The notes under the pieces are model-generated. The model searched no databases. It saw only the letters and a program-made list of their open reading frames with translations, and had not been told where the DNA came from. The translations under genes were made by a program, and so were the position numbers. Positions 1 through 64,000 of a stretch of DNA of 64,000 nucleotides are shown here, one piece after another (positions within the stretch are counted from its first letter, which is position 1; each line of letters begins with the position of its first letter). Origin of the DNA: Chitinophaga pinensis (GTDB lineage Bacteria; Bacteroidota; Bacteroidia; Chitinophagales; Chitinophagaceae). The DNA lies in contig CALSAD010000015.1 of assembly GCA_943372845.1 (NCBI GenBank), forward strand, positions 1,389 to 65,388, read 5' to 3'.

Positions 1-3
1 TAA

Positions 4-64
4 AACCTTGCCTCCGTGCCTTTGTGTGCAATTTATTTTCACACCAGGGCACCAAGGCACGGTT
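4..64. repeat. REP-like palindromic element, family A (copy A1)
   Basis: Arms AACCTTGCCTCCGTGCCTTTGTGTG and CACACCAGGGCACCAAGGCACGGTT are near reverse complements around an AT-rich loop. The same design recurs at 8838-8899 and 39282-39342. Confidence 0.8.
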
Positions 65-111
65 AAGAAATAGAAAGTAGAAGCGGGCACATTATTAAAC
101 AACCTACTGTT

Positions 112-157
112 AGCCGCAGATTCGCAGATTAGTGATGTAATCTGCGAATCTGCGGCT
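112..157. repeat. REP-like hairpin, family B (copy B1)
   Basis: AGCCGCAGATTCGCAGATT - 8-nt loop - AATCTGCGAATCTGCGGCT forms a perfect 19-bp stem. Related copies lie at 36549-36594 and 42554-42620, with a half copy at 36191-36210. Confidence 0.85.
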
Positions 158-285
158 TTTCTACTTCTACCCCTCACACGCTTACCAATACGTATCTTAA
201 CGTAACTTTAGGTAGCAGCTTTTTTTGGCACTACTAACTTTGCCAAAACAATCGATACCCTTTTGGAAGTATCAACCTATACACC

Positions 286-1146
286 ATGAAAAAATTCAAC
301 TTTCTCTGTAGCATACTATTTACCACTATCCTCCTTGCATTAACCGCCTGCGGCTCTTCTAAAAACGCAATGCAAAATGATATTGTGCAGAATCTTTCGT
401 GGCAAAAAGATAGTCTTATAGCTGATGGTGATGATGTTGATTGGAAAACACCCCTCACTATGCTGGATGAAAAATTGGGCATTGCCTATGCAGTGACTAA
501 CGACAAAGAACAAGTTTACATTCAGCTGAGTTCACAAAATGAAGCCACTATTCAACGCATACTGCGGGGTGGACTTACCGTTTACATCAACAACCATGGT
601 GTAAAAGAAGAAGCCGGTGCTGCGGGTATCAGTTTTCCTACCGGCAACCGTATTCGCAAAGGAGATAAACTATTGAACGATCGTCCCGAATTACGGCAAA
701 ACAAACGGGTGGCATTAGATGCCGTTGAAGATTATTCTCTGTTTGGGTTTCAACAAATTAAAACACCAGAGAATTTTGATTACGGCAAACAAAATACCGA
801 AGGCATTGAGTTAGGCATTGGATTAAATACAGCCCGTGCTTTAATTTATGAAGCGGTTATTCCATTGGCTTCTTTTCTTACTAAAAACGAATTACAAAGC
901 TCAGCACGAAAAAGTATCAGCATCGGATTTGTGATTGAAAACCTGGTAGGTCAGGGCAATAACCGTGGCGGTGGTGGCGGACTATCCATTGGCGGCGGAC
1001 TTGGCTTTGGCTCTTTCGGCAGTGGCGGTGGGGTAGGGTTATCCATAGGTAGTGGTGCGCTTGGCAGAATTGGTGGTGGCAAACAAGGCAAGCCCAACAA
1101 AATTTGGCGCGACATGCTTTTTGCCAGAGCACCCGCAACAAAATAA
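286..1146 (+). CDS. Hypothetical lipoprotein with Gly-rich C-terminal tail
   Basis: Has a signal peptide with a lipobox (LALTAC) and a C-terminal low-complexity tract GGGGGLSIGGGLGFGSFGSGGGVGLSIGSG. No family recognised. Confidence 0.6.
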   Translation: MKKFNFLCSILFTTILLALTACGSSKNAMQNDIVQNLSWQKDSLIADGDDVDWKTPLTMLDEKLGIAYAVTNDKEQVYIQLSSQNEATIQRILRGGLTVYINNHGVKEEAGAAGISFPTGNRIRKGDKLLNDRPELRQNKRVALDAVEDYSLFGFQQIKTPENFDYGKQNTEGIELGIGLNTARALIYEAVIPLASFLTKNELQSSARKSISIGFVIENLVGQGNNRGGGGGLSIGGGLGFGSFGSGGGVGLSIGSGALGRIGGGKQGKPNKIWRDMLFARAPATK

Positions 1147-1186
1147 AACAACAGCTATTATTAACGTACATTCAGAACTGCTTACC

Positions 1187-1277
1187 CCTCTGCGAAACCT
1201 CCCCGTCCTCTGCGTCTCTGCGGTGAAAAAATAATTCATCGCAGAGACGCAGAGTTGCCTGAGTTTTCGCAGAGAAA
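1187..1277. repeat. Palindromic intergenic element, family C (copy C1)
   Basis: CTCTGCGAAACCTCCCCGTCCTCTGCGTCTCTGCGGTG pairs with CATCGCAGAGACGCAGAGTTGCCTGAGTTTTCGCAGAG. CTCTGCG/CGCAGAG motifs are shared with 11519-11615, 40375-40418, 46731-46827 and 49229-49263. Confidence 0.8.
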
Positions 1278-1303
1278 TAAATATTATCCACTCAATCTTT
1301 TTT

Positions 1304-1714
1304 ATGGAAAACAAAACCTGGCACGAACGGCATATTGCATCTTTAAGTTTTGGCGATAAACTGGCCGATTCGGTTGCCAATGGTATGGGCTCCTGGCGTT
1401 TTATTATCTGGCAAAGTATTATTGTGGTTATCTGGATGGCGCTTAACGTGGTTGGTTTTATAAGACATTGGGATGCTTATCCGTTTATCTTACTCAACCT
1501 TATCTTCTCTACTCAGGCAGCTTATGCAGCCCCCATTATCATGATGTCGCAAAACAGGCAGAACAAGCGCGACAGGGAGCAAGCCTCGCAGGATTACCAG
1601 ACCAATATAGAAGCCAAGGCCGAAATTGAAGCTTTGCAAATTCAATTGAATAAACTTGAAACAGAAAAGCTGGATAAGATCATTACTATGCTGGAAGAGG
1701 CTAAGTTGAAATAA
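1304..1714 (+). CDS. DUF1003-family membrane protein
   Basis: Two TM helices plus the motif FILLNLIFSTQAAYAAPIIMMSQNRQ and a C-terminal coiled coil, as in DUF1003 proteins. Confidence 0.75.
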   Translation: MENKTWHERHIASLSFGDKLADSVANGMGSWRFIIWQSIIVVIWMALNVVGFIRHWDAYPFILLNLIFSTQAAYAAPIIMMSQNRQNKRDREQASQDYQTNIEAKAEIEALQIQLNKLETEKLDKIITMLEEAKLK

Positions 1715-1951
1715 GGATACTTCTTTTGGGTACCTCCGCATAAGATATTTACCGCATAGGCACGAGGGCTTAAGGTTCGCGAGGGGATGGGGCATAGCTG
1801 CTATCAACAGAACGCTTTGGCTTGAAATGCTGCCAGCGTACTTAATAAGTGCCCCCGTTTTGATTCTTAATAACCTTACTAAATGGATTGCGTATAGCCG
1901 GCAGATTTGTGTGGCTTTACGCAATTAGTGTTATTTGGGTTCCGTATATTT

Positions 1952-1967
1952 AAGTGCTAGCGGCAAT
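1952..1967. repeat. Cassette-start box (AAGTGCTAGCGGCAAT), inverted copy of the R1 left end
   Basis: Near-identical to 34367-34382 (AAGTGTTAGCGGCAAT). It is the reverse complement of the TGCCGCTAAC box that opens R1 copies at 3449 and 35233, and lies 57 nt upstream of the 2024 start. Confidence 0.6.
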
Positions 1968-2023
1968 ACATTGAAACAGTTACAAACTACTACTAATATT
2001 ATAACAGCAAACCAAACCTAAAA

Positions 2024-3424
2024 ATGCTAAAGCGACTGACATTATTTATTCTTGTATCCTTTATTGCATGGCAAACAACAACAGCACAAAACTATCATAA
2101 GATTGATAGTTTACGTTTGGTGATACAGAATGCAAAGAAGGTAGATACCTCTCTTGTAAACAATTATCTTTCACTTTCTTTTCAATATACTTTTTATAAA
2201 CCCGATAGTGGATTGGTTTATAATGAGATTGCCGGTAGAATAGCAGACAACTTGCATTTTGAACGTGGCAAATTCCAGCAGCAACTCGGCAAAGCACTCA
2301 ATCACTCCTATTTAAGAAATGATTCTATTGCACTTAAAACTGCCTTTGCTGCTTTGAAGTTTGCAGAAGAAAAAGAAGATGCAAACTACCTGCGACCTGC
2401 ATTAAGAAATTTAGGCTTAGTGTATTATAACATTCGACAGTTTGAAAATGCAATAGTATATGCCAAAAAAGCATGGCAATTGACCTCGCCAACCGATACA
2501 TTAAAGGTAGTTAACCTATGTACAAATATAGGTGAGATTTATATTGATATGAACTTGGTAGATTCTGCAGCAACATATATAAACAAAGGACTTGAGTTCA
2601 GTAGACAGTCTAAAAGATTATCAACTTTTTTGTATTATCTAATGGGTAATATTTATCTTAAGAGGGGCCAATATGATTTAGCATTAAGTTTTTATAAAGA
2701 ATCATATTACTTAGAAACCAATTTCTTCAAGAATGCAAAAGACATCATGGATATTGAAATTGGTATTACGCAAGTATTTGAAAAAAAGGGAAAGATAGAT
2801 TCTGCTATCAGTTATGCTAAGAAAGCATATTATCATTCTAAACAAATGACTTTGCCACGAGAAAAATTAGAATCCTTATTATTGTTAACGTCTTTATACA
2901 AACAAAAAGGAAACATAGACAGTGCATTTGTGTACATTAGTTTAACATCCGATTTGAAAGACAGCCTTATTAATGCTGAAAAGTTCAGGACAATAGGATT
3001 GATGACTTTTAATGAAGAAAGCCGCCAGGAAAAATTAGCAGATGAAAAATCTAAGCTCAAAGAAGAACGTAATCACAATATCCAACTTGCCATTACTGCT
3101 ATCGCCATTTTAAGTGGCATCATTTTATTTCTCTTATTAAGCAGAAGTATTATTGTAAGTCATAAAGTAGTTGAATTTTTAAATGTAGTAGTGTTATTGG
3201 TTGTGTTTGAATTCATCAATCTACTCATTCATCCTTTCCTAGAAAAAGTTACTAATCATTCGCCGGCACTTATGTTAATTGCAATGGTTGTAATTGCTGC
3301 AATTATTGTGCCTTTGCATCATCGCTTAGAACACTGGACAACCAAAAAGTTGGTAGAAAAAAATAAAGCCATTCGGTTGGCAAATGCTAAGAAAACAATT
3401 GAAGAGATAGAGTCGTCTAATTAA
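2024..3424 (+). CDS. TPR-repeat protein with C-terminal transmembrane segments
   Basis: Signal peptide, several TPR-like repeats, then hydrophobic helices (AITAIAILSGIILFLLL, VVVLLVVFEFINLLIHPF, LMLIAMVVIAAIIVPL). No output domain. Confidence 0.6.
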   Translation: MLKRLTLFILVSFIAWQTTTAQNYHKIDSLRLVIQNAKKVDTSLVNNYLSLSFQYTFYKPDSGLVYNEIAGRIADNLHFERGKFQQQLGKALNHSYLRNDSIALKTAFAALKFAEEKEDANYLRPALRNLGLVYYNIRQFENAIVYAKKAWQLTSPTDTLKVVNLCTNIGEIYIDMNLVDSAATYINKGLEFSRQSKRLSTFLYYLMGNIYLKRGQYDLALSFYKESYYLETNFFKNAKDIMDIEIGITQVFEKKGKIDSAISYAKKAYYHSKQMTLPREKLESLLLLTSLYKQKGNIDSAFVYISLTSDLKDSLINAEKFRTIGLMTFNEESRQEKLADEKSKLKEERNHNIQLAITAIAILSGIILFLLLSRSIIVSHKVVEFLNVVVLLVVFEFINLLIHPFLEKVTNHSPALMLIAMVVIAAIIVPLHHRLEHWTTKKLVEKNKAIRLANAKKTIEEIESSN

Positions 3425-3448
3425 TAGATTGATTTCATATGATAGCAC

Positions 3449-3652
3449 ATGCCGCTAACATTGCATAGCAGCGATTGGCGCTGACGAATAACATTCTTCA
3501 ACTGCATCAAAATCCCAGCATAAGTTCCGACTGAAGAAATTCTGAGCGGTAATAGCATATATTATGATCTTTAGTAACTTCATTCAGCGACAATAAGCCA
3601 TGGACGACGGAAGAGCATTCCCCAACCGCTTTAATGCTTGGACGTTACGCCC
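3449..3652 (+). repeat. R1 structured repeat, copy a (attC-like ends)
   Basis: Starts ..TGCCGCTAACATTGCATAGCAGCGATTGG and ends CCAACCGCTTTAATGCTTGGACGTTACGC, so the ends are imperfect inverted repeats. About 80 percent similar by eye to 35233-35438; partial copies at 4953-5090 and 5922-6062. Confidence 0.85.
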
Positions 3653-3707
3653 AATAGCCTACGATACATAAAATTTCTTTGAAAAAAATATATAAACACT
3701 CTAACTA

Positions 3708-4128
3708 ATGGACACTACGCAAATATTTATAAGCTTAGGAAGTGCTGTAATTGGCGGTATTGTAGCGACTTATTTAAAAGCATTCTTAGAGAAAAAGAAG
3801 GAGATTGAAATTAGTTTACAAAAAATAACAGAGGATAAATACAAAGGCCTCTTAATTTTTATGGCTTGTGCAATCGACTTTGAAAAACGAAGATTTTTTT
3901 CCTTAAATGAACAAGTGGCGAACAAATCATCTGTAGACTATTTGAATCAAATAAAAAGAATATTATTATCATTCACTCTTATATTCACCTGATAATGTAA
4001 TTGTAGCTTTAAAGCATTTTGTAAATAACCCTGACAAGGGAAATTATGTTAAGGTCGCAAAAGAAATGCGAAAAGACCTTTGGAATAAGAATACGAAACT
4101 GGATTTTAGCGAAATTCTCTTAGATTGA
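3708..4128 (+). pseudogene. Small membrane-anchored hypothetical protein, frameshifted
   Basis: The ORF 3708-3992 stops, but the +1 frame continues with protein-like sequence (KEYYYHSLLYSPDNVIVALKHFVNNPDKGNYVKVAKEMRKDLWNK..) to a TGA at 4126-4128. The two frames join if one nt of the A5 run at 3953-3957 is skipped. Confidence 0.55.
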
Positions 4129-4282
4129 TATTCCTGAGTAGAACACCAGCTTTCAGCATTTGTGGCTGGAAAGAATAGCGGTTTCATTTACAACATGTTT
4201 TGTCCTGTAAGGCTGACATTTTGACGAAAGCTCCAACATCCAAAAAATTTGAAAGATTAACAATTCTTAGTAGATTTGAGAT

Positions 4283-4519
4283 ATGAAGACGTTAACGCTC
4301 CAAATACCTGATAGTTTAGATGCAAAAGAAGCGCAGACGCTTTTCGCAGCTAAATTATATGAAAAAGGTTCTTTATCGTTAGGGCAAGCTGCAGAACTTG
4401 CAGGGTACTCCAAACGCACTTTCATGGAACTTCTTGCAAACTATGAAGTTTCAGTTTTTAATTATTCAGAGGCAGAATTAAATAAAGAGATTCTCAATGC
4501 ACAAAGCTATCATCTCTGA
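4283..4519 (+). CDS. UPF0175-family antitoxin
   Basis: 78 aa. The motif LFAAKLYEKGSLSLGQAAELAGYSKRTFMELL is typical of UPF0175. Overlaps the downstream PIN-like gene by 23 nt. Confidence 0.75.
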   Translation: MKTLTLQIPDSLDAKEAQTLFAAKLYEKGSLSLGQAAELAGYSKRTFMELLANYEVSVFNYSEAELNKEILNAQSYHL

Positions 4520-4952
4520 CACCAGTTGTTTAATCTTGTTAGACAAAATCGGTGAGCTTGAAATGCTGCATAAATTATTTGGATCAATAATTACTACCAC
4601 TGAGATTGCAAGTGAATTCGGACAACCACTTCCTTCTTGGATTGAAGTAAAGCAGCCATCAGACAATACTTATCAATCAATTATTGAAGCGTCTGTGGAC
4701 AAAGGTGAAGCAAGTGCTATAGCCTTGGCAATAGAATTGGATGATTGCTTACTTATCATTGACGATCTGAAAGGAAGAAAATTTGCAAATCAAATCGGTC
4801 TTGCAATTATTGGAACCATTGGAGTAATTGTAGATGCAAAACTTGCAGGCATCATCCCTTCTGTCAAACCAATATTGACTAAAATTAAGTCAACAAATTT
4901 CAGAATTACAGATGAGTTGGAAGCAATAATTCTGAAAAGATCCGGCGAATAA
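4497..4952 (+). CDS. DUF3368 (PIN-like) toxin
   Basis: ISDTSCLILLDKIG..., GEASAIALAIELDDCLLIIDDLKGRKFA and GTIGVIVDAK match the DUF3368 PIN-like pattern. Translationally coupled to the UPF0175 gene. Confidence 0.75.
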   Translation: MHKAIISDTSCLILLDKIGELEMLHKLFGSIITTTEIASEFGQPLPSWIEVKQPSDNTYQSIIEASVDKGEASAIALAIELDDCLLIIDDLKGRKFANQIGLAIIGTIGVIVDAKLAGIIPSVKPILTKIKSTNFRITDELEAIILKRSGE

Positions 4953-5090
4953 GCATCGATCAATAGTGCATAGGGGTTATGGCTTCGTAAGCAAGGAAGG
5001 TACCTAATGATAACTGTTTTGTCTTGAAGTAGATAGCCATAGCGTCGGAAGATTTTTCCCCAACCGCTGCAATGCCTGAACGTTAGGTGC
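4953..5090 (+). repeat. R1 structured repeat, copy b (short form)
   Basis: The right half (GCCATAGCGTCGGAAGATTTTTCCCCAACCGCTGCAATGCCTGAACGTTAGGTGC) aligns with the other R1 right ends. It ends in GTTAGGT, an exact GTTRRRY, and begins immediately after the stop at 4952. Confidence 0.7.
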
Positions 5091-5165
5091 AAAGTGCTAA
5101 GAACGACACAACTGCCAACACACAAATAGAAAAGAAACATAATTATAAAACAACAAAAGGACAAA

Positions 5166-5804
5166 ATGAGAACTTTAAACAAAGAACTACAAAATTCGAT
5201 TACACCGGCAATGGCAATTGACATTCTCAAAGAAGGAAATAATCGGTTCGTAAATAACCTAAAAGTAAACCGAAACCTTTTGCAACAGGCAAATGAAACT
5301 TCAGACGGACAGCATCCTTTTGCGGTAATTCTTAGTTGCATTGACAGCAGAACTTCGGTAGAATTAATTTTTGACCAAGGACTTGGAGACGTATTTAGTA
5401 TTCGTATTGCAGGAAATATATTAAATGAAGATATTTTAGGTAGTATGGAATTCGGTTGTAAAGTAGCTGGTGCTAAAATCATAGTTGTATTAGGACATAC
5501 AAAATGCGGAGCGGTAAAAGGTGCTTGCGACCATGTTGAAATGGGAAATCTGACTAGCTTGCTCACTAAAATAAGACCTGCCGTTGATGACGAGCAAACT
5601 ACAAAGGAAAATCGCAACTCTGCCAATGGAGAATTTGTAGAAAAAGTGGCAACCATTAATGTAAAACGGACAGTTAAAGCAATAACAGAACGAAGCCCTA
5701 TTTTAAAAGAAATGATGGAAAGCGGTCAAATTGGTATTGTTGGTGGCTCCCACGACATCGCAACCGGCAAGGTGATTTTTTATCATGATACGATAACTCA
5801 ATAA
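5166..5804 (+). CDS. Beta-class carbonic anhydrase
   Basis: Zinc-ligand motifs SCIDSR and GHTKCGA. Confidence 0.9.
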   Translation: MRTLNKELQNSITPAMAIDILKEGNNRFVNNLKVNRNLLQQANETSDGQHPFAVILSCIDSRTSVELIFDQGLGDVFSIRIAGNILNEDILGSMEFGCKVAGAKIIVVLGHTKCGAVKGACDHVEMGNLTSLLTKIRPAVDDEQTTKENRNSANGEFVEKVATINVKRTVKAITERSPILKEMMESGQIGIVGGSHDIATGKVIFYHDTITQ

Positions 5805-5820
5805 CGATAATTTTTATTAT

Positions 5821-5910
5821 CCGCAAAGTGTTCCTTAACAGTTCTCCGCTTGTTCCCTCTGGGAGACATGCGAAGAACTGTTTTTTTATTGGCTTTAAGA
5901 ATACTTTGCA
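5821..5910. repeat. R2 element, short hairpin form (copy a)
   Basis: CCGCAAAGTGTTCCTTAACAGTTCTCCGC ... GCGAAGAACTG...TAAGAATACTTTGCAG. These are the two terminal arms of the R2 element folded on each other without the ~170-bp interior. Confidence 0.65.
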
Positions 5911-5921
5911 GAGAATATAAA

Positions 5922-6062
5922 ATTCCAACATTAGTTCCAGTTGAAGGAATTCTGATCGGCAGTAGCATATATCATCATCTTTAGTAACTTCATTCAGCAA
6001 CAGATAGACATATGCGACGGAAGATCATTCTATAATCGCTTCAATGCCCGGGTGTTGGCAGT
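5922..6062 (+). repeat. R1 structured repeat, copy c (right two-thirds)
   Basis: Aligns with R1a from ..CAGCATAAGTTCCGACTGAAGAAATTCTGAGCGG.. to the end. Ends GGGTGTTGGCAG. Confidence 0.75.
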
Positions 6063-6102
6063 CATACAAAATTTGACGTCCTAAATATTTTAATAATACA
6101 AA

Positions 6103-6972
6103 ATGCAATTACTTACATATTCTTTTCGATGGCTTACGATTCTGTTTTTATTTGTTGCTTTACAGGCGCAGGCGCAGAATGGGGCGGCTTATCAATATCC
6201 ACCAAGTGAGGTTGTAAAGATTCACTCAAGGGTTTTAAACGAAGATCGCAAGGTGTATGTTCATTGCCCTAAAGTAGACTCAGCGGATGTAAACAAACGA
6301 TTTCCCGTATTATACTTACTGGACGCTGACAATCATTTTGAACTTCTTGCTCAGTATGTCGATTATCTTAGTCGCCCAGATGTGTTAGCAATGCCTAAGA
6401 TAATAGTGGTCGGCATTTCAAATACAAAACGAACAAGAGACCTTACACCAACAAATAGCATACTTAACTATGACGGCAAGCCAGATAGCAGTTCGTATAA
6501 ACTCAGTGGCGGGAATGGATTTTTTTTACAGTTCATTGAGACAGAATTGATACCACTGATCGACAAAAATTACAAAACAGAGCCCTATAAAATTTTTGCA
6601 GGGCATTCCTTTGGTGGAATTGCATCTATTCATTGTATGTTAACCCATCCCGATATGTTTGATGCTTATATTGCTGTAAGCCCTTCGCTTTGGTGGGACA
6701 ATGAGCATCTTTTGAAAATGACCGGTGAAAAACTGAAAAGTGGTTCAGTATTTAAAAAAATGTTTTTTTACAGCGATGGAAATGAGGGTGGAAGTAATTC
6801 GTCTTTTCATAAAAGTTTATTGAAATTAGATTCAACAATAGCTACAAAAAAGCTAAAAGGGCTTCATTATCTATATAAACATTACCCAACCGAAACGCAT
6901 ATGACAGAACCAGTTGTGGCTTATTTTGATGCGCTGCGATTTGTTTTTATGGAATGGGCAATGCATCAGTAA
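6103..6972 (+). CDS. Secreted alpha/beta-hydrolase (putative esterase family)
   Basis: Signal peptide and nucleophile elbow GHSFGG. The layout resembles the esterase D / enterochelin-esterase-like family. Confidence 0.7.
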   Translation: MQLLTYSFRWLTILFLFVALQAQAQNGAAYQYPPSEVVKIHSRVLNEDRKVYVHCPKVDSADVNKRFPVLYLLDADNHFELLAQYVDYLSRPDVLAMPKIIVVGISNTKRTRDLTPTNSILNYDGKPDSSSYKLSGGNGFFLQFIETELIPLIDKNYKTEPYKIFAGHSFGGIASIHCMLTHPDMFDAYIAVSPSLWWDNEHLLKMTGEKLKSGSVFKKMFFYSDGNEGGSNSSFHKSLLKLDSTIATKKLKGLHYLYKHYPTETHMTEPVVAYFDALRFVFMEWAMHQ

Positions 6973-7042
6973 GAACAAAAGCCTGTGTGTAAATGCCTGT
7001 ATCAATAACATGGTATGTTATTATCCGAAAATTGTTTTTATC

Positions 7043-7339
7043 ATCCGCGAAGTATTACTTTGCCTTTCTCCGCATGCCTCCCGCCGCGGCGGAGATATTG
7101 CGGTTAGTACCACACAATAATATCGATATTGCAAATCTTCTTCATCGCACAAATGAAGTTAGGTCCATGTCCTGTAACCGATTTTTGAAGTAGTTTATGT
7201 AAACCATACCAAGTATACAACTACTGAGTGAGTGTAGCCGTAAATAGCTTCTTACTAACGTGGATGATACCTGCTTCTAACCGCAATGTCCCTGTTAGGA
7301 GACATGCGGAGAACTGTCTTTTTTTAAGTACCAACACAG
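7043..7339. mobile_element. R2 MITE-like element, full copy b
   Basis: About 300 bp with no credible ORF. Long terminal inverted repeats (ATCCGCGAAGTATT..CTCCGCATGCCTCCC..ATTGCGGTT versus AACCGCAATGTCCC..GGAGACATGCGGAGAAC..). Collinear with 36217-36523. Confidence 0.5.
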
Positions 7340-7436
7340 TAACCTACATTCTGGTACTAATAAAAAAACTCCCTCTCTTTGCAGTAACTTTTCTCCTTAT
7401 TTCTCCGTAAATTGTTATCATCCAAAACCACTAACG

Positions 7437-8828
7437 ATGGCAACTTCCAGAAGAAAATTTTTGCAAACACTGGGGTCTTCCAGTTCTTTGCTGTTAGCCG
7501 GCTTACCGGCCATGGCTGATCAGTCAAACATCCAACAATTATTATCCGCAGTTAAAGTAAGTGCCAATGATAGGGTGCGCATTGCTTTAATTGGTTCGGG
7601 CATCATTGGTCATTATGATACCGATACCGCACTCAAAGTGCCGGGCGTTGAATTGGGGGCTGTATGCGATCTGTATCAGGGCAGATTAGACAGGGCGCAG
7701 GAGAAATGGGGTAAAGAAATCTTTGTTACCCGCAACTACAAGGAAGTGTTAGCCCGGAAAGATATTGATGCCGTTCTGGTTTGCACCTGCGATCACTGGC
7801 ATGATCATATCACTATTGATGCACTCAAAGCCGGCAAACATGTGTATTGTGAAAAACCCATGGTACACCATGTAGAAGAAGGACTTGCCGTTGTGGCTGC
7901 ACAAAAAGTCAGTGGCAAAGTATTGCAGGTGGGCAGTCAATCAGCCAGTTCTGTTTTATTTCTCGAGGCACAAAAATATTTTAAGAAAGGTATTATTGGT
8001 GAGCTGGCTTATGCAGAAGCGTATAACGACAGAAGTTCGGCCAACGGCGCATGGCAATACACCATACCGAATGATGCCAGTACCAAAACCATTGATTGGG
8101 ATCGGTTTCTGGGCGATGCACCGAAAGTTCCTTTTGATCCCGTTCGTTTTTTCCGCTGGCGCAATTACAAAGCCTATGGTACAGGAGTAGCGGGCGATCT
8201 GTTTGTTCATAATTTTACCGGACTGCATACTGTAACCGGTTCCTATGGTCCGGATACCATTTATGCAGCAGGGGCCTTAAACTATTGGAAAGATGGCCGA
8301 GATGCTTATGATATTGTAAGCGGTGTTATGCGTTATCCCAAAACAGAACAGCATAATGGATTTCAATTTTTCACAAGAGTAAACTTAGCTGATGGGGCAG
8401 GTGGCGGCGCCAGCAATCGTTTTATTGGAACAGAAGGTGTGATAGAAGTAAAGTCAAACAGTATTAAAATAAAACATTTTAAACGACCCGTTGCCCCCAG
8501 TATTGGCGGATATGATTCGATGGAGAGTTTTACGAAAACCATGCAACAGTCTTTGCTGGCTGAATACAATGCAAAGTATAGTGCCGAAGACAGGAAAGCA
8601 AAAGATGGAGAGGAAATTATTTTTGAATCGCCCAAAGGTTATGATAGTCGCCTGGATCACATGATCAATTTCTTCGAAGCCATCCGCACCAATAAACCCA
8701 TACTGGAAGATGCCTCTTTTGGTTTACGTGCTGCCGGCCCCGCCATTCTCTGTAACAAGAGTGTAGAAAAGAATCGCGCCATTCATTGGGATGCCAAGAA
8801 TATGAAAGTGATTCCCGAAAAAGCATAA
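7437..8828 (+). CDS. Tat-exported Gfo/Idh/MocA-family oxidoreductase
   Basis: Twin-arginine signal SRRKFLQTLG, Rossmann motif IALIGSGIIG, and KAGKHVYCEKPM. Confidence 0.85.
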   Translation: MATSRRKFLQTLGSSSSLLLAGLPAMADQSNIQQLLSAVKVSANDRVRIALIGSGIIGHYDTDTALKVPGVELGAVCDLYQGRLDRAQEKWGKEIFVTRNYKEVLARKDIDAVLVCTCDHWHDHITIDALKAGKHVYCEKPMVHHVEEGLAVVAAQKVSGKVLQVGSQSASSVLFLEAQKYFKKGIIGELAYAEAYNDRSSANGAWQYTIPNDASTKTIDWDRFLGDAPKVPFDPVRFFRWRNYKAYGTGVAGDLFVHNFTGLHTVTGSYGPDTIYAAGALNYWKDGRDAYDIVSGVMRYPKTEQHNGFQFFTRVNLADGAGGGASNRFIGTEGVIEVKSNSIKIKHFKRPVAPSIGGYDSMESFTKTMQQSLLAEYNAKYSAEDRKAKDGEEIIFESPKGYDSRLDHMINFFEAIRTNKPILEDASFGLRAAGPAILCNKSVEKNRAIHWDAKNMKVIPEKA

Positions 8829-8837
8829 CTACAAATA

Positions 8838-8899
8838 ACCGTGCCTTCGTGCCTTGGTGTGCAAATTACTTTCTCACACCAAGGCACTAAGGCACGGTT
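8838..8899. repeat. REP-like palindromic element, family A (copy A2)
   Basis: AACCGTGCCTTCGTGCCTTGGTGTG - loop - CACACCAAGGCACTAAGGCACGGTT. Confidence 0.85.
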
Positions 8900-8943
8900 T
8901 AAGAATACACAACCGCTTACCTTACTCATACAATTGCTTATTC

Positions 8944-10347
8944 ATGTATGTATCCAAATGCAAATACCTTTTCTTCGCTTGTAGTTTGTTGGTATCCTTG
9001 GTATCTGCACAAAAAAATACCCAAATAGAAACCTGGCTAACCAATCCCTCAGCTAATGTGCTGTTTGTAAAGCAACCACTATCATTATCTTTTTCAAGTA
9101 AGATAAATAATCAGCAAGTAATCATTGTTGATGATAAACAAACTTTCCAAAGCATGGATGGTTTTGGGTTTTCGCTCACGGGTGGGAGTGCTGCTAATTT
9201 AATCAAGATGACTCCGCATGCGAGAGCTGCCATACTGAGAGAATTATTTGCTACTGATAAAAATAATATCGGTATCAATTATCTACGTATTAGTATTGGC
9301 GCTTCTGATTTAAATGAAAAAGTATTTTCGTATGATGATCTCCCTGCAGGAGAAACAGATCCCGATCTGAAAAAGTTTGATTTGGGTCCCGATAAAAAGG
9401 ATGTGATCCCTATTCTGAAAGAAATATTGAAGCTAAATCCATCTATCAAAATCATGGGCTCGCCCTGGTCGCCACCGGTTTGGATGAAGAACAATAAAGA
9501 TACACGTGGCGGAAATCTGTTACCTGAATATTATGGATCGTATGCAACCTATTTTATCAAATACATTCATGAGATGCGTAGGCAGGGCATTCGTATTGAT
9601 GCCGTAACCGTGCAGAATGAGCCCTTACATCCCGGTAACAATCCCAGTTTACAAATGCTGGCACCAGAGCAGGCATTGTTTGTGAGGGATTATTTAGGGC
9701 CTGCATTTAAAAAAGCGGGGATCACTACCAAAATCATCATTTACGATCATAATGCAGACAGACCCGATTATCCCATTCAGATTTTAAACGATACTGCTGC
9801 GAGAAAATTTATTGATGGATCTGCTTTTCATTTATACGGTGGAAAGATTGTAGCACTTGCTGATGTACACAAAGCACACCCAGATAAGAACCTTTATTTT
9901 ACAGAACAATGGATTGGCGCACCCGGAAATTTTGCCGGCGATATTCCCTGGCATGTTGAAAATCTAATCATTGGTGCCAGTCGCAATTGGTGTAAAACCG
10001 TATTGGAATGGAACCTTGCATCAGATGCCCAATACCAACCACATACTGACCGTGGGGGTTGCGACAAATGTTTGGGTGCCATCACGATTGATAAAGATAG
10101 GGTGACCAGAAATCCGGCGTATTACATCATTGCGCATGCAGCCAAATTTGTAAGAATCCGTTCTTTACGCATTCAATCTAACCTGTTAGAGGGTTTACCC
10201 AATGTGGCTTTCAAAACAGCTTCGGGTAAAAAGGTATTAATTGTATTGAATAGTAGCAAAGAAGGCAAAGCGTTTGCCATACAATACAAGGGCAGCAGTG
10301 CGGTAACTCAATTGCCCGCAGGTGCCGTAGCTACTTATGTTTGGTAA
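8944..10347 (+). CDS. Glycoside hydrolase family 30-like (O-glycosyl hydrolase)
   Basis: Signal peptide after Met at 8944. Has AVTVQNEP (acid/base) and LYFTEQW (nucleophile) motifs. The longer 8854 start runs through repeat A2, so the later ATG is preferred. Confidence 0.8.
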   Translation: MYVSKCKYLFFACSLLVSLVSAQKNTQIETWLTNPSANVLFVKQPLSLSFSSKINNQQVIIVDDKQTFQSMDGFGFSLTGGSAANLIKMTPHARAAILRELFATDKNNIGINYLRISIGASDLNEKVFSYDDLPAGETDPDLKKFDLGPDKKDVIPILKEILKLNPSIKIMGSPWSPPVWMKNNKDTRGGNLLPEYYGSYATYFIKYIHEMRRQGIRIDAVTVQNEPLHPGNNPSLQMLAPEQALFVRDYLGPAFKKAGITTKIIIYDHNADRPDYPIQILNDTAARKFIDGSAFHLYGGKIVALADVHKAHPDKNLYFTEQWIGAPGNFAGDIPWHVENLIIGASRNWCKTVLEWNLASDAQYQPHTDRGGCDKCLGAITIDKDRVTRNPAYYIIAHAAKFVRIRSLRIQSNLLEGLPNVAFKTASGKKVLIVLNSSKEGKAFAIQYKGSSAVTQLPAGAVATYVW

Positions 10348-10350
10348 GTC

Positions 10351-11361
10351 TTATTTGGAACTGTTGCGCTCTATTAAACTGCTTTTTAGTACAATCTTGT
10401 CAATGCGGTTACCAAATGTTTTTTTCTCAATCATCCGGAAAAGTAAGGAGGCAGATTCTTTGCCTATTTCAAATGCCGGTTGCGTAATGGTAGATAAGGA
10501 AGGATTCAGCAGTGAAGCGGTTCTTAAGTTGGAAAAACTGATGATCTTGATTTGCTGTGGTATTTTCAGTTTGATTTCGTTACAAACATAATAGGTAGAG
10601 ATAGATAGTTTTTCAACTGTAGAAAAAATACCATCGGGCCTGTCTTTTTTAGACAATAATTTTTTGATCAATTCCAGGTTGGCCGTATTATCATTGGTAC
10701 ATTCCACAATGAACTTGGGATCTTCTTTTAGCTTGTATTTTTTCAGTGCATCCTTGTATCCATCCATTCTTTTATGAGTTATAGATAGCAGGCTGGATAA
10801 AGACAAACAGGCAATTTTTTTACAGCCTGCTTTGATCAGGTGTTCGGTTGCTTTAAATCCGCTCTCATAATCATCGGTGGTAACGGTGGGGCAGTTCATC
10901 ATTTCAGGTACGCGATCAAAGAATACCAACGGTATACCGGTGTCTTGCAAGGCAGTAAGGTGTTTGATGCTTTCTGTATCGCGGCACAAAGAAATCAATA
11001 CGCCATCAACCCGGCCACCCTGCAGGTGCTTGATGGTAGATTCTTCATTCATAAAATTTTCGTGGGTAAGGTAGGTAAGTACATGGTACCCTTTTTGCTG
11101 GGCAATCATTTGTATTCCATCAATGGCCAATGCGAAAAAGTTATTCGCTATCTCCGGTATTACTACTGCAATGGTGATACTTTTTTTTCTGCGTAAACTA
11201 CTGGCAAAGGGGTTGGGTTGGTAATTGAGTTTTTCAGCCATGGCCCGCACCCTTTTTTTGGTTTCGGCACTGATCTCATAACTGTCGCGAAGGGCTTTTG
11301 ATACAGAGGAGATAGACAGGCCAAGCTCTTCAGATAATCTTTTTAAATTGATGCTACTCAT
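10351..11361 (-). CDS. LacI-family transcriptional regulator
   Basis: N-terminal HTH INLKRLSEELGLSISSVSKALRD followed by a periplasmic-binding-protein-like sugar-binding fold. Confidence 0.9.
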   Translation of the reverse strand: MSSINLKRLSEELGLSISSVSKALRDSYEISAETKKRVRAMAEKLNYQPNPFASSLRRKKSITIAVVIPEIANNFFALAIDGIQMIAQQKGYHVLTYLTHENFMNEESTIKHLQGGRVDGVLISLCRDTESIKHLTALQDTGIPLVFFDRVPEMMNCPTVTTDDYESGFKATEHLIKAGCKKIACLSLSSLLSITHKRMDGYKDALKKYKLKEDPKFIVECTNDNTANLELIKKLLSKKDRPDGIFSTVEKLSISTYYVCNEIKLKIPQQIKIISFSNLRTASLLNPSLSTITQPAFEIGKESASLLFRMIEKKTFGNRIDKIVLKSSLIERNSSK

Positions 11362-11432
11362 ACAAAGATTCCACTAGGTTTATAGGGTTTGACAAGGCAA
11401 TCACCTGGTTGGACTTCTAAGATAATTGTTTT

Positions 11433-11474
11433 TACGAAAAATAGAGAAAACGTTTTCGTAAAATTTACGAAAAC
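11433..11474. promoter_or_regulatory. Candidate LacI operator cluster
   Basis: TACGAAAAA-TAGAG-AAAACGTTTTCGTA-AAATT-TACGAAAAC. The core palindrome GAAAACGTTTTC is at 11446-11457, 72-113 nt upstream of the lacI start. The motif recurs at 18196-18215 and 60829-60847. Confidence 0.55.
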
Positions 11475-11477
11475 CCG

Positions 11478-11505
11478 CCGTAGTTGGTCAGGCGACCAAC
11501 TACGG
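11478..11505 (-). terminator. Stem-loop downstream of the GH88 gene
   Basis: CCGTAGTTGGTC-AGGC-GACCAACTACGG forms a perfect 12-bp stem. On the minus strand it is followed by GGGTTTTCGTAAATTTT. Confidence 0.4.
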
Positions 11506-11518
11506 TTGCTTAATTACA

Positions 11519-11615
11519 CTCCGCGTAAACTCTGAAAACTCTGCGGCTCTGCGGTTGGAGCAAGTTCAATCAACCGCGGAGCCGCAGAGAACAGAGAGTT
11601 TTTCGCAGAGAAAAA
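11519..11615. repeat. Palindromic intergenic element, family C (copy C2)
   Basis: CTCCGCGTAAACTCTGAAAACTCTGCGGCTCTGCGGTTG ... CAACCGCGGAGCCGCAGAGAACAGAGAGTTTTTCGCAGAG. Confidence 0.8.
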
Positions 11616-11645
11616 TTGGTATAAGAATAAAATACTCTTTTCTAT

Positions 11646-12848
11646 TTATTTCTTCCTTTTCATCTCTCTATATCTCATCATCGCTTCAATATAATAATAG
11701 TCGGCATAGGTAAGGGGAACATCTACTTCGGATGATCCGGGTAAATGTCCGGTGCTGTGTTTTAAAATAAATCCACCGTTGGTAAGGGTTGTAGCCGTAT
11801 ACGTTGGGGTTGATAACGTACGGATGATGTCTTCTGCAAAACCCATATACGCATTTCTTTTTGCTGCATCATATTTACTCAACTCCAATAAAGCCGATGC
11901 CGTAATGGCTGCTGCCGAAGCATCACGATATGTGGCAGGTATATCGGGTGAGTTATAATCCCAGTAAGGTATTTTATCTGCGGGCAGATTGGGGTGTGTC
12001 ATCAGGAACTTCGCAATCTTGTTTGCATGATCGAGGTATTTTTTGTCCCTGGTTGCACGATACATGACCACATAGCCATACAAGCCCCATGCCTGTCCTC
12101 TGGCCCAGGCAGAATAATCTGCATAGCCCTGAGCGGTTTGCTTATGTGCAATGGCTCCCGTTGCAGGATCGTAGTCAATAACATGCCAGGAACTGTAATC
12201 CGGCCGGTAATGGTTTTTAATAGTGGTATTGGCATGTGTAACGGCAATTTTATAATAAGATGAATCGCCACTGTATTTGGTTGCCCAGAACAACAGTTCC
12301 AGGTTCATCATATTATCAATGATCACCGGAAATTTCCATTTGGCAGATGCATTCCATGATTGGATACAACCCACAGCAGGATTGAACCGGGTGGATAATG
12401 ATTTGGCACTATTCAATAAAATCTCATCATACTCTTTGGAAGGTTTTAGTCGATTGGCATTACCAAAACTGCAAAACATCATAAACCCCAGATCATGTGT
12501 GCCTTTATTGAATTGTTCTTTTTCGAGTAATTTTTCTGCACGGCTGGCTTCATTCCATAAAGAAGCGTCTTTAGAATATTCATACAAATAATGCAGGGAT
12601 CCCGGATAAAATCCACTGCACCACCAGCTTGATTTACTCGTTTCAGATTTTTTGGTTAACGGATAATAGGTTTTAGGTAATACATCGGGAGGTAGAAGCG
12701 TACCCATGTATTTGTATTCTATAATGGCCTTCTGTAATGCCGTGTCTATTATTTTTAACAGGTCTATTTTTGGTTTGGCAGGTTGCTGTGCAAATACAAA
12801 AGCAGACAAAGGAAGGAGTAAAAATATAAGCAGTTTTTTTCTTCTCAT
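11646..12848 (-). CDS. Glycoside hydrolase family 88 (unsaturated glucuronyl hydrolase)
   Basis: Signal peptide plus motifs WWCSGFYPGSLHYLYEY, THDLGFMMFCSFG, IIDNMMNLELLFWA and SAWARGQAWGLYGY. Confidence 0.85.
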   Translation of the reverse strand: MRRKKLLIFLLLPLSAFVFAQQPAKPKIDLLKIIDTALQKAIIEYKYMGTLLPPDVLPKTYYPLTKKSETSKSSWWCSGFYPGSLHYLYEYSKDASLWNEASRAEKLLEKEQFNKGTHDLGFMMFCSFGNANRLKPSKEYDEILLNSAKSLSTRFNPAVGCIQSWNASAKWKFPVIIDNMMNLELLFWATKYSGDSSYYKIAVTHANTTIKNHYRPDYSSWHVIDYDPATGAIAHKQTAQGYADYSAWARGQAWGLYGYVVMYRATRDKKYLDHANKIAKFLMTHPNLPADKIPYWDYNSPDIPATYRDASAAAITASALLELSKYDAAKRNAYMGFAEDIIRTLSTPTYTATTLTNGGFILKHSTGHLPGSSEVDVPLTYADYYYIEAMMRYREMKRKK

Positions 12849-12884
12849 ACAGTGGTGATTTTAGAATTCAAAAAAAGTAAAATA

Positions 12885-12920
12885 GAATGCCACACCCTAA
12901 GGTATGGCATTCCTTTTTTT
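12885..12920 (-). terminator. Stem-loop flanked by A/T runs between susD-like and GH88 genes
   Basis: GAATGCCA-loop-TGGCATTC, flanked by AAAAAAA on one side and TTTTTTT on the other, so it could terminate on either strand. Confidence 0.5.
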
Positions 12921-12953
12921 GCTTAATAACAATTGAAAAGGACCATTTAATAT

Positions 12954-14801
12954 TTAATTATCAGGTATTTTATCCAGCGCCGGAACATTTAACTCTGCTC
13001 CGGTATACCCAATATTCTGGTTGATCCGCCCATCTGAATTACCATTAATGGCAGATTGGGGGATAGGCCACAATACATGGAATTGACTGATTTTCATCAT
13101 ATCCTGGTGCAGCGTGATAAAATTATTTTTGTAAAACATATTCTTTTCCAGAATTCTATCTATCATAAAGTTAGAAGCAGAGAAGTTAGCCAGTGTATAG
13201 GTTTTACCGTTGTAGGCTTGTCCGGTTTTGGCAAACAAATACGCTATTCTGGTTAATTCTGTTTTACGTCCTTCTTCATAATACAATTCTCTTGCTCTTT
13301 CATCCAACACCGTTCCAATATTGATATTGGCAGAATTGGTATAAGCTGCAGCTTTAGCTCTTGTTCTTACTGCATTGATATCAGCCATGGCAAGGTCTCT
13401 TTGTCCTTTCCATACATAGGCTTCTGCACGTATCAGGAAGGTCTCAGCCAAACGCATTACATACCAATCTGTATGACCACCCCGCATAGGCGTGTTCTCT
13501 GTATCGGGAATATAAATTTTATAGTGAGGCCATGGGAACCAGGTGCGCAAGGTATCTGAACATAAAAGTGTAGTTCCATTATACAACTGCAATCTTTGAC
13601 CATAGGCAGGATCGGTACCTTTCAAGGCAGGGCTGCTGTAACGCAGGTTTTCCATATTCACCCAGTTGCCGGATGTGGTATCATGCCTAAGGTCATTTAC
13701 ATCATCCCATATCTGACTGTAGTGGTACGAAGTAGAACGGCAACGGCCAATACCACGACCATACCATTGCATCAGATCGATTTCAATATTGGCCAGCGGA
13801 GAAATACCTACATTACCACTTGGGGTTCTGATACCTGCGATAGAAATACCCGGTGCTGCATTACGCATACTTTGTATACCACCTGCAAAGTTATTAGGTA
13901 TACCAAAACGCTCAGTAACAAGGTAAAGTACTTCTGTATTGGCAGCGGCGGCTTTATTATCAGGGCGGTGCAAATCCCAGGTGATGTTTTTGTTGGGATT
14001 ACTGGCATCAACACCAAAACGATTGGTCATTAATTTGTAAGAACCCTGGCTGATCACGGCCGTACTGGCTGCAATAGCTTCATCAAACAAGCCCAAAGAA
14101 AGATTGATTTTTGCCAACAGGTGATACACAGCGCCTCTGTTCACATCACCTTTATCTGCTGTCCATGGCACATGCTGAACGGCAAAGTCAAGATCTGTTT
14201 TCATACGCTGTAAGATCACTTCTCTTTTTACAGAGGCATAATCTGTTTTGGCACTGGTTAATTCTTTCAAAGGGCAGGGCACATCGCCAAACTGGTTGGT
14301 TAAGCGATAGTAGCTGTACGCCCTGTAGAAATACGCCTTTCCTAATATGATGTTTTTGGTGGCTTCCGGGATAGCGGTTGCTAACGGTAAGCGCGAAACA
14401 ATGGTATTCGCTAAACGAACACCAACCCATTCCTGGTTCCAGTACCAGCCAATTTTATTAAAGTCGACATTATTTAACTGGGCATCAGGTTTGATCTGTA
14501 AGTCCATATTTTGTGCTGGACCGGTTTTATCATCCGTACCTTCTACCGACACTTCAGAAAAGATCAATTCAGAAATAATGGGAGCACCATCACCATACCA
14601 TTCGTCGCGTAAGTTTCTGGCGCAACCATTCAGGGCTGCATTAAAACCTACCACATCGGTAAGGGTATTTTCTGGCGAATAAATGGAGAGAGGCTTGGGT
14701 TCCAGCCAATCTTTTTTACAACCTTCCAATATCATCGTACCCATGATGACGAAGGTTGAAAAACGTAGTATGTTATATAAATTTTTCATTTGTATTTTCA
14801 T
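12954..14801 (-). CDS. SusD/RagB-family nutrient-binding outer-membrane lipoprotein
   Basis: Lipoprotein signal (ILEGC), length and helical TPR-like composition fit the family. Sits immediately downstream of the SusC-like gene. Confidence 0.85.
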   Translation of the reverse strand: MKIQMKNLYNILRFSTFVIMGTMILEGCKKDWLEPKPLSIYSPENTLTDVVGFNAALNGCARNLRDEWYGDGAPIISELIFSEVSVEGTDDKTGPAQNMDLQIKPDAQLNNVDFNKIGWYWNQEWVGVRLANTIVSRLPLATAIPEATKNIILGKAYFYRAYSYYRLTNQFGDVPCPLKELTSAKTDYASVKREVILQRMKTDLDFAVQHVPWTADKGDVNRGAVYHLLAKINLSLGLFDEAIAASTAVISQGSYKLMTNRFGVDASNPNKNITWDLHRPDNKAAAANTEVLYLVTERFGIPNNFAGGIQSMRNAAPGISIAGIRTPSGNVGISPLANIEIDLMQWYGRGIGRCRSTSYHYSQIWDDVNDLRHDTTSGNWVNMENLRYSSPALKGTDPAYGQRLQLYNGTTLLCSDTLRTWFPWPHYKIYIPDTENTPMRGGHTDWYVMRLAETFLIRAEAYVWKGQRDLAMADINAVRTRAKAAAYTNSANINIGTVLDERARELYYEEGRKTELTRIAYLFAKTGQAYNGKTYTLANFSASNFMIDRILEKNMFYKNNFITLHQDMMKISQFHVLWPIPQSAINGNSDGRINQNIGYTGAELNVPALDKIPDN

Positions 14802-14814
14802 TTTACAGGTTATC

Positions 14815-17800
14815 TTATAAGGTAACGTTTAAACCGAAATTATAAGTGATCGGGGTTGGCGCAATGTTGGTACCACCACTGATTGTGTTACCGTTGCCAT
14901 GGTATTCCGGATCAAAATATTTCCAGTCAGAGAATACACCTGCATTAACTACATTGAAATAAACTTTCAATAAATCTATTTTCCATTTTTTGGTTATTTC
15001 TGTAGGAATAGTATAGGCCAGACTGATATTACTCAATCGGATAAAAGATGATTTTTTAAAGTGGTTCCATGTGATACCACCACCTCTTTGTCCATACAAT
15101 TTTCCATATTCGTTCGAAGGATTGGAAGGTGTCCAGTAAGGCACCTGATAGAAGTTTACGCGATCATAGAATACAAGTCCCTGGTTTCTTTCACCATTGG
15201 TTGCTTCATTAAATCGGGTAATCTGACCAATTTTTGCATAGAGGGTAAAAGAGAAATCAAAATTCTTGTAGATCTTAAATTCATTCCTCAGGTTCCAGGA
15301 ATATTTTGGTGCGGCATCGCCAATAAATCTTTTATCAGCAATGGTGTATTTGCCATCACCATCACCATCTATCAATCTGAAATCACCTGGTGTGAATCCA
15401 AATGTTTTTGCCTTGGCAGCATCTGCTGTTTGCCAAACGCCATCAATAGGATAATCAAAAACAGCACTAATGGATTTTCCAATGAACCAGCCATTGTTGA
15501 TGTCATCTTTTTCTGATACACCGATTTGTTTACCGGTTGCATCATAATCAGGTGTGGCACCATATAAATGAACGATTTTATTTCTATTGGCCCAGATGGC
15601 AAACGTAGAATTCCAACTGAAATTCTTTTTCTGAATGTTGTTTGTGTTCACAGTAAATTCAAATCCTTTGTTCTGTACTTCACCCAGGTTAATCAATACA
15701 GAACCAAATCCGGTTACGGTAGGTAAGGAACGGTTAACCAGCAAATCTTTGGTGGTTCTGTTATACACATCAATAGAACCGCTCACTTTGCCTTTGAAGA
15801 TAGAAAAGTCAAGACCAAAGTTGGTGGCGCTGTTTCTTTCCCATTTCAAATTGGTATTGGCAAGGTTACTTGCAGTAACATAAGAAGTATTGTATGTGGT
15901 TCCTCCAGAAGTAACAAAATTGTACGTACCGGCAGTAAGGTTTGCCAGTGCGGCATAACGACCAATTTGACGGTTACCATTTTCGCCATAAGAAATTCTC
16001 ACTTTAGCATAATCCAACCATTTGTTGGTGTTTTTCATGAAGCGCTCTTCGCTGATGGCCCATGAAAAAGCAGCAGATGGGAAAGTGGCTCTTGGATTTA
16101 ATTGACCAAAAGCAGAATAGCCATCACGCCTTGCTGTTACAGTAAGGAAGTAACGTTGCTTGTAATTGTAATTGATACGTCCCATTAAGGCATCACCTGT
16201 TTCGTATTGATCATCACTCGATACAATAGGAGGAAGTGTACCTGCCTGGATGGCATTGAAACCAAGGTTATCATTTGGCGCAAAATTTTCAGCTTGTATA
16301 TTGGTATTCCATGATTGGAATTTTTCTGCATTTACGAGGAAAGTGGCTTCAAAAGTATGGTCGCCAAATTTCTGGTTCCAGCGAAGGATATTATCCAACT
16401 GCCATGAATACACCGTTTGGTTTCTTCTGTTTACAATACCCCTTCTGGCAGCAACATCCGGCTTTAAAGCTGATACATGCTGGTATTCGCGCAAGCCTTC
16501 ATAGCGTGGAGAAAAGTTAACCTGGTAAGAAAAACCAAAGGGTAATTTTCCTTTCGCAAATAAAGAAGCGAAAAAGTTATCGTATTTGTACAAACGTTTT
16601 GTGTAGGCCTGATCGAGGAATGGGTGTGTGTTAGAACCCGGATCATCATTAGGACTTTGCCTAACTGTTACACCATCCGGTGCATAAAATGAACCCCATG
16701 GTGTGGTAGATGCGATATCACCAAACCTTACAGGAACCGTACTTTCATCCCTGTTGGAATATTGAAAATTCATACCCACGGTTAAGAACTCCGCCGCTTT
16801 GGCTTCTAAATTAAAACGGGTACGGAATGTTTTGTACGTATCGCCAACGGTTAAACCCTCATTGGTTAAATAACCCAGCGAAAAATAATAATTATAGTCA
16901 TCCCTTCTCTGTGCAATGCTTACCGTATGGTCATGTTGTAAAGCCTTGTCATTGTAAATTAGTTTTTCCCAGTCAAGCGATTTGCCTGCTTTATAGTTAG
17001 CCAATTCAATTGGTTTAAACTGGTTACGGGCAAACCACTCTGTAACAGGATCACCTGCAGGATTCGCACCATTTAAAGCAAACCACTGGTTAAGGGTAAA
17101 ACCGGAAGGTAATTTGGATGGGTCAGTAAACAAATATTGTATACCTGGTTTAGAAGTTGAGTCAAAATTGGTTTTTGCCCACTGCGCATCTGAACGGAAC
17201 TGTAAAATTTCCGTTTCATTTAAAAGATGCGGCTGCTTGGCCAGTTTATTCATACCAAGATTACTGTTAACGGTAATCACCGGCTTTCCCTGTTTTCCTT
17301 TTTTGGTTGAGATCAGAATAACGCCGTTGGCAGATCTGGCACCGAATACGGCTGCAGAGCTGGCATCTTTTAAAATGTCGACAGTAGCAATATCATTAGG
17401 ATTGATATCTGCCAATGAGCCGGGATAGATTACACCATCCAATACAATCAAAGGATCAGAGCTGGCCGTAAGGGTACCTTTACCTCTTACCTGTAAACTG
17501 GCGCCTGCCCCTTTGGTACTGGGGTCAAAACCAACATCCAGGCCGGGTGCATTACCGCGTAACATATCCTGAATAGATCTTGGATTTTCGTTTTCCAGTT
17601 GCGCGGCTTTTACCTGGCTAACGGCACCGGTAAGATCTTTCTTGGTACGCGTACCATACCCTACTACCACCACATCATTCAATCCTGAAACTTCTTCAGT
17701 TAATGATACAGTAACAGGGCTACCATTGGTAACCACTTCTTTTGTTCCAAAACCGGTGAAGCTGAAAACCAACGTAGCTTTTTCTGGTACATTGGCAAGG

Positions 17801-18069
17801 GTAAATACACCCTGTGCATTGGTAGTGGCACCCCGCTTAGTTCCCTTAATGGTAACGTTAACGCCTTCCAATGGTGTGTTCTTGGCGTCAGATACTTTTC
17901 CGGTTATGGTAGAGGGTGGGGGATTAAGGGCGGATAATTTGTTTTCCACCCTTCCGGCTTTTGCCGGAATTGCAATGGTCCCGGCTAATATCACAAAGCA
18001 TACCAAGCGTAGTATGCACGTGAAAGGGACTGCTGTAAAAGCATTCAGATTTGTCTTCATAAATGGCAA
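14815..18069 (-). CDS. SusC/RagA-family TonB-linked outer-membrane transporter
   Basis: Carboxypeptidase-regulatory-like N-domain (ITGKVSDAKNTPLEGVNVTIKG), plug (LDGVIYPGSLADINPNDIATVDILKDASSAAVFGARSANGVILISTKKG) and a long beta-barrel ending in an aromatic residue. No STN domain. Confidence 0.9.
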   Translation of the reverse strand: MPFMKTNLNAFTAVPFTCILRLVCFVILAGTIAIPAKAGRVENKLSALNPPPSTITGKVSDAKNTPLEGVNVTIKGTKRGATTNAQGVFTLANVPEKATLVFSFTGFGTKEVVTNGSPVTVSLTEEVSGLNDVVVVGYGTRTKKDLTGAVSQVKAAQLENENPRSIQDMLRGNAPGLDVGFDPSTKGAGASLQVRGKGTLTASSDPLIVLDGVIYPGSLADINPNDIATVDILKDASSAAVFGARSANGVILISTKKGKQGKPVITVNSNLGMNKLAKQPHLLNETEILQFRSDAQWAKTNFDSTSKPGIQYLFTDPSKLPSGFTLNQWFALNGANPAGDPVTEWFARNQFKPIELANYKAGKSLDWEKLIYNDKALQHDHTVSIAQRRDDYNYYFSLGYLTNEGLTVGDTYKTFRTRFNLEAKAAEFLTVGMNFQYSNRDESTVPVRFGDIASTTPWGSFYAPDGVTVRQSPNDDPGSNTHPFLDQAYTKRLYKYDNFFASLFAKGKLPFGFSYQVNFSPRYEGLREYQHVSALKPDVAARRGIVNRRNQTVYSWQLDNILRWNQKFGDHTFEATFLVNAEKFQSWNTNIQAENFAPNDNLGFNAIQAGTLPPIVSSDDQYETGDALMGRINYNYKQRYFLTVTARRDGYSAFGQLNPRATFPSAAFSWAISEERFMKNTNKWLDYAKVRISYGENGNRQIGRYAALANLTAGTYNFVTSGGTTYNTSYVTASNLANTNLKWERNSATNFGLDFSIFKGKVSGSIDVYNRTTKDLLVNRSLPTVTGFGSVLINLGEVQNKGFEFTVNTNNIQKKNFSWNSTFAIWANRNKIVHLYGATPDYDATGKQIGVSEKDDINNGWFIGKSISAVFDYPIDGVWQTADAAKAKTFGFTPGDFRLIDGDGDGKYTIADKRFIGDAAPKYSWNLRNEFKIYKNFDFSFTLYAKIGQITRFNEATNGERNQGLVFYDRVNFYQVPYWTPSNPSNEYGKLYGQRGGGITWNHFKKSSFIRLSNISLAYTIPTEITKKWKIDLLKVYFNVVNAGVFSDWKYFDPEYHGNGNTISGGTNIAPTPITYNFGLNVTL

Positions 18070-18195
18070 GTTGGTTTTGATGAATAACAGTAAGCAGGGG
18101 CAATCGAACCCTTTTTCAGCAAACTATTAATAGTATGTTAAATTAAAATACTTTCTGAAGTATCAATCAATCGGGAAGAATTTGTGGCACTATTT

Positions 18196-18215
18196 CTACG
18201 AAAAGGTTTTCGTAG
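18196..18215. promoter_or_regulatory. Candidate LacI operator in the susC / thuA divergent region
   Basis: CTACGAAAA-GG-TTTTCGTAG has perfect 9-bp arms and shares TTTTCGTA/TACGAAAA half-sites with 11433-11474. Confidence 0.55.
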
Positions 18216-18645
18216 ATTAAGTAATAGTTGGCGGTCAGTTAACGCTAAATTTAATCGTTGTTTACACTTCGCCAAAACAATTTAACGCTTGCTGAATGAG
18301 AAAAAATATTCTCTATCCATTTACATTGGAAGGGTTTTGCGCAACCCTTATGGCAAGGTTTCTTTTACGAAGTAAACAGCCTGTCTATCAATTTAGTATC
18401 ACTGCAAATGAACCCGTAGGCCAATTGGGGTTAGATAACCTGAACCATGTACTGGCGAACAAAATCGGGAACTCTTTTTTTACAGACGGATTTCTGCACA
18501 GGAATGCTGCATCTGTTTTTCTAAATAAGGTAAACCGGCAGGTGCGAAAAACTTTTGCAGCCGGGATAGTGTTTTGTAAGGATCTTTCCTCAACAATTTT
18601 TTTCGATACACCTTCTTATCATTTTTCAACTAAACTATTTGTAAC

Positions 18646-19491
18646 ATGCGTAAACCGGAATTGAAAAAATGCAAATGGATCTTTATATTGTTACTATGCG
18701 CTACTGCACAGGTATTGTTTGCAAAAGCACCGGGTACTTTAAAAGGCAGCAATGTATTGGTGTATACAAAGAATGGCAAAGGCTATGTGCATGATAATAT
18801 TGCTTCTGCAGTAGCCAGCATTAAAGAGTTGGGAAAAGCAAATGGATTTACGGTGACTGTTTCGGACGATGCAGCTGTTTTTACAGAAGCCAATCTAAAA
18901 AAATACAAGTTCCTTGTTTTTACCAGTACCAATAACGATGTGTTTGATACAGATGAACAACGGGTAGCTTTCAGAAGGTACATAGAAGCCGGTGGAGGTT
19001 TTGTTGGCGTACATTCCGTTACAGGAACGGAGCGCAACTGGAAATGGTTTAAACAGATGATCGGCGAAACTTTTTCCTGGCATGCGAAAGGACAAAAATT
19101 TCGTATAAAAAATATTGACCCCACACATCCTTCCATGAAAGGTGTTCCAACGAGTTGGGAACGAGAGGATGAATGTTATTTTGGAAAAGAACTGTACCCG
19201 GGTATGAAAGTGTTGATGGTGCATGACCTCAGTTCCTTGCAAACCGACCAGGCTGACCTGATACAAAAAAATCAGGGTTCTTTTGTAGATTATTATCCTG
19301 CCGTATGGTACCAGCATTTTGAAGGAGGGAATGTTTGGATCACTACCTTAGGGCATAGCAAAGAAAGTTATCAGGATGCGGTGTATAAAAATCATTTGTT
19401 ACAAGGGCTGAATTTTATCGCTAGCCAATATAAAGGATTAAATTATACCCGTGCACATGCCATTAAAAAAGACGATCCATTAAAAAACTAA
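18646..19491 (+). CDS. ThuA-domain protein (secreted)
   Basis: Signal peptide plus VLVYTKNGKGYVHDNIASAV.., FLVFTSTNNDVF and GGGFVGVHS, typical of the ThuA (trehalose-utilisation) fold. Confidence 0.8.
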   Translation: MRKPELKKCKWIFILLLCATAQVLFAKAPGTLKGSNVLVYTKNGKGYVHDNIASAVASIKELGKANGFTVTVSDDAAVFTEANLKKYKFLVFTSTNNDVFDTDEQRVAFRRYIEAGGGFVGVHSVTGTERNWKWFKQMIGETFSWHAKGQKFRIKNIDPTHPSMKGVPTSWEREDECYFGKELYPGMKVLMVHDLSSLQTDQADLIQKNQGSFVDYYPAVWYQHFEGGNVWITTLGHSKESYQDAVYKNHLLQGLNFIASQYKGLNYTRAHAIKKDDPLKN

Positions 19492-19495
19492 TACT

Positions 19496-20899
19496 ATGTC
19501 AGAGAAAAAACCATTCAACAGAAGAGATTTTGTGAAAACAACTTTCAAAAGTGGCGTAGCTACTTCGTTGGCCATTACCGGATTTCCTACCATTGTACCG
19601 GCTTCGGTATTTGGGAAAAATTCGCCAAGCAATCAACTCAATATTGCTGCCATTGGGGTAGGACGTATCTCACGCGATCATGATATGGCCGAAACGCTCA
19701 AGTATGATCATGCAAGGATTATGGCTGTGTGTGATGTAGACAGTAAACGCCTGGAAAACGGGAAAAAGTATGTAAACGATTTTTACACAAAGAAAACAGG
19801 TAAAGCATACGATGGCGTAACCATGTATAACGATCACCGGGAGTTGCTGTTAAATAAAGATATTGATGGGGTTCTAATCAGTACACCTGATCATTCGCAT
19901 GCGTATTTGGGCATACATGCAGTAGAAGCAGGTAAAGATGTGTATCTGCAAAAGCCCGCTTCTTTAACCATTGCAGAAGGAAGGGCTTTGAGTAATGCAG
20001 TTCACCGTACCGGAAGAATATTGCAGATTGGCAGCCAGCAAAGATCCTCCACGCAATTTCGTTATGCAGCTGAGTTGGTGCGCAATGGCCGTATTGGTAC
20101 ATTAAAAACCGTGTATGTAGGATTGCCCGGCGATCCTGGTGGAGACGAGGAACCTGAAATGCCCATCCCCAAAACATTGAATTACGATGCATGGCTTGGT
20201 TCAACACCCTATGCTTATTACACAGAAAAAAGAGTACATCCGCAAAACGATTATAGTCGCCCCGGTTGGTTACGTTGCGAACAGTTTGGTGCCGGTATGA
20301 TCACCGGTTGGGGTGCACACCATGTGGATTGTGCGCATTGGGGTATGGATACAGAATATACGGGCCCCATTCAAATCTCTTCTTCCAAAGCAGAATTTCC
20401 TTCGAAAGGATTATGGGATGTACATGGTCTTTTTCAAACAGAAGGGATCTATGCGAATGGCGTAAAAATGATCATCAGCAATGAACTGCCTAATGGAATT
20501 AAGTTTGAAGGAACAGAAGGCTGGATCTTTGTAACAAGAGGTAATTACCGCGCCAGTGCCAGTGATCCGGTACAGAGTGATTCAAATACAAAAGCACTTA
20601 CTGCCAGTAATAATAAAATCATTACTTCGGTAATCGGAGCGAATGAAATTAACCTGTACAAAAGTGAAGAGCAACATGGTAACTGGCTGGATTGTATCAG
20701 AACAAGAATGCAGCCGATATCTCCGGTAGAAGTGGGGCACCGTTCCTGCTCCACCTGTTTACTGCACCATATTGCGATGAAAGTGAAAAGAAAAATTAAC
20801 TGGGATCCGATGAATGAACGTTTCATTAATGATGATGAAGCCAATGGCATGTTGAACAGGCCGCATCGGTTTCCGTATGAGGTGAAGGGATTGGATTAA
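19496..20899 (+). CDS. Tat-exported Gfo/Idh/MocA-family oxidoreductase (ThuB-like position)
   Basis: Twin-arginine signal NRRDFVKT, Rossmann motif IAAIGVGRIS, and GKDVYLQKP. The start lies 5 nt after the ThuA stop. Confidence 0.85.
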   Translation: MSEKKPFNRRDFVKTTFKSGVATSLAITGFPTIVPASVFGKNSPSNQLNIAAIGVGRISRDHDMAETLKYDHARIMAVCDVDSKRLENGKKYVNDFYTKKTGKAYDGVTMYNDHRELLLNKDIDGVLISTPDHSHAYLGIHAVEAGKDVYLQKPASLTIAEGRALSNAVHRTGRILQIGSQQRSSTQFRYAAELVRNGRIGTLKTVYVGLPGDPGGDEEPEMPIPKTLNYDAWLGSTPYAYYTEKRVHPQNDYSRPGWLRCEQFGAGMITGWGAHHVDCAHWGMDTEYTGPIQISSSKAEFPSKGLWDVHGLFQTEGIYANGVKMIISNELPNGIKFEGTEGWIFVTRGNYRASASDPVQSDSNTKALTASNNKIITSVIGANEINLYKSEEQHGNWLDCIRTRMQPISPVEVGHRSCSTCLLHHIAMKVKRKINWDPMNERFINDDEANGMLNRPHRFPYEVKGLD

Positions 20900-20988
20900 G
20901 ATAGCTATTAGCTTTTAGCTGCTAGCTGTAAGTGATTAAGAGAAGTGATATATTATTGATGATACTATGAGCATTATATAAATAGATA

Positions 20989-22344
20989 ATGAAGAAGCAA
21001 AAAATTTTCTTAGCTGGGTATGGATTATTACTGATGACAAACCTGAATGCGCAGCAGCCGGTAAAATTGATTACGCTGGATCCGGGACATTTTCATGCGG
21101 CACTGGTACAGAAATCTATGTATCCGCAGGTAGATCCGGATGTACATGTATATGCTAAAAAAAGTGGTGATCTTGATCAGCATCTGGGTAGGATCAAGAG
21201 TTACAATGCATCCGCAACAGCGCCAACCAACTGGAATGAAATCGTATATGAAGGGGATGATTTTTTTGCAAAAATGTTACAGGAGAAAAAAGGCAATGTG
21301 GTGGTATTGGCAGGAAACAACCAATTGAAAACAGATTATATCCTGAAATCAATACAAGCGGGCTTTCATGTTTTTTCCGATAAGCCAATGGTGATTAACG
21401 AAAAAGGCTTTGGTCAGTTAAAAAAGGCATTTACCATTGCCAAACAAAAAAATAAATTGCTCTATGATATCATGACTGAGCGTTATGAAATCACTACTGT
21501 TTTGCAAAAGGCTTTTGCTATGCAGCCTTCTCTGTTTGGTGTATTGCAAAAGGGAACCTTGGCAGAACCTGCCGTAACCAAAGAAAGTATACACCATTTT
21601 TATAAATATGTATCGGGCTCTGTGCTTACACGCCCTGCCTGGTTTCTGGATGTAGAACAGGAAGGCGAAGGTATTGTGGATGTTACCACGCATCTAGTTG
21701 ATCTGGTACAGTGGGAATGCTTTCCCGGTGTAACATTGGATTATACAAAAGATATCAAAATTAATACGGCTAAAAGCTGGACAACCGGTATTAATAAAGA
21801 CCAGTTTACAGATGTAACCAAGCTAAAAGAAGTGCCCGCTTACCTTGCTAAATACACGGATAACAATAGTATAATAAATGTGCCCTGCAATGGGGAGATT
21901 AATTACACACTAAAAGGTGTGCACGCCAAAGTATCCGTGATCTGGAATTACAAAGCTCCTGATGGAACGGGCGATACGCATTACTCCATCATGCGCGGTA
22001 CCAAAGCCAACCTGGTGATCAGGCAGGGGGCGGAGCAGCAATTCAAGCCAACGCTGTATATAGAACCTTTACAGCCAACAGCAGCCTACGCGCAGGTGGC
22101 ACAAAAGGTTGCAGAAAAAATAGCACAACAGTATCCCGGTATTTCTTTGAAAAAAAATGAAAAAGGTTGGGAGGTGATTATTCCCGAATCATTTAAAGAA
22201 GGCCACGAAGCACACTTTGCAAGGGTTACAGAAAAATACCTCGAGTATCTTTCCAAAAAAAATATGCCGTCATGGGAAGTGCCGAATATGCTGGCCAAAT
22301 ATTACACCACTACGCAGGCACAAAAAATGGCTGCAAAAAAATAA
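20989..22344 (+). CDS. Secreted oxidoreductase-like protein (Rossmann-like N-domain plus putative oxidoreductase C-terminal domain)
   Basis: Sec signal, ITLDPGHFHAALVQ, and AGFHVFSDKPM. I recall this architecture from Bacteroidota proteins annotated as putative oxidoreductase C-terminal domain proteins. Confidence 0.6.
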   Translation: MKKQKIFLAGYGLLLMTNLNAQQPVKLITLDPGHFHAALVQKSMYPQVDPDVHVYAKKSGDLDQHLGRIKSYNASATAPTNWNEIVYEGDDFFAKMLQEKKGNVVVLAGNNQLKTDYILKSIQAGFHVFSDKPMVINEKGFGQLKKAFTIAKQKNKLLYDIMTERYEITTVLQKAFAMQPSLFGVLQKGTLAEPAVTKESIHHFYKYVSGSVLTRPAWFLDVEQEGEGIVDVTTHLVDLVQWECFPGVTLDYTKDIKINTAKSWTTGINKDQFTDVTKLKEVPAYLAKYTDNNSIINVPCNGEINYTLKGVHAKVSVIWNYKAPDGTGDTHYSIMRGTKANLVIRQGAEQQFKPTLYIEPLQPTAAYAQVAQKVAEKIAQQYPGISLKKNEKGWEVIIPESFKEGHEAHFARVTEKYLEYLSKKNMPSWEVPNMLAKYYTTTQAQKMAAKK

Positions 22345-22347
22345 GTT

Positions 22348-22959
22348 ATGAAAACACCTACTCGCATAACCAGATTGCTTTTCGTAAGCTGCCTGTTTTT
22401 TTTAGCTGCTGATGTTGTTGCACAGGTTAAATCCACAACTGCCTTACAGGGTACTTATCGAACCATTTTTGAAATGCTTCGCGATGTTCCCGGACTGGAA
22501 GTGAAAACAAGTACCGACCGCAGTGGTGGCAGTGTGATTGTAAGAGGGGTGAGCAGTTTGAATAACCAGAAGCCACCCTTGTTTGTAGTGGATGGCGCAG
22601 TATATGCCGGTGATATTTCAAGTATTAATCCCCAGGATGTGGATGCGATCAGTGTATTAAAAGATGCCGCTTCCGCTACAGCCTATGGCGCGCAGGGGGC
22701 AGCCGGTGTTATTTTGATCACCACCAAAAAAGGGCAAGGCCTTTCTTCAAAAGCGTCGGTTGTTTCGCATGAAGGGTCGGCGTACAAGTATTTTATTGAA
22801 AATAAAATTGCTTTAAAAGTCTTCGGACAGGATGAGAAAGTAATCATAGAAGGAGTGCCGCAAAAACAGGTAGAAGAATCCTTACTGTTTATCGTTAAGC
22901 GCAAGGAAGTAAAGATTCCCATAAAAGATATCAAGCGGGTTGAAATGATCAGGGATTAA
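22348..22959 (+). CDS. Stand-alone TonB-dependent-receptor plug-domain protein (no barrel)
   Basis: Signal peptide. LRDVPGLEVK..VIVRGVSSLNNQKPPLFVVDGAVYAGDISSINPQDVDAISVLKDAASATAYGAQGAAGVILITTKKG aligns with the plug of the SusC-like protein in this window. Only 203 aa. Confidence 0.7.
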   Translation: MKTPTRITRLLFVSCLFFLAADVVAQVKSTTALQGTYRTIFEMLRDVPGLEVKTSTDRSGGSVIVRGVSSLNNQKPPLFVVDGAVYAGDISSINPQDVDAISVLKDAASATAYGAQGAAGVILITTKKGQGLSSKASVVSHEGSAYKYFIENKIALKVFGQDEKVIIEGVPQKQVEESLLFIVKRKEVKIPIKDIKRVEMIRD

Positions 22960-23093
22960 AAAATACTGTTTTTGTTGCTGTAGCAATTCTTACAAACGGT
23001 TATATTACCGGTCTACATCGTTTTCGTAAATTAATATAGTCTCCTCTGCAGTTAGCAGGTGAAAAAGAACCAAATTCATACATCTTTAAATGA

Positions 23094-23924
23094 TTGTTTA
23101 CCATGGGATCGAGTGATCTTTTTTCTTTGCATAATAAAGTGATTGTTGTTACAGGCGGCACCGGAATATTGGGCGGTTCTTTTGTAAATGGTATAGCCGA
23201 TGCCGGCGGAACGGCTGTAATACTCGGTCGTAATGCAGCAGTGGCACAACAAAGAGCCGATGAAATCAATGCCCGCGGCGGTAAAGCATTTGCAGTAGTA
23301 GCAGATGTACTCGAAGAAGCGGATCTTATAAAAGCCAGGGATCTGATACTCGAAAAATTCGGAAGAATAGATGGACTGGTAAATGGCGCAGGTGGCAATA
23401 TGCCTGAAGGGGTGCTGCAACCAGAAGCGGATGTTTTCTCCATGAATATTGATGGCATGAAAAAAGCGATGGTACTGAATGTATGGGGCACCATTATTCC
23501 TACACAGGTATTTGGAGCGGCGATGGCGAAGAATGGTTCGGGTAGTATTGTTAATATTTCTTCTGTCAGTTCGCAACAGGCCGTTACCAAAGTGTTGGGT
23601 TACAGTATGGGAAAAGCGGCAGTAGACTGTTATACTAAATGGTTTGCCGTAGAAGTGGCCAACCGTTTTGGCGATGTCATTCGGGTAAATGCCATCATGC
23701 CGGGTTTCTTCCTTACCGAACAAAATAGAACGCTCTTAACCAAAACGGATGGCAGCTTTACAGACAGAGGTAATCTTGTTATAAAAAATACACCTTTTAA
23801 ACGCTTTGGAAAACCTGAGGAACTGGTAGGCGCATTGATTTATTTACTCAGCGATGCCTCCCGTTTTGTAACAGGTATGCAGTTGGGCGTTGATGGCGGG
23901 TTTACCGTATTCAGCGGTGTTTAA
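23094..23924 (+). CDS. SDR-family oxidoreductase, UxuB-type (fructuronate/D-mannonate oxidoreductase-like)
   Basis: TGGTGILG cofactor motif, NGAGGN, YSMGKAA catalytic motif. Sits directly upstream of uxaC. The start could be the Met at 23103. Confidence 0.7.
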   Translation: MFTMGSSDLFSLHNKVIVVTGGTGILGGSFVNGIADAGGTAVILGRNAAVAQQRADEINARGGKAFAVVADVLEEADLIKARDLILEKFGRIDGLVNGAGGNMPEGVLQPEADVFSMNIDGMKKAMVLNVWGTIIPTQVFGAAMAKNGSGSIVNISSVSSQQAVTKVLGYSMGKAAVDCYTKWFAVEVANRFGDVIRVNAIMPGFFLTEQNRTLLTKTDGSFTDRGNLVIKNTPFKRFGKPEELVGALIYLLSDASRFVTGMQLGVDGGFTVFSGV

Positions 23925-23941
23925 CATCCAAATAGAAACAC

Positions 23942-25345
23942 ATGAGTGATTTTTTTCTCAATGAAGATTTTTTGTTACTTGGTAAAACAGCACAACGCTT
24001 GTACCATGATCATGTAAAAGATCTTCCCATCATCGATTATCATTGCCATTTGCAGCCGGATGAAATAGCCGCTGATAAACAGTTTGCGAACCTTACTGAT
24101 ATCTGGCTGAAAGGAGATCATTATAAATGGCGTGCACTGCGTTCTTTAGGCGTATCTGAAAAGCTGATCACCGGAGATGGCAGTGATGAAGAAAAATTTA
24201 CAACTTGGGCAAAACTGGTTCCGCAAACGGTTCGTAATCCACTATTTCATTGGTCGCACATGGAATTGAAAAAGGTATTCGGTATCAATGAATACTTAAA
24301 TGAAACATCAGCCGGCAAAGTATATGCCCATTGTAATGAACTATTACAACAACCTTCGTACACTACAAAAGCTATTCTTCATTCTTTTAAAGTAGAATAC
24401 ATTGGTACTACCGATGAGCCATGGGACAGTTTGCAATACCATCAACAGCTTGCTGCTGAAAATTTCAGTATCAGGGTGTCTCCTTCTTTTCGACCTGATA
24501 AAGTGTTAATGATTGGCAACAAAGAAAACTTTTTTCACAATCTTGGATTGCTTGAAAAGAGTAGTGGCATACAAGTAACCAACATTAGCTCCCTGCTAGA
24601 GGCATTACAGAACCGTGTTAACTTTTTTCATGAGAACGGATGCCGTGTTTCCGATCATGGTTTAACACAAATGCCGGGTGCTTTTGATTTTTCTATGCAG
24701 TTGGAAACGGAGTTTGCTTCTTTTGTTGCCGACCGGAAAGGTGTTTATTCTGCACCGGAAAACTTTATGGGGTATGTGCTGTCTGAACTTTGTAAAATGT
24801 ACCATGCTAAACATTGGGTGCAGCAGTTTCATCTGGGCCCGATACGAAATAACAATACAAGATTGAATAAAAAACTGGGCGCAGACAGTGGGTTTGATTC
24901 TATCGGTGATTTTCCGCAGGCATTGCAGATGTCGTTGTTCTTTGATTATCTGGATCAAACGGATCAATTGGCCAAAACGGTTATCTACAATATCAATCCA
25001 TCAGATAACGAAGTATTTGCCAGTATGCTGGGTAATTTTAATGATGGTAGTGTGAAAGGTAAAATGCAATTCGGTTCGGGCTGGTGGTTTCTGGATCAGA
25101 AAGACGGAATGGAAAAACAACTGAATGCCTTATCTAATATGGGTATGTTCAGCACTTTTATTGGTATGATCACCGATAGCCGCAGTTTTCTTTCTTTTCC
25201 ACGTCACGAATATTTCAGAAGAATTGTATGTAATATGGTGGGTGAAGAAATGGACAAAGGAATGTTGCCCAACGATGAAAAATGGATGGGAGATATCCTG
25301 AAAAACATTTCTTACTATAATGCCAAAGAATATTTTAACCTCTAA
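23942..25345 (+). CDS. uxaC: Glucuronate isomerase
   Basis: IIDYHCHL motif and ~467 aa, collinear with the UxaC family. Confidence 0.92.
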   Translation: MSDFFLNEDFLLLGKTAQRLYHDHVKDLPIIDYHCHLQPDEIAADKQFANLTDIWLKGDHYKWRALRSLGVSEKLITGDGSDEEKFTTWAKLVPQTVRNPLFHWSHMELKKVFGINEYLNETSAGKVYAHCNELLQQPSYTTKAILHSFKVEYIGTTDEPWDSLQYHQQLAAENFSIRVSPSFRPDKVLMIGNKENFFHNLGLLEKSSGIQVTNISSLLEALQNRVNFFHENGCRVSDHGLTQMPGAFDFSMQLETEFASFVADRKGVYSAPENFMGYVLSELCKMYHAKHWVQQFHLGPIRNNNTRLNKKLGADSGFDSIGDFPQALQMSLFFDYLDQTDQLAKTVIYNINPSDNEVFASMLGNFNDGSVKGKMQFGSGWWFLDQKDGMEKQLNALSNMGMFSTFIGMITDSRSFLSFPRHEYFRRIVCNMVGEEMDKGMLPNDEKWMGDILKNISYYNAKEYFNL

Positions 25346-25348
25346 TAA

Positions 25349-26740
25349 TTGATTATGAAAAATAGTGTTCTCTTTCTTCTGTGTGCAGTTGTAATGATAA
25401 ATGGGTTGGCTCAGAAGAGCAATCCACAATGGGAATACCTGTTCAATGGCAAAGACCTGAAAGGATTTAAGCAACTGAATGGTAAAGCCAAATATGTGGT
25501 ACAGAATGGTGAGATTGTTGGCACTACGGTATTGAACGAACCCAATACATTTTTGGCTACCGAAAAAGAATATGGAGATTTTATTTTTGAAGTAGATTTT
25601 AAAGTGAATGATCACATGAATTCGGGTGTTCAGTTTCGGAGTGAGATGAAGGATGTAAATGATAAGTGTAACGTAACCGATAAAAAAACACCGGAAAGAG
25701 TGCATGGATACCAAATGGAGATTGATCCTTCAGACCGCGGATGGAGCGGTGGTGTGTATGATGAAGCCCGCAGGGGTTGGTTGTACTCAATGGAAAATAA
25801 TCCTGCTGCAAAAAATGCATTCAAGCACAACGACTGGAATCGTTATCGCATTGAATGTATTGGTAACAGTATTCGTACATGGGTTAATGGCATTGCCTGT
25901 GCCCACCTGATTGACGATATGACACCCAAAGGGTTTATTGCCCTGCAGGTACATGCTGTGAATGATGTGAAAAATGTGGGAGAAGAAATCCGTTGGAAGA
26001 ATGTACGTATCCAAACCAAAAACCTAAAACCAACACCTGATGATAATGTATTTGTGGTAAACACATTGATCAACCATATTTCTCCTGAGGAAAAAAGATT
26101 GGGCTATCGCTTACTGTTTGATGGTAAAACAACTGCGGGGTGGAGAGGTGCAGGTAAAGAAACTTTTCCCACCGGGGCCTGGTATGTAGAGAATGGAGAA
26201 TTGCATGTAAACAAAGGCAAAGGAGCCGAATCGCAGAATGGCGGAGATATTGTAACACAGGATGAATTCAGTGCCTTTGATCTTCAGTTTGAATTTCAAT
26301 TAACGGAAGGAGCTAATTCGGGTGTAAAATATTTTGTAACCGAAAAAGAAAAAACAACCGGTTCTGCTATCGGGTTGGAATACCAGGTATTGGATGATGA
26401 TAAACATCCCGATGCTAAAATGGGTTCTATCGGTAACCGCACCATTGCATCTTTATATGATCTCATTCCCGCTAAAAAGAATGGGCGTGAAAAAATTCCT
26501 ATTGGTCAGTGGAACCGTGGCCGGGTAACCGTTTTCCCTGATGGCAGGGTAGAGCATTGGATCAATGGATGGAAAGTATTGGAATACCAGCGTGGTACAC
26601 AGTATTTCTATGCATTGGTAGCCAAAAGCAAGTATGCTAAAATTCCTGATTTCGGAATGGCTGCCAAAGGGCATATCTTACTACAAGAACATGGCGATCA
26701 TGTAGCTTATCGTAGTATTAAAATCAAAGAACTCAAATAA
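25349..26740 (+). CDS. Secreted protein with two tandem DUF1080 (3-keto-disaccharide hydrolase-like) domains
   Basis: Two repeats of the NGKDLKGF/ FDGKTTAGW ... NGE(I/L) ... LQ(V/E)HG..V.(W/Y)(K/R).I.I pattern. The protein ends with LLQEHGDHVAYRSIKIKEL. Confidence 0.8.
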   Translation: MIMKNSVLFLLCAVVMINGLAQKSNPQWEYLFNGKDLKGFKQLNGKAKYVVQNGEIVGTTVLNEPNTFLATEKEYGDFIFEVDFKVNDHMNSGVQFRSEMKDVNDKCNVTDKKTPERVHGYQMEIDPSDRGWSGGVYDEARRGWLYSMENNPAAKNAFKHNDWNRYRIECIGNSIRTWVNGIACAHLIDDMTPKGFIALQVHAVNDVKNVGEEIRWKNVRIQTKNLKPTPDDNVFVVNTLINHISPEEKRLGYRLLFDGKTTAGWRGAGKETFPTGAWYVENGELHVNKGKGAESQNGGDIVTQDEFSAFDLQFEFQLTEGANSGVKYFVTEKEKTTGSAIGLEYQVLDDDKHPDAKMGSIGNRTIASLYDLIPAKKNGREKIPIGQWNRGRVTVFPDGRVEHWINGWKVLEYQRGTQYFYALVAKSKYAKIPDFGMAAKGHILLQEHGDHVAYRSIKIKELK

Positions 26741-26766
26741 TTTCTCACCATTATAACGATTCTCAT

Positions 26767-28122
26767 ATGTCAAACTCACGTCGCAATTTTATCAAACAAT
26801 CCGCTAAAGCAGTAGCCGGAACCTATATTGCAACAACAGGTTTCAGTGCGCAAAGCTATGCCCGCATCATGGGTGCTAATGACAGGGTAAGGGTAGGAGT
26901 GATCGGTTTTTCTGACCGCCACCGCAGTTCACATATCCCTCCCTTTATGAAGTTTTACAAAGAAATGAATTTTGATATCGTATCGGTTTCTGATCTCTGG
27001 AAAAGAAGAAGAGAGGAAGGTGCAGCTTTTCTGAAAGATAAAATGGGGCATGATGTAAAAGCTTTTCGCAACAACGAAGAATTATACGATTCTAAATCGG
27101 TTGATGCCGTGTTTATCAGTACCGCCGATTTTCAACATGCACGTCATTGCATAGAGGCAGTGAAAGCAGGTTGTGATGTGTACTGTGAAAAGCCATTCGC
27201 AGAAACCATGGAAGATAACCGCGCTGCTTTAAAAGCAGTGAAAGAATCCAAAAGTATCGTACAGATCGGATCGCAAAGAAGAAGTGGACCTAATTATAAA
27301 GCAGCAGCAGATTTTATACAGAGTGGAAAATTTGGACCTATCACCATGGTTGAATTAACCTGGAATGTAAACCAGCCCGGCCGTTGGAGAAGACCAGATC
27401 TGGTAGCTGATTGCCGCGAAGCTGACCTTGATTGGAAACGTTACCTGATGAACCGTCCCTTTGAAAAATTTGATCCTAGAAAATATTTAGAGTATCGTTT
27501 GTTCTGGCCCTATTCTTCCGGAATGCCCGGTCAGTGGATGAGTCATCAGATTGATACGGTGAATTGGTTCAGCGGATTGGCGCACCCAAGAAGTGTAGTG
27601 GCCAATGGTGGTGTTTACCAATGGAAAGATGGAAGACGAAATTGGGATACAACTGCAGCTGTTTTAGAATATGGTCCTGTCAACGATCCTTCAACTGGCT
27701 TTCAGGTTGTATTCATGTCGCGCATGCACAATGGCGATGAAAATCCTGCAGAGTTGTATTACTCCAATGGTGGCGAATTGAATCTGATCACCAATAAAGT
27801 GTCTCCTGCGGGTGGGTTGCGAGCGAATGCAGCTGCTGCCATGAAGATGAAACCCAATTTATTACCGGAACTCAGCTTATCAGAAATGATAAAAGTTGAA
27901 GCGGGTGCCAACACGGGCGGTGATGTATTAACCACTGCTCACGTTCGTAACTGGATGGAATGTATACGCAGCCGCAAACAAACCAATGCACCGGTGGAAG
28001 CAGGCTATACACATTCGATTGCCACCATCATGACGAATGCTGCCTGCCGTACAGGAGAAAAAGTAACTTTCGATGAAAAAACACAGGAAGTAATGGCCGG
28101 TGGTAAAGTTTTCAAATATTAA
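26767..28122 (+). CDS. Tat-exported Gfo/Idh/MocA-family oxidoreductase
   Basis: Twin-arginine signal SRRNFIKQ, Rossmann motif VGVIGFSDR, and AGCDVYCEKP. Confidence 0.85.
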   Translation: MSNSRRNFIKQSAKAVAGTYIATTGFSAQSYARIMGANDRVRVGVIGFSDRHRSSHIPPFMKFYKEMNFDIVSVSDLWKRRREEGAAFLKDKMGHDVKAFRNNEELYDSKSVDAVFISTADFQHARHCIEAVKAGCDVYCEKPFAETMEDNRAALKAVKESKSIVQIGSQRRSGPNYKAAADFIQSGKFGPITMVELTWNVNQPGRWRRPDLVADCREADLDWKRYLMNRPFEKFDPRKYLEYRLFWPYSSGMPGQWMSHQIDTVNWFSGLAHPRSVVANGGVYQWKDGRRNWDTTAAVLEYGPVNDPSTGFQVVFMSRMHNGDENPAELYYSNGGELNLITNKVSPAGGLRANAAAAMKMKPNLLPELSLSEMIKVEAGANTGGDVLTTAHVRNWMECIRSRKQTNAPVEAGYTHSIATIMTNAACRTGEKVTFDEKTQEVMAGGKVFKY

Positions 28123-28143
28123 AGTTAGGGTAGTTTTATAGCA

Positions 28144-29094
28144 ATGAAAAGGGAACTCCTTATGGATGCTTCCCTTTTCTTATGTTTGGAGAATACACAA
28201 TTTTTTTTGATGACTGAAAAGCAAAAGGCAATCGCAGCAGTGTTACTGGGGAATTTTTTCTTCGGTACCAGTGTCATAGCGGTGAAACATATCAGCCCGC
28301 TATTGATGAACCCCATTGCATTAACGGCTATGCGCGTTTCAGTAACCACTATTTTGTTCTGGTTATTGTTTGCCATGAAGCCGGTAAAAATGGGAATCAC
28401 ACGAAAAGATTTTTTGCGCTTATTTTTTTGTGCCGTGGTAGGCATTACCATGAACCAGACTTTTTCCATGAAAGGAATGTCGCTTACCAGTCCCATTCAT
28501 GCTTCTTTGCTGGTATTAACCACGCCGATTGTCATTACCTTTCTGGCTGCATGGATTTTAAAAGAATCCTTGAATGCATTTAAATTGATTGGGTTATTAC
28601 TGGGTATATCCGGTGGGGCATTACTTGTTTTTTCGAGGGATCTTTCTTCTGTTGCAGGAGAACAACAATCATTGGGTGATCTTTTTGTAATCATGGGTGC
28701 TATCTGTTATTCACTCTATGTAGTGGCCATCAGGCCATTAATGGGAAAGTACAAAGCCATGCATATTTTGCAATGGGTATTTTTATTTGGTTGCTTTTTT
28801 AGTCTTCCCCTGGGATGGCGTTCGTTACAAGAAGTTTCATGGGCTGCATTTGATGGGCTGAGCTGGTTTGCATTGGCGTATGTAGTATTGGGTGCTACTT
28901 TTTTAGCATACCAGTTCATGAATTACGGCATCAGTAAACTGGGCTCAAGCGTAACAGGTTCTTTTATTTATACGCAACCCTTTTTTGCCACCATCGCCTC
29001 CATGATGTTATTAAATGAAACATTGAGCCTGTCTAAAATAGGGGCTGCAACATTGATTATGAGTGGTGTATTTCTTGCGAATTATAAGAAATAA
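28144..29094 (+). CDS. DMT-superfamily (EamA) transporter
   Basis: About 10 TM helices with duplicated EamA-like halves. The true start may be the Met at 28210 (MTEKQKAIAAVLLGNFFFG). Confidence 0.8.
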   Translation: MKRELLMDASLFLCLENTQFFLMTEKQKAIAAVLLGNFFFGTSVIAVKHISPLLMNPIALTAMRVSVTTILFWLLFAMKPVKMGITRKDFLRLFFCAVVGITMNQTFSMKGMSLTSPIHASLLVLTTPIVITFLAAWILKESLNAFKLIGLLLGISGGALLVFSRDLSSVAGEQQSLGDLFVIMGAICYSLYVVAIRPLMGKYKAMHILQWVFLFGCFFSLPLGWRSLQEVSWAAFDGLSWFALAYVVLGATFLAYQFMNYGISKLGSSVTGSFIYTQPFFATIASMMLLNETLSLSKIGAATLIMSGVFLANYKK

Positions 29095-29131
29095 ACTAAA
29101 AATAATGCAAACCATTTTTTAAAGTTGCCAC

Positions 29132-30151
29132 ATGACAAGAATATCCTTCGATGAAATGAAAGACACGATCAAGCAGGCTTTTATAAAAGCTGGTATGTCT
29201 GATGCAAAAGCAGAAATCTGTGCAAGGGTTCATACCGAATCAAGCCAGGATGGCGTTGCATCGCATGGACTGAACCGGGTGGAACGATTTGTTGAATACC
29301 TCGGCAAAGAATGGGTATTGCCTGAAGCTGAGCCAACCTGTACGCTTAGTCTTGGCATGATGGAAGTATATAACGGCAACCTCGGACCCGGTATCACAAA
29401 TGCCATGTTCTGTATGAATCGCGCTACTGAAATGGCAAAAACAATGGGGATGGGTTTGGTGAGTTTACAAAATACAACTCATTGGATGCGCGGTGGCAGC
29501 TATGGCTGGCTGGCTGCAGAAAAAGGGTGTATCGGTATCTGCTGGACCAACACAGAATCATGCATGCCTGCATGGGGTGCTACATCAATTGGTGTGGGTA
29601 ACAATCCTTTGATCATTGCTGTGCCAAGAAAAGAAGGACATATGGTATTGGATATGGCTATGTCATTGTACTCGTATGGTAAGTTGCAGGTAACAAGATT
29701 AAAGAATCAAAAACTTCCTTACCCCGGTGGGTATAACCAGCAGGGAGAATTGACGGATGATCCGCTTTCGATAGAGGAAACAAGAAGATTTTTACCCATG
29801 GGTTATTGGAAAGGTTCAGGACTTGCCGTAATGCTTGATGTGCTTGCGGGTTTGTTATCCGGGGGAAATACCACGGCTGGTGTTGACCTCTCAGGGAAAG
29901 GAAATTGCGGAAGCTGTTCGCAGGTATTCATCGCCATTGATCCATTGCGTATCAATACACAGGCTTTCATTGACCAAGCACTGGAGCAAACCATACAACA
30001 AATTAAATCATCGGCCAGGGTAACTGCAGATACTGAGTTATTGTATCCGGGCGAACAATCGTTGCAAAAACGCAACGAAAATATTGCCTTGGGTATACCT
30101 GTGGATGATACAGTCTGGACAAAAGTGAAAGAGCTGGCTGGTTTTTTATAA
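29132..30151 (+). CDS. Ldh_2-family dehydrogenase, 3-dehydro-L-gulonate 2-dehydrogenase (YiaK/DlgD)-like
   Basis: VASHGLNRVERFVEYL, NPLIIAVP and WKGSGLAVMLDVLAG are characteristic of the malate/L-lactate dehydrogenase family 2. Confidence 0.72.
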   Translation: MTRISFDEMKDTIKQAFIKAGMSDAKAEICARVHTESSQDGVASHGLNRVERFVEYLGKEWVLPEAEPTCTLSLGMMEVYNGNLGPGITNAMFCMNRATEMAKTMGMGLVSLQNTTHWMRGGSYGWLAAEKGCIGICWTNTESCMPAWGATSIGVGNNPLIIAVPRKEGHMVLDMAMSLYSYGKLQVTRLKNQKLPYPGGYNQQGELTDDPLSIEETRRFLPMGYWKGSGLAVMLDVLAGLLSGGNTTAGVDLSGKGNCGSCSQVFIAIDPLRINTQAFIDQALEQTIQQIKSSARVTADTELLYPGEQSLQKRNENIALGIPVDDTVWTKVKELAGFL

Positions 30152-30241
30152 ACGTAAGTTGCCGAAATGCATAACAATTTCGCTAAGAGTTTAAGAGTGA
30201 AAGAGTGTAATAAGAGGGCTTCCTCCTTTCCTCTTTTTCTC

Positions 30242-30601
30242 TTACTCTCTTATTGAAACCTTGTTTCTTTTACCAAACCAATGCTGAAACGGAAAAAATT
30301 TTTCCAGCTGTATCAAAAAAAGTAAAACAAACATCATTTGAAATCCGAGTTGCAGAGATGTTTTTGAAATACCCACTATTCCACTTTGTATATTCTCTAA
30401 AATGGCATTCAGCACTAGTCCAAGAAAAGTGCCGGTTACGAAAAAGAAGAGGGCCCATTTGCGGTCTTTCTGTAAAACTGTTTGCAGTTTGCTTTCTACT
30501 TCAATACGTTTCATGAGTGTATCCTCAAAATCACTGAAAGGCATGGTTAATTTGCTATGCTGCATCAGTTCCGATACTAGTTTGTGCTGATCTTTTTCCA
30601 T
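30242..30601 (-). CDS. Small membrane protein (possible anti-sigma factor)
   Basis: 119 aa with two TM helices. Lies directly downstream of the ECF sigma gene after a 10-nt gap. Confidence 0.45.
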   Translation of the reverse strand: MEKDQHKLVSELMQHSKLTMPFSDFEDTLMKRIEVESKLQTVLQKDRKWALFFFVTGTFLGLVLNAILENIQSGIVGISKTSLQLGFQMMFVLLFLIQLEKFFPFQHWFGKRNKVSIRE

Positions 30602-30611
30602 GATTGAATGA

Positions 30612-31154
30612 TTATGATTGTGTTTTCATCAATTGGGTAAGTAGGGTAAACATATTTTTCCGTGCACGGTGTAAGAGCACTTTGGTATTGGCTTCTGTCC
30701 ACCCTGTGATCTCGCAAACTTCTTTGATATTTTCTTCTTCCAGATAAAACAATCGTAAGGCAAGTGCTTCTTTGGGAGAAAGTTTTTGCAAAGCTTCGTT
30801 TATCAGGTAAGCCTGTTCTTCTTTGGCAAGCCCTGTAAGAAAGGATTCATCTGCAGGTTCATCGGTATACACTTCTGTAAAACTGATCAGTTCCTTTTTT
30901 TGTTTTTTCAGTCGCATCAATGCCTCATTGGTAACGATGCGATAGAACCAGGTACTGAATCGCGATTGATTTGAGAAACTGCTCAGATTACGATAGGCTT
31001 TTATAAATGCCTCCTGTACTACTTCCTGTGCAGTATATTCTTCTTTCACAACAGATAAGGCAACAGAGTAGGCCATATCCTTGTATTTGTTTACAAGATA
31101 CCTGAACGCATCACGATCGCCATTGCAAACTTTTTTGATATAGACATCATCCAT
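30612..31154 (-). CDS. ECF-type RNA polymerase sigma-70 factor
   Basis: Region 2 (FRYLVNKYKDMAYSVALSVV..AQEVVQEAF) and region 4 HTH (ITGWTEANTKVLLHRARKNM). Confidence 0.88.
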   Translation of the reverse strand: MDDVYIKKVCNGDRDAFRYLVNKYKDMAYSVALSVVKEEYTAQEVVQEAFIKAYRNLSSFSNQSRFSTWFYRIVTNEALMRLKKQKKELISFTEVYTDEPADESFLTGLAKEEQAYLINEALQKLSPKEALALRLFYLEEENIKEVCEITGWTEANTKVLLHRARKNMFTLLTQLMKTQS

Positions 31155-31156
31155 GT

Positions 31157-31528
31157 TTAGGAGTTACGCTGGTTACTGTCTAAACGGTTGGCCAGTACCA
31201 TGGAAAGTCCGCCACAGATTCCCAGTATGGCCAGTGGTACAGCGGTTGTGCTATTGTCGCGCAAGGCACCCATTGCTGCCAGTATTGAAATAATCACCAA
31301 TCCAATACTGATTCCAATAATCACAATCCCTATCTTCTGCCAAGGGAATTGTGATGGGGTGATTGACGGCGGAGTAATTCCTTTTTCAATCATCAGCATT
31401 CTTTCTTTGTGCTTTGCTCTGTTTGTGAAATACCTGACCAGTGCAATACAAATAATCATTGCTCCCAGAATCAGGATGATAAATACCGATGAGAGTACAA
31501 AGAACTCGTCTCTTCCCATATTTCCCAT
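31157..31528 (-). CDS. Small multi-pass membrane protein
   Basis: 123 aa with three hydrophobic helices. It is the first gene of a three-gene minus-strand unit with the ECF sigma factor. Confidence 0.5.
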   Translation of the reverse strand: MGNMGRDEFFVLSSVFIILILGAMIICIALVRYFTNRAKHKERMLMIEKGITPPSITPSQFPWQKIGIVIIGISIGLVIISILAAMGALRDNSTTAVPLAILGICGGLSMVLANRLDSNQRNS

Positions 31529-31650
31529 AAAAAATAGATTTGTTTCTCTATTGGATTACGTATTGTATCAAAAGGTTACAAAAGATAAAAAAATAAACCA
31601 ATTAGACTTTAAAAATACTTTCGCGTGGGTTTCCGCTAGGGTAAAGATGT

Positions 31651-31678
31651 CCGCACCGTCATTGCAATGACGGTGCGG
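31651..31678 (-). terminator. Perfect palindrome downstream of the 31768 gene
   Basis: CCGCACCGTCATT-GC-AATGACGGTGCGG. There is no strong U-tract, so the terminator role is uncertain. Confidence 0.35.
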
Positions 31679-31697
31679 TGTAAGCTTCGCAATAAAA

Positions 31698-31754
31698 AAC
31701 TGCGCCTTTGCGCCTTGACGTGAATATTTCTCGCAAAGGCGCAAAGGCGCAGTT
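31698..31754. repeat. REP-like palindromic element, family A variant
   Basis: AACTGCGCCTTTGCGCCTTG - loop - CAAAGGCGCAAAGGCGCAGTT. It has the same doubled GCCTT architecture as family A, with GCGCC replacing GTGCC. Confidence 0.7.
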
Positions 31755-31767
31755 AGAAAGGATAAGC

Positions 31768-33105
31768 TTAGAAGTATTTCGTTACACCCGGTACCGGCAC
31801 AGTGTAAAAGCCATCTGCATTGGGAACAATGGGGGGTAAGGTATCAAATGTGTAAGCCGTTGGTTGAATATTGATGTTGGAATTGATCGCTTTATCCCAT
31901 TCAACCACCTGTCCGCTATACGTGGCCATTCTTCCAAGGATAGAGGTCATGGTACTTTTGGCTCCATTCTCCGCATCAGCAAATTTGTATTCTCCTTTGG
32001 CAATGGCAGCAAACAATTCATCATGTTCAGTCTGGTAGGGGTTAGGCTCTCCCTTGGTATCAAAATGGTAAACCACTTTTCCTGATGCATCGCTGATGTT
32101 TGCTGCACCACAATGAATTTTTCCTTTGGTACCAATCAGCAACTCATCCACCTTGCTCATGGTTTTAGGAATATGGCGGCACTGGCTATTTAAAATACTG
32201 CCATCTGCATAGGTAAACTCAACAAAATGGTGGTCGAATATTTCGCCATGGTCTTTTCCTTTTCTTACCTGGCGGCCACCCATACCCTGGGCTTTTACCG
32301 GATAGCTTTCTTTAAACCAGTTCACCACATCCAGGTTGTGAATATGCTGCTCGGTAATATGATCGCCGCAAAGCCATACAAAATAATACCAGTTACGCAT
32401 CTGGTATTCCATTTCGGTTTGCTCTGGTTTGCGGGGGCGTACCCAAACACCATCGTTGTTCCACCAGGCTTGTGCCGAAGTGATATCACCGATCATGTCT
32501 TTTCTTTTAAACAACTCACGGTAAGAATTCTGGTAATGTCTTTGCAAGCCCACCACCACATTTAATTTCTTTTGTTTGGCAAGGGCGGCAACAGCCAATA
32601 CTTTTTGTACACCAGCAGGATCGGTAGCCACCGGTTTTTCCATGAACACATGTTTGTTCTGTTTGATGGCTTCTTCAAAATGAATGGGGCGGAAGCCGGG
32701 AGGCGTGGCCAATATCACCACATCTGCCAACGGAATGGCTTTCAGGTAACCATCAAAACCCGCGAACCTTCTTTCTTCCGGAACATCAATGCGTTTTTTA
32801 ACGGCAGACATGGCCGGATCAGAGCCATCATCGGTGGTTAATGATTTATAGCATCTATCAATATTATCTTTAAAGGCATCTGCCATCGCAACAATTTTTA
32901 CATTCTGTTTGCTCAGCAATGCCTGCATGGCGGCACCGGTGCCACGGCCACCGCAACCAATTACGGCTACTTTAATTACATCATCCGCACCGGAAAAATA
33001 ATTGGCGCGTGAGAAAAGTGGTGCGGCAATCAATCCGCCGGCAATGAGGGAACTTTGTTTTACAAAATCTCTACGTGAATGGTTTTTGGAAGCATCGTTG
33101 TGCAT
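31768..33105 (-). CDS. Tat-exported Gfo/Idh/MocA-family oxidoreductase
   Basis: Twin-arginine signal SRRDFVKQ, Rossmann motif VAVIGCGGRG, and NKHVFMEKP. Confidence 0.85.
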   Translation of the reverse strand: MHNDASKNHSRRDFVKQSSLIAGGLIAAPLFSRANYFSGADDVIKVAVIGCGGRGTGAAMQALLSKQNVKIVAMADAFKDNIDRCYKSLTTDDGSDPAMSAVKKRIDVPEERRFAGFDGYLKAIPLADVVILATPPGFRPIHFEEAIKQNKHVFMEKPVATDPAGVQKVLAVAALAKQKKLNVVVGLQRHYQNSYRELFKRKDMIGDITSAQAWWNNDGVWVRPRKPEQTEMEYQMRNWYYFVWLCGDHITEQHIHNLDVVNWFKESYPVKAQGMGGRQVRKGKDHGEIFDHHFVEFTYADGSILNSQCRHIPKTMSKVDELLIGTKGKIHCGAANISDASGKVVYHFDTKGEPNPYQTEHDELFAAIAKGEYKFADAENGAKSTMTSILGRMATYSGQVVEWDKAINSNINIQPTAYTFDTLPPIVPNADGFYTVPVPGVTKYF

Positions 33106-33123
33106 ATGGTTTGTTTTAAAAGG

Positions 33124-34140
33124 TTAACGGCCAAGATATGTTTGAAAAAAAAGGTTGATGTCTTCTTTTGATGGTGGTTGTAACGGACGAACAATTCGAA
33201 AACCCACTCCTCTGGCATCCGTAAGCCACCATTTGCTTCTGGGAATCTGCGGATCTCTTCTGTTCCAGATGGGGTCTGAAGGAATACGGTTGGCAGCTCT
33301 TAGTTCACCGGCCCATTCTGTAAAGCTTCCGCCCCGCAATACTTTTGGATATTTGAGCATACTTACTTCAGCAAAGGGATCTATAGTGTTACTTAATTTT
33401 TCATAACGCGAAGCACCGTAATGATCCAGTGTCCATTCCATTACATTGCCCAGCATATCGTATAAGCCCCAGGCATTGGGTAATTTTTGTCCTACTTTCT
33501 GAAACTTGTCTTCACTGTTTTTTAAATACCATGCATATTTGTCCAATTGGGTACTATCGTCTCCAAAATAATAAGCAGTATTGGTTCCTGCCCGGCAGGC
33601 ATATTCCCATTCAGCTTCTGTAGGCAGGCGGTAGAAGATGCCGGTTTTTTCGTACAACCAACGGCAATACATTAATGCCGCAAACTGCGAAAGACTGTTA
33701 ACCGGGTAACCACCTGCTTTGCCCATGCCCCAGCTCAGGTCAACATATTGCGGACTGGGTCTGGTAATGGCATCCACATCCGAATTCTCACTGGTGTTTT
33801 CATCTTTATAAAAAACATCAAACTCATCCCTTGTCACTTCAAAAGCGCCCATCCAGAAAGGGGAGAGTTTTATTTTTTGTTGCGGACCTTCATCGGCATC
33901 CCGTTTTTTTTCTGCAGCGTTACTCCCAATCGTAAATTCTCCGCTTTTAATGGGAGCCATGGTAAAACGAAGGGTACTACCGGGAAGGGTTTGTTGGTAA
34001 CTGATAAATTCGGTCTTAGTCACCTGTGCCTTGCCCATGGTAAGCAACAATGCAAAAAACAACCCGAAAACAACTCTTTTCACGTAGTAAAATTTGGTGG
34101 TGAAAAGATAGTGAAATAAGTGATTTGAAAATAGTTTCAA
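33124..34140 (-). CDS. Formylglycine-generating-enzyme (SUMF1/EgtB/PvdO) family protein
   Basis: RLPTEAEWEYACRAGT, GNVMEWTLD and VLRGGSF motifs with a signal/anchor N-terminus. Confidence 0.85.
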   Translation of the reverse strand: MKLFSNHLFHYLFTTKFYYVKRVVFGLFFALLLTMGKAQVTKTEFISYQQTLPGSTLRFTMAPIKSGEFTIGSNAAEKKRDADEGPQQKIKLSPFWMGAFEVTRDEFDVFYKDENTSENSDVDAITRPSPQYVDLSWGMGKAGGYPVNSLSQFAALMYCRWLYEKTGIFYRLPTEAEWEYACRAGTNTAYYFGDDSTQLDKYAWYLKNSEDKFQKVGQKLPNAWGLYDMLGNVMEWTLDHYGASRYEKLSNTIDPFAEVSMLKYPKVLRGGSFTEWAGELRAANRIPSDPIWNRRDPQIPRSKWWLTDARGVGFRIVRPLQPPSKEDINLFFQTYLGR

Positions 34141-34366
34141 TTAGGTTGAATTTAGAAGGATTTTTATAGGAGAAGTGGCTGGTTTAGTAGAGAGAAAGTC
34201 ATGTGGTAGACATTATTTGCTTTTTGGGTAGATAGGTTTGCCATTTTTGTGGATGGTATTTACCCACTCTTTACCATTTACCTAATTAACAAAATTTATT
34301 TTTATTGAGGATCAATGAATTAATTATTGGGGAAGTATTGAAAAATATAGAAACCTGTGTACTTTC

Positions 34367-34382
34367 AAGTGTTAGCGGCAAT
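34367..34382. repeat. Cassette-start box (AAGTGTTAGCGGCAAT)
   Basis: GTGTTAGCGGCA (34369-34380) is the exact reverse complement of TGCCGCTAACAC (35235-35246) on the other side of the 34397-35230 gene. A similar box lies at 1952-1967. Confidence 0.65.
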
Positions 34383-34396
34383 GGTAAAATAACAGT

Positions 34397-35230
34397 ATGA
34401 ACTTCAAAGAGATTTTACAGGACAAACCAAATGGTGCCTATACTGATGTGGAAGATGTTATAATAAACACTTCACATCGCTATAGTAATGACGAGAAAGT
34501 ACTTATCGCATCACCTGATCTTGAATTATTCTGTAATGAGTGTAATGGCGTTCGAAATTTTGTTAGGGAATTATATCCTTATACTATTGGTGACCCGGAT
34601 ATCGAAATTGACTATCCTTATGCATACCTCTTAGACTATTTATGTTCGAACTGTAAGCTTGAATTGAAATACTTTGCACTACAAATAAGTCAAATTGAAA
34701 ATAGCACAAGTGCAAACGTCTATAAATTTGGTGAACTGCCAAATCGAATAAATAATTTGCCTGCCGCCCTAATTACGCTATTTGGTTCAGACAAAGACCT
34801 ATTAATAAAAGGAAAAAATTGCGAAACTCAAGGCTTAGGAATTGGAGCGATGGTTTATTATAGGCGAATTGTTGAAAATAAAAGGAGAAACTTATTTGAC
34901 CTAATTATAAAAGCGCTTAAAAAAATTGGAGGACACGAACAAGAGATACTAAAAATAGAAGCAGCAAAGAATGAACCACAGTTTACAAAATCATTTGAGC
35001 AAGTAAAGAAGATTCTTCCACAAGAACTATTTATTGACGGACATAATCCGTTGACCTTATTACATTCAGCAGTAAGTAAAGGCGTTCATAATTTATCCGA
35101 TGAAGAATGCTTAGAAATTGCGACAAGCATTCGTGTTGTGCTGACAGAATTAGTGAACAGGATCGCTGTGATTTCATCAAATGAAAAATCATTGAAGTCA
35201 GCATTGGCAAACCTTAATAAATTGAAATAA
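34397..35230 (+). CDS. Hypothetical zinc-ribbon protein (possible DUF4145-like helical C-terminus)
   Basis: Two CxxC pairs (CNECNG, CSNCK). The C-terminal helices with YYRRIVE and LLHSAVSKGVHNLSDEE resemble DUF4145. The assignment is from memory only. Confidence 0.55.
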   Translation: MNFKEILQDKPNGAYTDVEDVIINTSHRYSNDEKVLIASPDLELFCNECNGVRNFVRELYPYTIGDPDIEIDYPYAYLLDYLCSNCKLELKYFALQISQIENSTSANVYKFGELPNRINNLPAALITLFGSDKDLLIKGKNCETQGLGIGAMVYYRRIVENKRRNLFDLIIKALKKIGGHEQEILKIEAAKNEPQFTKSFEQVKKILPQELFIDGHNPLTLLHSAVSKGVHNLSDEECLEIATSIRVVLTELVNRIAVISSNEKSLKSALANLNKLK

Positions 35231-35232
35231 CT

Positions 35233-35438
35233 ACTGCCGCTAACACTGCATTGCAGCAATTGGGGCTCACGAATAACGTTCTTCAACTGCATCAAAAATC
35301 CCAGCATCTGTTCCGGCTGAAGGAATTCTGAGCGGCAGTAGAATATATCATGATCTTTTGTAACTTAGTTCAGCGACAGTAAGCCATGGGCGACGGAATA
35401 GCATTCCCCAACCGCTTCAATGCTTGGACGTTGGCGGT
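35233..35438 (+). repeat. R1 structured repeat, copy d (full length)
   Basis: TGCCGCTAACACTGCATTGCAGCAATTGGGG ... CCCCAACCGCTTCAATGCTTGGACGTTGGCGG. The terminal inverted repeats match 15/18 in the GCATTG..TTGGGG block. Begins 3 nt after the stop at 35230. Confidence 0.85.
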
Positions 35439-35465
35439 AAGCCTAAATCAAACAGTTCGCTTTTT

Positions 35466-36020
35466 ATGAAACACATAATATATTTACACCTATTTCTATT
35501 TATTCAATCAGCTTGCTATGCACAGAGTAAAAATGGACCCGCAGAAGTAACAAAAGAGATTGAAAAAAAAATTAATCAAGAAATTACTAAAGAATCAGGG
35601 TTATTAAAATCGCGTCTGACAGATTCGAAAGAAGCCACAGATGTAATTGAATTTACTTTGGATACTTTTAGAATAGAAAAATATCGGGAAAGATTTATTG
35701 ACTACGATTGGTCGACAGCGGGTATGAGATCAGCAACATATGATGCAGCAGATAAATATGACAGATTATTAAACAAATACTACAAAAAACTTTTATTAAT
35801 TCTTAAACAAGTCGATAAGTCGGTTCTTATAAACGTCCAAAAATCTTGGATTAGTTTCAGAGACAATGAACTGAAGCTTATCGGAACTATTAGTAAAGAT
35901 GAGTATTCAGGCGGTGGGACAATACAAGGGATACTAAATGCATCAGATTATTTAGAAATTATTAAGCAACGAACATTTACAATTTATCAGCACTACCTGA
36001 GAGCGGCACAAATATATTGA
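35466..36020 (+). CDS. DUF1311 (LprI-like) domain protein, secreted
   Basis: Signal peptide MKHIIYLHLFLFIQSACYAQ, then LLNKYYKKLL..QKSWISFRDNE...GGGTIQG. The 35424 start lies inside repeat R1d, so it was rejected. Confidence 0.7.
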   Translation: MKHIIYLHLFLFIQSACYAQSKNGPAEVTKEIEKKINQEITKESGLLKSRLTDSKEATDVIEFTLDTFRIEKYRERFIDYDWSTAGMRSATYDAADKYDRLLNKYYKKLLLILKQVDKSVLINVQKSWISFRDNELKLIGTISKDEYSGGGTIQGILNASDYLEIIKQRTFTIYQHYLRAAQIY

Positions 36021-36030
36021 TAGAAAAGGC

Positions 36031-36166
36031 AGTACGACTGAGTGGTTGTACTCATAAATAGTTCATTACTAACCTACATAATGCCAGCTCCGATCCGCAA
36101 CGTCCCCTTGCGGGAGACATGCGGGGAACTTTCTGTTTTAGGTGGGCTTAAGAATACTTTGCACAG
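36031..36166. mobile_element. R2 element, truncated copy c (right part only)
   Basis: Aligns with 36381-36523 of the full copy, including the right terminal arm AACGTCCCCTTGCGGGAGACATGCGGGGAAC..AAGAATACTTTGCACAG. Confidence 0.55.
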
Positions 36167-36190
36167 AATAAAATAAATGCATAATTCAGG

Positions 36191-36210
36191 GGCCACAGAT
36201 TCGCAGATTA
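36191..36210. repeat. Family B half element (B2)
   Basis: GGCCACAGATTCGCAGATTA is the left arm only. Confidence 0.6.
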
Positions 36211-36216
36211 TTTATT

Positions 36217-36523
36217 ATCCGCAAAGTATTCCTTTGTCTTTCTCCGCATGTCTCCCGATAGGGGACATTGCGGTTTGTAGCACATAGCAACATCAATATG
36301 GTCAATCTTCTTCATCGCACAAATAAAATTAGGCCAATGTGCTTAACCGTTTTTTGAAGTAGCGTATGTAAACCCTGCAAAGTATACAACAACTAAGTGG
36401 TTGTGTACCCGTTAAGAATTGAATACTAACCTGGATAATGCCTGCTCCTAACCGCAATGTCCCCTTGCGGGAGACATGCGGAGAACTTTCTGTTTTAGGT
36501 GGGCTTAAGAATACTTTGCACAG
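36217..36523. mobile_element. R2 MITE-like element, full copy d
   Basis: Left arm ATCCGCAAAGTATTCCTTTGTCTTTCTCCGCATGTCTCCCGATAGGGGACATTGCGGTT. Right arm AACCGCAATGTCCCCTTGCGGGAGACATGCGGAGAAC..AAGAATACTTTGCACAG. The interior is collinear with 7043-7339. Confidence 0.55.
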
Positions 36524-36548
36524 AATAAAATAAATGCATAATTCCGGG

Positions 36549-36594
36549 GCCGCAGATTCGCAGATTATTAGCTGAAAATCTGCGAATCTGCGGC
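36549..36594. repeat. REP-like hairpin, family B (copy B3)
   Basis: GCCGCAGATTCGCAGATT - loop - AATCTGCGAATCTGCGGC. Confidence 0.85.
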
Positions 36595-36699
36595 AAAATT
36601 CCTCACCACCCTCCAATATGTTTAAAACTGATACACTGCTTACAAACTTTGCAATTCTTTAATCACAATAAATTCAGTAAATTTGATTAAAAGGAACTC

Positions 36700-36933
36700 A
36701 TGGTAGGACACATTATTAACATCGACCCGGAAATTTTAGGAGGAACTCCTGTTTTCAGTGGCACCCGTGTTCCTATTAAGAATCTTTTTGACTATCTCGA
36801 ATCCGGAGAATCCATTGATTATTTCCTTGATGACTTCGAATCTGTTCAGCGTGAGCAAGTAATCAAGCTTCTTGAAATGTCTCAACGTCTTATTGAAACT
36901 TCATCAAATATTCTGCATGAAAATATTGCTTGA
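36700..36933 (+). CDS. DUF433-family antitoxin-like protein
   Basis: DPEILGGTPVFSGTRVPIKNLFDYLESGESIDYFLDDF matches the DUF433 signature. Confidence 0.8.
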   Translation: MVGHIINIDPEILGGTPVFSGTRVPIKNLFDYLESGESIDYFLDDFESVQREQVIKLLEMSQRLIETSSNILHENIA

Positions 36934-37241
36934 TGAATGTGTAACAAAACATCTTAAGCCTCATTTAATGAGTCATGAGGTTTCAACAGTTAGAGAATTA
37001 GGATGGAGTGGAGTTAAAAACGGTAAACTGATGACGCTGTGCGTTTAAAATGGTTTTGATATTCTTTTAACCATTGACAAAAAATTTACAACATCAACAA
37101 AATCTGGATAAATACCCAATCACAATTGTTATATTAAATAGCTACACCAGCAAAGTGGAAGAATTAATTGAATTCTTACCACAATTCGAAGCTCAACTTT
37201 CTACTTATCAAAAACACCGGGCTTATCAAATACATCGATAA
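36917..37241 (+). pseudogene. DUF5615 (Mut7-C/PIN-like) toxin partner, disrupted
   Basis: MKILLDECVTKHLKPHLMSHEVSTVRELGWSGVKNGKLMTLCV, then an in-frame TAA at 37046-37048. NGFDILLTIDK continues, then a shifted frame reads NLQHQQNLDKYPITIVILNSYTSKVEELIEFLPQFEAQLSTYQKHRAYQIHR. The shift fits an extra A in the A6 run at 37079-37084. Confidence 0.75.
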
Positions 37242-37265
37242 GCCAATGTATAACCATCCCCATCA

Positions 37266-38318
37266 TCACTTCCAATACCTCCCAAACCCCGGCGTATCAT
37301 AATACACCACCCGGTTGTTTCTTATTTCTGTAATCAGTAATTCCGCTCCCATTTTTTTTACCAGTTGTTTGGCTTCGATAATTGATGCAATACTACAGGC
37401 CGTTGCCAGCCAGTCGGCAGTTGCTCCGTCTTTGGCAATCACGGTTACATTTCGTTGCGAGGAAATCCCATATCCTGTACGCGGATCAATGATATGTGAA
37501 TATTTGCGGCCATTGTGTTCGATAAATTGATAAGCATCGCCCGAAGTGGCAACGGCCATATTATGTAATAGCAATTTAGTGGTTAAAAGCTCATCGGTTG
37601 TTTCGGGAACATTCACACCCACTATCCATCCCTTGGTTCCCGGCGGTGATCCGCTCATGGCCATATCGCCACCGGCATCAGCCAATGCGCTGTGAACTCC
37701 TTTGGTAGCTAAATAATCAATCACAGCCTGTGCTACATACCCTTTGGCAATACCTCCCAGATCCAACTGCATACTTTGTTTGTTGAATCGGATACGATGT
37801 TGAAGGGTATCTATTGTCAAAAGACCAAAACCAACGCGTTTCTTTTGCATCAAAACCTCACTGCTATCAGGGAAACGGTTTTCCCTGCGCATCCTTCTCC
37901 ACAAACGACTCAACGGCGAAACGGTGATATCAAAAGCCCCTTTGCTTTGCTGCCAGGCTTTTTTTGATTGAACAAGGATATCCCATAAGGCGGGTGATGC
38001 TGTTTGATACCGATTGTCTGCCTGCGCGCATAAGCGGCTCAATTCACTGGTACTATCGTAATCGCTGAAAATATGGTTAAAAGAATCGATTAGCATGAAA
38101 CATTCCTTCGCCAGTTGTACTGCCTGAAATGAATCGGTATGCACCAGTATGAGATTAAAAGGGGAACCCATTTTGTTTTCCACAAAATGAAATTTCCTTT
38201 GTTGGGCATAACAGCTACTAACTGTTAGTAAACTGAGTAAAATAAAAGCAAGGTATCTGCGCAAGCGGGTTGTTTTATGGGTGTATCTCTGTAAATTTAA
38301 GCAAGAAAAAACAGCCAT
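37266..38318 (-). CDS. apbE: FAD:protein FMN transferase (ApbE family)
   Basis: GGIAKGY and ATSGDAYQF motifs with a lipoprotein-like signal (LLTVSSC). Met at 38318 is chosen because the 38345 start would overlap the divergent gene. Confidence 0.8.
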   Translation of the reverse strand: MAVFSCLNLQRYTHKTTRLRRYLAFILLSLLTVSSCYAQQRKFHFVENKMGSPFNLILVHTDSFQAVQLAKECFMLIDSFNHIFSDYDSTSELSRLCAQADNRYQTASPALWDILVQSKKAWQQSKGAFDITVSPLSRLWRRMRRENRFPDSSEVLMQKKRVGFGLLTIDTLQHRIRFNKQSMQLDLGGIAKGYVAQAVIDYLATKGVHSALADAGGDMAMSGSPPGTKGWIVGVNVPETTDELLTTKLLLHNMAVATSGDAYQFIEHNGRKYSHIIDPRTGYGISSQRNVTVIAKDGATADWLATACSIASIIEAKQLVKKMGAELLITEIRNNRVVYYDTPGFGRYWK

Positions 38319-39242
38319 ATGCAAAGAAGAAAATTTATGCAGCAAAGTTTGCTGGCAGGCGGATCACTGATGGCCGCTACTGCCGCTTTTGGAAAAGAAA
38401 AAAAAGCGGAACTACTCGATAATAACCAACCCTTTCATTTGCCCTATGCCATTCATGATGGCATGTTTAAGAATCATGGCGGGGCAGATTTTGTTGACCA
38501 GATCAATTTTGCGCACACTGTTGGGTTTCGCGCCATAGAAGACAATGGCATGATGAGCCGTACACCCGAACAACAAAAAAGAATTGGCGATACCCTTGAA
38601 AAACTGGGATGGGGTATGGGTGTGTTTGTAGTGGAATTTGATAAATGGCCCTTATCTACCAATATGGCCGGCGGCAAAAAAGAATGGCGCGATAAATTTG
38701 TGCAGTATTGTAAAGATGCGGCAGAGGTGGCCAAACGTTGTCATGCCAAATGGGTAACCGTGGTGCCCGGTAATTACGACAGAACCCTTTCTATGGGTTT
38801 TCAAACAGCTAATGTGATTGATATTTTACGAAGGGGTGCCGAAATTCTGGAACCGCATGGATTGATCATGGTATTAGAACCTTTGAGCGATACACCGGAA
38901 CTTTTTCTGCGTTACACAGATCAAACCTATTCCATCTGCAAAGCGGTGAACAGCCCCTCCTGTAAAATTTTATACGATATGTACCACATACAACGCAATG
39001 AGGGTAATATTCTTCCAAATATGAACCGGGCCTGGGATGAGATTGCGTATTTGCAAATAGGCGATAACCCGGGAAGAAAAGAACCGGGTACGGGCGAAAT
39101 GAATTACAAAAATATTTTCAAACACGTTCATGATAAAGGATACAAAGGCATTTTAGGCATGGAGCATGGTAATGCAAAGCCCGGTAAAGACGGAGAGCTG
39201 GCATTGATCAATGCCTATCGTGAAGCGGATAGTTTTATGTGA
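38319..39242 (+). CDS. Tat-exported xylose-isomerase-like TIM-barrel protein (hydroxypyruvate-isomerase-like)
   Basis: Twin-arginine signal QRRKFMQQ, then LEPLS, YHIQRNEGN, IAYLQIGDNPGRKEPGTGEMNY and GILGMEHG. Confidence 0.8.
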   Translation: MQRRKFMQQSLLAGGSLMAATAAFGKEKKAELLDNNQPFHLPYAIHDGMFKNHGGADFVDQINFAHTVGFRAIEDNGMMSRTPEQQKRIGDTLEKLGWGMGVFVVEFDKWPLSTNMAGGKKEWRDKFVQYCKDAAEVAKRCHAKWVTVVPGNYDRTLSMGFQTANVIDILRRGAEILEPHGLIMVLEPLSDTPELFLRYTDQTYSICKAVNSPSCKILYDMYHIQRNEGNILPNMNRAWDEIAYLQIGDNPGRKEPGTGEMNYKNIFKHVHDKGYKGILGMEHGNAKPGKDGELALINAYREADSFM

Positions 39243-39281
39243 TGATGTCAAATGTGTTGTGCGGTTTACTTTTTCATTCCA

Positions 39282-39342
39282 AACCGTGCTTTCGTGCCTT
39301 TGCGTGCTATTTTTTTTCACACCAAGGCACAAAGGCACGGTT
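39282..39342. repeat. REP-like palindromic element, family A (copy A3)
   Basis: AACCGTGCTTTCGTGCCTTTGCGTG - T-rich loop - CACACCAAGGCACAAAGGCACGGTT. Confidence 0.85.
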
Positions 39343-39350
39343 ATAATACT

Positions 39351-39447
39351 TCCTTGCGTTCATTGCGGTCCTTGGCGGGCTTTGCGATACGAAAAAGGTA
39401 AAGCAGTAACGCAAAGCCCGCAAAGGATGCGCAAGGTTCGCAATGGG
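39351..39447. repeat. Long imperfect palindrome adjacent to A3
   Basis: Core stem GCGGGCTTTGCG (39375-39386) pairs with CGCAAAGCCCGC (39410-39421). It is flanked by CCTTGCG..CATTGCGG and GCGCAAGG..CGCAATGG blocks. Confidence 0.65.
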
Positions 39448-39485
39448 TATTTGTTTGAATAGTACAAGACCTTAAAATACATTGT

Positions 39486-40325
39486 ATGTCGTTTCATTTA
39501 TCTCCTGAACAAATAGCCACCTATCATTCTCATGGCTATGTAGTCATTAAAAATTTCTGTTCGACTGCAGAGGTTGATAAACTATATGCTACCGCCGTGC
39601 AGGATGATGCCATGCAAAAAAATGCATTGGATCTGAATGACCAGTCAGGAAAAAAAACAAAATTATCCTTATGGTTTACACCGGGCAATGATGTATTTGG
39701 TTATCTCACGCGCAGCGAAAAAATAGTGGAAGCCGTTCGTTTGTTATTAAATGGCGATGCACCGATCTGTCATTTTCATTCCAAACTGATGCAGAAAGAA
39801 CCACGTGTGGGCGGTGCATGGGAATGGCACCAGGATTATGGGTACTGGTACAAAAACCAGTTTATGTTTCCCGATCAGTTGATCAGTGTCATGGTGGCAT
39901 TAACACCCGCCAACAAAGAAAATGGTTGTTTACAAGTAATCAAAGGCTCGCATAAAATGGGCAGGGTAAATCATGGATTTACAGGTGAGCAGGTAGGCGC
40001 AGATATGGTAATGGTGAACAATGCTTTGCAAACTATGGAGCTGGTGTATTGTGAGTTGAATGCTGGCGATGCTTTGTTTTTTCATCCCAATACATTGCAC
40101 AGGTCTGAAGCTAATTTGTCTGACAACCCGCGCTGGTCAATCATTTCCTGCTATTCAGCACAATCCAATCTTGCGTATAATGAAACTTCTGTTTCCTGGA
40201 AAACACCGGTAGCAATTGTGCCGGATGAAGCGATACTATCATGGGAAGCGAGTTCTTTATCGGATGCGGATTTTCTGAAAAAGGAAAATGATCCTGCTTT
40301 GAAAGAAACGGGGTGGGAGGGGTAG
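39486..40325 (+). CDS. Phytanoyl-CoA dioxygenase (PhyH) family Fe(II)/2-oxoglutarate oxygenase
   Basis: HGYVVIKNF and WHQDYGYW (HxD), with the distal His in FFHPNTLHRSEAN. Confidence 0.85.
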   Translation: MSFHLSPEQIATYHSHGYVVIKNFCSTAEVDKLYATAVQDDAMQKNALDLNDQSGKKTKLSLWFTPGNDVFGYLTRSEKIVEAVRLLLNGDAPICHFHSKLMQKEPRVGGAWEWHQDYGYWYKNQFMFPDQLISVMVALTPANKENGCLQVIKGSHKMGRVNHGFTGEQVGADMVMVNNALQTMELVYCELNAGDALFFHPNTLHRSEANLSDNPRWSIISCYSAQSNLAYNETSVSWKTPVAIVPDEAILSWEASSLSDADFLKKENDPALKETGWEG

Positions 40326-40327
40326 GT

Positions 40328-40352
40328 AATTAAAAATTAAAAATTAAAAATT
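40328..40352. repeat. Heptanucleotide microsatellite (AATTAAA)x3
   Basis: AATTAAAAATTAAAAATTAAAAATT lies 2 nt after the TAG stop. The same unit occurs x5 at 45473-45510. Confidence 0.85.
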
Positions 40353-40374
40353 GAGAAGGGGATTCATTGTGTTC

Positions 40375-40418
40375 TTTCTCTGCGAAACCTCTCTGATCTC
40401 TGCGGCTCTGCGGTGAAA
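40375..40418. repeat. Family C half element (C3)
   Basis: TTCTCTGCGAAACCTCTCTGATCTCTGCGGCTCTGCGGTGAAAA is the left arm only. Confidence 0.7.
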
Positions 40419-40522
40419 AGGGTTGTATTCATTTCGGATGGGTAAGCTGTTCGTGATGCACAGATTAAAAGTTTCTAAAAAATATTATTTACTTACACAC
40501 TTCTGATAATAACACATTTCGT

Positions 40523-42487
40523 ATGAAAAAAATAGGACTTCTTTTTGTTTCTGTATTGTTATTTCAATGGGTATCCGCACAAATGCATCCTGCTAAATTA
40601 TTTGCAGATAGTATGGTATTGCAGAGAGATAAACCCATTCCGATTTGGGGTTGGGCGGCTGCGGGAGAAAAGGTGATCGTGAAACTGAATAAGCAAACCA
40701 AAACAGCGGTTACTTCCGGTAATGGTCGTTGGCGCGTAGACCTTGCTCCGGAAAAAGCAGGTGGTCCATTTCAGTTGCAGATCAGTGGCTCAGAGAAAAT
40801 CGTGCTGAAAGATGTATTGGTGGGTGATGTATGGATCTGTTCCGGCCAATCCAATATGGAATGGACGGTGAACAATTCGAATAACAAAGAGCGGGAGATT
40901 GCATCGGCCAATTTTGCGCAGATCCGACATATTAAAATTGCCAATAGTGTTGCGGGAGTGCCACGCGAAGAGATTGGTAACACCAGCGGATGGCATTCGG
41001 CTACACCTGCGTTCGCAGGTGGTTTTACGGCGGTGGGTTATTTTTTTGCGAGAGAGATTTATCAGCAAACAAAAATCCCCATTGGTCTGATCAATACCAG
41101 TTGGGGCGGAACCGATATAGAAACATGGACGAGTCGCGAAGCTTTTGAAAATAGTGTCGAGTTTTCAGAGATGATTAAGGCCTTGCCCGTGATTAACCTG
41201 GATTCGATGATGGAGATAAAAAAGAAATCCATGCTTGCCAAAATAGTACAATGGCAGGGTGCACTTCCTGATAAAAATGAAACAGCTCAATGGAAAGAAA
41301 CTACCTATAACGATGCAGGCTGGCAAAAAATGAAGGTGCCGGGTTTATGGGAGCAACAGGCACTGCCTGATTTTGATGGCGTGGTTTGGTTTCGGAAAAC
41401 CATTACATTATCCGCTACCGAAGCCGCACAAGGCGCTGATCTTTTGTTGGGTATGATTGATGATGCAGATGAAACATATATTAACGGAACACTTGTAGGT
41501 AGCACCAATGGATATAATCAGGAAAGAATTTATATCGTACAAAAAGGAATTTTGAAAGAAGGTAAGAATGTAATTACCATTAAAGTAAATGATACAGGCG
41601 GTGGCGGAGGATTGTATAGCAAGCCCGAAGCATTGCAGTTATTGTTTTCGAATGGCAAACGATTATTGGCCGGAGAATGGCAATACCGTATCGCTTCCTT
41701 AGGAATGGTCAGTAGTGTTGGTCCCAATAGTTATCCTACTTTATTATACAATGCCATGGTGCATCCATTAATCCCTTTCGCTATTAAAGGTGCCCTCTGG
41801 TATCAGGGAGAAAGCAATGCCGGAAGGGCTTATCAATACAGAAAAGCATTTCCTTTACTCATCAACGACTGGCGTAAACAATGGAAGCAGGGAGATTTTC
41901 CTTTTTATTTTGTGCAACTGGCCAGTTTTAATTCGGGCGGTGGCAACAGCGTAAAAGGAAGTAACTGGGCCGAACTTCGCGAAGCGCAAACACTTACATT
42001 ATCCTTACCCAATATGGGTATGGCGGTTACCACGGATATTGGTGAGTCAAATGATATTCATCCCAAAAACAAACAGGATGTGGGAAAACGTCTGGCTGCT
42101 ATTGCCTTGAATAAATTGTATAATAAAACAACTGCGTATAGTGGCCCAACCTACCAGTCTATGCAGGTAAATGGAAATTTAGCTGCAATCAGTTTTACGA
42201 ACCTGGGGTCGGGGCTGATGCTAAAAGCAGGCAGTACGGTTCTGGAAGGCTTTGAAGTAGCGGGTGCTGATCAGAAATTTTATCCAGCCACTGCTGTGAT
42301 CATAGGAAATAAAGTTATGGTGAGTGCTGTTGAGGTAACGGTTCCTGTTGCGGTTCATTATGCATGGGCGGATGATGCGGGTACTGCTAACCTGTTTAAT
42401 AAAGAAGGATTTCCTGCTGTTCCTTTCAGAACGGATAACTGGAAGGGAATTACCGAACAGGGAAAATATCGCATTGCAATTAAATAG
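40523..42487 (+). CDS. Sialate O-acetylesterase-family (SASA/DUF303) carbohydrate esterase
   Basis: Signal peptide. VWICSGQSNME and GALWYQGESN motifs with an inserted beta-sandwich region. Confidence 0.85.
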   Translation: MKKIGLLFVSVLLFQWVSAQMHPAKLFADSMVLQRDKPIPIWGWAAAGEKVIVKLNKQTKTAVTSGNGRWRVDLAPEKAGGPFQLQISGSEKIVLKDVLVGDVWICSGQSNMEWTVNNSNNKEREIASANFAQIRHIKIANSVAGVPREEIGNTSGWHSATPAFAGGFTAVGYFFAREIYQQTKIPIGLINTSWGGTDIETWTSREAFENSVEFSEMIKALPVINLDSMMEIKKKSMLAKIVQWQGALPDKNETAQWKETTYNDAGWQKMKVPGLWEQQALPDFDGVVWFRKTITLSATEAAQGADLLLGMIDDADETYINGTLVGSTNGYNQERIYIVQKGILKEGKNVITIKVNDTGGGGGLYSKPEALQLLFSNGKRLLAGEWQYRIASLGMVSSVGPNSYPTLLYNAMVHPLIPFAIKGALWYQGESNAGRAYQYRKAFPLLINDWRKQWKQGDFPFYFVQLASFNSGGGNSVKGSNWAELREAQTLTLSLPNMGMAVTTDIGESNDIHPKNKQDVGKRLAAIALNKLYNKTTAYSGPTYQSMQVNGNLAAISFTNLGSGLMLKAGSTVLEGFEVAGADQKFYPATAVIIGNKVMVSAVEVTVPVAVHYAWADDAGTANLFNKEGFPAVPFRTDNWKGITEQGKYRIAIK

Positions 42488-42553
42488 TACCGAAGCTATA
42501 TCATCAGCAGTGTATCAGTTTGAGATGTATGGGAGAGTGGTGAGGATTTTTTT

Positions 42554-42620
42554 GCCGCAGACCTGCCTGCCGGCGAGGCAAGTTCGCAGATTATTAACCT
42601 GAAATCTGCGAATCTGCGGC
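42554..42620. repeat. REP-like hairpin, family B (copy B4) with internal insertion
   Basis: GCCGCAGA-[CCTGCCTGCCGGCGAGGCAAG]-TTCGCAGATT - loop - AATCTGCGAATCTGCGGC. The left arm is interrupted by a 21-nt GC-rich mini-hairpin. Confidence 0.75.
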
Positions 42621-42747
42621 AAAGAATGCTGAATGCATATCTACAGATACAGTACCCTATCATAAGTGATTTGTTTGAACAGTACAGGTCATGACGGTTG
42701 CCAATAGGTAATCATTAGTTTTCGTTACTGTTCATCTTATGCTATAA

Positions 42748-45471
42748 ATGCTGCCTGCCATGAAGAAAATGATTTGCCTGTTGCTCTCTTTGCAACTGTT
42801 GGTTACTGGTTTTTCACAAACCAACATTCAACAACTGTTAACGGAAAACAAACCCAATCCCATTGGCGTGGATGAAGTACTTCCGCGGTTTAGCTGGCAA
42901 TTACACAATTCTAAACGGAATACCAGTCAGGTAGCGTATTCCATTCAGGTATTTACTACCGATAAAAAAACAGTGGTGTGGCGTTCGGGTAAAGTTGTTT
43001 CTGTACAATCTGTTTTTATTCCCTATGCCGGTACTGCTTTGCAAAGTGGAAAAAAATATAAATGGCTGGTTGAGGTTTGGGATAATAACAGTACGAAGTC
43101 TGCAATCAGCGACACCGCTTCTTTTCAAATGGCATTGCTGCACACAGCAGACTGGAAAGCGAGCTGGATAGAACCCGGCTTTACAGAAGATAGTGTGATG
43201 CGGCCCAGTCCTTATTTCCGCAAACAGTTTTCAACTACTAAAAAAATTGTATCCGCTACGGCTTATATAACCGCACATGGTTTATACGAAGCCCAGATCA
43301 ATGGTCAGCGAATCAGTGATGCCTATTTTACACCGGGTTGGACAGCTTACCAAAAGCGTTTGCAATACCAGGTATATGATGTAACCGATCTTTTAAAGAA
43401 AGGAACCAATGCCATTGGGGTATCATTAGGAAGTGGATGGTACAGAGGCGTGATCGGGTTTTCCAATAACCATAATGTGTATGGTAAAGACATTGCTTTG
43501 CTTTTTCAGATGGAGATCAATTATAGTGATGGCAGTAGTGAAACTGTGGTATCGGATAACAGCTGGCGATCCTCTACAGGTTCTATCCGGTATGCAGAAA
43601 TTTATAATGGCGAAACCATTGATGCAAGGGAAGAAAAAACAGGCTGGGCTTTACCGGGGTATAATGATGCATCGTGGACTGGTGTAAAAACAGCCAATCA
43701 TAGTAAAGAGATTTTAGTGGCTACTTATAACGAGCCGGTTAGAAAGAAAGAAACTTTTACAGCCTTACGTATTTTTAAAACACCCGCCGGTGAACAGGTA
43801 ATTGATTTTGGTCAGAACCTGGTGGGTTGGGTAACCATGAAAGTAAAAGGGAAGGCAGGCGATAAAATCATCGTATCCCACTCGGAGGTATTGGATAAAG
43901 CGGGTAATTTTTATACTACCAATCTTCGTGCAGCCAAAGCACAGGACACCTATATTTTACAAGGCGGCGGGGAAGAAATATTTGAACCGCATTTTACCTG
44001 GCATGGTTTCCAGTTTATTAAACTGGAAGGGTACCCCGGTGAATTGAAACCGGAACATGTTACGGCAGTGGCTTTGTACTCTGATATGCCACCCACCGGA
44101 ACTTTTACCTCATCCAATGCATTGGTAAATCAATTACAGCATAATATTGAGTGGGGACAAAAAGGAAATTTTCTGGATGTACCAACTGATTGTCCACAAA
44201 GGGATGAGCGTCTGGGCTGGACAGGAGATGCGCAGGTATTTTCACGAACAGCGGCGTTTAATATGAACGTTCATAATTTCTTTTCTAAATGGTTGAAAGA
44301 TGTGGCTGCTGATCAGTTACCCAATGGCAGTGTGCCTTTTGTGGTGCCCAATGTATTGGGAGCTGGTGCTACGGGTTCAACCGGTTGGGCCGATGTGGCC
44401 AATATTATTCCATGGAATGTATACCTCGCCTATGGCGATACAAAAGTTTTGCAGGATCAGTACAACAGCATGAAAGCATGGGTTGAGTATATGCAAACCA
44501 ACAGTAAAAATAATTTATGGAATACAGGATTTCATTTTGGCGACTGGTTATTTTATCGTCCTGATGATGACAATGATGGCAGAGCAGCTGTTACCGATAA
44601 ATACCTGATTGCCCAATGTTTTTTTGCACATTCCACACAATTGTTGATCAATGCGGCAAAAGTGCTTGGTAAATCAGAAGATGTGGCAACGTATACATCT
44701 TTGTTACAAAACATCAAAGAGGCGTTTGTAAAAGAGTACCTCACAGCCAATGGGCGTTTGGTTTCCGGAACACAGACTGCGTATGTGTTGGCATTGAATT
44801 TTGATATGTTGCCTGAAGCCTTACGCCAGCAGGCGGCAGATAGACTGGCTGATAATATTAAGAATTATGGCAACCACCTTACCACCGGTTTTTTAGGAAC
44901 ACCTTATTTATGTCATGTACTTACCCGGTATGGATTTACCAATTTGGCGTACACTTTGTTATTGCAGGAAAAATATCCCTCCTGGTTATATCCGGTTAAA
45001 ATGGGAGCAACCACTATTTGGGAAAGATGGGATGGTATTAAACCCGATGGTTCTTTTCAGGTGCCCTCAATGAATTCGTACAATCACTATTCTTACGGCG
45101 CCATTGGCGATTGGATGTATCGGGTAATGGTGGGCTTGGATACCTATGAAGATGGTCCCGGTTACAAGCACATCAAAATACAACCGCATATCGGTGGTGG
45201 ATTTACGCATGCTTCCGCTTCTTTGCAAACCTATTACGGAAAATTATCGAGTGGCTGGAAACTAGAACAGGGAAGGGTTTTGATGGACGTAAGTATTCCG
45301 GTTAACACTACAGCTACTGTTTTTATTCCCGCAGGCAATGCAGGAGATATTACAGAAAATGGTTCTGCCCTCTCTTCCTTACCGGATGTGAAAATATTGG
45401 GAATGCAAAATGGATATGTGTCTGTGTTATTGGGGTCGGGGGAATACCATTTTGTGGCAATTAAGAATTAG
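42748..45471 (+). CDS. Alpha-L-rhamnosidase, glycoside hydrolase family 78
   Basis: N-terminal rhamnosidase domains plus the catalytic signature DVPTDCPQRDERLGWTGDAQVF. 907 aa. Confidence 0.9.
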   Translation: MLPAMKKMICLLLSLQLLVTGFSQTNIQQLLTENKPNPIGVDEVLPRFSWQLHNSKRNTSQVAYSIQVFTTDKKTVVWRSGKVVSVQSVFIPYAGTALQSGKKYKWLVEVWDNNSTKSAISDTASFQMALLHTADWKASWIEPGFTEDSVMRPSPYFRKQFSTTKKIVSATAYITAHGLYEAQINGQRISDAYFTPGWTAYQKRLQYQVYDVTDLLKKGTNAIGVSLGSGWYRGVIGFSNNHNVYGKDIALLFQMEINYSDGSSETVVSDNSWRSSTGSIRYAEIYNGETIDAREEKTGWALPGYNDASWTGVKTANHSKEILVATYNEPVRKKETFTALRIFKTPAGEQVIDFGQNLVGWVTMKVKGKAGDKIIVSHSEVLDKAGNFYTTNLRAAKAQDTYILQGGGEEIFEPHFTWHGFQFIKLEGYPGELKPEHVTAVALYSDMPPTGTFTSSNALVNQLQHNIEWGQKGNFLDVPTDCPQRDERLGWTGDAQVFSRTAAFNMNVHNFFSKWLKDVAADQLPNGSVPFVVPNVLGAGATGSTGWADVANIIPWNVYLAYGDTKVLQDQYNSMKAWVEYMQTNSKNNLWNTGFHFGDWLFYRPDDDNDGRAAVTDKYLIAQCFFAHSTQLLINAAKVLGKSEDVATYTSLLQNIKEAFVKEYLTANGRLVSGTQTAYVLALNFDMLPEALRQQAADRLADNIKNYGNHLTTGFLGTPYLCHVLTRYGFTNLAYTLLLQEKYPSWLYPVKMGATTIWERWDGIKPDGSFQVPSMNSYNHYSYGAIGDWMYRVMVGLDTYEDGPGYKHIKIQPHIGGGFTHASASLQTYYGKLSSGWKLEQGRVLMDVSIPVNTTATVFIPAGNAGDITENGSALSSLPDVKILGMQNGYVSVLLGSGEYHFVAIKN

Positions 45472-45472
45472 C

Positions 45473-45510
45473 AATTAAAAATTAAAAATTAAAAATTAAA
45501 AATTAAAAAT
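45473..45510. repeat. Heptanucleotide microsatellite (AATTAAA)x5
   Basis: AATTAAAAATTAAAAATTAAAAATTAAAAATTAAAAAT lies 1 nt after the TAG stop of the GH78 gene. Confidence 0.85.
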
Positions 45511-45676
45511 GTATCCTCCGTGCAACTCTCTATCTCACCATCTATGTATTGAAAAAATAAACAGCTTCTAAATATTTTTTCAACATTGAGATCCCGAGGG
45601 AGGGGGGTGTATAAAGAGTAGGGGGGCTACCAATTAAAATCAGGATATTGTTTATTCATTTTATCATTTATACTAT

Positions 45677-46729
45677 ATGAAAAAAAGCTGCTTACTACTG
45701 TTACTGATTTTCTGCATGGCTATTGGTGCGTTTGCACAAGCCAATGTATGGCCTATGGAAAAAGCCAATGCCTGGTATGCTAAACATGCGTGGTTAACCG
45801 GTGCAGATTATATTCCGGCCAATGCCATTAACCAGTTGGAAATGTGGCAGGCCGAAACCTTTGACCCCGTTACCATTGATAAAGAATTGGGCTGGGCAGA
45901 GAGTATTGGCTTTAATACCATGCGTGTATTTCTGCACAGCATTGCCTGGAAGCAGGATCCCGAAGGGTTTAAGAAAAGAGTGGATCAGTTTTTAACCATT
46001 GCGGCAAAACATAAAATAGAACCCATGTTCGTGTTCTTTGATGATTGCTGGAATAAAGTACCCAAAGCCGGCAAACAACAGGAGCCCGCAACCGGCATTC
46101 ACAATTCTGGATGGATGCAGGATCCCGGTCAGCCCGCTTCTGCAGAAGCTTCCCGTTTTTCGGAACTGGAAAAATATGTTACAGATGTGATGACAAGATT
46201 TGCTCACGATAAACGCATTCTTTTATGGGATCTGTACAATGAACCCGGTAACAGTGGTAAAAAAGATTCTTCATTGGCCTTACTAAAAAATGTATTTCAG
46301 TGGGCACGCGCTGTGAATCCGGATCAACCCATCAGTGCAGGTTTATGGGCCTGGGACCTGGAAAAATACAACAGCTTTCAGGCATTGAATTCTGATATCA
46401 TTACCTATCACAATTATGATCAGCCCAATGAGCACCTGCGGGTAATTCAGATACTGAAAGCATTTGGGCGTCCGCTGATCTGTACAGAATATATGGCGCG
46501 TACAAGGAATAGTCGCTTTTCCAATATTCTCCCTTTGTTAAAAAAAGAAAATGTAGGTGCCATCAACTGGGGATTTGTAAATGGTAAAACCAATACCATT
46601 TTTGCATGGGATACACCACTGAAAGATGGTAGCCAGCCGATAGAATGGTTTCATGATATTTTTCTGCAGAACGGTATGCCATACCGGCAGGATGAAGTGG
46701 ATCTGATTAAGAAACTTACTAAGCAATAG
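45677..46729 (+). CDS. Clan GH-A glycoside hydrolase (GH5-like)
   Basis: Signal peptide. Has WDLYNEPGN (acid/base NEP) and LICTEYMA (nucleophile TE). The exact family is not resolved. Confidence 0.65.
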   Translation: MKKSCLLLLLIFCMAIGAFAQANVWPMEKANAWYAKHAWLTGADYIPANAINQLEMWQAETFDPVTIDKELGWAESIGFNTMRVFLHSIAWKQDPEGFKKRVDQFLTIAAKHKIEPMFVFFDDCWNKVPKAGKQQEPATGIHNSGWMQDPGQPASAEASRFSELEKYVTDVMTRFAHDKRILLWDLYNEPGNSGKKDSSLALLKNVFQWARAVNPDQPISAGLWAWDLEKYNSFQALNSDIITYHNYDQPNEHLRVIQILKAFGRPLICTEYMARTRNSRFSNILPLLKKENVGAINWGFVNGKTNTIFAWDTPLKDGSQPIEWFHDIFLQNGMPYRQDEVDLIKKLTKQ

Positions 46730-46730
46730 T

Positions 46731-46827
46731 TTTTTTTCACCGCGGAGGCGCAGAGAGCGCTGAGTTTTCGCAGAGAAATTCTTCTCTGCGTTTTCTCACC
46801 GTCCTCCCCGCCTCTGCGGTGAAAAAA
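46731..46827. repeat. Palindromic intergenic element, family C (copy C4, arms in swapped order)
   Basis: TTTCACCGCGGAGGCGCAGAGAGCGCTGAGTTTTCGCAGAGAA ... TTCTCTGCGTTTTCTCACCGTCCTCCCCGCCTCTGCGGTGAAA. Confidence 0.8.
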
Positions 46828-46861
46828 TCCCAACATTCCATCTTTCCCAAATTCATTCCGC

Positions 46862-49225
46862 ATGAAAACATTCATCGCTTTTCTCACTTGCCTTCTCTCT
46901 ACTTCTTTTCTGCAATCGCAATCCATTAACCCCTCACTACTTTCAGGTAACTGGTCAGCATCCTGGATTACCTGCCCTGATGTTGCGCAAAGGGAATATG
47001 GCGTGTATCATTTCAGAAAAAATATATCGCTCGCAGCAAAGCCCGAAAAATTTGTGGTACATGTTTCTGCTGATAACCGTTATCGTTTGTTTGTGAATGG
47101 AAAAGCTGTTTGCAGTGGTCCGGCCCGCGGAGATTTGTATAACTGGTATTTTGAAACCATTGATATAGCTCCTTACCTTAAAGAAGGCAATAATACCATT
47201 GCTGCATTGGTATGGAATATGGGCGTGCATGCACCGGTTGCTCAGGTAACCAATCAAACAGCATTTGTTTTACAGGGAGATGGTGCTGCAGAAAAAATTA
47301 GTAATACCGGAACCGGATGGAAAGTGTTTCACAATACCGCCTATACTCCCTGCTCCATCGATAACGGTTCGCGCCTCAGAACCTATATGGTGATTGGCCC
47401 GGGGGATGAAGTGGATGCTTCCAAATATCCCTGGGGTTGGGAGGAGAATGGATTCAATGATGAAAAATGGCTTGCCGTAAAAAGAATTGCCAGTCCTGTG
47501 CCTTCGGGCTATGGCTCTGATAATTTGTGGACCTTACAGCCACGCACCATTCCGCTCATGAGCGAAACATTACAGCGTTTATCTGCTGTCAGGCGTTCTA
47601 AAGGAGTGACAGTATCGAATGATTTTTTAAGTGGTAAAAATCCGCTCACCATACCTGCGGATACCACGGTAAGTATTTTAATCGATCAAACATTTAATAC
47701 GGTTGCGTATCCTGAACTGGTGGTGAGTAAGGGCAAGGGCGCTTCTGTAACCATGACCTACGCTGAAGCGTTGTTTAATAAAGATGGCAGCAAGGGCAAC
47801 CGTAACCAGATTGCCGATAAAGAGATCAAAGGCAATTTTGATATTTTTAAACCGGACGGCTCTGCTGAAAGACATTTTCGTCCATTATGGTTTCGTACGT
47901 ACCGATTTATACAACTCGATATTACTACCGGTAAAGAACCCCTTGTGATCAATGACCTGTATGGCTCTGCCACGGGTTATCCTTTTACCGTAAAAGCTTC
48001 TTTCACCAGTAACGATGCGTCACTGCAGGATATATGGGATATCGGATGGCGCACCGCTCAGCTATGTGCAGGAGAAACCTATTTTGATTGTCCTTATTAC
48101 GAGCAGTTACAATACGAAGGTGATACGCGCATACAATCCCTGATCTCACTGTATGTTACCGGCGATGACCGTTTGATGCGTAAAGCCATTACCGATTTTT
48201 ATCATTCACGTGTACCGGAAGGGTTAACGCAGGGCCGTTATCCAAGCAGTCGTTTACAGGTAATACCGCCTTTTTCTTTATTCTGGGTATCGATGATCTA
48301 TGATTACTGGATGCATAGAAGCGATCAAAAATTTGTGTCTGATATGTTGCAACCGATAACCGGCGTGTTGGATTGGTTTGAAAAGAAAATTGATCCGTCA
48401 AAAAAAATGCTGGGGCCGATGAAGTGGTGGAGTTTTGTAGACTGGAACAATGCATTCCCCGGCGGAACACCGGATGGCGCTATGGATGGAAATTCATCCA
48501 TCATTACACTGCAATATGTAAATACTTTACAACAGGCAGCAGAATTATTCGCTTTTTTTGGTAAGCAAACAGAAGCCAATCATTACAAACAACTGGCCAA
48601 TGAATTGAGTAAAGCAACCTATGCACAATGTTTTGATACAAAGAAAGGAGAGATGGGTAACACCCCTTTGAAAAGGGCGTTCAGCCAGCATGCAAGTATT
48701 ATGGCTGTGTTAACCGGCGCAGTTCCGGCAGAAAACAGACAAGCCGTAATGAAAAAAGTATTGTACGATAGCTCACTTAGTCAGGCTACTTTTTACTATC
48801 GCTTTTACCTGAATCGTGCATTGAAAAAAGCAGGCATGGCCGATCTGTATTATTCGCAGCTAACCCCATGGCGGGGAATGATTGCGAATGGATTAACCAC
48901 GTTTGCAGAAAATCCTGATCCTGCACGATCTGATTGTCATGCATGGAGTTCCAGTCCCAATTACGATTTTCTCGCTACCATTTGTGGCATCCTTCCATCG
49001 GCACCGGGGTTTTCGTCTGTACGTATTGAACCTGCCCTGGGAGAATTGACTGATGCCAAAGGGTCTATGCCGCATCCAGATGGAGATATCACTGTATCCC
49101 TGAAACGGAAAGGAAAAGATGGTATCACAGCCGAGATCAGTTTACCCGGTAAATTGAGCGGGGAATTTATTTGGAAAGGTAAAATGGTAAAGCTGGTTGG
49201 GGGCGTACAGAAAATAACACTTTGA
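46862..49225 (+). CDS. Alpha-L-rhamnosidase-related (GH78-like six-hairpin) glycoside hydrolase
   Basis: Signal peptide. An N-terminal rhamnosidase-like beta-sandwich (YRLFVNGKAV) and the catalytic-domain motif GETYFDCPYYEQLQYEGDTR. Confidence 0.68.
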   Translation: MKTFIAFLTCLLSTSFLQSQSINPSLLSGNWSASWITCPDVAQREYGVYHFRKNISLAAKPEKFVVHVSADNRYRLFVNGKAVCSGPARGDLYNWYFETIDIAPYLKEGNNTIAALVWNMGVHAPVAQVTNQTAFVLQGDGAAEKISNTGTGWKVFHNTAYTPCSIDNGSRLRTYMVIGPGDEVDASKYPWGWEENGFNDEKWLAVKRIASPVPSGYGSDNLWTLQPRTIPLMSETLQRLSAVRRSKGVTVSNDFLSGKNPLTIPADTTVSILIDQTFNTVAYPELVVSKGKGASVTMTYAEALFNKDGSKGNRNQIADKEIKGNFDIFKPDGSAERHFRPLWFRTYRFIQLDITTGKEPLVINDLYGSATGYPFTVKASFTSNDASLQDIWDIGWRTAQLCAGETYFDCPYYEQLQYEGDTRIQSLISLYVTGDDRLMRKAITDFYHSRVPEGLTQGRYPSSRLQVIPPFSLFWVSMIYDYWMHRSDQKFVSDMLQPITGVLDWFEKKIDPSKKMLGPMKWWSFVDWNNAFPGGTPDGAMDGNSSIITLQYVNTLQQAAELFAFFGKQTEANHYKQLANELSKATYAQCFDTKKGEMGNTPLKRAFSQHASIMAVLTGAVPAENRQAVMKKVLYDSSLSQATFYYRFYLNRALKKAGMADLYYSQLTPWRGMIANGLTTFAENPDPARSDCHAWSSSPNYDFLATICGILPSAPGFSSVRIEPALGELTDAKGSMPHPDGDITVSLKRKGKDGITAEISLPGKLSGEFIWKGKMVKLVGGVQKITL

Positions 49226-49228
49226 TTG

Positions 49229-49263
49229 TTTTTCACTGCAGAGCTGCAGAGGCCAGAGAGAAA
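49229..49263. repeat. Family C half element (C5)
   Basis: TTTTTCACTGCAGAGCTGCAGAGGCCAGAGAGAAA. Confidence 0.55.
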
Positions 49264-49270
49264 TAATTTG

Positions 49271-49290
49271 CCACGCTCTTCAGAGCGTGG
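49271..49290 (+). terminator. Short GC stem-loop
   Basis: CCACGCTC-TTCA-GAGCGTGG. Confidence 0.4.
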
Positions 49291-49299
49291 ATACAAAGT

Positions 49300-49350
49300 A
49301 AAAAAAGAATAGCTACTTGGGGCTTTATCCCAAGTAGCTATTCTTTTTTT
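49300..49350 (+). terminator. Strong bidirectional rho-independent terminator
   Basis: AAAAAAAGAATAGCTACTTGGG-GCTTTAT-CCCAAGTAGCTATTCTTTTTTT. A long perfect stem flanked by A- and T-runs, between the GH78-like gene and the cys operon. Confidence 0.8.
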
Positions 49351-49396
49351 ACTAACATTCATTAGTCAAATCAAGATATTTTTTACAAAATATATT

Positions 49397-49423
49397 GTCT
49401 ATTGAACAGATAGACTATATTTG
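49397..49423 (+). promoter_or_regulatory. Candidate cys-operon promoter: palindrome plus Bacteroidota -7 box
   Basis: GTCTAT-TGAACAG-ATAGAC (49397-49415) is directly followed by TATATTTG (49416-49423), which fits the TAnnTTTG -7 consensus. It lies about 130 nt upstream of cysH. Confidence 0.3.
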
Positions 49424-49554
49424 CCTATCATTTAAGTAGACTGATTGATATGGCGCTTTCCAAACAATTGATTTCTAAACGTACCTGTTGTTGTTGTTAA
49501 CGACTACTACTGAGTAGCCTGTGTCAATCTCTCTCAACAACTGAAACGTTTATC

Positions 49555-50292
49555 ATGGAAGCTTCTTCAACACAAATCATACAACAACTCAACAAAGAAC
49601 TGGAAGGATTATCTATACCGGAAGTACTTGCGGCATTGGCGCAACGTTTTCCCGGTCAGATTACGTTTTCTACCAGTTTTAGTTTTGAAGATCAGGTGAT
49701 CACGCATGATATTCTTTCTAACCAGCATCCTATTAGCATTTTTACATTAGATACCGGCAGACTGTTTGCAGAAACCTATTCTGTATGGAACAGTACCCTT
49801 ACCCGCTATGGCGCAACTATTAAAGCGTATTATCCGGATCAAACCAAATTGGAAAGCTTTGTAGAAGCGAATGGCCCCAATTCTTTTTATGAATCGGTAG
49901 ACAACCGCAAAGCTTGTTGCCATATCCGGAAAGTAGAACCTTTAAAAAGGGCATTGGCCGGTAACCGGGTTTGGGTAACCGGTTTGCGTGCCGAACATTC
50001 TTCTGCACGTCATGATCTGCCACTGCTTGAATGGGATGAAGCCAACCAACTCATCAAATACCATCCACTGCTGTACTGGACAACCGAAGAAGTGCGCGCT
50101 TATATTGATCAGCACAATATTCCCTATAACCCTTTGCACGATCGAGGTTTTGTAAGTATTGGATGTGCCCCCTGTACAAGGGCCATTAAAGCCGGTGAAG
50201 ATTTTAGGGCGGGCAGATGGTGGTGGGAGGATAACAGTAAAAAAGAATGTGGCTTACACGAAAACAAAATTGAAAAAAATGAATTCAGATAG
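49555..50292 (+). CDS. cysH: Adenylyl-sulfate (APS) / phosphoadenylyl-sulfate reductase, Fe-S type
   Basis: C-terminal ECGLH motif plus cysteine pairs KACCHIRKVEPL and SIGCAPCT. Confidence 0.9.
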   Translation: MEASSTQIIQQLNKELEGLSIPEVLAALAQRFPGQITFSTSFSFEDQVITHDILSNQHPISIFTLDTGRLFAETYSVWNSTLTRYGATIKAYYPDQTKLESFVEANGPNSFYESVDNRKACCHIRKVEPLKRALAGNRVWVTGLRAEHSSARHDLPLLEWDEANQLIKYHPLLYWTTEEVRAYIDQHNIPYNPLHDRGFVSIGCAPCTRAIKAGEDFRAGRWWWEDNSKKECGLHENKIEKNEFR

Positions 50293-50293
50293 T

Positions 50294-51202
50294 ATGTCGA
50301 AATACCAATTAGATCACCTGGAGCAATTAGAATCCGAAGCGATACATATTATGCGCGAAGTAGCGGGGCAATTTGAAAAGCCGGCATTGTTATTCAGTGG
50401 CGGAAAAGATTCCATTACACTAGTTCATCTTGCATTAAAAGCATTCCGGCCCAGTAAATTTCCTTTCCCGTTGGTGCATATTGATACAGGACACAATTTT
50501 CAGGAAGCTTTGGACTTTAGAGATGAACTGGCTGAAAAAACCGGTGAGAAACTGATTGTGCGTCATGTGGCAGATACCATCAAACAACAAAACCTTGCTG
50601 AGCCCAAAGGAAAATTTGCCAGCAGAAATGCACTGCAAACATTTACCCTGCTGGATACCATCAACGAATTCAAATTTGATGCGTGTATTGGTGGTGCCCG
50701 GCGTGATGAAGAAAAAGCAAGGGCCAAAGAAAGAATTTTTTCTGTGCGCGATGAGTTCGGACAATGGGATCCCAAACTGCAGCGTCCGGAATTATGGAAT
50801 ACCTACAATGGCCGGATTCATAAAGGAGAGAATGTACGTGTGTTTCCTATCAGTAACTGGACAGAACTGGATATCTGGAATTATATCCGCAAAGAAAAAA
50901 TCGACCTGCCTTCTATTTATTTTGCCCACGACAGGGAAGTATTGGAATATGAGGGACAACTGGTAGCCTTATCAGAATTTATTCAACGAGAAGACACCGA
51001 TAAAATCAGTACCCGCCGTGTTCGTTACCGTACCGTGGGTGATATGACGTGTACCGCTGCTGTTGAATCTTCCGCTACCACCATTGATGATATCATCAAC
51101 GAGATCATTGCTACCAAAACAAGTGAGCGCGGTGAAACCAGAATTGATGACAGGGTTAGTGAAGCAGCTATGGAAGACAGAAAGAAGAGTGGCTATTTTT
51201 AG
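50294..51202 (+). CDS. cysD: Sulfate adenylyltransferase subunit 2
   Basis: PP-loop LFSGGKDS and collinear with CysD. Met at 50294 is preferred to 50159, which would overlap cysH by 134 nt. Confidence 0.9.
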   Translation: MSKYQLDHLEQLESEAIHIMREVAGQFEKPALLFSGGKDSITLVHLALKAFRPSKFPFPLVHIDTGHNFQEALDFRDELAEKTGEKLIVRHVADTIKQQNLAEPKGKFASRNALQTFTLLDTINEFKFDACIGGARRDEEKARAKERIFSVRDEFGQWDPKLQRPELWNTYNGRIHKGENVRVFPISNWTELDIWNYIRKEKIDLPSIYFAHDREVLEYEGQLVALSEFIQREDTDKISTRRVRYRTVGDMTCTAAVESSATTIDDIINEIIATKTSERGETRIDDRVSEAAMEDRKKSGYF

Positions 51203-51272
51203 TTGAGTGGTGATACGCTATTACCAAATGTTATACAAACAATACGATATACAAGAATACTTTTAACAGTTA

Positions 51273-52520
51273 ATGACCATGGATATTTTACGATTTATTA
51301 CAGCAGGTAGTGTGGATGATGGAAAAAGTACACTCATAGGAAGATTACTATATGATAGTAAATCCATTATGATTGATCAGTTGGAAGCCATTGAGCGGCA
51401 GACAAAAAATCGCGAAGAAGGAGATATTGATCTTGCGTTATTAACGGATGGTTTACGCGCCGAGAGAGAGCAGGGCATCACCATTGATGTGGCTTACAAA
51501 TACTTCTCAACCCCCAAAAGAAAATTCATCATTGCCGATGCGCCGGGCCATATACAATATACCCGCAACATGGTAACAGGTGCTTCTAATGCCAACCTCA
51601 TTATTATTTTAGTGGATGCAAGACATGGCGTGATTGAGCAAACACGTCGTCATTCCATCATTGCATCCCTGCTCAATATTCCGCATGTGGTAGTAGCCAT
51701 TAATAAAATGGATATGGTGGATTACTCGCAGGATACCTATAATAATATCGTGATTGATTATGCAGAAGTGGCCGCTTCACTTGGGTTAAAAAATATAACC
51801 TATATACCCATCAGCGCATTGAATGGCGATAATATTGTAGACCGCTCTGAACAGCTTGGCTGGTATGAAGGAGATACACTGCTGCATATTTTAGAAACAG
51901 TAGAAGTAATACAGGATAGTGATTTGGTGCATGCCCGTTTTCCTGTGCAATATGTGATTCGTCCCCAAACAGATGTACTACATGATTACAGGGGGTATGC
52001 CGGAAAACTGATCAGCGGTATTTACAAGAAAGGAGATAAAGTAACGGTACTTCCTTCAGGATTGCAAAGTACCATCAAGTCTATAGAAATTGGCGGTAAA
52101 GAAATTGCAGAAGCTTTTGCACCACAAAGTATTGTACTGCATTTAGAAGATAATATTGATGTGAGCCGTGGCGATGTGATTGTGGCTGCCAATGATTTGC
52201 CTAATGTTTCGCAGGAACTGGAAGTATTGGTATGCTGGATGGGCAATAAACCTTTAGCAGAAGGCAACCGCTACCTGTTGCAGATCAATAGTCGTTTGGT
52301 AAAAAGTATTGTAAAAGAGATTCAGTATAAGCTGGATGTAAACTCGCTGCAAAAAGAATTTTCACCGGGAACCGTTGGGTTGAATGATATCGTGAAAGCC
52401 ACCATTAAAACAGCTTCTCCCATTGCATTTGACAGTTATAGTGAACTGCGTGTTAACGGGGGTGCTATTTTAATAGATGAAACCAGTAATGTTACTGTGG
52501 GTGCTTGTATGATACAGTAA
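51273..52520 (+). CDS. cysN: Sulfate adenylyltransferase subunit 1 (GTPase), without an APS-kinase domain
   Basis: G-motifs GSVDDGKST, DAPGH and NKMD. At 415 aa there is no C-terminal CysC fusion. Confidence 0.9.
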   Translation: MTMDILRFITAGSVDDGKSTLIGRLLYDSKSIMIDQLEAIERQTKNREEGDIDLALLTDGLRAEREQGITIDVAYKYFSTPKRKFIIADAPGHIQYTRNMVTGASNANLIIILVDARHGVIEQTRRHSIIASLLNIPHVVVAINKMDMVDYSQDTYNNIVIDYAEVAASLGLKNITYIPISALNGDNIVDRSEQLGWYEGDTLLHILETVEVIQDSDLVHARFPVQYVIRPQTDVLHDYRGYAGKLISGIYKKGDKVTVLPSGLQSTIKSIEIGGKEIAEAFAPQSIVLHLEDNIDVSRGDVIVAANDLPNVSQELEVLVCWMGNKPLAEGNRYLLQINSRLVKSIVKEIQYKLDVNSLQKEFSPGTVGLNDIVKATIKTASPIAFDSYSELRVNGGAILIDETSNVTVGACMIQ

Positions 52521-52533
52521 AAGGATATTACAA

Positions 52534-53367
52534 ATGGACAAACAATTATTTCTTCAACAACTGCATGACAGAAATGCAAACTGCCCGGTTTCTTTTCCGG
52601 ACAGGGCATTGGCGCACCGGTTTGTTGATGAATTGTTTGATTTATTGTTTATTCCCAGAAGAAGTGATCAGATATCATTGGAAGATATCAGTAAAGAATA
52701 TGAAGTATTGCGCAAGCAATTTTCTGCTTTGGTGTATGATGTGATACATGATGAAGCGGAGCTTGAAAAAATCACAGGCATTTTTTTTAAAAACATACCG
52801 CTCATCTATACAAAACTATTACAAGATGCCCGCGCCATCCTTGCATTTGATCCAGCTGCGGGATCGGAAGAAGAAGTATTGGTGGCGTATCCCGGTTTTT
52901 ATGCAACGGCTGTATATCGTTTGTCGCATGTTTTGTGGGAAGCGGGTGTAAAAATATTGCCAAGGGTTTTTACAGAATATGCACATAGCAAAACCGGTAT
53001 TGATATTCATCCTGGTGCTGTTATCGGGGAGTCTTTCTCTATTGATCACGGAACAGGCATTGTGATTGGAGAAACTTCGGTAATTGGGAGGAATGTGAAA
53101 CTATACCAGGGTGTAACACTGGGTGCATTGAATGTATCAAAAGAAGATGCGCAGAGTAAACGGCATCCAACTATCGAGGATAATGTAACTGTGTATTCAG
53201 GAGCTACCATTTTAGGAGGCGAAACAGTAATTGGCCATGATACCATTATCGGTGGTAATGTATGGTTAACCTATAGTGTAGATCCGCATTCGGTAGTATA
53301 TCATAAAAGTGATATTAAAGTGAGAGACAATAACCCTTTTCCCGAGCCATTGAATTTTGTCATCTAA
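52534..53367 (+). CDS. cysE: Serine O-acetyltransferase
   Basis: Left-handed beta-helix hexapeptide repeats IHPGAVIGESFSIDHGTGIVIGETSVIGRNVKLYQGVTLG. Confidence 0.85.
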   Translation: MDKQLFLQQLHDRNANCPVSFPDRALAHRFVDELFDLLFIPRRSDQISLEDISKEYEVLRKQFSALVYDVIHDEAELEKITGIFFKNIPLIYTKLLQDARAILAFDPAAGSEEEVLVAYPGFYATAVYRLSHVLWEAGVKILPRVFTEYAHSKTGIDIHPGAVIGESFSIDHGTGIVIGETSVIGRNVKLYQGVTLGALNVSKEDAQSKRHPTIEDNVTVYSGATILGGETVIGHDTIIGGNVWLTYSVDPHSVVYHKSDIKVRDNNPFPEPLNFVI

Positions 53368-53400
53368 AAAAATCAACTAACATAACTTAAATCATATCAA

Positions 53401-54312
53401 GTGAAAGCAACTACTATTTTAGCTACTATCGGAAATACGCCACATGTAAAAATCAATCGCCTTTTTGGATCAGACCATGAAGTGTGGATCAAATTAGAAA
53501 AAACCAATCCCGGTGCCAGTATCAAAGACCGTATTGCACTGGCCATGATCGAAGATGCAGAAGCCAAGGGCTTACTGAATGCCAATAGTGTAATTGTAGA
53601 GCCTACTTCGGGTAATACCGGAATTGGTCTGGCATTGGTGGCTGCTGTAAAAGGATATAAGATCATTCTGGTAATGCCGGAAAGCATGAGTGTGGAAAGA
53701 AGAAAATTAATGTCGGCCTATGGTGCTGAATTTGTTTTAACACCTCGTGAAAAAGGAATGAAAGGTGCGATAGAAAAGGCAACCGAAATTGTAAGCACAA
53801 CACCCGGTGCCTGGATGCCGCAGCAGTTTGATAACCCTGCTAACACAGATATGCACCGGAAAACAACTGCTCTGGAAATCATCAACGATTTTCCGGATGG
53901 GATTGATTATATGATCACAGGTGTTGGAACCGGCGGACACATTACCGGGGCTGCAGAAATATTAAAAGAAAAATTTCCTTCTTTACAAGTTTTTGCCGTT
54001 GAGCCGGAATTATCTCCCGTATTAAGTGGTGGTGCACCTTCGCCGCATCCTTTACAAGGTATTGGTGCGGGGTTTGTTCCGTCCATATTGAATGTAAAAA
54101 TCCTCGACGGAATTATCCAGGTTGGAAAAGACGAAGCCATTTTGTATGCCCAGCGTTTGGCGAAAGAAGAAGGTATTCTTGCCGGTATTTCTACCGGAGC
54201 CTCATTGGCGGCGGTTGCTAAAAAACTGGCAGATATACCAAAAGGCGCAAAAATTCTCACATTCAATTATGATACGGGAGAAAGATATTTATCAATAGAA
54301 GGATTGTTTTAA
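53401..54312 (+). CDS. cysK: Cysteine synthase A (O-acetylserine sulfhydrylase)
   Basis: PLP-lysine motif [17 protein letters not shown] and GTGGHITG. The start codon is GTG. Confidence 0.9.
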
Positions 54313-54321
54313 AAAAAACCT

Positions 54322-55176
54322 ATGAATGTAGTTACCCATAAAGGAAAAGTGATTCTCGCCGGAGCAGGTCCGGGCGATCCGGATCTGGTTACCGTAAAAA
54401 CGGCTAACTACCTGCAACAGGCGGATGTGGTATTAACCGACAGGTTAGTTAGTAAACTGATCTTACAAAGATATGTACGGCCAACTGCGCAAATTATTGA
54501 AGTGGGCAAGCAATGCAGAAGAGGTGTATCCACCCCACAGGAAAATATCAACCATTTACTTGTTCAGTATGCGCAGGAAGGGAAGCTGGTGGTTCGTTTA
54601 AAAGGAGGTGATGTTTCTTTTTTCTCCAATGTGCTGGATGAACTGGAAGTGCTGCGCGAAAATAACATTCCGTACGAAATTGTACCTGGTGTTACTGCAG
54701 CTTCAGGTGCCGCCGCATATGCAGGCATACCCCTTACGGCGCGTGACCATGCAACGGCTGTTCGCTTTTTAACTTTTTATAAATCAACCATTGTTAGTGA
54801 TGCGTATTGGAAAGAACTGGCCGCTACTGATGATACGTTGGTTTTTTATATGTCGTCCGAAACAATGGATGAACTGGTTGCCAGGCTAATTGAAAACAAT
54901 ATGGCAACCGATACACAACTGGCCGTTATCGAACAGGCTACTACCCCTTATCAACAGGTATATGTTTCCGGCTTGTATGAATATGAAACAAAACTGAAAG
55001 GGAAGTCTTTTCTATCTCCTTCATTAATCATTATTGGGAAAGTGGTGTCATTACAGGCATCCTTCCAATGGTTTACCGGAAGCGATCAGAAGGAATATTA
55101 TTTTGAACCGTTGACAAGCCCCGTAAAATCAATTATTAGCAATGAACCAGAACAAAAATATGCTGGCAGGGCATAA
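54322..55176 (+). CDS. cobA: Uroporphyrinogen-III C-methyltransferase (SUMT)
   Basis: VILAGAGPGDPDLVTVK and RLKGGD motifs. Confidence 0.88.
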   Translation: MNVVTHKGKVILAGAGPGDPDLVTVKTANYLQQADVVLTDRLVSKLILQRYVRPTAQIIEVGKQCRRGVSTPQENINHLLVQYAQEGKLVVRLKGGDVSFFSNVLDELEVLRENNIPYEIVPGVTAASGAAAYAGIPLTARDHATAVRFLTFYKSTIVSDAYWKELAATDDTLVFYMSSETMDELVARLIENNMATDTQLAVIEQATTPYQQVYVSGLYEYETKLKGKSFLSPSLIIIGKVVSLQASFQWFTGSDQKEYYFEPLTSPVKSIISNEPEQKYAGRA

Positions 55177-56860
55177 GCAACAATTATTAACCGAATTAAC
55201 GGCGGGTGCATCCAGAGAAGAACTAATCTGGATCAACGGTTATATTGCGGCATTGGTTAGCGGTAATGAATTGCCGGTTACTGATGATGCCGTTCGTGTA
55301 ACCACAGCCCAAAAAATTACACTGGTGTACGGAACCGAAACCGGAAATTCCAAACGCGTGGCTACCGATCTGGCTGCAAAAGCCAAGAAGAAACAATTAC
55401 AGGTAAAGCTGGCCAGTCTTGATCAATACCGGCTTACTGATCTTTCCCGCGAAGAAAATTTATTTGTGGTGATCAGTACGCAGGGAGACGGTGAACCACC
55501 GGTTGCAGCACAGAAATTTTATGATCATATCCATAAAAATGGATTTCGCTTGGATAAAACCAAATTCAGCGTACTCGCATTAGGCGATACTTCCTATCCC
55601 TTGTTTTGCAAAACAGGAGAAGAAGTGGATGCACAACTTGAAAAATTAGGTGGCAAACGCATAGTACCTATCCGCAAGTGTGATGTGGATTATGAAAACG
55701 ATGCAGATGCCTGGTTTGAAGAAATACTTCAATCACTGAATCAGCAACCTGTTACCCATTCTGCGGGAGTGCCTGTTACGGTAAAAGCAGATACCAAATC
55801 GAATAAAAAAATATACACCGGAACCATTGTGGGCCATGTGAATCTGAATGATACCGGTTCTGACAAAGAAACCTATCACATTGAATTATTGGCAGATGAT
55901 GTTGATTATTTACCGGGTGATTCTATCGGAATTGTACCGGAAAATCCATCTGCCATCGTTGAGCAGATACTAACGGTTTCGGGAGCTGATAGAAATACAA
56001 TCATCGCTTTCAAAGATGCCAGCTATTCTCTTTTTGATTTATTGAAAAAGAAAGTAGCGGTGATATACTTACATGAGCGTGTTGTAAAAAAATATGCCAG
56101 TATCGTTCAGCAGGAAATTCCGGAAATGAAAATGGACCTGCTTACTTTACTGCAATTGTATCCTTTACAAAATAAAGAACAATTTGCAGATGTAGCTGCC
56201 ATACTGCCCGCGCAATCACCCCGTATCTACACCATTGCTTCCTCACCATCGGCACATGATGGAGAAGTGCATCTTACCGTTGAAAAATATGTATTTACGG
56301 TAAATGATGAAACCAAATATGGGTTGTGTACAGATTATCTTTCCGGATTATCAATAGATACTCAATTCGATTTTTTTGTACAGAAAAACAAACGTTTCCG
56401 TTTACCTGCTGCCGATAAAAATGTATTGATGATAGCCAAGAGTACCGGCATTGCCGCTTTCCGTTCTTTTTTAAGCGAAAGAGATGCAACAGGTGCTACC
56501 GGAAAAAATTGGTTGTTTTTTGAAGAAGAAAAATTTACCACTGATTTTCTGTACCAAACAGAATTACAGGATTGGTACCAGACGGGCGTGCTGAATGGTA
56601 TCTCATTGGCTTTTTCAAAGGATGGTGCTGAACCTTTGTATGTGCAGGATAAACTAAGGGCACATGGTAAAGAAGTATATGCGTGGATGGTATCCGGGGG
56701 GTATGTATATGTGTGTGGTGAAAAAGATCCGATGAGTGTGGAAGTGGAAAAAGAGTTGCTATCCATCATTGAAACCCATGGCGGGTTAGCTGCGGATAAA
56801 GCGAAAGCCTATTTCGAACAATTGAAAGAAGAAGGCCGGTATTCAAAGGATGTATATTAA
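55142..56860 (+). CDS. cysJ: Assimilatory sulfite reductase (NADPH) flavoprotein subunit
   Basis: Flavodoxin domain VYGTETGNSKRVA, FAD motif RIYTIASSP and NADPH motif YVYVCG. Overlaps cobA by 35 nt, or 17 nt if the Met at 55160 is used. Confidence 0.88.
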   Translation: MNQNKNMLAGHKQQLLTELTAGASREELIWINGYIAALVSGNELPVTDDAVRVTTAQKITLVYGTETGNSKRVATDLAAKAKKKQLQVKLASLDQYRLTDLSREENLFVVISTQGDGEPPVAAQKFYDHIHKNGFRLDKTKFSVLALGDTSYPLFCKTGEEVDAQLEKLGGKRIVPIRKCDVDYENDADAWFEEILQSLNQQPVTHSAGVPVTVKADTKSNKKIYTGTIVGHVNLNDTGSDKETYHIELLADDVDYLPGDSIGIVPENPSAIVEQILTVSGADRNTIIAFKDASYSLFDLLKKKVAVIYLHERVVKKYASIVQQEIPEMKMDLLTLLQLYPLQNKEQFADVAAILPAQSPRIYTIASSPSAHDGEVHLTVEKYVFTVNDETKYGLCTDYLSGLSIDTQFDFFVQKNKRFRLPAADKNVLMIAKSTGIAAFRSFLSERDATGATGKNWLFFEEEKFTTDFLYQTELQDWYQTGVLNGISLAFSKDGAEPLYVQDKLRAHGKEVYAWMVSGGYVYVCGEKDPMSVEVEKELLSIIETHGGLAADKAKAYFEQLKEEGRYSKDVY

Positions 56861-56922
56861 GGACTGCATGAATACGGGAAAGTTTAGTAAGTATTTTTAA
56901 ACAAAGACAAAGTAAACAGGTA

Positions 56923-58587
56923 ATGTCAGATAAATCACCCATAGAAAGAATCAAAGAAGCCAGCGACCATTTGCGCGGAACACTGAAGGAAAGTTTGCAG
57001 GATGAAATAACCGGTGCTATTCGGGAAGATGACCAGGCCGTTGTCAAGTTTCATGGTATGTACCAACAGGATGACAGGGACAGACGTGAAGAGCGTGCTG
57101 CTAAAAAGTTGGAACGGCTGTATACTTTCATGATCCGTCTCCGGTTGCCTGGTGGTTTTTTAACCCCTGAACAATGGATAGCCGTGCATGATATTGCCGG
57201 CGAAAATTCTACCGGCGTGATCAAAATCACATCCCGTCAAACCCTGCAATTACATGGTATACTGAAATCAAATATAAAACCTACTATACATTCTTTCAGT
57301 CAGGCCAAACTGGATTCTATTGCTACCTGTGGTGATATCAATCGAAATGTATTATGCAGCTCGCATCCGAAAGAATCTGCCATACACGGGCAGGTATTTG
57401 CCTATGCAGATAAAATCAGTCAGCTACTGATGCCTAAAACAAAAGCCTATTATGAAGTATGGCTGGATGAAGAACAGTTATTGGACAAGAAGGAAGAAGA
57501 AGATCCGCTTTACCAGGATCGTTATCTCCCCAGAAAATTTAAAATTGCCATAGCCATACCACCCAATAATGATGTGGATGTATTTGCGAATGATATTGGA
57601 TTGATCGCTGTTATTGAAAATGATGTTTTGAAAGGATTTAATATTGCGATTGGTGGTGGCTTATCTTCTACGCATGGCAATGCAGAAACCTATCCACGAT
57701 TGGCCACTTTGATTGGCTTTGCTGATACGGAAGAGAAAGTGTTGAAAGCGGTGTATGAGATTGCCACAATTCAGCGAGATTATGGTAACCGCAGCGATAG
57801 AAAACTGGCCCGATTAAAATATACGGTTGATAAATATGGTATTGACTGGTATAAGGCTGAACTGGAAAAAAGAACAGGCTTTGCGTTGGCACCTGTGGCG
57901 GACTATACATTCAATAGTCGTAAAGATCATTTCGGCTGGCATCCAAATCACGAAGGCCTTTGGTATTATACAGCTTTTGTAGAGAATGGAAGAATACTTG
58001 ATGAAGGAAACATACAACTGAAAACAGCCTTACTCGAAATAGCCAAAACAGGGAAAGCCAATTTTCGTTTTACCTGTAATGCAAACGTGATTATCAGCGA
58101 TGTTGCCGAAGCTGATAAAAAAGAAATTGATACGCTATTGGCAACCTATGGTGTTGCTAGAAATACAGAAGTCAGTTCTGTGATCAGAAAAAATGCGATG
58201 GCATGCGTGGCCTTTCCTACCTGCCCATTGGCATTGGCCGAGGCACAGCGTTACCTGCCCTCATTGATAGATAAGATTGAAGGGCTGCTTCAGAAAAATG
58301 CACTTGGTAATGAAGAGATCATCATCCGTATGACCGGTTGTCCCAATGGATGCGCCAGATCATACGCAGCTGAAATTGGTTTTGTGGGAACTGCCTATGG
58401 AAAATACAATATGCAATTGGGCGGCGACAGAATAGGAGAACGGCTGAATAAAATTTATAAAGAAAATATCGAAGAACCCGAAATATTGGCAACCCTCGAT
58501 ACACTGTTTGCAAACTATGCCGCTAACAGAAATCTCCATGAAACCTTTGGCGATTTCTCGATACGGCAAAAATGGGTAAGTGCTTAG
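56923..58587 (+). CDS. cysI: Assimilatory sulfite reductase hemoprotein subunit
   Basis: Siroheme/4Fe-4S cysteine motifs ACVAFPTCPLA and TGCPNGCARSY. Confidence 0.9.
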   Translation: MSDKSPIERIKEASDHLRGTLKESLQDEITGAIREDDQAVVKFHGMYQQDDRDRREERAAKKLERLYTFMIRLRLPGGFLTPEQWIAVHDIAGENSTGVIKITSRQTLQLHGILKSNIKPTIHSFSQAKLDSIATCGDINRNVLCSSHPKESAIHGQVFAYADKISQLLMPKTKAYYEVWLDEEQLLDKKEEEDPLYQDRYLPRKFKIAIAIPPNNDVDVFANDIGLIAVIENDVLKGFNIAIGGGLSSTHGNAETYPRLATLIGFADTEEKVLKAVYEIATIQRDYGNRSDRKLARLKYTVDKYGIDWYKAELEKRTGFALAPVADYTFNSRKDHFGWHPNHEGLWYYTAFVENGRILDEGNIQLKTALLEIAKTGKANFRFTCNANVIISDVAEADKKEIDTLLATYGVARNTEVSSVIRKNAMACVAFPTCPLALAEAQRYLPSLIDKIEGLLQKNALGNEEIIIRMTGCPNGCARSYAAEIGFVGTAYGKYNMQLGGDRIGERLNKIYKENIEEPEILATLDTLFANYAANRNLHETFGDFSIRQKWVSA

Positions 58588-58636
58588 CTTTTGCATTCAA
58601 TAGCGCAGCACTTTAATAAGTAATATATTTGTAAAA

Positions 58637-59398
58637 ATGAATGGGATGCTTCGAAAGTATGTTTTGATGCTGGTATTGTTCAGCAGTATGGGAATGTTTG
58701 TAAAAGCGCAGACGGTAAAAAATACTACTTACCCAGACCAGGTATGGGTAGGTTATTTTAACCAAACCCGTTTCAATAATAAATGGGGCATGTGGACGGA
58801 TCTGCAATTGAGAACTAAGGAAGATTTTGTTTCCAATTTCAGCCAGTCAATTGTACGCCTTGGGTTAACACATTATCTTACTGATAATACAAAGCTAACA
58901 CTGGGCTATGCATGGATCAACCAGTTTCCGGGAGATAACCACCCAACGGTTTCCAGACCGGAGCACAGGCTTTGGCAGCAGGTGCAATGGCATAATAAAT
59001 ATCCGCGTCTACGCTTGATGAACTGGATCAGACTAGAGGAAAGGTTCAGGCAAAAAATTGCCGGCAATGGTGAACTGGCATCCGGCTATAATTATAGCTG
59101 GAAGGTTCGGTATAATTTTTTATTCAATGTGCCCCTGCATAAAAAAGCGTTTGCGCCAAAAACATTGTCGTTTGTTTTTAATGACGAGGTGCATATCAAT
59201 TTCGGAAATGAGATCGTATACAATTATTTTGATCAGAACCGTTTTTTTGTAGGGCTCAGCTATCACATCAATGCCGCAGATAATATCCAGTTTGGGTATA
59301 TGAACCAGTTCCAACAGCTTGCTTCGGGTAACAACTATCGGAGTGTGGATGCGGCACGCATTTTCTACTTTCATAATCTGGATCTGCGAAAAAAATAG
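58637..59398 (+). CDS. DUF2490-family predicted outer-membrane protein
   Basis: Signal peptide. WVGYFNQTRFNNKWGMWTDLQLR and alternating beta-strand-like periodicity. Sits inside the cys operon. Confidence 0.7.
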   Translation: MNGMLRKYVLMLVLFSSMGMFVKAQTVKNTTYPDQVWVGYFNQTRFNNKWGMWTDLQLRTKEDFVSNFSQSIVRLGLTHYLTDNTKLTLGYAWINQFPGDNHPTVSRPEHRLWQQVQWHNKYPRLRLMNWIRLEERFRQKIAGNGELASGYNYSWKVRYNFLFNVPLHKKAFAPKTLSFVFNDEVHINFGNEIVYNYFDQNRFFVGLSYHINAADNIQFGYMNQFQQLASGNNYRSVDAARIFYFHNLDLRKK

Positions 59399-59410
59399 GG
59401 AGAGAATACA

Positions 59411-59433
59411 CCGTGCCTTAGTGCCTTTGTGTG
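59411..59433. repeat. Family A half element (A4)
   Basis: CCGTGCCTTAGTGCCTTTGTGTG with no right arm. Confidence 0.6.
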
Positions 59434-59548
59434 AATCAAAGTCTGGCAGTTAAATTTAAGCATAGTAATTATGCCAAGGTCTTCTCGTTCACTTGAACGG
59501 TATATTTTGTGATTGGATTATTATTTAAAGAGAGCCCCATTACCTAAT

Positions 59549-60298
59549 ATGTTGCTATCATCAAATACCTCTTTAGTACCATCCGCTGCCGAGCAGGGAG
59601 CGAATACCCTGTTTCCAGTATTCCTGAAACTGGAAACGCTCTCCGTGCTGCTGATCGGTGGGGGTAATATAGCTTTGGAAAAGTTGCAGGCTGTACTGGG
59701 TAATGCACCAGACACCAAAATCAGGTTGGTGGCTGGTTTTATTGATGATCGAATTAAACAACTTGCTGCACAGTATCAAATAGTATTGCAGGAAAAGTGG
59801 TACGAAGCATCTGATATAGATGATGCTGATATCATTATTGTAGCAGTGAACGATATTCCTTTAAGTGAACGAATTCGAACAGATGCCAAACAAAAAAATA
59901 TCCTGGTCAATGTGGCGGATAAACCTACTTTGTGTGATTTTTATTTGGGATCTGTTGTGCAAAAAGGAAGTCTGAAAATTGCCATTTCCACCAATGGTAA
60001 ATCACCTACTATAGCCAAACGACTGAAAGAAGTATTGAATGAGATCCTTCCCGCAGAGATAGATGATGTACTGAATAATATGCAGCAGATCCGTCAACAA
60101 CTCAATGGCGATTTTTCTGATAAAGTAAAACAACTCAATGAACTTACTAAAGTACTGGTTGCCAAGCAGGGTTCACCTGAAGAGGTGAATCTGCTTACGC
60201 AAAAAGAAAAGCAATGGCAACAAATCGTAAAGATCTGCCTCTTTGCTTTTATTTGTATGGTGGTGGGTGCGGCTGTATTTGCTTATTTCTTTGCGTAA
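59549..60298 (+). CDS. sirC: Precorrin-2 dehydrogenase / sirohydrochlorin ferrochelatase (siroheme synthase N-domain type) with C-terminal TM helix
   Basis: NAD motif VLLIGGGNIALEK and ISTNGKSPTIAKRLK. The C-terminus ICLFAFICMVVGAAVFAYFFA is hydrophobic. The ORF track starts at a TTG at 59513; the ATG at 59549 is preferred. Confidence 0.8.
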   Translation: MLLSSNTSLVPSAAEQGANTLFPVFLKLETLSVLLIGGGNIALEKLQAVLGNAPDTKIRLVAGFIDDRIKQLAAQYQIVLQEKWYEASDIDDADIIIVAVNDIPLSERIRTDAKQKNILVNVADKPTLCDFYLGSVVQKGSLKIAISTNGKSPTIAKRLKEVLNEILPAEIDDVLNNMQQIRQQLNGDFSDKVKQLNELTKVLVAKQGSPEEVNLLTQKEKQWQQIVKICLFAFICMVVGAAVFAYFFA

Positions 60299-60313
60299 GA
60301 AATATCAGGGTTT

Positions 60314-60613
60314 CTACAATCTTCGTAAACCTGCGAGCATAACCGTTGAAAGGTAATATACGGTTGCTATCACAAATAATTCTACCATCACAATTCCGGC
60401 TAATCGCCAGTAGCGATAGGTATCATTCATCAATTTATCCTCACTCTTATCTTTATCCCGTTCGGTGTTATAAATATGGATGAACTCTTGTATGATGATT
60501 GCATTTAGCACCATGTATAAGGAAAGTTGTAATGCAACATTAGTAGTTCTTTTGAACGTAACGAAGCAAATAATAACCACAATAAGTTGAATAGTGTTTC
60601 TAGCTTTTTTCAT
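60314..60613 (-). CDS. Small hypothetical membrane protein
   Basis: 99 aa with three hydrophobic segments. No family recognised. Confidence 0.4.
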   Translation of the reverse strand: MKKARNTIQLIVVIICFVTFKRTTNVALQLSLYMVLNAIIIQEFIHIYNTERDKDKSEDKLMNDTYRYWRLAGIVMVELFVIATVYYLSTVMLAGLRRL

Positions 60614-60828
60614 ATAAGTAACTTTTAAAAATCATACACTACGCAAAGCCTCTTGCAACACCTAACATTCATCTCCATTTATGAAAGCATGCTTAAACAA
60701 AAGCCCTACCATGGTATAGATGAAAGCATATCCCATTTCTGCTCCGTCATATCTCTAATTATCTAATAGTTACCAATTAAGAATCCACCGGCTGCATCCC
60801 ATAAATATCCATCACTATCCTGCTTGTT

Positions 60829-60847
60829 AAGCGAAAAGGATATCGTA
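60829..60847. promoter_or_regulatory. Candidate LacI operator upstream of the heparinase II/III-like gene
   Basis: AAGCGAAAAGGATATCGTA matches the 18196-18215 palindrome core (TACGAAAAGGTTTTCGTA) at 14 of 18 positions. It lies 58 nt upstream of the 60905 start. Confidence 0.4.
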
Positions 60848-60904
60848 AATAGTTATAACAGTATTTATTCTTTGCAGTAATTTGTCGGTATAAATGATTG
60901 CTAT

Positions 60905-62860
60905 ATGCGAAACTCTCGGAAAGCCGCCATATATGTTGCCACTATTTTTTTGTTGCCACCACTGGCTGCGCAGGTAACAGAACGTGACCTGCTGGCAAAA
61001 TTTTCTTTAGCAGCTATTAAGCAAAGCCTGATTCCCAAAAATGAATGGAAGCCTTTCCCAAAGCAGGCAGCAGATTGGAGGCAACAAGTGCCGGATAGTG
61101 CACGGCAAGCCATAATTGCACAGGCAGAATTGGGCAATACCATTCCTTTTACAACCATCCCTGCAACAGTAACACTCGAATATGTGCGTACCGGTAACCG
61201 GGTTAATTACGAGAAACTATCTTTTGAAAAAAGAAACCGTTTGTTTACTCTGGTATTGGCCGAGTCAATGGAAAACAAAGGCAGGTTTACCGATGCTATT
61301 GTAAATGGGGTATGGAATATTTGTGAAGAAACGTATTGGGGTGTAACCGCCCATATCAGCACGCAGAAAAAGGGTAGGGGATTGCCTGATGTAGCAGACC
61401 CAACGGTTGACCTGTTTGGCGCAGAAACCGCAGCCTTATTGGCTTTAACGGATTATTTCACAGGTGCTAAACTGGATAGTGTATCTCCCCGCGTGCGTGA
61501 AAGAATCAGTTGGGAAGTGAATCGTAAAATTCTCAATAGTTACGAAAATGAAGTGGCTCGCTATAATTATTTTGGGAATGGGAGGAAAAATGTAAAAGTT
61601 AATAACTGGGATCCCTGGGTGGTGAGTAATTGTGTAACAGCATTTTTATTATTGGAAAAGGATGAGGAGCGTAGAGCGAAACTGGTAGCCCATTCGCTAT
61701 CACTGCTTGACCTGTACATCAACGGATTGGGTGAAGATGGTGCAACAGATGAAGGCCCCTCGTATTGGTCTGCTGCCGGTCTTGCTTTGTTTGATGGATT
61801 GTATACGATCGCCGATGCTACCCGGCAAAAAATTTCTGTATTCGATCATCCGATAATCAAACAACTTGGCACCTACATTTATAAAACACATATTGACGAT
61901 GATTATTTTGTGAATGTGGCTGATGCAACACCCAAAATAAAAGCAGATGGCGTGGGCATCTATCGTTTTGGAAAAGCAGTGAAAGATGAAGCCATGATGG
62001 GTTTTGGTTCATGGGCCTACCGAAATATACAGGACAATAGACCTAAAGTAGAATCTTTTTTTAAACAACGCCAATTATACAATCTGCTGAGCATTGCGGA
62101 GTGTGCGGCAGCACAACCTAATGAAAACCGGCAGCAAAGCATGTACTTACCCAGCGTGGAATTAATGACAGCAAGAACACAGAGTAATTTGTTTATCTCT
62201 TCACATGGAGGAAACAATGCAGAAAGCCATAACCATAATGATGTGGGTGATTTTATTGTGTATGCAGATGGGGCACCAGTAATTATTGATGCAGGTAAGG
62301 GAACGTATATGGCCATTACTTTTTCGCGTGAACGGTATTCTTTGTGGTACAACACATCGGCCTACCACAACCTGCCGCTGATCAATGGCATACAGCAGGA
62401 AGCAACGGCTGCTGCGAAGGCAAATAAGGTACTCTTCAATAATAACAATGGGATTACCCGGTTCAATATGGATCTAACCAAAGCGTATCCGGAAAAAGCG
62501 GGATTGCAATCATGGAACAGATCTATTCTTGTAGATGCATTAAAGAATCATATCGAGATCAAAGATGCCTATCAATTTACGGCAGCCAATACCTCTCTTT
62601 CACAAACTTTAATGACGGTTTGCGCTACAGATCTGTCAATGCAAGGCAAAATTATTTTCACCACAGAGAAGAATAAAAAAGTACAGTTAACCTACGATGC
62701 AGCAGAATGGACCATCAGCAAAGAAGCCATGCCATTAACAGAACCACACGAACAACAAGTGAAAACAAACTGGAATAATAAAACCATCTGGCGCATTTTG
62801 CTCACCAATACATCACATAAACTGAAAGGAGTTTTTACTTATTCAATTGAAAATCAATAG
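60905..62860 (+). CDS. Heparinase II/III-family polysaccharide lyase-like protein
   Basis: Signal peptide, N-terminal alpha/alpha toroid-like region, and the C-terminal motif HNHNDVGDFIVYADGAPVIIDAGKGTY. Confidence 0.8.
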   Translation: MRNSRKAAIYVATIFLLPPLAAQVTERDLLAKFSLAAIKQSLIPKNEWKPFPKQAADWRQQVPDSARQAIIAQAELGNTIPFTTIPATVTLEYVRTGNRVNYEKLSFEKRNRLFTLVLAESMENKGRFTDAIVNGVWNICEETYWGVTAHISTQKKGRGLPDVADPTVDLFGAETAALLALTDYFTGAKLDSVSPRVRERISWEVNRKILNSYENEVARYNYFGNGRKNVKVNNWDPWVVSNCVTAFLLLEKDEERRAKLVAHSLSLLDLYINGLGEDGATDEGPSYWSAAGLALFDGLYTIADATRQKISVFDHPIIKQLGTYIYKTHIDDDYFVNVADATPKIKADGVGIYRFGKAVKDEAMMGFGSWAYRNIQDNRPKVESFFKQRQLYNLLSIAECAAAQPNENRQQSMYLPSVELMTARTQSNLFISSHGGNNAESHNHNDVGDFIVYADGAPVIIDAGKGTYMAITFSRERYSLWYNTSAYHNLPLINGIQQEATAAAKANKVLFNNNNGITRFNMDLTKAYPEKAGLQSWNRSILVDALKNHIEIKDAYQFTAANTSLSQTLMTVCATDLSMQGKIIFTTEKNKKVQLTYDAAEWTISKEAMPLTEPHEQQVKTNWNNKTIWRILLTNTSHKLKGVFTYSIENQ

Positions 62861-63044
62861 AAAGTGGGTGCATGATTTTTTCGGGATTTTTTGTTAGTAT
62901 TTATCTGTTATTCACTGGTATTACTAGTGTATATTTTATATTTTAGCAGCGCAGTGTATACCAAAACTATCCATGTTAACTGCTTTTTTCTGCAAAGCTG
63001 ATTAAATCTGATATCCAATTGCTGTGCAGGAGATCAATACTCCT

Positions 63045-64000
63045 ATGAAAAATATTGATATTGTATTTTTTGATGCAGCTTCCGGACATCGTTCCGCAGC
63101 GGTAGCTGTACAAAAAGCTTTACAGGCCATTCATCCTGACTGGGATATCCAGACCATTAATATTGTAAACATCTTTGATCATCACAAAACATTTGGCAAA
63201 ATTGTCCGAAAAGGCATCGCTCGCTTTAATCAACAATTGGTAAGAGATAAGGTATTTGATTTGGGAGGTCAGATCAATCTTTCGTTGCTATTTCACGATA
63301 CGGTTTATTCGCGTGGTATTCGGCGCATAGCTACCTACTGGAATCAGCGTGTGCCTGATGTAGTGATATCCGTTACACCCATGTATAATCCTGTTTTGTA
63401 CAAAGCCGCCAGGCTGGTAAATGCTCAAGTACAATGCATTACCATACCCGTTGATTTTGAGGAGGTTAAACCGCGATATTGGTTTACGCCCAAAGTACCG
63501 CAATATTATATTCTTTCTACAGAAAGATTAGCTGTTCAAGCCAGGCGTGCAAAGATCGAAGAGCGATTCATTTCGCAGATTCCGGGAATGATCGTAGACC
63601 CATCTTCTTACCAGAAAATCAGTATCGATAAAAAGAAAGTATTACAGGATTTGCAGTTACGACCGGATTATCCAACCGTATTTTTATCATTCGGCGGGCA
63701 GGGGTCTCTCCGCTCGATGGAAATAGCGGTGGAAATAGAAAAAGAAAAATTGCCAGTGAACCTGATTTGTATGTGCGGAAAAAATGAAAAATTATTTCAG
63801 GAATTAACTAACTTTAAGACATCTTATCCCAAAGCAGTTTTCAGCTATACCAAAGAAACACCGCTGTATTACCTGCATCTCTCCGATTTTGCCATAGGGA
63901 AACCTGGTGCCATGACCATCACAGAGGCACTGATAACTGAAACACCACAGATTGCTTTGCAAAGTACCGGTATGAGACCGGTACAAAAAGGAAATGAAAG
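63045..64000 (+). CDS. GT-B glycosyltransferase (MGDG-synthase / GT28-like), 3'-truncated by the window edge
   Basis: Not in the ORF track because no stop is reached. My manual translation from the ATG at 63045 is open to the window end: MKNIDIVFFDAASGHRSAA...FGGQGS...GKPGAMTITEAL. Confidence 0.7.
   Translation, partial: MKNIDIVFFDAASGHRSAAVAVQKALQAIHPDWDIQTINIVNIFDHHKTFGKIVRKGIARFNQQLVRDKVFDLGGQINLSLLFHDTVYSRGIRRIATYWNQRVPDVVISVTPMYNPVLYKAARLVNAQVQCITIPVDFEEVKPRYWFTPKVPQYYILSTERLAVQARRAKIEERFISQIPGMIVDPSSYQKISIDKKKVLQDLQLRPDYPTVFLSFGGQGSLRSMEIAVEIEKEKLPVNLICMCGKNEKLFQELTNFKTSYPKAVFSYTKETPLYYLHLSDFAIGKPGAMTITEALITETPQIALQSTGMRPVQKGNE

Follow-up and report, generated by a model that had tools for sequence, protein, structure and literature searches.

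R1, a 200-nt palindromic repeat of Chitinophaga pinensis, as a probable attC-type site delimiting gene cassettes

Introduction

Integrons and CALINs are the closest described systems to the repeat arrays analysed here. Both carry co-oriented and mostly one-ORF cassettes, and an imperfect palindromic site framed by AAC and GTT closes each of them. Because crossover in integrons takes place at GTT, a cassette begins with bases complementary to the inverse core of the site that closes it. In addition, the folded bottom strand is favoured, the site centre is variable in length (14-140 nt), the primary insertion site adjoins the recombinase gene, clusters without a recombinase occur at other places in the chromosome, some cassettes carry toxin-antitoxin genes, and the site sequence is near-uniform within a lineage, as in the case of VCRs in Vibrio. 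All these features are shared by the system described below. In attC, the arm near L'' carries extrahelical bases (Nivina 2016, PMC5027507). When complete genomes were surveyed with IntegronFinder 2.0, almost no integrons were detected in Bacteroidota, the phylum of the Chitinophagaceae host (PMC9024848).

The Xer recombinases (XerC/D, archaeal XerA) and the pdif modules of Acinetobacter plasmids are a second point of reference, the latter being, as here, separate gene units delimited by recombination sites. In Treponema-type integrons, the integrase and the cassettes are in the same orientation.

We analysed a stretch of 64,000 nucleotides (64 kb) of Chitinophaga pinensis DNA, hereafter the window. 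A sequence-only reading had described in it a cassette-like array punctuated by three copies of an attC-like repeat, R1, with no integrase in view, and had proposed either a CALIN-like array or a structured repeat of a new kind, capturing or terminating accessory genes.

Results

R1 was found to be a genuine repeat of about 200 nt. The R box of its arms measures 10 bp and the L stem (inner stem) 18 bp, and the site as measured is about 204 nt long, as against about 57-141 bp for a typical attC. Four copies are present in the window, all on the + strand:

3449-3654, + strand: R1a, full site; 7 nt before AAC at 3450-3456, AAC at 3457-3459, GTT at 3644-3646
5031-5094 (clear homology here only), + strand: R1b; good right arm, GTT at 5082-5084; left arm degenerate, around 4944-4980
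5919-6065, + strand: R1c, truncated to the 3' 140 nt only, without left arm; site 5919-6056
35234-35444, + strand: R1d, full site; 7 nt before AAC at 35235-35241, AAC at 35242-35244, GTT at 35430-35432

The three copies listed by the sequence-only reading all belong to the family, but R1b and R1c are both defective; the lack of a clear left box described for these two was confirmed, the left arm being degenerate in R1b and absent from R1c. Because its left arm is missing, R1c is unable to form the hairpin. The fourth copy, R1d, had been overlooked; it is 90% identical to R1a and defines a second island. The end motifs of the window copies were as described, with TGCCGCTAAC on the left and GTTACGC, GTTAGGT or GTTGGCA on the right. 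The imperfect inverted repeats at the ends were confirmed: CCAAYCGCTNNAATGC was recovered in the right arm when the + strand was read and in the left arm when the − strand was read, with 6 matches where 1.05 were expected. The plan of R1 is 7 variable nt plus AAC, left arm, centre of about 140 nt, right arm, and GTT plus 7 variable nt.

When 185,579 species genomes were scanned for the exact pattern, about 26 matches were found in Chitinophagaceae and other Bacteroidota, and chance matches elsewhere. In alignments of 20 and 41 copies, conservation sets in exactly at AAC and stops exactly at GTT, and the two are paired in 92.7% of the cells among the 41 copies. The AAC...GTT order and orientation relative to the ORF are as in attC, as had been claimed, and the surrounding RYYY/RRRY consensus is only loosely kept, with forms including GCCGCTAAC and ACGCACAAC. 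The 140-nt centre is unusually conserved across genera, with 83% mean column identity among the 20 scan-pattern copies. A natural variant of about 75 nt, found in locus L012, retains the arms only, which argues that the centre is dispensable.

The window holds two islands, composed as follows:

1940..1965, + strand: left boundary of island 1; attI-core-like TTCCGTATATTTAAGTG, crossover triplet GCT at 1956-1958, then AGCGGCA (7 nt of cassette 1)
1959..3646, + strand: cassette 1; TPR membrane protein (ORF 2024-3424) and full site R1a
3647..5084, + strand: decayed double cassette; small ORF 3708-3992, R1 left-arm remnant 4142-4168, UPF0175 4283-4519, DUF3368 4497-4952, R1b
5085..6056, + strand: carbonic anhydrase cassette; beta-carbonic anhydrase 5166-5804, terminator-like hairpin 5838-5887 (part of repeat R2), R1c
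6057..7330, + strand: last unit of island 1; esterase 6103-6972, then repeat R2 7037-7330, without R1
34352..34380, + strand: left boundary of island 2; attI-core-like ..TGTGTACTTTCAAGT, GTT at 34371-34373, then the 7 nt AGCGGCA
34374..35432, + strand: island 2 cassette; 277-aa protein 34397-35230 and full site R1d
35433..36570, + strand: remainder of island 2; LprI-family gene (listed ORF 35424-36020), then three R2 segments 36046-36570, without R1

Island 2 spans 34371-36600, and its design is the same as that of island 1. Each island opens with the reverse complement of an R1 left end, a feature missed by the sequence-only reading. The match is exact (10/10) for island 2, between its start GTTAGCGGCA (34371-34380) and the left end of R1d, and covers 9/10 positions for island 1, between its start GCTAGCGGCA (1956-1965) and the left end of R1a; the crossover triplet of island 1 is GCT, and that found elsewhere is GTT. 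Pfam supported the gene identities proposed for the TPR protein, UPF0175 and DUF3368 (a toxin-antitoxin pair), beta-carbonic anhydrase and esterase, and gave no match for the 277-aa protein of island 2. R1 had been placed within 25 nt of the stop codon, which does not hold for R1c, located 115 nt after the carbonic anhydrase stop. The supposed A+T-richness was confirmed, the G+C content being 0.29-0.39 within the island and 0.41-0.46 in its flanks. Hairpin repeat families other than R1 also occur in the window.

No tyrosine recombinase was found across the 64-kb window, in which the sequence-only reading had seen no IntI, and both islands are for this reason classified as CALIN-type. The definition of a CALIN, at least two attC sites with no integrase nearby, applies if R1 is counted as attC-type; island 1 holds three R1 copies and island 2 one.

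Elsewhere in the Chitinophagaceae, R1 occurs in dense ORF-R1-ORF-R1 arrays of constant direction. A total of 99 R1-like copies were collected over 36 loci. Copies scattered in both orientations regardless of genes were not observed: orientation is single in 23/23 loci having at least two copies, and a same-strand ORF stop lies within −40 to +60 nt of R1 for 59 of 72 copies (median 13; opposite-strand control, 7). The 7 nt that follow GTT in one copy were compared with those that precede AAC in the next copy, the latter taken as reverse complement. The mean agreement was 5.4/7, with perfect complementarity in 8 of the 20 neighbouring pairs, whereas the within-copy control gave 3.7/7 with none perfect, and the all-against-all control 3.1/7. 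None of 20,000 permutations reached the observed value, and most R1 copies have their upstream partners at 0-1 mismatch. The complementarity runs from one copy to the next and not between the two ends of a single copy, which is the hallmark of circular cassettes.

Gene content was found to vary between relatives. At locus L064, where the flanking DUF1003 protein is 90% identical, the flanking genes and the boundary are as in the window, the island 1 boundary being found again at the orthologous site, but the genes in between differ; homology resumes at the final hairpin, around 7296-7330. The island is absent from relative L065.

In six other contigs (L046, L055, L057 with 7 sites, L058, L062 and L068), a gene for a tyrosine recombinase of about 410 aa is located directly upstream of an R1 array in the same orientation. 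The family is large, with many members on short contigs, and these six are the contexts inspected. In the protein, an alpha/beta domain at the N terminus is followed by a SAM-like core-binding domain and a catalytic domain; its extra N-terminal region of about 140 aa is composed of an alpha/beta domain of about 95 residues and a low-confidence linker. By both sequence and fold, the protein comes nearest to XerA (4a8e, 7e-29; 5hxy, 1.8e-13), and like Xer it has the simple architecture of a tyrosine recombinase that lacks an arm-binding domain. After alignment to IntI1, the insertion of about 40 aa was missing. The TIGR02249 scores were 150-167 bits against a cutoff of 265 bits, and NCBI names these proteins as generic recombinases. 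Judged from its sequence, the array-head protein is a tyrosine recombinase of the Xer/IntI clade without the IntI insertion, and not a canonical IntI. The search for an IntI-type recombinase suggested by the sequence-only reading thus yielded an Xer/IntI-like enzyme at array heads of related genomes, but one without the IntI insertion. The recombinase of these arrays differs from that of integrons also in its extra N-terminal region and in the position of its gene, directly upstream of the cassettes and in the same direction. The latter arrangement is that of Treponema-type integrons, which differ in having a canonical IntI with its insertion and attC of ordinary size.

At the related loci, a conserved region of about 150 nt, attI, separates the recombinase stop codon from the first cassette. 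It carries repeated GCGAAAGTTT motifs, and its last letters are ..CTTTCGC(A/C)TATTTTTGA and then GTT. The rule linking attI to the first site was 10/10, 10/10, 10/10 and 9/10 in the contigs tested. The attI-like part of the window is just the last 20 nt or so of this region, heading each island: the island 1 boundary aligns with the end of attI adjoining the recombinase gene in L057, L058 and L046, and also with array boundaries in L044, L047 and L015, and the island 2 boundary aligns with the attI core too. The end of attI includes a TAnnTTTG-like box, which we take to be the Bacteroidota −7 promoter element and which may read into the first cassette.

Units of an Xer-like recombinase gene and an IS91-family transposase gene, absent from the window, are present inside the arrays of L046/L022 and L050, reminiscent of the IS91/ISCR elements linked to integrons. 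In L046, such units are inserted exactly at the GTT of attI and at that of an R1. Their recombinase is only about 35% identical to the array-head family.

The hairpin was evaluated with 41 copies. The inner stem is paired to 89.9% over the 16 counted pairs, and compensatory changes altering both sides were detected in 10 of these 16; slid controls for the whole structure gave 31-44%. One A x C mismatch, which reads as T.G on the bottom strand, is invariant in 39/41 copies, and the stem mismatches on the top strand are 30 A.C against 5 G.T. The bottom strand is more stable than the top strand in 39/41 copies (p = 5e-8). This mismatch pattern, a bias of the sequence, points to the bottom strand as the folding strand, as in attC. 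The folding energies of whole R1 were no better than those of shuffles (z = −0.1 to −0.75), and the structural support for R1 comes from the arms alone. R1 differs from attC in carrying no single-base bulges or extrahelical bases near L'' in its L stem, bases that the sequence-only reading had proposed to look for. Instead, it carries the invariant A x C mismatch and a spacer of 3 nt on the left against 6 nt on the right, so that the extra bases, 3 nt, lie on the R'/L' side.

R1 could instead be a long bona fide attC of ordinary integron cassettes, recombined by a canonical IntI, with its specific insertion, that is encoded elsewhere in these genomes; the Xer-like recombinase at array heads would then be a bystander or belong to a mobile element of its own. 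In every respect the logic of the sites is that of integrons, IntI genes without detectable attC (In0) have been reported by IntegronFinder in Bacteroidetes (PMC9024848), and the standard attC model might overlook sites of the length of R1. However, tblastn with IntI1 over the window, 25 Bacteroidota scan loci (about 0.23 Mb) and 10 metagenome loci (about 0.07 Mb) gave only Xer-like proteins without the insertion. The Xer-like gene directly precedes an attI, the cassette rule holds between the GTT of this attI and the first R1, and the extrahelical bases missing near L'' are the feature read by the IntI insertion. We therefore consider this possibility unlikely.

We regard as very improbable that R1 acts as RNA, be it as a structured 3' UTR, as a terminator or as an antisense small RNA from the bottom strand. 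Its position directly 3' of stop codons fits, the wobble bias of the bottom strand also fits antisense RNA, in which G.U pairs would explain the mismatch bias, and the conserved 140-nt centre needs explaining. The Rfam 15 scan of the whole window, however, gave no match at the gathering score, RNAalifold found no consensus on the sense (top) strand, no T-run follows the hairpin, and the cassette rule, the attI link and the variation in gene content would be left unexplained. A role as RNA could coexist with a role in recombination. Transposition of R1 into intergenic DNA 3' of genes as a MITE or REP-like element, with arrays accumulating in permissive regions, is hardly tenable: terminal inverted arms, many copies per genome, a highly conserved interior and the other hairpin families of the window would suit it, but R1 lacks target-site duplications (its flanks are not direct repeats), its orientation to the upstream ORF is strict, relatives hold different genes between the same boundaries, arrays start at a defined site adjoining a recombinase gene and, as a strong argument, the flanking 7-mers are complementary between neighbours and not within a copy.

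The R1 arrays were also compared with Xer/dif (pdif) modules. The dif sites are double-stranded and about 28 bp long, and R1 is a hairpin-forming palindrome of 200 nt with stem covariation and strand bias; pdif sites alternate in orientation, and R1 keeps one orientation per array. Uniform orientation, palindromes of about 200 nt and stem covariation set the arrays apart from such modules. In addition, the R1-array recombinase differs from Xer, IMEX and pdif systems in that an insertion site of its own adjoins it and a further domain is present at the N terminus.

Discussion

We propose, with a probability of about 0.78, that R1 is an attC-type recombination site delimiting gene cassettes, that the window contains two CALIN-type arrays, and that the Xer-like array-head recombinase is the partner of R1. 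According to this model, the bottom strand of the imperfect palindrome of about 200 nt would fold into a hairpin, and the recombination substrate may be single-stranded DNA. A cassette would start with the 7 nt that follow a GTT, contain one ORF or a few, and close with the next R1 up to its GTT; it would be excised as a circle and then inserted at a GTT. The array-head recombinase probably catalyses this recombination, and for the two short arrays of the window, each presumably anchored at the attI-core-like sequence of about 20 nt, it would act in trans from elsewhere in the genome. The IS91-plus-recombinase elements are a possible alternative source of recombination activity. Island 1 is probably frozen in part, given the defects of R1b and R1c, two of the window's four copies. 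The between-genus conservation of the 140-nt centre is unexplained by the attC-type model.

The proposal of a CALIN-like array or a new structured gene-capturing repeat is supported by the orientation, the variation in content (identical content in all relatives being contradicted by L064), the cassette rule and the hairpin covariation. Of its two options, the new kind of repeat is the closer, because the array-head recombinase is not a canonical IntI and R1 is without the canonical extrahelical bases. We found no published description of this cassette system. The repeat of the window would then be the end mark of mobile single-gene cassettes, in a system that combines integron-like site logic with array heads occupied, in related genomes, by an Xer-like recombinase without the insertion that defines IntI.

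The repeat R1 and its two islands

R1, a repeat of about 200 nt framed by AAC and GTT, is a genuine family, and the three copies from which the sequence-only reading had proposed it (R1a, R1b and R1c) all belong to it. A fourth full copy, R1d, and with it a second island, had been overlooked. The second repeat family, R2, lies at the right end of both islands.

Features of the two islands (window coordinates)
1304-1714, DUF1003 gene, left flank of island 1
3449-3654, + strand, R1a, full copy
5031-5094, + strand, R1b, good right arm; its left arm is degenerate
5813-5920, 7037-7330 and 36046-36570, R2 repeat
5919-6065, + strand, R1c, 3' 140 nt only
7437-8828, GFO/IDH/MocA oxidoreductase gene, right flank of island 1
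35234-35444, + strand, R1d, full copy, 90% identical to R1a

Gene calls and Pfam placed the ORFs of island 1 (1952-7339) on the + strand only, with unrelated functions: a TPR membrane protein, a small ORF, a UPF0175/DUF3368 pair, a beta-carbonic anhydrase and an esterase. Its A+T-richness, suspected by eye, was confirmed by a G+C content of 0.29-0.39 inside versus 0.41-0.46 in both flanks. Island 2 has the same layout (a 277-aa ORF, R1d and an LprI-family gene). At the start of each island the R1 left end appears in reverse-complement form, as GCTAGCGGCA at 1956-1965 and as GTTAGCGGCA at 34371-34380. The rest of the 64-kb window is unremarkable for a Bacteroidota chromosome, its genes including SusC/SusD pairs, glycoside hydrolases and oxidoreductases. 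The earlier remark that no integrase was in view holds throughout, as no tyrosine recombinase was found within the 64 kb. Rfam gave no match at the gathering threshold for the whole window. Given the defects in R1b and R1c, three units (toxin-antitoxin, carbonic anhydrase and esterase) are probably fixed in place.

At 4142-4168, in the gap that separates the small ORF from the toxin-antitoxin pair, GAACACCAGCTTTCAGCATTTGTGGCTGG weakly resembles the R1 left arm and is probably the leftover of a site formerly dividing two cassettes. Directly right of island 2, a DUF433 antitoxin-type gene (36700-36933), whose stop overlaps the start of the next ORF, forms with that ORF a second toxin-antitoxin-like pair adjoining a cassette island. 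A 203-aa ORF at 22348-22959 carries a TonB-receptor Plug domain alone, and may be a truncated receptor gene.

R2 consists of two segment types, arranged A-B-A in island 2 and B-A in island 1, and includes nested hairpins (CCGCATGTCTCCC..GGGGACATTGCGG) as well as 43-nt arms, 91% complementary and 160 nt apart. Its last hairpin, followed by a T-run, looks like a terminator and is retained at the orthologous right boundary of L064, a locus from a Sediminibacterium MAG. Among the other loci, only a short piece of R2 was found (L022, 1194-1276). The window also holds at least three further families of short intergenic hairpins, CTCTGCGAAA..TTTTCACCGCAGAG, TTTTCACACCAAGGCAC.. and CGCAGATTCGCAGATT..; these are REP-like and occur in both orientations, and R1 differs from them.

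Further hairpin repeats in the window
1188-1280, 11519-11602, 40372-40419, 46732-46827
3-72, 8835-8907, 31726-31762, 39281-39350
36544-36597, 42570-42623

R1 arrays in other genomes

A scan of one genome per species with the pattern TTCCCCAACCGCTNNAATGC yielded 42 loci, about 26 of them in Chitinophagaceae or other Bacteroidota (Sediminibacterium, Limnovirga soli and MAGs); the remainder equals the count expected by chance. Genomes carrying R1 include OZ242223.1, CBDIPL010000001.1, NKJC01000001.1 and that of Limnovirga soli KCS-6. The metagenome scan gave only 10 R1 loci because the pattern is strict, and no copy was found in viral contigs. With a profile of full copies, dense arrays of ORF, R1, ORF, R1 were observed, with 10-50 nt between the parts, and 99 copies were detected in 36 loci (0.41 Mb). 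That R1 lies at ORF 3' ends in one orientation, as first noticed in the window, was found to be general: wherever a locus has at least two copies (23 loci), they share one orientation, and a same-strand ORF stop is located at -40 to +60 nt (median 13) in 59 of the 72 copies with an intact left end, versus 7 for the opposite-strand control. In alignments of 20 and of 41 distinct copies, the conserved block is delimited sharply by AAC and GTT, the outer 7 nt being variable.

One natural site of about 75 nt (L012, 2216-2295: CCGCTAAC ACCGTTT GCAGCGATTGGGG CACGGAACATTTTT CCCCAACCGCTTCAATGCCTGGAC GTT) consists of both arms and a 14-nt centre; the usual 140-nt centre, although conserved, is therefore dispensable. 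This site has the size of a canonical attC, and the same array holds 200-nt copies. The possibility that R1 is a gene remnant was rejected, as the frame of its semi-conserved minus-strand peptide is broken by stop codons in the family consensus.

Variation of gene content between relatives, predicted from the window, was then seen in two loci. The flanking DUF1003 protein of L064 is 90% identical to that of the window, and the neighbours on both sides and the boundary GGGGTTGAGTATATTTAAGT/GTTGGCTGCTAT are also the same. From this boundary to the right flank, the four units of the window are replaced in L064 by a degraded ORF bearing an R1-like site, followed by an MS-channel fragment and a DUF2490 gene, and homology restarts at the final hairpin before the oxidoreductase gene. 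In L065, with a DUF1003 protein 88% identical, the island is absent.

Cassette rule and crossover position

If cassettes were formerly circles closed at GTT, the bases after the GTT of one copy should pair with those before the AAC of the next copy, and not with those of its own left end. For consecutive copies, mean identity to the expected 7-mer was 5.4/7, with 8 of 20 pairs perfect (the two window boundaries included). The two ends of the same copy gave 3.7/7, none perfect, and all-against-all comparison of flanking 7-mers gave 3.1/7; none of 20,000 partner permutations reached the observed mean. When GTT plus the expected 7-mer was sought upstream of each copy, a partner with 0-1 mismatch was detected for most copies, and the same search exposed further, more diverged sites beyond the reach of the profile. 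A transposon-like repeat is excluded by this complementarity between neighbouring copies. The rule fixes the crossover at or beside GTT, and R1 moves together with its upstream ORF. No R1 precedes the first cassette of an array, and in L011 an R1 remnant still follows the stop codon of a homologue of the window TPR gene.

The first 50 nt or so after the R1 end (GTTAGGTGCAA) are similar between L064 (11240-11300) and the window (5085-5130), and different genes follow, an MS-channel fragment in the former and the carbonic anhydrase in the latter; a cassette leader may be exchanged independently of its gene. In L029 (2078-2100), AGCGGCTAGCACTTGAAACG follows the GTT of R1 and the opposite strand bears the left-boundary motif TTYAAGTGYTAGC, which hints at a palindromic target, TTTCAAGTGCTAGCACTTGAAA. 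This target was not found at the right ends of the window islands.

Hairpin structure and strand preference

The two arms of R1 pair first at AAC/GTT and, beyond an asymmetric spacer (ATT left, TTGGAC right), along an 18-bp stem. Pairing at the 16 counted stem positions is 89.9% across 41 copies, and 10 of these positions have changed on both sides; when the partner was slid by 1-3 columns as a control, pairing of the whole structure was 31-44%. In diverged copies the stem is wholly rewritten with pairing retained, as in L022 (GGCGTTATGGCGG with CCGCCACAACGCC). Stem mismatches on the top strand comprise 30 A.C/C.A versus 5 G.T/T.G, and an A x C mismatch recurs at one position in 39 of the 41 copies; on the bottom strand these A.C/C.A mismatches become T.G wobbles. 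Of the folding expected for an attC-like site, a preference for the bottom strand was observed for the arms, this strand being more stable in 39/41 copies (p = 5e-8; reconstructed circle form, DNA parameters). Whole copies folded as DNA on either strand no better than shuffles, and RNAalifold found no consensus for the sense strand of the 41-copy alignment. The folding signal is in the arms, not in the centre. R1 shares with the canonical attC an R box, an L box, an unpaired spacer and a variable terminal part, but the extrahelical bases of the canonical site near L'' (Nivina 2016, PMC5027507) are absent from it.

Recombinase and attI at the array heads

By tblastn with an IntI1 query, Xer-like recombinases were the only matches in the window and loci. 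Near R1 in the first loci, the tyrosine recombinases were only Xer-like proteins adjoining IS91-family transposases; Pfam analysis of 68 ORFs of at least 230 aa from 25 loci detected at most one Phage_integrase member, most 8-kb blocks having no integrase. A 416-aa recombinase without an IS91 element of its own was found at the head of the minus-strand array in L046. It represents a family of about 400-416 aa, with PF13495, PF00589 and an extra N-terminal domain, which has numerous members in Sediminibacterium, Chitinophagaceae, Chitinophagales and Bacteroidota MAGs and is named by NCBI as generic recombinases only. We inspected nine members, 57-70% identical to the query. The link between recombinase and array comes from six informative contigs (L046, L055, L057 with seven sites, L058, L062 and L068), in which co-oriented R1-type sites lie downstream, directly after the gene.

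The putative insertion site adjoining the recombinase gene, attI, is conserved over about 150 nt, contains GCGAAAGTTT and AAACTTTCGC as recurring motifs, and terminates in ..CTTTCGC(A/C)TATTTTTGA followed by GTT and then 7 nt. These 7 nt fit the left end of the first downstream R1 at 10/10, 10/10, 10/10 and 9/10 in four contigs. The last 20 nt or so of attI align with both window boundaries and with those of L044, L047, L015 and L039. Three unrelated contigs (L054, L061 and L067) stop within or exactly at the end of attI (..AAACTTTCGCCTATTT[TTGA]), and that of L063 stops about 120 nt beyond the crossover, within the first cassette. A variable junction would be expected to break an assembly at the site itself. 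The ends of L054, L061 and L067 suggest that assemblies stop at the crossover point, either through differences in the first cassette among members of the sampled population or through a multi-copy site.

Alignment of the array-head recombinase to IntI1 indicated that the catalytic residues are present and that the insertion of about 40 aa typical of integron integrases is absent. Among NCBIfam models, the XerA type scored 178 bits and TIGR02249 (integron integrase) 158 bits, with a cutoff of 265. In the PDB sequence search, XerA-like 4a8e was matched at 7e-29 and IntI4 at the C-terminus only. The AlphaFold model (pLDDT 77) has a confident N-terminal alpha/beta domain (residues 1-94), a linker and the usual two domains; Foldseek ranked XerA (1.8e-13) and IntI4 (2.6e-13) nearly equally, and the fold search found no match for the N-terminal domain. 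As the insertion was described to be essential for integron function (Smyshlyaev et al., PMC8138268), the joint absence of the insertion and of the extrahelical bases read by it is coherent.

Units of an Xer-like recombinase (243-286 aa, about 35% identical to the array-head family) and an IS91-family transposase were also observed within R1 arrays. Two copies in L046 are about 95% identical and are bounded by GTT/GAACCAACATCG and GGATACTTTTCTTATT/GTT plus 7 nt. Their insertion points fall precisely on the GTT of attI and on that of an R1, which is how units placed by this type of crossover would look.

Recombinase and IS91-family transposase units
L046, 5434-7502
L046, 367-2316 (the same as L022, 2312-4261)
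L050, 1945-3803

Discussion

The system described here works like an integron. Integrons are defined by IntI, and its insertion, which reads the extrahelical bases of the folded attC, is deemed essential. The sequence-only reading had proposed a CALIN-like array (an attC cluster without an integrase gene) or a new structured repeat; the cassette logic is supported. Two defining features of the integron family are absent, the IntI insertion from the array-head recombinase and the extrahelical bases from R1. Compared with integrons, R1 is longer (about 204 nt), and gene orientation and host phylum also differ. If R1 is accepted as an attC-type site, the window is a CALIN by definition. The IntegronFinder 2.0 survey of complete genomes detected almost no integrons in this phylum, the Bacteroidetes entries being IntI genes without detectable attC (In0) and one complete integron in Salinibacter (PMC9024848). 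A literature search of partial coverage, and thus weak evidence for novelty, found no publication that describes R1 sites or assigns a cassette-integrase role to this recombinase.

Beyond the demonstrated sites, arrays, crossover position, stem, strand bias, content variation and recombinase-attI-array link, we propose the following mode of action. The Xer-like recombinase would bind the folded bottom strand of R1 and attI. Cassettes would be excised by recombination between two R1 sites, and inserted at a GTT, either that of attI or that of a secondary site resembling it. The arrays in the window may be served in trans, or may be relics. The TAnnTTTG-like box closing attI (TATTTTTG in L057 and L058, TATATTTA in the window), which we take to be the Bacteroidota -7 promoter element, could serve as a promoter element for the first cassette.

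With a probability of roughly 0.55, Chitinophagaceae, and perhaps Bacteroidota more widely, possess their own integron-type gene capture, with an Xer-like recombinase lacking the IntI insertion, hairpins of about 200 nt lacking extrahelical bases, and an attI doubling as a promoter, either invented independently or surviving as an early stage of the integron principle. There is a substantial chance that the system is such an independent or ancestral form. If so, the IntI insertion and extrahelical bases would be unnecessary for cassette recombination at folded single-stranded sites. The full logic of the integron (cassettes, hairpin, bottom-strand bias, attI and recombinase-less satellites) is here coupled to an insertion-less recombinase, which bears on how an Xer-like enzyme acquired hairpin substrates. 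For the window itself, the cassette reading accounts for two A+T-rich islands of unrelated genes amid housekeeping genes. Confirmation of the recombinase would open the origin of integrons to experiment, with two solutions of one problem to be compared, and would expose a blind spot of the standard tools, which employ an IntI C-terminal profile and an attC model. It would also mean that freshwater and soil Bacteroidota harbour a large reservoir of mobile accessory genes.

Follow-up and report, generated by a model that had tools for sequence, protein, structure and literature searches.

A probable integron-type cassette array without its own recombinase gene between an FGE-sulfatase-like gene and apbE in Chitinophaga pinensis

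Introduction

The systems closest to the locus described here are the sedentary chromosomal integrons, together with the CALINs and SALINs, clusters of attC sites or single attC sites that have no integrase and occur elsewhere in the chromosome. Their cassettes are compact and lie on one strand; the function of most is unknown, and some encode toxin-antitoxin (TA) pairs. An integron cassette ends in an attC site, an imperfect inverted repeat framed by ...AAC and GTT... boxes, in which structure is more conserved than sequence. Typical attC sites measure 57-141 nt and have a variable central region. Crossover occurs at G|TT, so that the 3′ box of a site belongs to the next cassette and the R′ extension of one site complements the R′′ side of the following one. 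The substrate is the folded single bottom strand, and an attI-type site lies beside the gene of the tyrosine recombinase. The canonical integrase, IntI, is recognized by an extra domain (TIGR02249/intI_Cterm). Binding to the extrahelical attC bases is considered to require this domain, and integron detection tools combine an IntI-specific domain with an attC model of up to about 200 nt. Under such criteria, Bacteroidota appear nearly integron-free.

Other known systems have to be considered. Insertion at attG or secondary sites places cassettes far from the integrase gene and beside core genes (Loot et al., bioRxiv 10.1101/2022.09.11.507474). Simple archaeal and bacterial tyrosine recombinases of the XerA and IntI types include enzymes in a dif-like housekeeping position. 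Finally, REP and REPIN elements, which RAYT (IS200-like Y1) transposases mobilize, are short, GC-rich, imperfect extragenic palindromes occurring in many copies and as inverted doublets; they are dispersed over the genome, and the cognate RAYT gene is flanked by the same REP.

The window analyzed here is a whole stretch of 64 kb of C. pinensis DNA. It contains two islets of accessory genes, named A and B. Islet B is probably a short integron-type cassette array without its own recombinase gene, placed between the FGE gene and apbE. In the host family, Chitinophagaceae (Bacteroidota), standard tools detect essentially no integrons (PMC9024848). No published description of the cassette system to which islet B would belong was found.

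Gene content of islet B

Islet B is a low-GC stretch of 3.1 kb (33.5-39% GC against 42-45% in the flanks) that separates the FGE-sulfatase-like gene from apbE (Table 1). As an earlier note on this DNA had described, its units all lie on the plus strand, like those of the sister islet A, and the genes found there encode a 277-aa protein, an LprI/DUF1311 protein and a DUF433/DUF5615 pair. The note had also called for a comparison with the genomes of relatives. In two of them, the site is directly observed to be empty, the apbE-FGE gap being just 213 nt in L028 and 286 nt in L029. Beyond the right edge of the window, a further 5.5 kb carries ordinary genes; the protein at the left edge is not on record. 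No tRNA gene was found, and Rfam gave nothing credible, either at the gathering threshold over the whole window or by E-value in islet B.

Table 1. Positions of the features of islets A and B and of their surroundings in the window
Feature	Position	Strand	Remarks
attI-like core of islet A, GTATATTTAAGTG|CT	1944..1958	+	
Islet A	about 1952/1957-7339	+	
R1a, intact attC-like site of islet A	3450..3646	+	
R1b, truncated	5026-5092		islet A
R1c, truncated	5919-6064		islet A
R2, partial copy	7232-7324		islet A
FGE-sulfatase, left flank	33124-34140	-	
attI-like core of islet B, GTGTACTTTCAAGTG|TT	34358..34373	+	inferred crossover G34371/T34372, left boundary of islet B
Cassette 1	34372..35430	+	starts TTAGCGGCA; 277-aa CxxC protein gene and own attC-like site
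277-aa protein	34397-35230	+	two CxxC pairs
R1d, intact attC-like site	35235..35432	+	198 nt; nhmmer 258 bits
Cassette 2	35431..36020	+	starts TTGGCGGTAAGCC; LprI/DUF1311 gene, own attC-like site missing
LprI/DUF1311 gene	35466-36020	+	Pfam E = 6.5e-13
R2/B/R2 stack	36047..36569		nested palindromes
R2 copies	36047-36212 and 36404-36569		90% identical mutually
Family B	36211-36404		80-89% match to 7037-7235
Different REP-like family	36544..36640		further copies at 110-156 and 42506-42623 (ordinary intergenic DNA)
DUF433 antitoxin gene	36700..36933	+	intact; Pfam E = 8.5e-17
DUF5615 (PIN-like) toxin pseudogene	36923..37241	+	TAA for Glu codon at 37046-37048, plus frameshift
ApbE, right flank	37266-38345	-	

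Cassette 1 starts with AGCGGCA, which complements the R1d box TGCCGCT at every position (7/7). A copy 93% identical to this cassette occurs in an unrelated backbone (L054), where the DNA homology starts at G|TTAGCGGCA and spans the interval between G|TT and the AAC box. The 277-aa protein has no match in Pfam or NCBIfam, and no islet B protein has one in PADLOC; its homologues are scattered across phyla. Its gene is closely followed by R1d, the first conserved box of which, TGCCGCTAAC, begins 4 nt beyond the final stop-codon base, in near agreement with the 3 nt previously reported.

Cassette 2 opens immediately 3′ of the R1d G|TT, with a typical cassette start. Downstream, neither an R1 match (nhmmer) nor a complement of GGCGGTAAG (by eye) is present. 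The R2/B region was considered as a source of an attC for cassette 2 or for the esterase cassette and discarded, the expected complementary box being absent from it. Cassette 2 has lost its own site, and the REP/REPIN-like cluster formed by R2 and family B now stands there.

The third unit is the TA pair. The antitoxin shares 77% identity with its homologue in Limnovirga soli (L022). Since the toxin homologue of that organism is intact (122 aa), the copy in the window, with its in-frame stop and frameshift, is dead, as had been proposed. No R1 follows the pair and no recognizable site bounds it; its homology with Limnovirga is confined to the coding region. The TA pair is therefore no more than a candidate third cassette. 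With the site of cassette 2 lost and the toxin dead, islet B is decaying. In IntegronFinder terms, a CALIN has two or more attC sites within 4 kb, with IntI not nearby. Islet B has only one intact R1, R1d, and therefore corresponds to a single-site element and not to a CALIN.

The R1 sites and their junctions

By score, R1d ranks among the top two nhmmer matches. From 5′ to 3′, it is composed of a variable box followed by AAC (35242-35244), a 5′ stem arm, an interior of about 150 nt, a 3′ stem arm, GGAC and GTT (35430-35432). In islet A, one site is intact and two are truncated. The repeats that the earlier note had seen as common to both islets were recovered: R1d and R1a are 89-90% identical, family B copies match at 80-89%, and a partial R2 copy lies in islet A. 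Identities of 80-90% spanning 140-200 nt are far beyond chance. A search with a motif of 30 nt, taken at the 3′ end of R1, retrieved about 19 full-length copies from Chitinophagaceae genomes and MAGs. Same-strand arrays spaced by 0.6-1.9 kb were delineated with nhmmer, with eight sites in L004, six in L017, six in L008 and four in L018. The R1 arrays of other genomes hold different genes. Neither of the situations that the note would have held against its proposal, the same genes without the repeats or the repeats without gene variability, was encountered. R1 was not found in the plasmids of PLSDB.

The ends of R1 pair as a stem of about 18 bp that covaries over 28 sites and is flanked by AAC and GTT, each present in 27-28 of them. 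Both the anatomy of the repeat and the covariation are directly observed. RNAalifold returned a single long-range helix, in which 10 of 13 pairs are compensated; in the 18-bp stem, 11 pairs are compensated. In a 21-pair model, 87.4% of the cells are pairing, against 71% after shuffling and 30-44% when slid, with 75 double changes against 21. One pair, formed by alignment columns 25 and 191, is unpaired in 28/28 sites. The idea that the entire site of about 200 nt forms one hairpin was rejected, because whole-R1 single-strand folds, those of the bottom strand included, are no better than those of shuffled sequence (z = -0.9, -0.2). Structural support is therefore limited to the covariation of the terminal stem. 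As for the folded single bottom strand as substrate, what is observed is only the stability of the mini-hairpin, which is greater on the bottom than on the top strand in 23/28 sites (p = 4e-5); R1d itself folds more stably on the bottom strand.

At the junctions of the arrays, the 7 nt that follow the GTT of one site tend to be complementary to the 7 nt that precede the AAC of the next, with a mean score of 5.36/7 and at least 6/7 at 13 of 22 junctions. Random pairs reach at least 6/7 in 8.4% of cases, and the same-site mean is 3.8. The rule is followed at 5/5 junctions in L017 and, with a different sequence family, at 3/3 in L049. Islets A and B each score 7/7. Such complementarity, again a direct observation, is the signature of integron cassettes: with a G|TT crossover, the extension of one site complements the box of the next, and this is what the R1 arrays display.

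Judging from its sequence, R1, about 198 nt long, is a recombination site of the attC-like kind. Like attC, it is an imperfect inverted repeat with AAC and GTT boxes; within an R1-type array, sites are homogeneous in sequence, and between arrays structure rather than sequence is conserved, the L049 family having a different sequence and the same architecture. Unlike typical attC sites, R1-type sites are long (about 198 nt, or about 180 nt in the L049 family, against 57-141 nt) and the sequence of their interior, about 150 nt, is conserved within the family. A short form of 75 nt is present in L004.

Core motif, recombinase and proposed mechanism

Both islets begin with a core motif, sGTATATTTrAGTG|yTAGC, also found at the array heads in L033 and L041/L042. 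Among the copies of this motif, that of islet B has diverged most. In L008, two R1 sites enclose a further copy of the islet A TPR cassette, and the homology sets in at G|YT, exactly at the islet A core. The recurrence of cassettes with exact boundaries is thus directly observed. In L043, L048, L049 and L052, the core GTATATTTAAGTG|TT, with upstream CAATAnAAAnTGTATAA repeats, stands directly 3′ of a recombinase gene, between it and the first cassette. The window has the core only. Because the landing sites share a core of 13-15 nt identical to the recombinase-adjacent one, they resemble solo attI-type sites. In this respect, they differ from attG and secondary sites, which are loose GTT-containing sites, although in both cases cassettes stand far from an integrase gene and beside core genes. 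Instead of serving in recombination, however, the core motif could be a promoter.

The recombinase in question is a XerA/IntI-like tyrosine recombinase of about 400 aa, which heads arrays in five independent loci (L043, L037, L048, L049/L050, L052) in the order recombinase, core motif, array, on the same strand. This adjacency is observed in the related loci; neither the 64-kb window nor the 5.5 kb past its right end contains a recombinase gene. The enzyme of L043 (L043rec) scores below every curated cut-off: 198.8 bits for 220 with the best NCBIfam model, XerA/integron integrase, 181 for 265 with TIGR02249 (integron integrase) and 123 for 435 with NF011946. When aligned to an IntI1 sequence, it shows a gap of about 38 residues at the extra domain, and it has an N-terminal extension of about 110 aa. 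The nearest solved structures are XerA (5hxy), a XerC-like protein (4a8e) and VchIntIA (2a3v), the match to the latter being split in two separate stretches. Hence, canonical IntI is found neither in the window nor among the array-head recombinases. L043rec also differs from known XerA-type and IntI-type enzymes by heading cassette arrays instead of occupying a dif-like housekeeping position, and from integron integrases by its co-orientation with the cassettes. PLSDB plasmids have no close homologue of it. The recombinase of L009 and L044 was discarded as a cassette integrase, being the partner of an IS91-family transposase inserted in the array. Judging from gene adjacency in five independent loci, the cognate enzyme of R1 is most likely a recombinase of the L043rec type.

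The following mechanism may be envisaged. R1 would act as an integron attC, its ends pairing into an imperfect hairpin bracketed by AAC...GTT, and a tyrosine recombinase of the L043rec type would cut it at G|TT. With a cut at this position, the start of a cassette complements the box that opens its own R1. Circular cassettes would be inserted singly at the attI-like core, the folded single bottom strand being the recombination substrate. The recombinase serving the window would be encoded at another place in the genome and act in trans, or would have been lost.

The chances appear evenly divided as to whether these elements make up an unrecognized class of integron in Chitinophagaceae, with a co-oriented XerA/IntI-like recombinase devoid of the IntI extra domain and carrying an N-terminal extension, folded sites of about 180-200 nt, and, in the same genome, several recombinase-less solo attI pads with one 13-15-nt core in common, fed in trans, both islets of the window being such pads. 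If a different recombinase lineage runs cassette logic in this common soil and freshwater family, integron-type capture would be broader than surveys show, and would have evolved or diversified beyond IntI. A working system without the IntI extra domain would give a direct handle on folded-site recognition, and several landing pads per genome with one core would represent a new mode of array organization. For annotation, such islets explain strain-specific low-GC gene clusters, TA pairs included, in Chitinophagaceae.

R2, family B and alternative explanations

R1 might be read in other ways. An ordinary integron remnant (a CALIN or a single attC), with R1 as a long attC on which a canonical IntI encoded elsewhere acts and the XerA-like recombinase as a bystander, would accommodate the attC logic of R1 and the lack of a recombinase in the window; there are documented cases of CALINs and of insertion by an integrase outside att sites (PMC4889954; bioRxiv 10.1101/2022.09.11.507474). 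This is nevertheless unlikely, as the five independent array heads seen all adjoin an L043rec-type gene in the same orientation with the core beside it, no IntI-type match exists among 55 loci, and L043rec has no IntI insertion and falls below both integron-integrase cut-offs. Moreover, IntegronFinder 2.0 lists no more than a single complete integron for Bacteroidetes proper (PMC9024848). It is very improbable that R1 is a non-autonomous transposable element of the MITE or REP type landing 3′ of genes, instead of a site bounding cassettes. A repeat of about 200 nt whose ends pair and which recurs many times in a genome, in a window rich in other REP families, would suit such an element. However, the orientation of R1 is strictly uniform within arrays, adjacent variable boxes are complementary across the intervening gene, cassette homology stops exactly at G|TT, and nhmmer found no R1 in the ordinary intergenic DNA of the window. 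A structured RNA (3′-UTR element, terminator or sRNA) common to accessory genes would account for the position of R1 just past stop codons, on the coding strand, and for its covarying terminal stem. It is the least credible of these readings: R1 has no Rfam match, its bottom strand folds better than the transcript sequence, and RNA function explains neither the complementarity of the 3′ flank of one site to the 5′ box of the next nor why array heads carry the recombinase and the core motif.

The case of R2 and family B is different. The earlier note had attributed the gathering of genes at two chromosomal sites to one system including R1 and R2. This holds for R1, whose cassettes recur with variable gene content, and not for R2 and family B, which are probably REP/REPIN-like palindromes rather than recombination sites. 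Like REPs, they are short extragenic GC-rich imperfect palindromes in many copies, with inverted doublets. The stack contains a hairpin, CCGCAATGTCCCC-TTGC-GGGAGACATGCGG, in both orientations, with inverted arms of 43 nt (36240-36282 and 36443-36485) that are 91% complementary, and the single-stranded DNA fold of 36030-36640 reaches -109.5 kcal/mol (z = -9.25). At the same apbE-FGE spot, the relative L027 carries a RAYT-like gene (75.6 bits for a cut-off of 80) flanked by inverted REPs of the same architecture as R2, although the L027 REP is not alignable to R2 by BLAST. Unlike the usual REP/REPIN situation, no RAYT is seen in the window, and R2 is limited here to the two islets. A BLAST of R2 cores, of the L027 REP and of the L027 RAYT against all loci yielded no RAYT, and only weak R2-like matches (L009). 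It is rather improbable that the cassette system uses R2 and family B as another class of recombination site or as an array-terminal site. Such a role would agree with the location of R2 at the right end of each islet, with its replacement of the 5′ part of R1c, with the R2-like copy between two genes of the L009 array and with the attC-like single-base bulges of its hairpin. However, R2 and family B lack the AAC/GTT junction frame and R2 has no complementarity to preceding cassette starts, both orientations occur, and R2 is absent from all other arrays examined, apart from the weak L009 match. The Rfam scan by E-value gave weak matches to miRNA models on the REP hairpin only.

An islet between the FGE-like gene and apbE

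The window has a GC content of about 42% and is a Chitinophagaceae-type chromosome; the nearest homologues of its ApbE are found in Sediminibacterium, Ferruginibacter and further Chitinophagaceae, at no more than 66% identity. The FGE-sulfatase-like gene and apbE bound a 3.1-kb islet of 33.5-39% GC (islet B), in which all units lie on the plus strand (see table). The earlier note had described here three plus-strand units with a dead toxin, accompanied by family-B repeats and by the R1 and R2 repeats of a first islet (islet A, 1952-7339). Gene, repeat and GC data bear out this description: from one islet to the other, R2 and B units share 80-90% identity, and comparison with an intact 122-aa homologue from Limnovirga soli confirms the damage to the toxin.

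In two related loci, L028 and L029, the order AP_endonuc_2-ApbE-FGE-GFO_IDH_MocA is kept and the apbE-FGE gap measures 213 and 286 nt, respectively. At the same spot, a third relative (L027, 2050-3261) carries a gene for a RAYT-like Y1 transposase (NF047646, 75.6 bits for a cut-off of 80) between inverted REPs. The spot is thus a hotspot for differing mobile DNA across lineages.

Only R1a (islet A) and R1d (islet B) are intact in the window, 67 nt of R1b and 146 nt of R1c being left according to nhmmer. No site was found for the LprI cassette of islet B or the esterase cassette of islet A. Because of these losses and of the dead toxin, both islets look like ageing arrays. Since the first cassette of islet B (34372-35430) still has an attI-like core on one side and an intact R1 site on the other, it could in principle be excised. 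In islet A, the frame of a small ORF (3708-3992) appears to run on after a frameshift (3708-4128), and this region is probably a further decayed cassette gene; the cassette at 3647-5084 may consist of two cassettes fused through site loss. PADLOC matches the UPF0175/DUF3368 pair of the same islet (4283-4952) to the candidate defence system PDC-S70, with E = 3.5e-38 for its PIN-like member.

Features of the window and of related loci
Feature	Position	Strand	Remark
FGE-sulfatase-like gene	33124-34140	minus	flank of islet B
277-aa protein gene	34397-35230	plus	two CxxC pairs, no family match
R1d	35235-35432	plus	89-90% identical to R1a of islet A
LprI/DUF1311 gene	35466-36020	plus	
R2/B/R2 repeat stack	36047-36569		islet B
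DUF433 gene	36700-36933	plus	
DUF5615-type toxin gene	36923-37241	plus	damaged by TAA and frameshift
apbE	37266-38345	minus	other flank of islet B
Core, islet A head	1944-1958		
Core, islet B head	34358-34373		more diverged
REP-like, GTGCCTTnGTGCCTT type	3-65, 8835-8901, 31698-31754, 39281-39344, 59407-59434		
REP-like, CTCTGCGG type	1188-1280, 11519-11602, 40372-40419, 46732-46827		
REP-like, CCGCAGATTCGCAGATT type	110-156, 36544-36640, 42506-42623		
IS91-family/XerD-like pairs	L009 2312-4261; L037 367-2316, 5434-7502; L044 1945-3803		

R1 as an attC-like site

A search with a degenerate motif of 30 nt, taken from the 3′ end of R1, yielded 26 loci in one-genome-per-species data and 18 in metagenomes. 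Of the 26, about 19 belong to Sediminibacterium, Limnovirga or other Chitinophagaceae and carry a full-length R1 (about 200 nt); the others are chance matches in unrelated phyla. With an nhmmer profile, the sites form single-strand arrays spaced by 0.6-1.9 kb, with eight sites in L004, six each in L008 and L017 (a complete Sediminibacterium chromosome) and four in L018.

The conserved block always begins with a variable box of 7-9 nt that ends in AAC and extends to GGACGTT, after which the bases vary. Single-strand folding of whole R1 showed no improvement over shuffled sequences. From 28 diverse sites, RNAalifold retrieved one long-range helix that links both ends and in which 10 of 13 pairs are compensated. 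In a 21-pair model, where an asymmetric internal loop (4 nt versus 7 nt) lies between AAC/GTT and a stem of 18 bp, 87.4% of the cells are paired, versus 71% in shuffles and 30-44% with a slid partner; double-change cells number 75 versus 21 in shuffles, and one position is never paired in any of the 28 sites. In two-arm mini-hairpins, the bottom strand is the more stable in 23 of 28 sites (-17.1 versus -15.2 kcal/mol, p = 4e-5). attC sites are characterized by R″/R′ boxes, an unpaired central spacer, an L″/L′ stem with non-paired bases and a bottom-strand bias. R1 resembles them in its box pair, unpaired spacer, stem with non-paired bases and strand bias but differs by its interior of about 150 nt and overall length of about 198 nt. 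The sequence of this interior (35260-35400; columns 32-184 of R1 alignment A4) is conserved across genera; no covarying helix or ORF was found in these columns, and the interior may hold an internal promoter or serve as a protein-binding platform. A 75-nt short form without the interior occurs in L004.

At five of five junctions in L017, the bases that follow GTT in one site are reverse-complementary to those preceding AAC in the next. Over 22 non-redundant adjacent pairs, 5.36 of 7 positions are complementary on average and 13 pairs score at least 6, against only 8.4% of random pairings; same-site comparison gives a mean of 3.8. Most of the poorly scoring junctions enclose an IS insertion or an exceptionally long gap, and there an intermediate site was probably missed. 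The pattern is that expected from recombination at G|TT, the bar marking the putative crossover: the 3′ box of a site would belong to the downstream cassette and would pair with that cassette's own site once circular. Both islets conform, with 7/7 complementarity between the start of islet B, GTG|TTAGCGGCA, and that of R1d, TGCCGCTAAC, and, after the triplet, between the start of islet A, GTG|CTAGCGGCA, and that of R1a, TGCCGCTAAC. To judge from these junctions, R1 sites obey the logic of integron cassettes.

Array heads and their recombinase

No integrase-like gene was found in the window or in the 5.5 kb past its right end. At the related locus L043, a backbone peptidase gene, a REP, a gene for a tyrosine recombinase of 397 aa, a 190-nt stretch with GGCGTATATTTGAGTG|TTAGCTGCAATAC at its end, and alternating cassettes and R1 sites follow each other on one strand. 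The L037/L009 array is headed by a homologue of 51% identity, with an IS91 element between gene and array. Of four further members inspected, three (L048, L049/L050, L052) share the L043 layout, in which housekeeping genes are followed by the recombinase, the core motif and a co-oriented array; for the fourth, L051, the contig stops just past the gene. The L049 sites belong to a different sequence family and follow the junction rule at three of three junctions, including that from core to first site.

The core, sGTATATTTrAGTG|yTAGC, adjoins the recombinase gene in L043, L048, L049 and L052, preceded by one to three CAATAnAAAnTGTATAA repeats. It also heads recombinase-less arrays within ordinary intergenic DNA (L033, L041/L042), and the core-bearing loci show no convincing homology past about 15-20 nt. 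It differs from the R1 3′ end by transitions only (ATATTTAAGTG|TT versus ATGCTTGGACG|TT) and overlaps the Bacteroidetes -7 promoter consensus, TAnnTTTG. Because of these two features, it may be a recombination site, a promoter or both.

Members of this recombinase family are not canonical IntI enzymes. In NCBIfam, the family scores best against XerA/integron integrase (198.8 bits for a cut-off of 220) and TIGR02249 (181 bits for a cut-off of 265), and the closest solved structures are XerA, a XerC-like protein and, in two stretches, VchIntIA. Alignment with IntI1 leaves a gap of about 38 residues at the IntI-specific insertion. NCBI names the members "tyrosine-type recombinase/integrase". Overall, integron-like site-specific cassette capture is the probable mechanism, the identity of the enzyme being held with less confidence.

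IS91-family transposase and XerD-like recombinase pairs lie inside R1 arrays on two independent contigs, each within about 230 nt of R1, and may target these sites. The Paraflavitalea array of L052 opens with cassettes for an ArsR-type HTH protein and a MerT/HMA mercury-transport protein (8402-9623), which shows that arrays of this kind can carry recognisable adaptive functions.

R2, family B and other palindromes

R2 and B consist of palindromes nested about a hairpin, CCGCAATGTCCCC-TTGC-GGGAGACATGCGG, and are present in both orientations; their 611-nt region in islet B folds with z = -9.25. As they have neither an AAC/GTT frame nor complementarity with the starts of the preceding cassettes, and resemble in design the REPs around the L027 RAYT-like gene, they are read as REP/REPIN-like elements. 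The proposal of the earlier note that the repeat system assembled the accessory genes is supported as regards R1 but not as regards R2. In the window, R2 and B are confined to the islets, where they lie at each right end and in place of the 5′ part of R1c; the L009 array interior contains one similar copy. They may be carried along in cassettes or have a preference for DNA of this kind. Three more REP-like families occur in ordinary intergenic DNA of the window; only the CCGCAGATTCGCAGATT type has a copy in islet B.

Cassette mobility and relation to known integrons

Integrons, CALINs and insertion at secondary and attG sites are well described (PMC4889954; bioRxiv 10.1101/2022.09.11.507474), and for Bacteroidetes proper IntegronFinder 2.0 reported only one complete integron, that of Salinibacter (PMC9024848). 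A full-text literature search, of partial coverage and leaving novelty unproven, returned nothing tying attC-type sites or cassette arrays to Chitinophagaceae, nor integron-type arrays headed by a recombinase without IntI domain. The R1 system shares the integron logic but has longer sites, a putative recombinase of another lineage and several putative landing pads to a genome.

The earlier note had named relatives with the same genes without repeats, or repeats without gene variability, as contrary evidence; neither was encountered. In L008, two R1 sites enclose another copy of the TPR cassette of islet A, DNA homology starting precisely at G|YTAGC; upstream are an R1 3′ end in L008 and unrelated DNA in the window. 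The 277-aa protein of islet B has a 93%-identical counterpart in a different backbone, L054 (6990-7860), between AraC-type regulator and glycosidase genes, with homology running from G|TTAGCGGCA as far as the ...GCTAACAYT box, where it stops. The G|TT start and AAC box are kept, and no R1 follows. A 10-nt mini-palindrome, ATTGGTCAAT, then GTT come after this copy and may represent a collapsed site. Remoter homologues (40-53% identity) are scattered in Proteobacteria, Nitrospinota and Chloroflexota. At L055, in a 5.2-Mb genome, the gene of a 53%-identical homologue is followed by an attC-like palindrome of about 60 nt (7855-7950: TATAAC, ACCCTAC, loop, GTAGGGT, then GTTGAT); therefore, the family may also be mobile as a conventional integron cassette.
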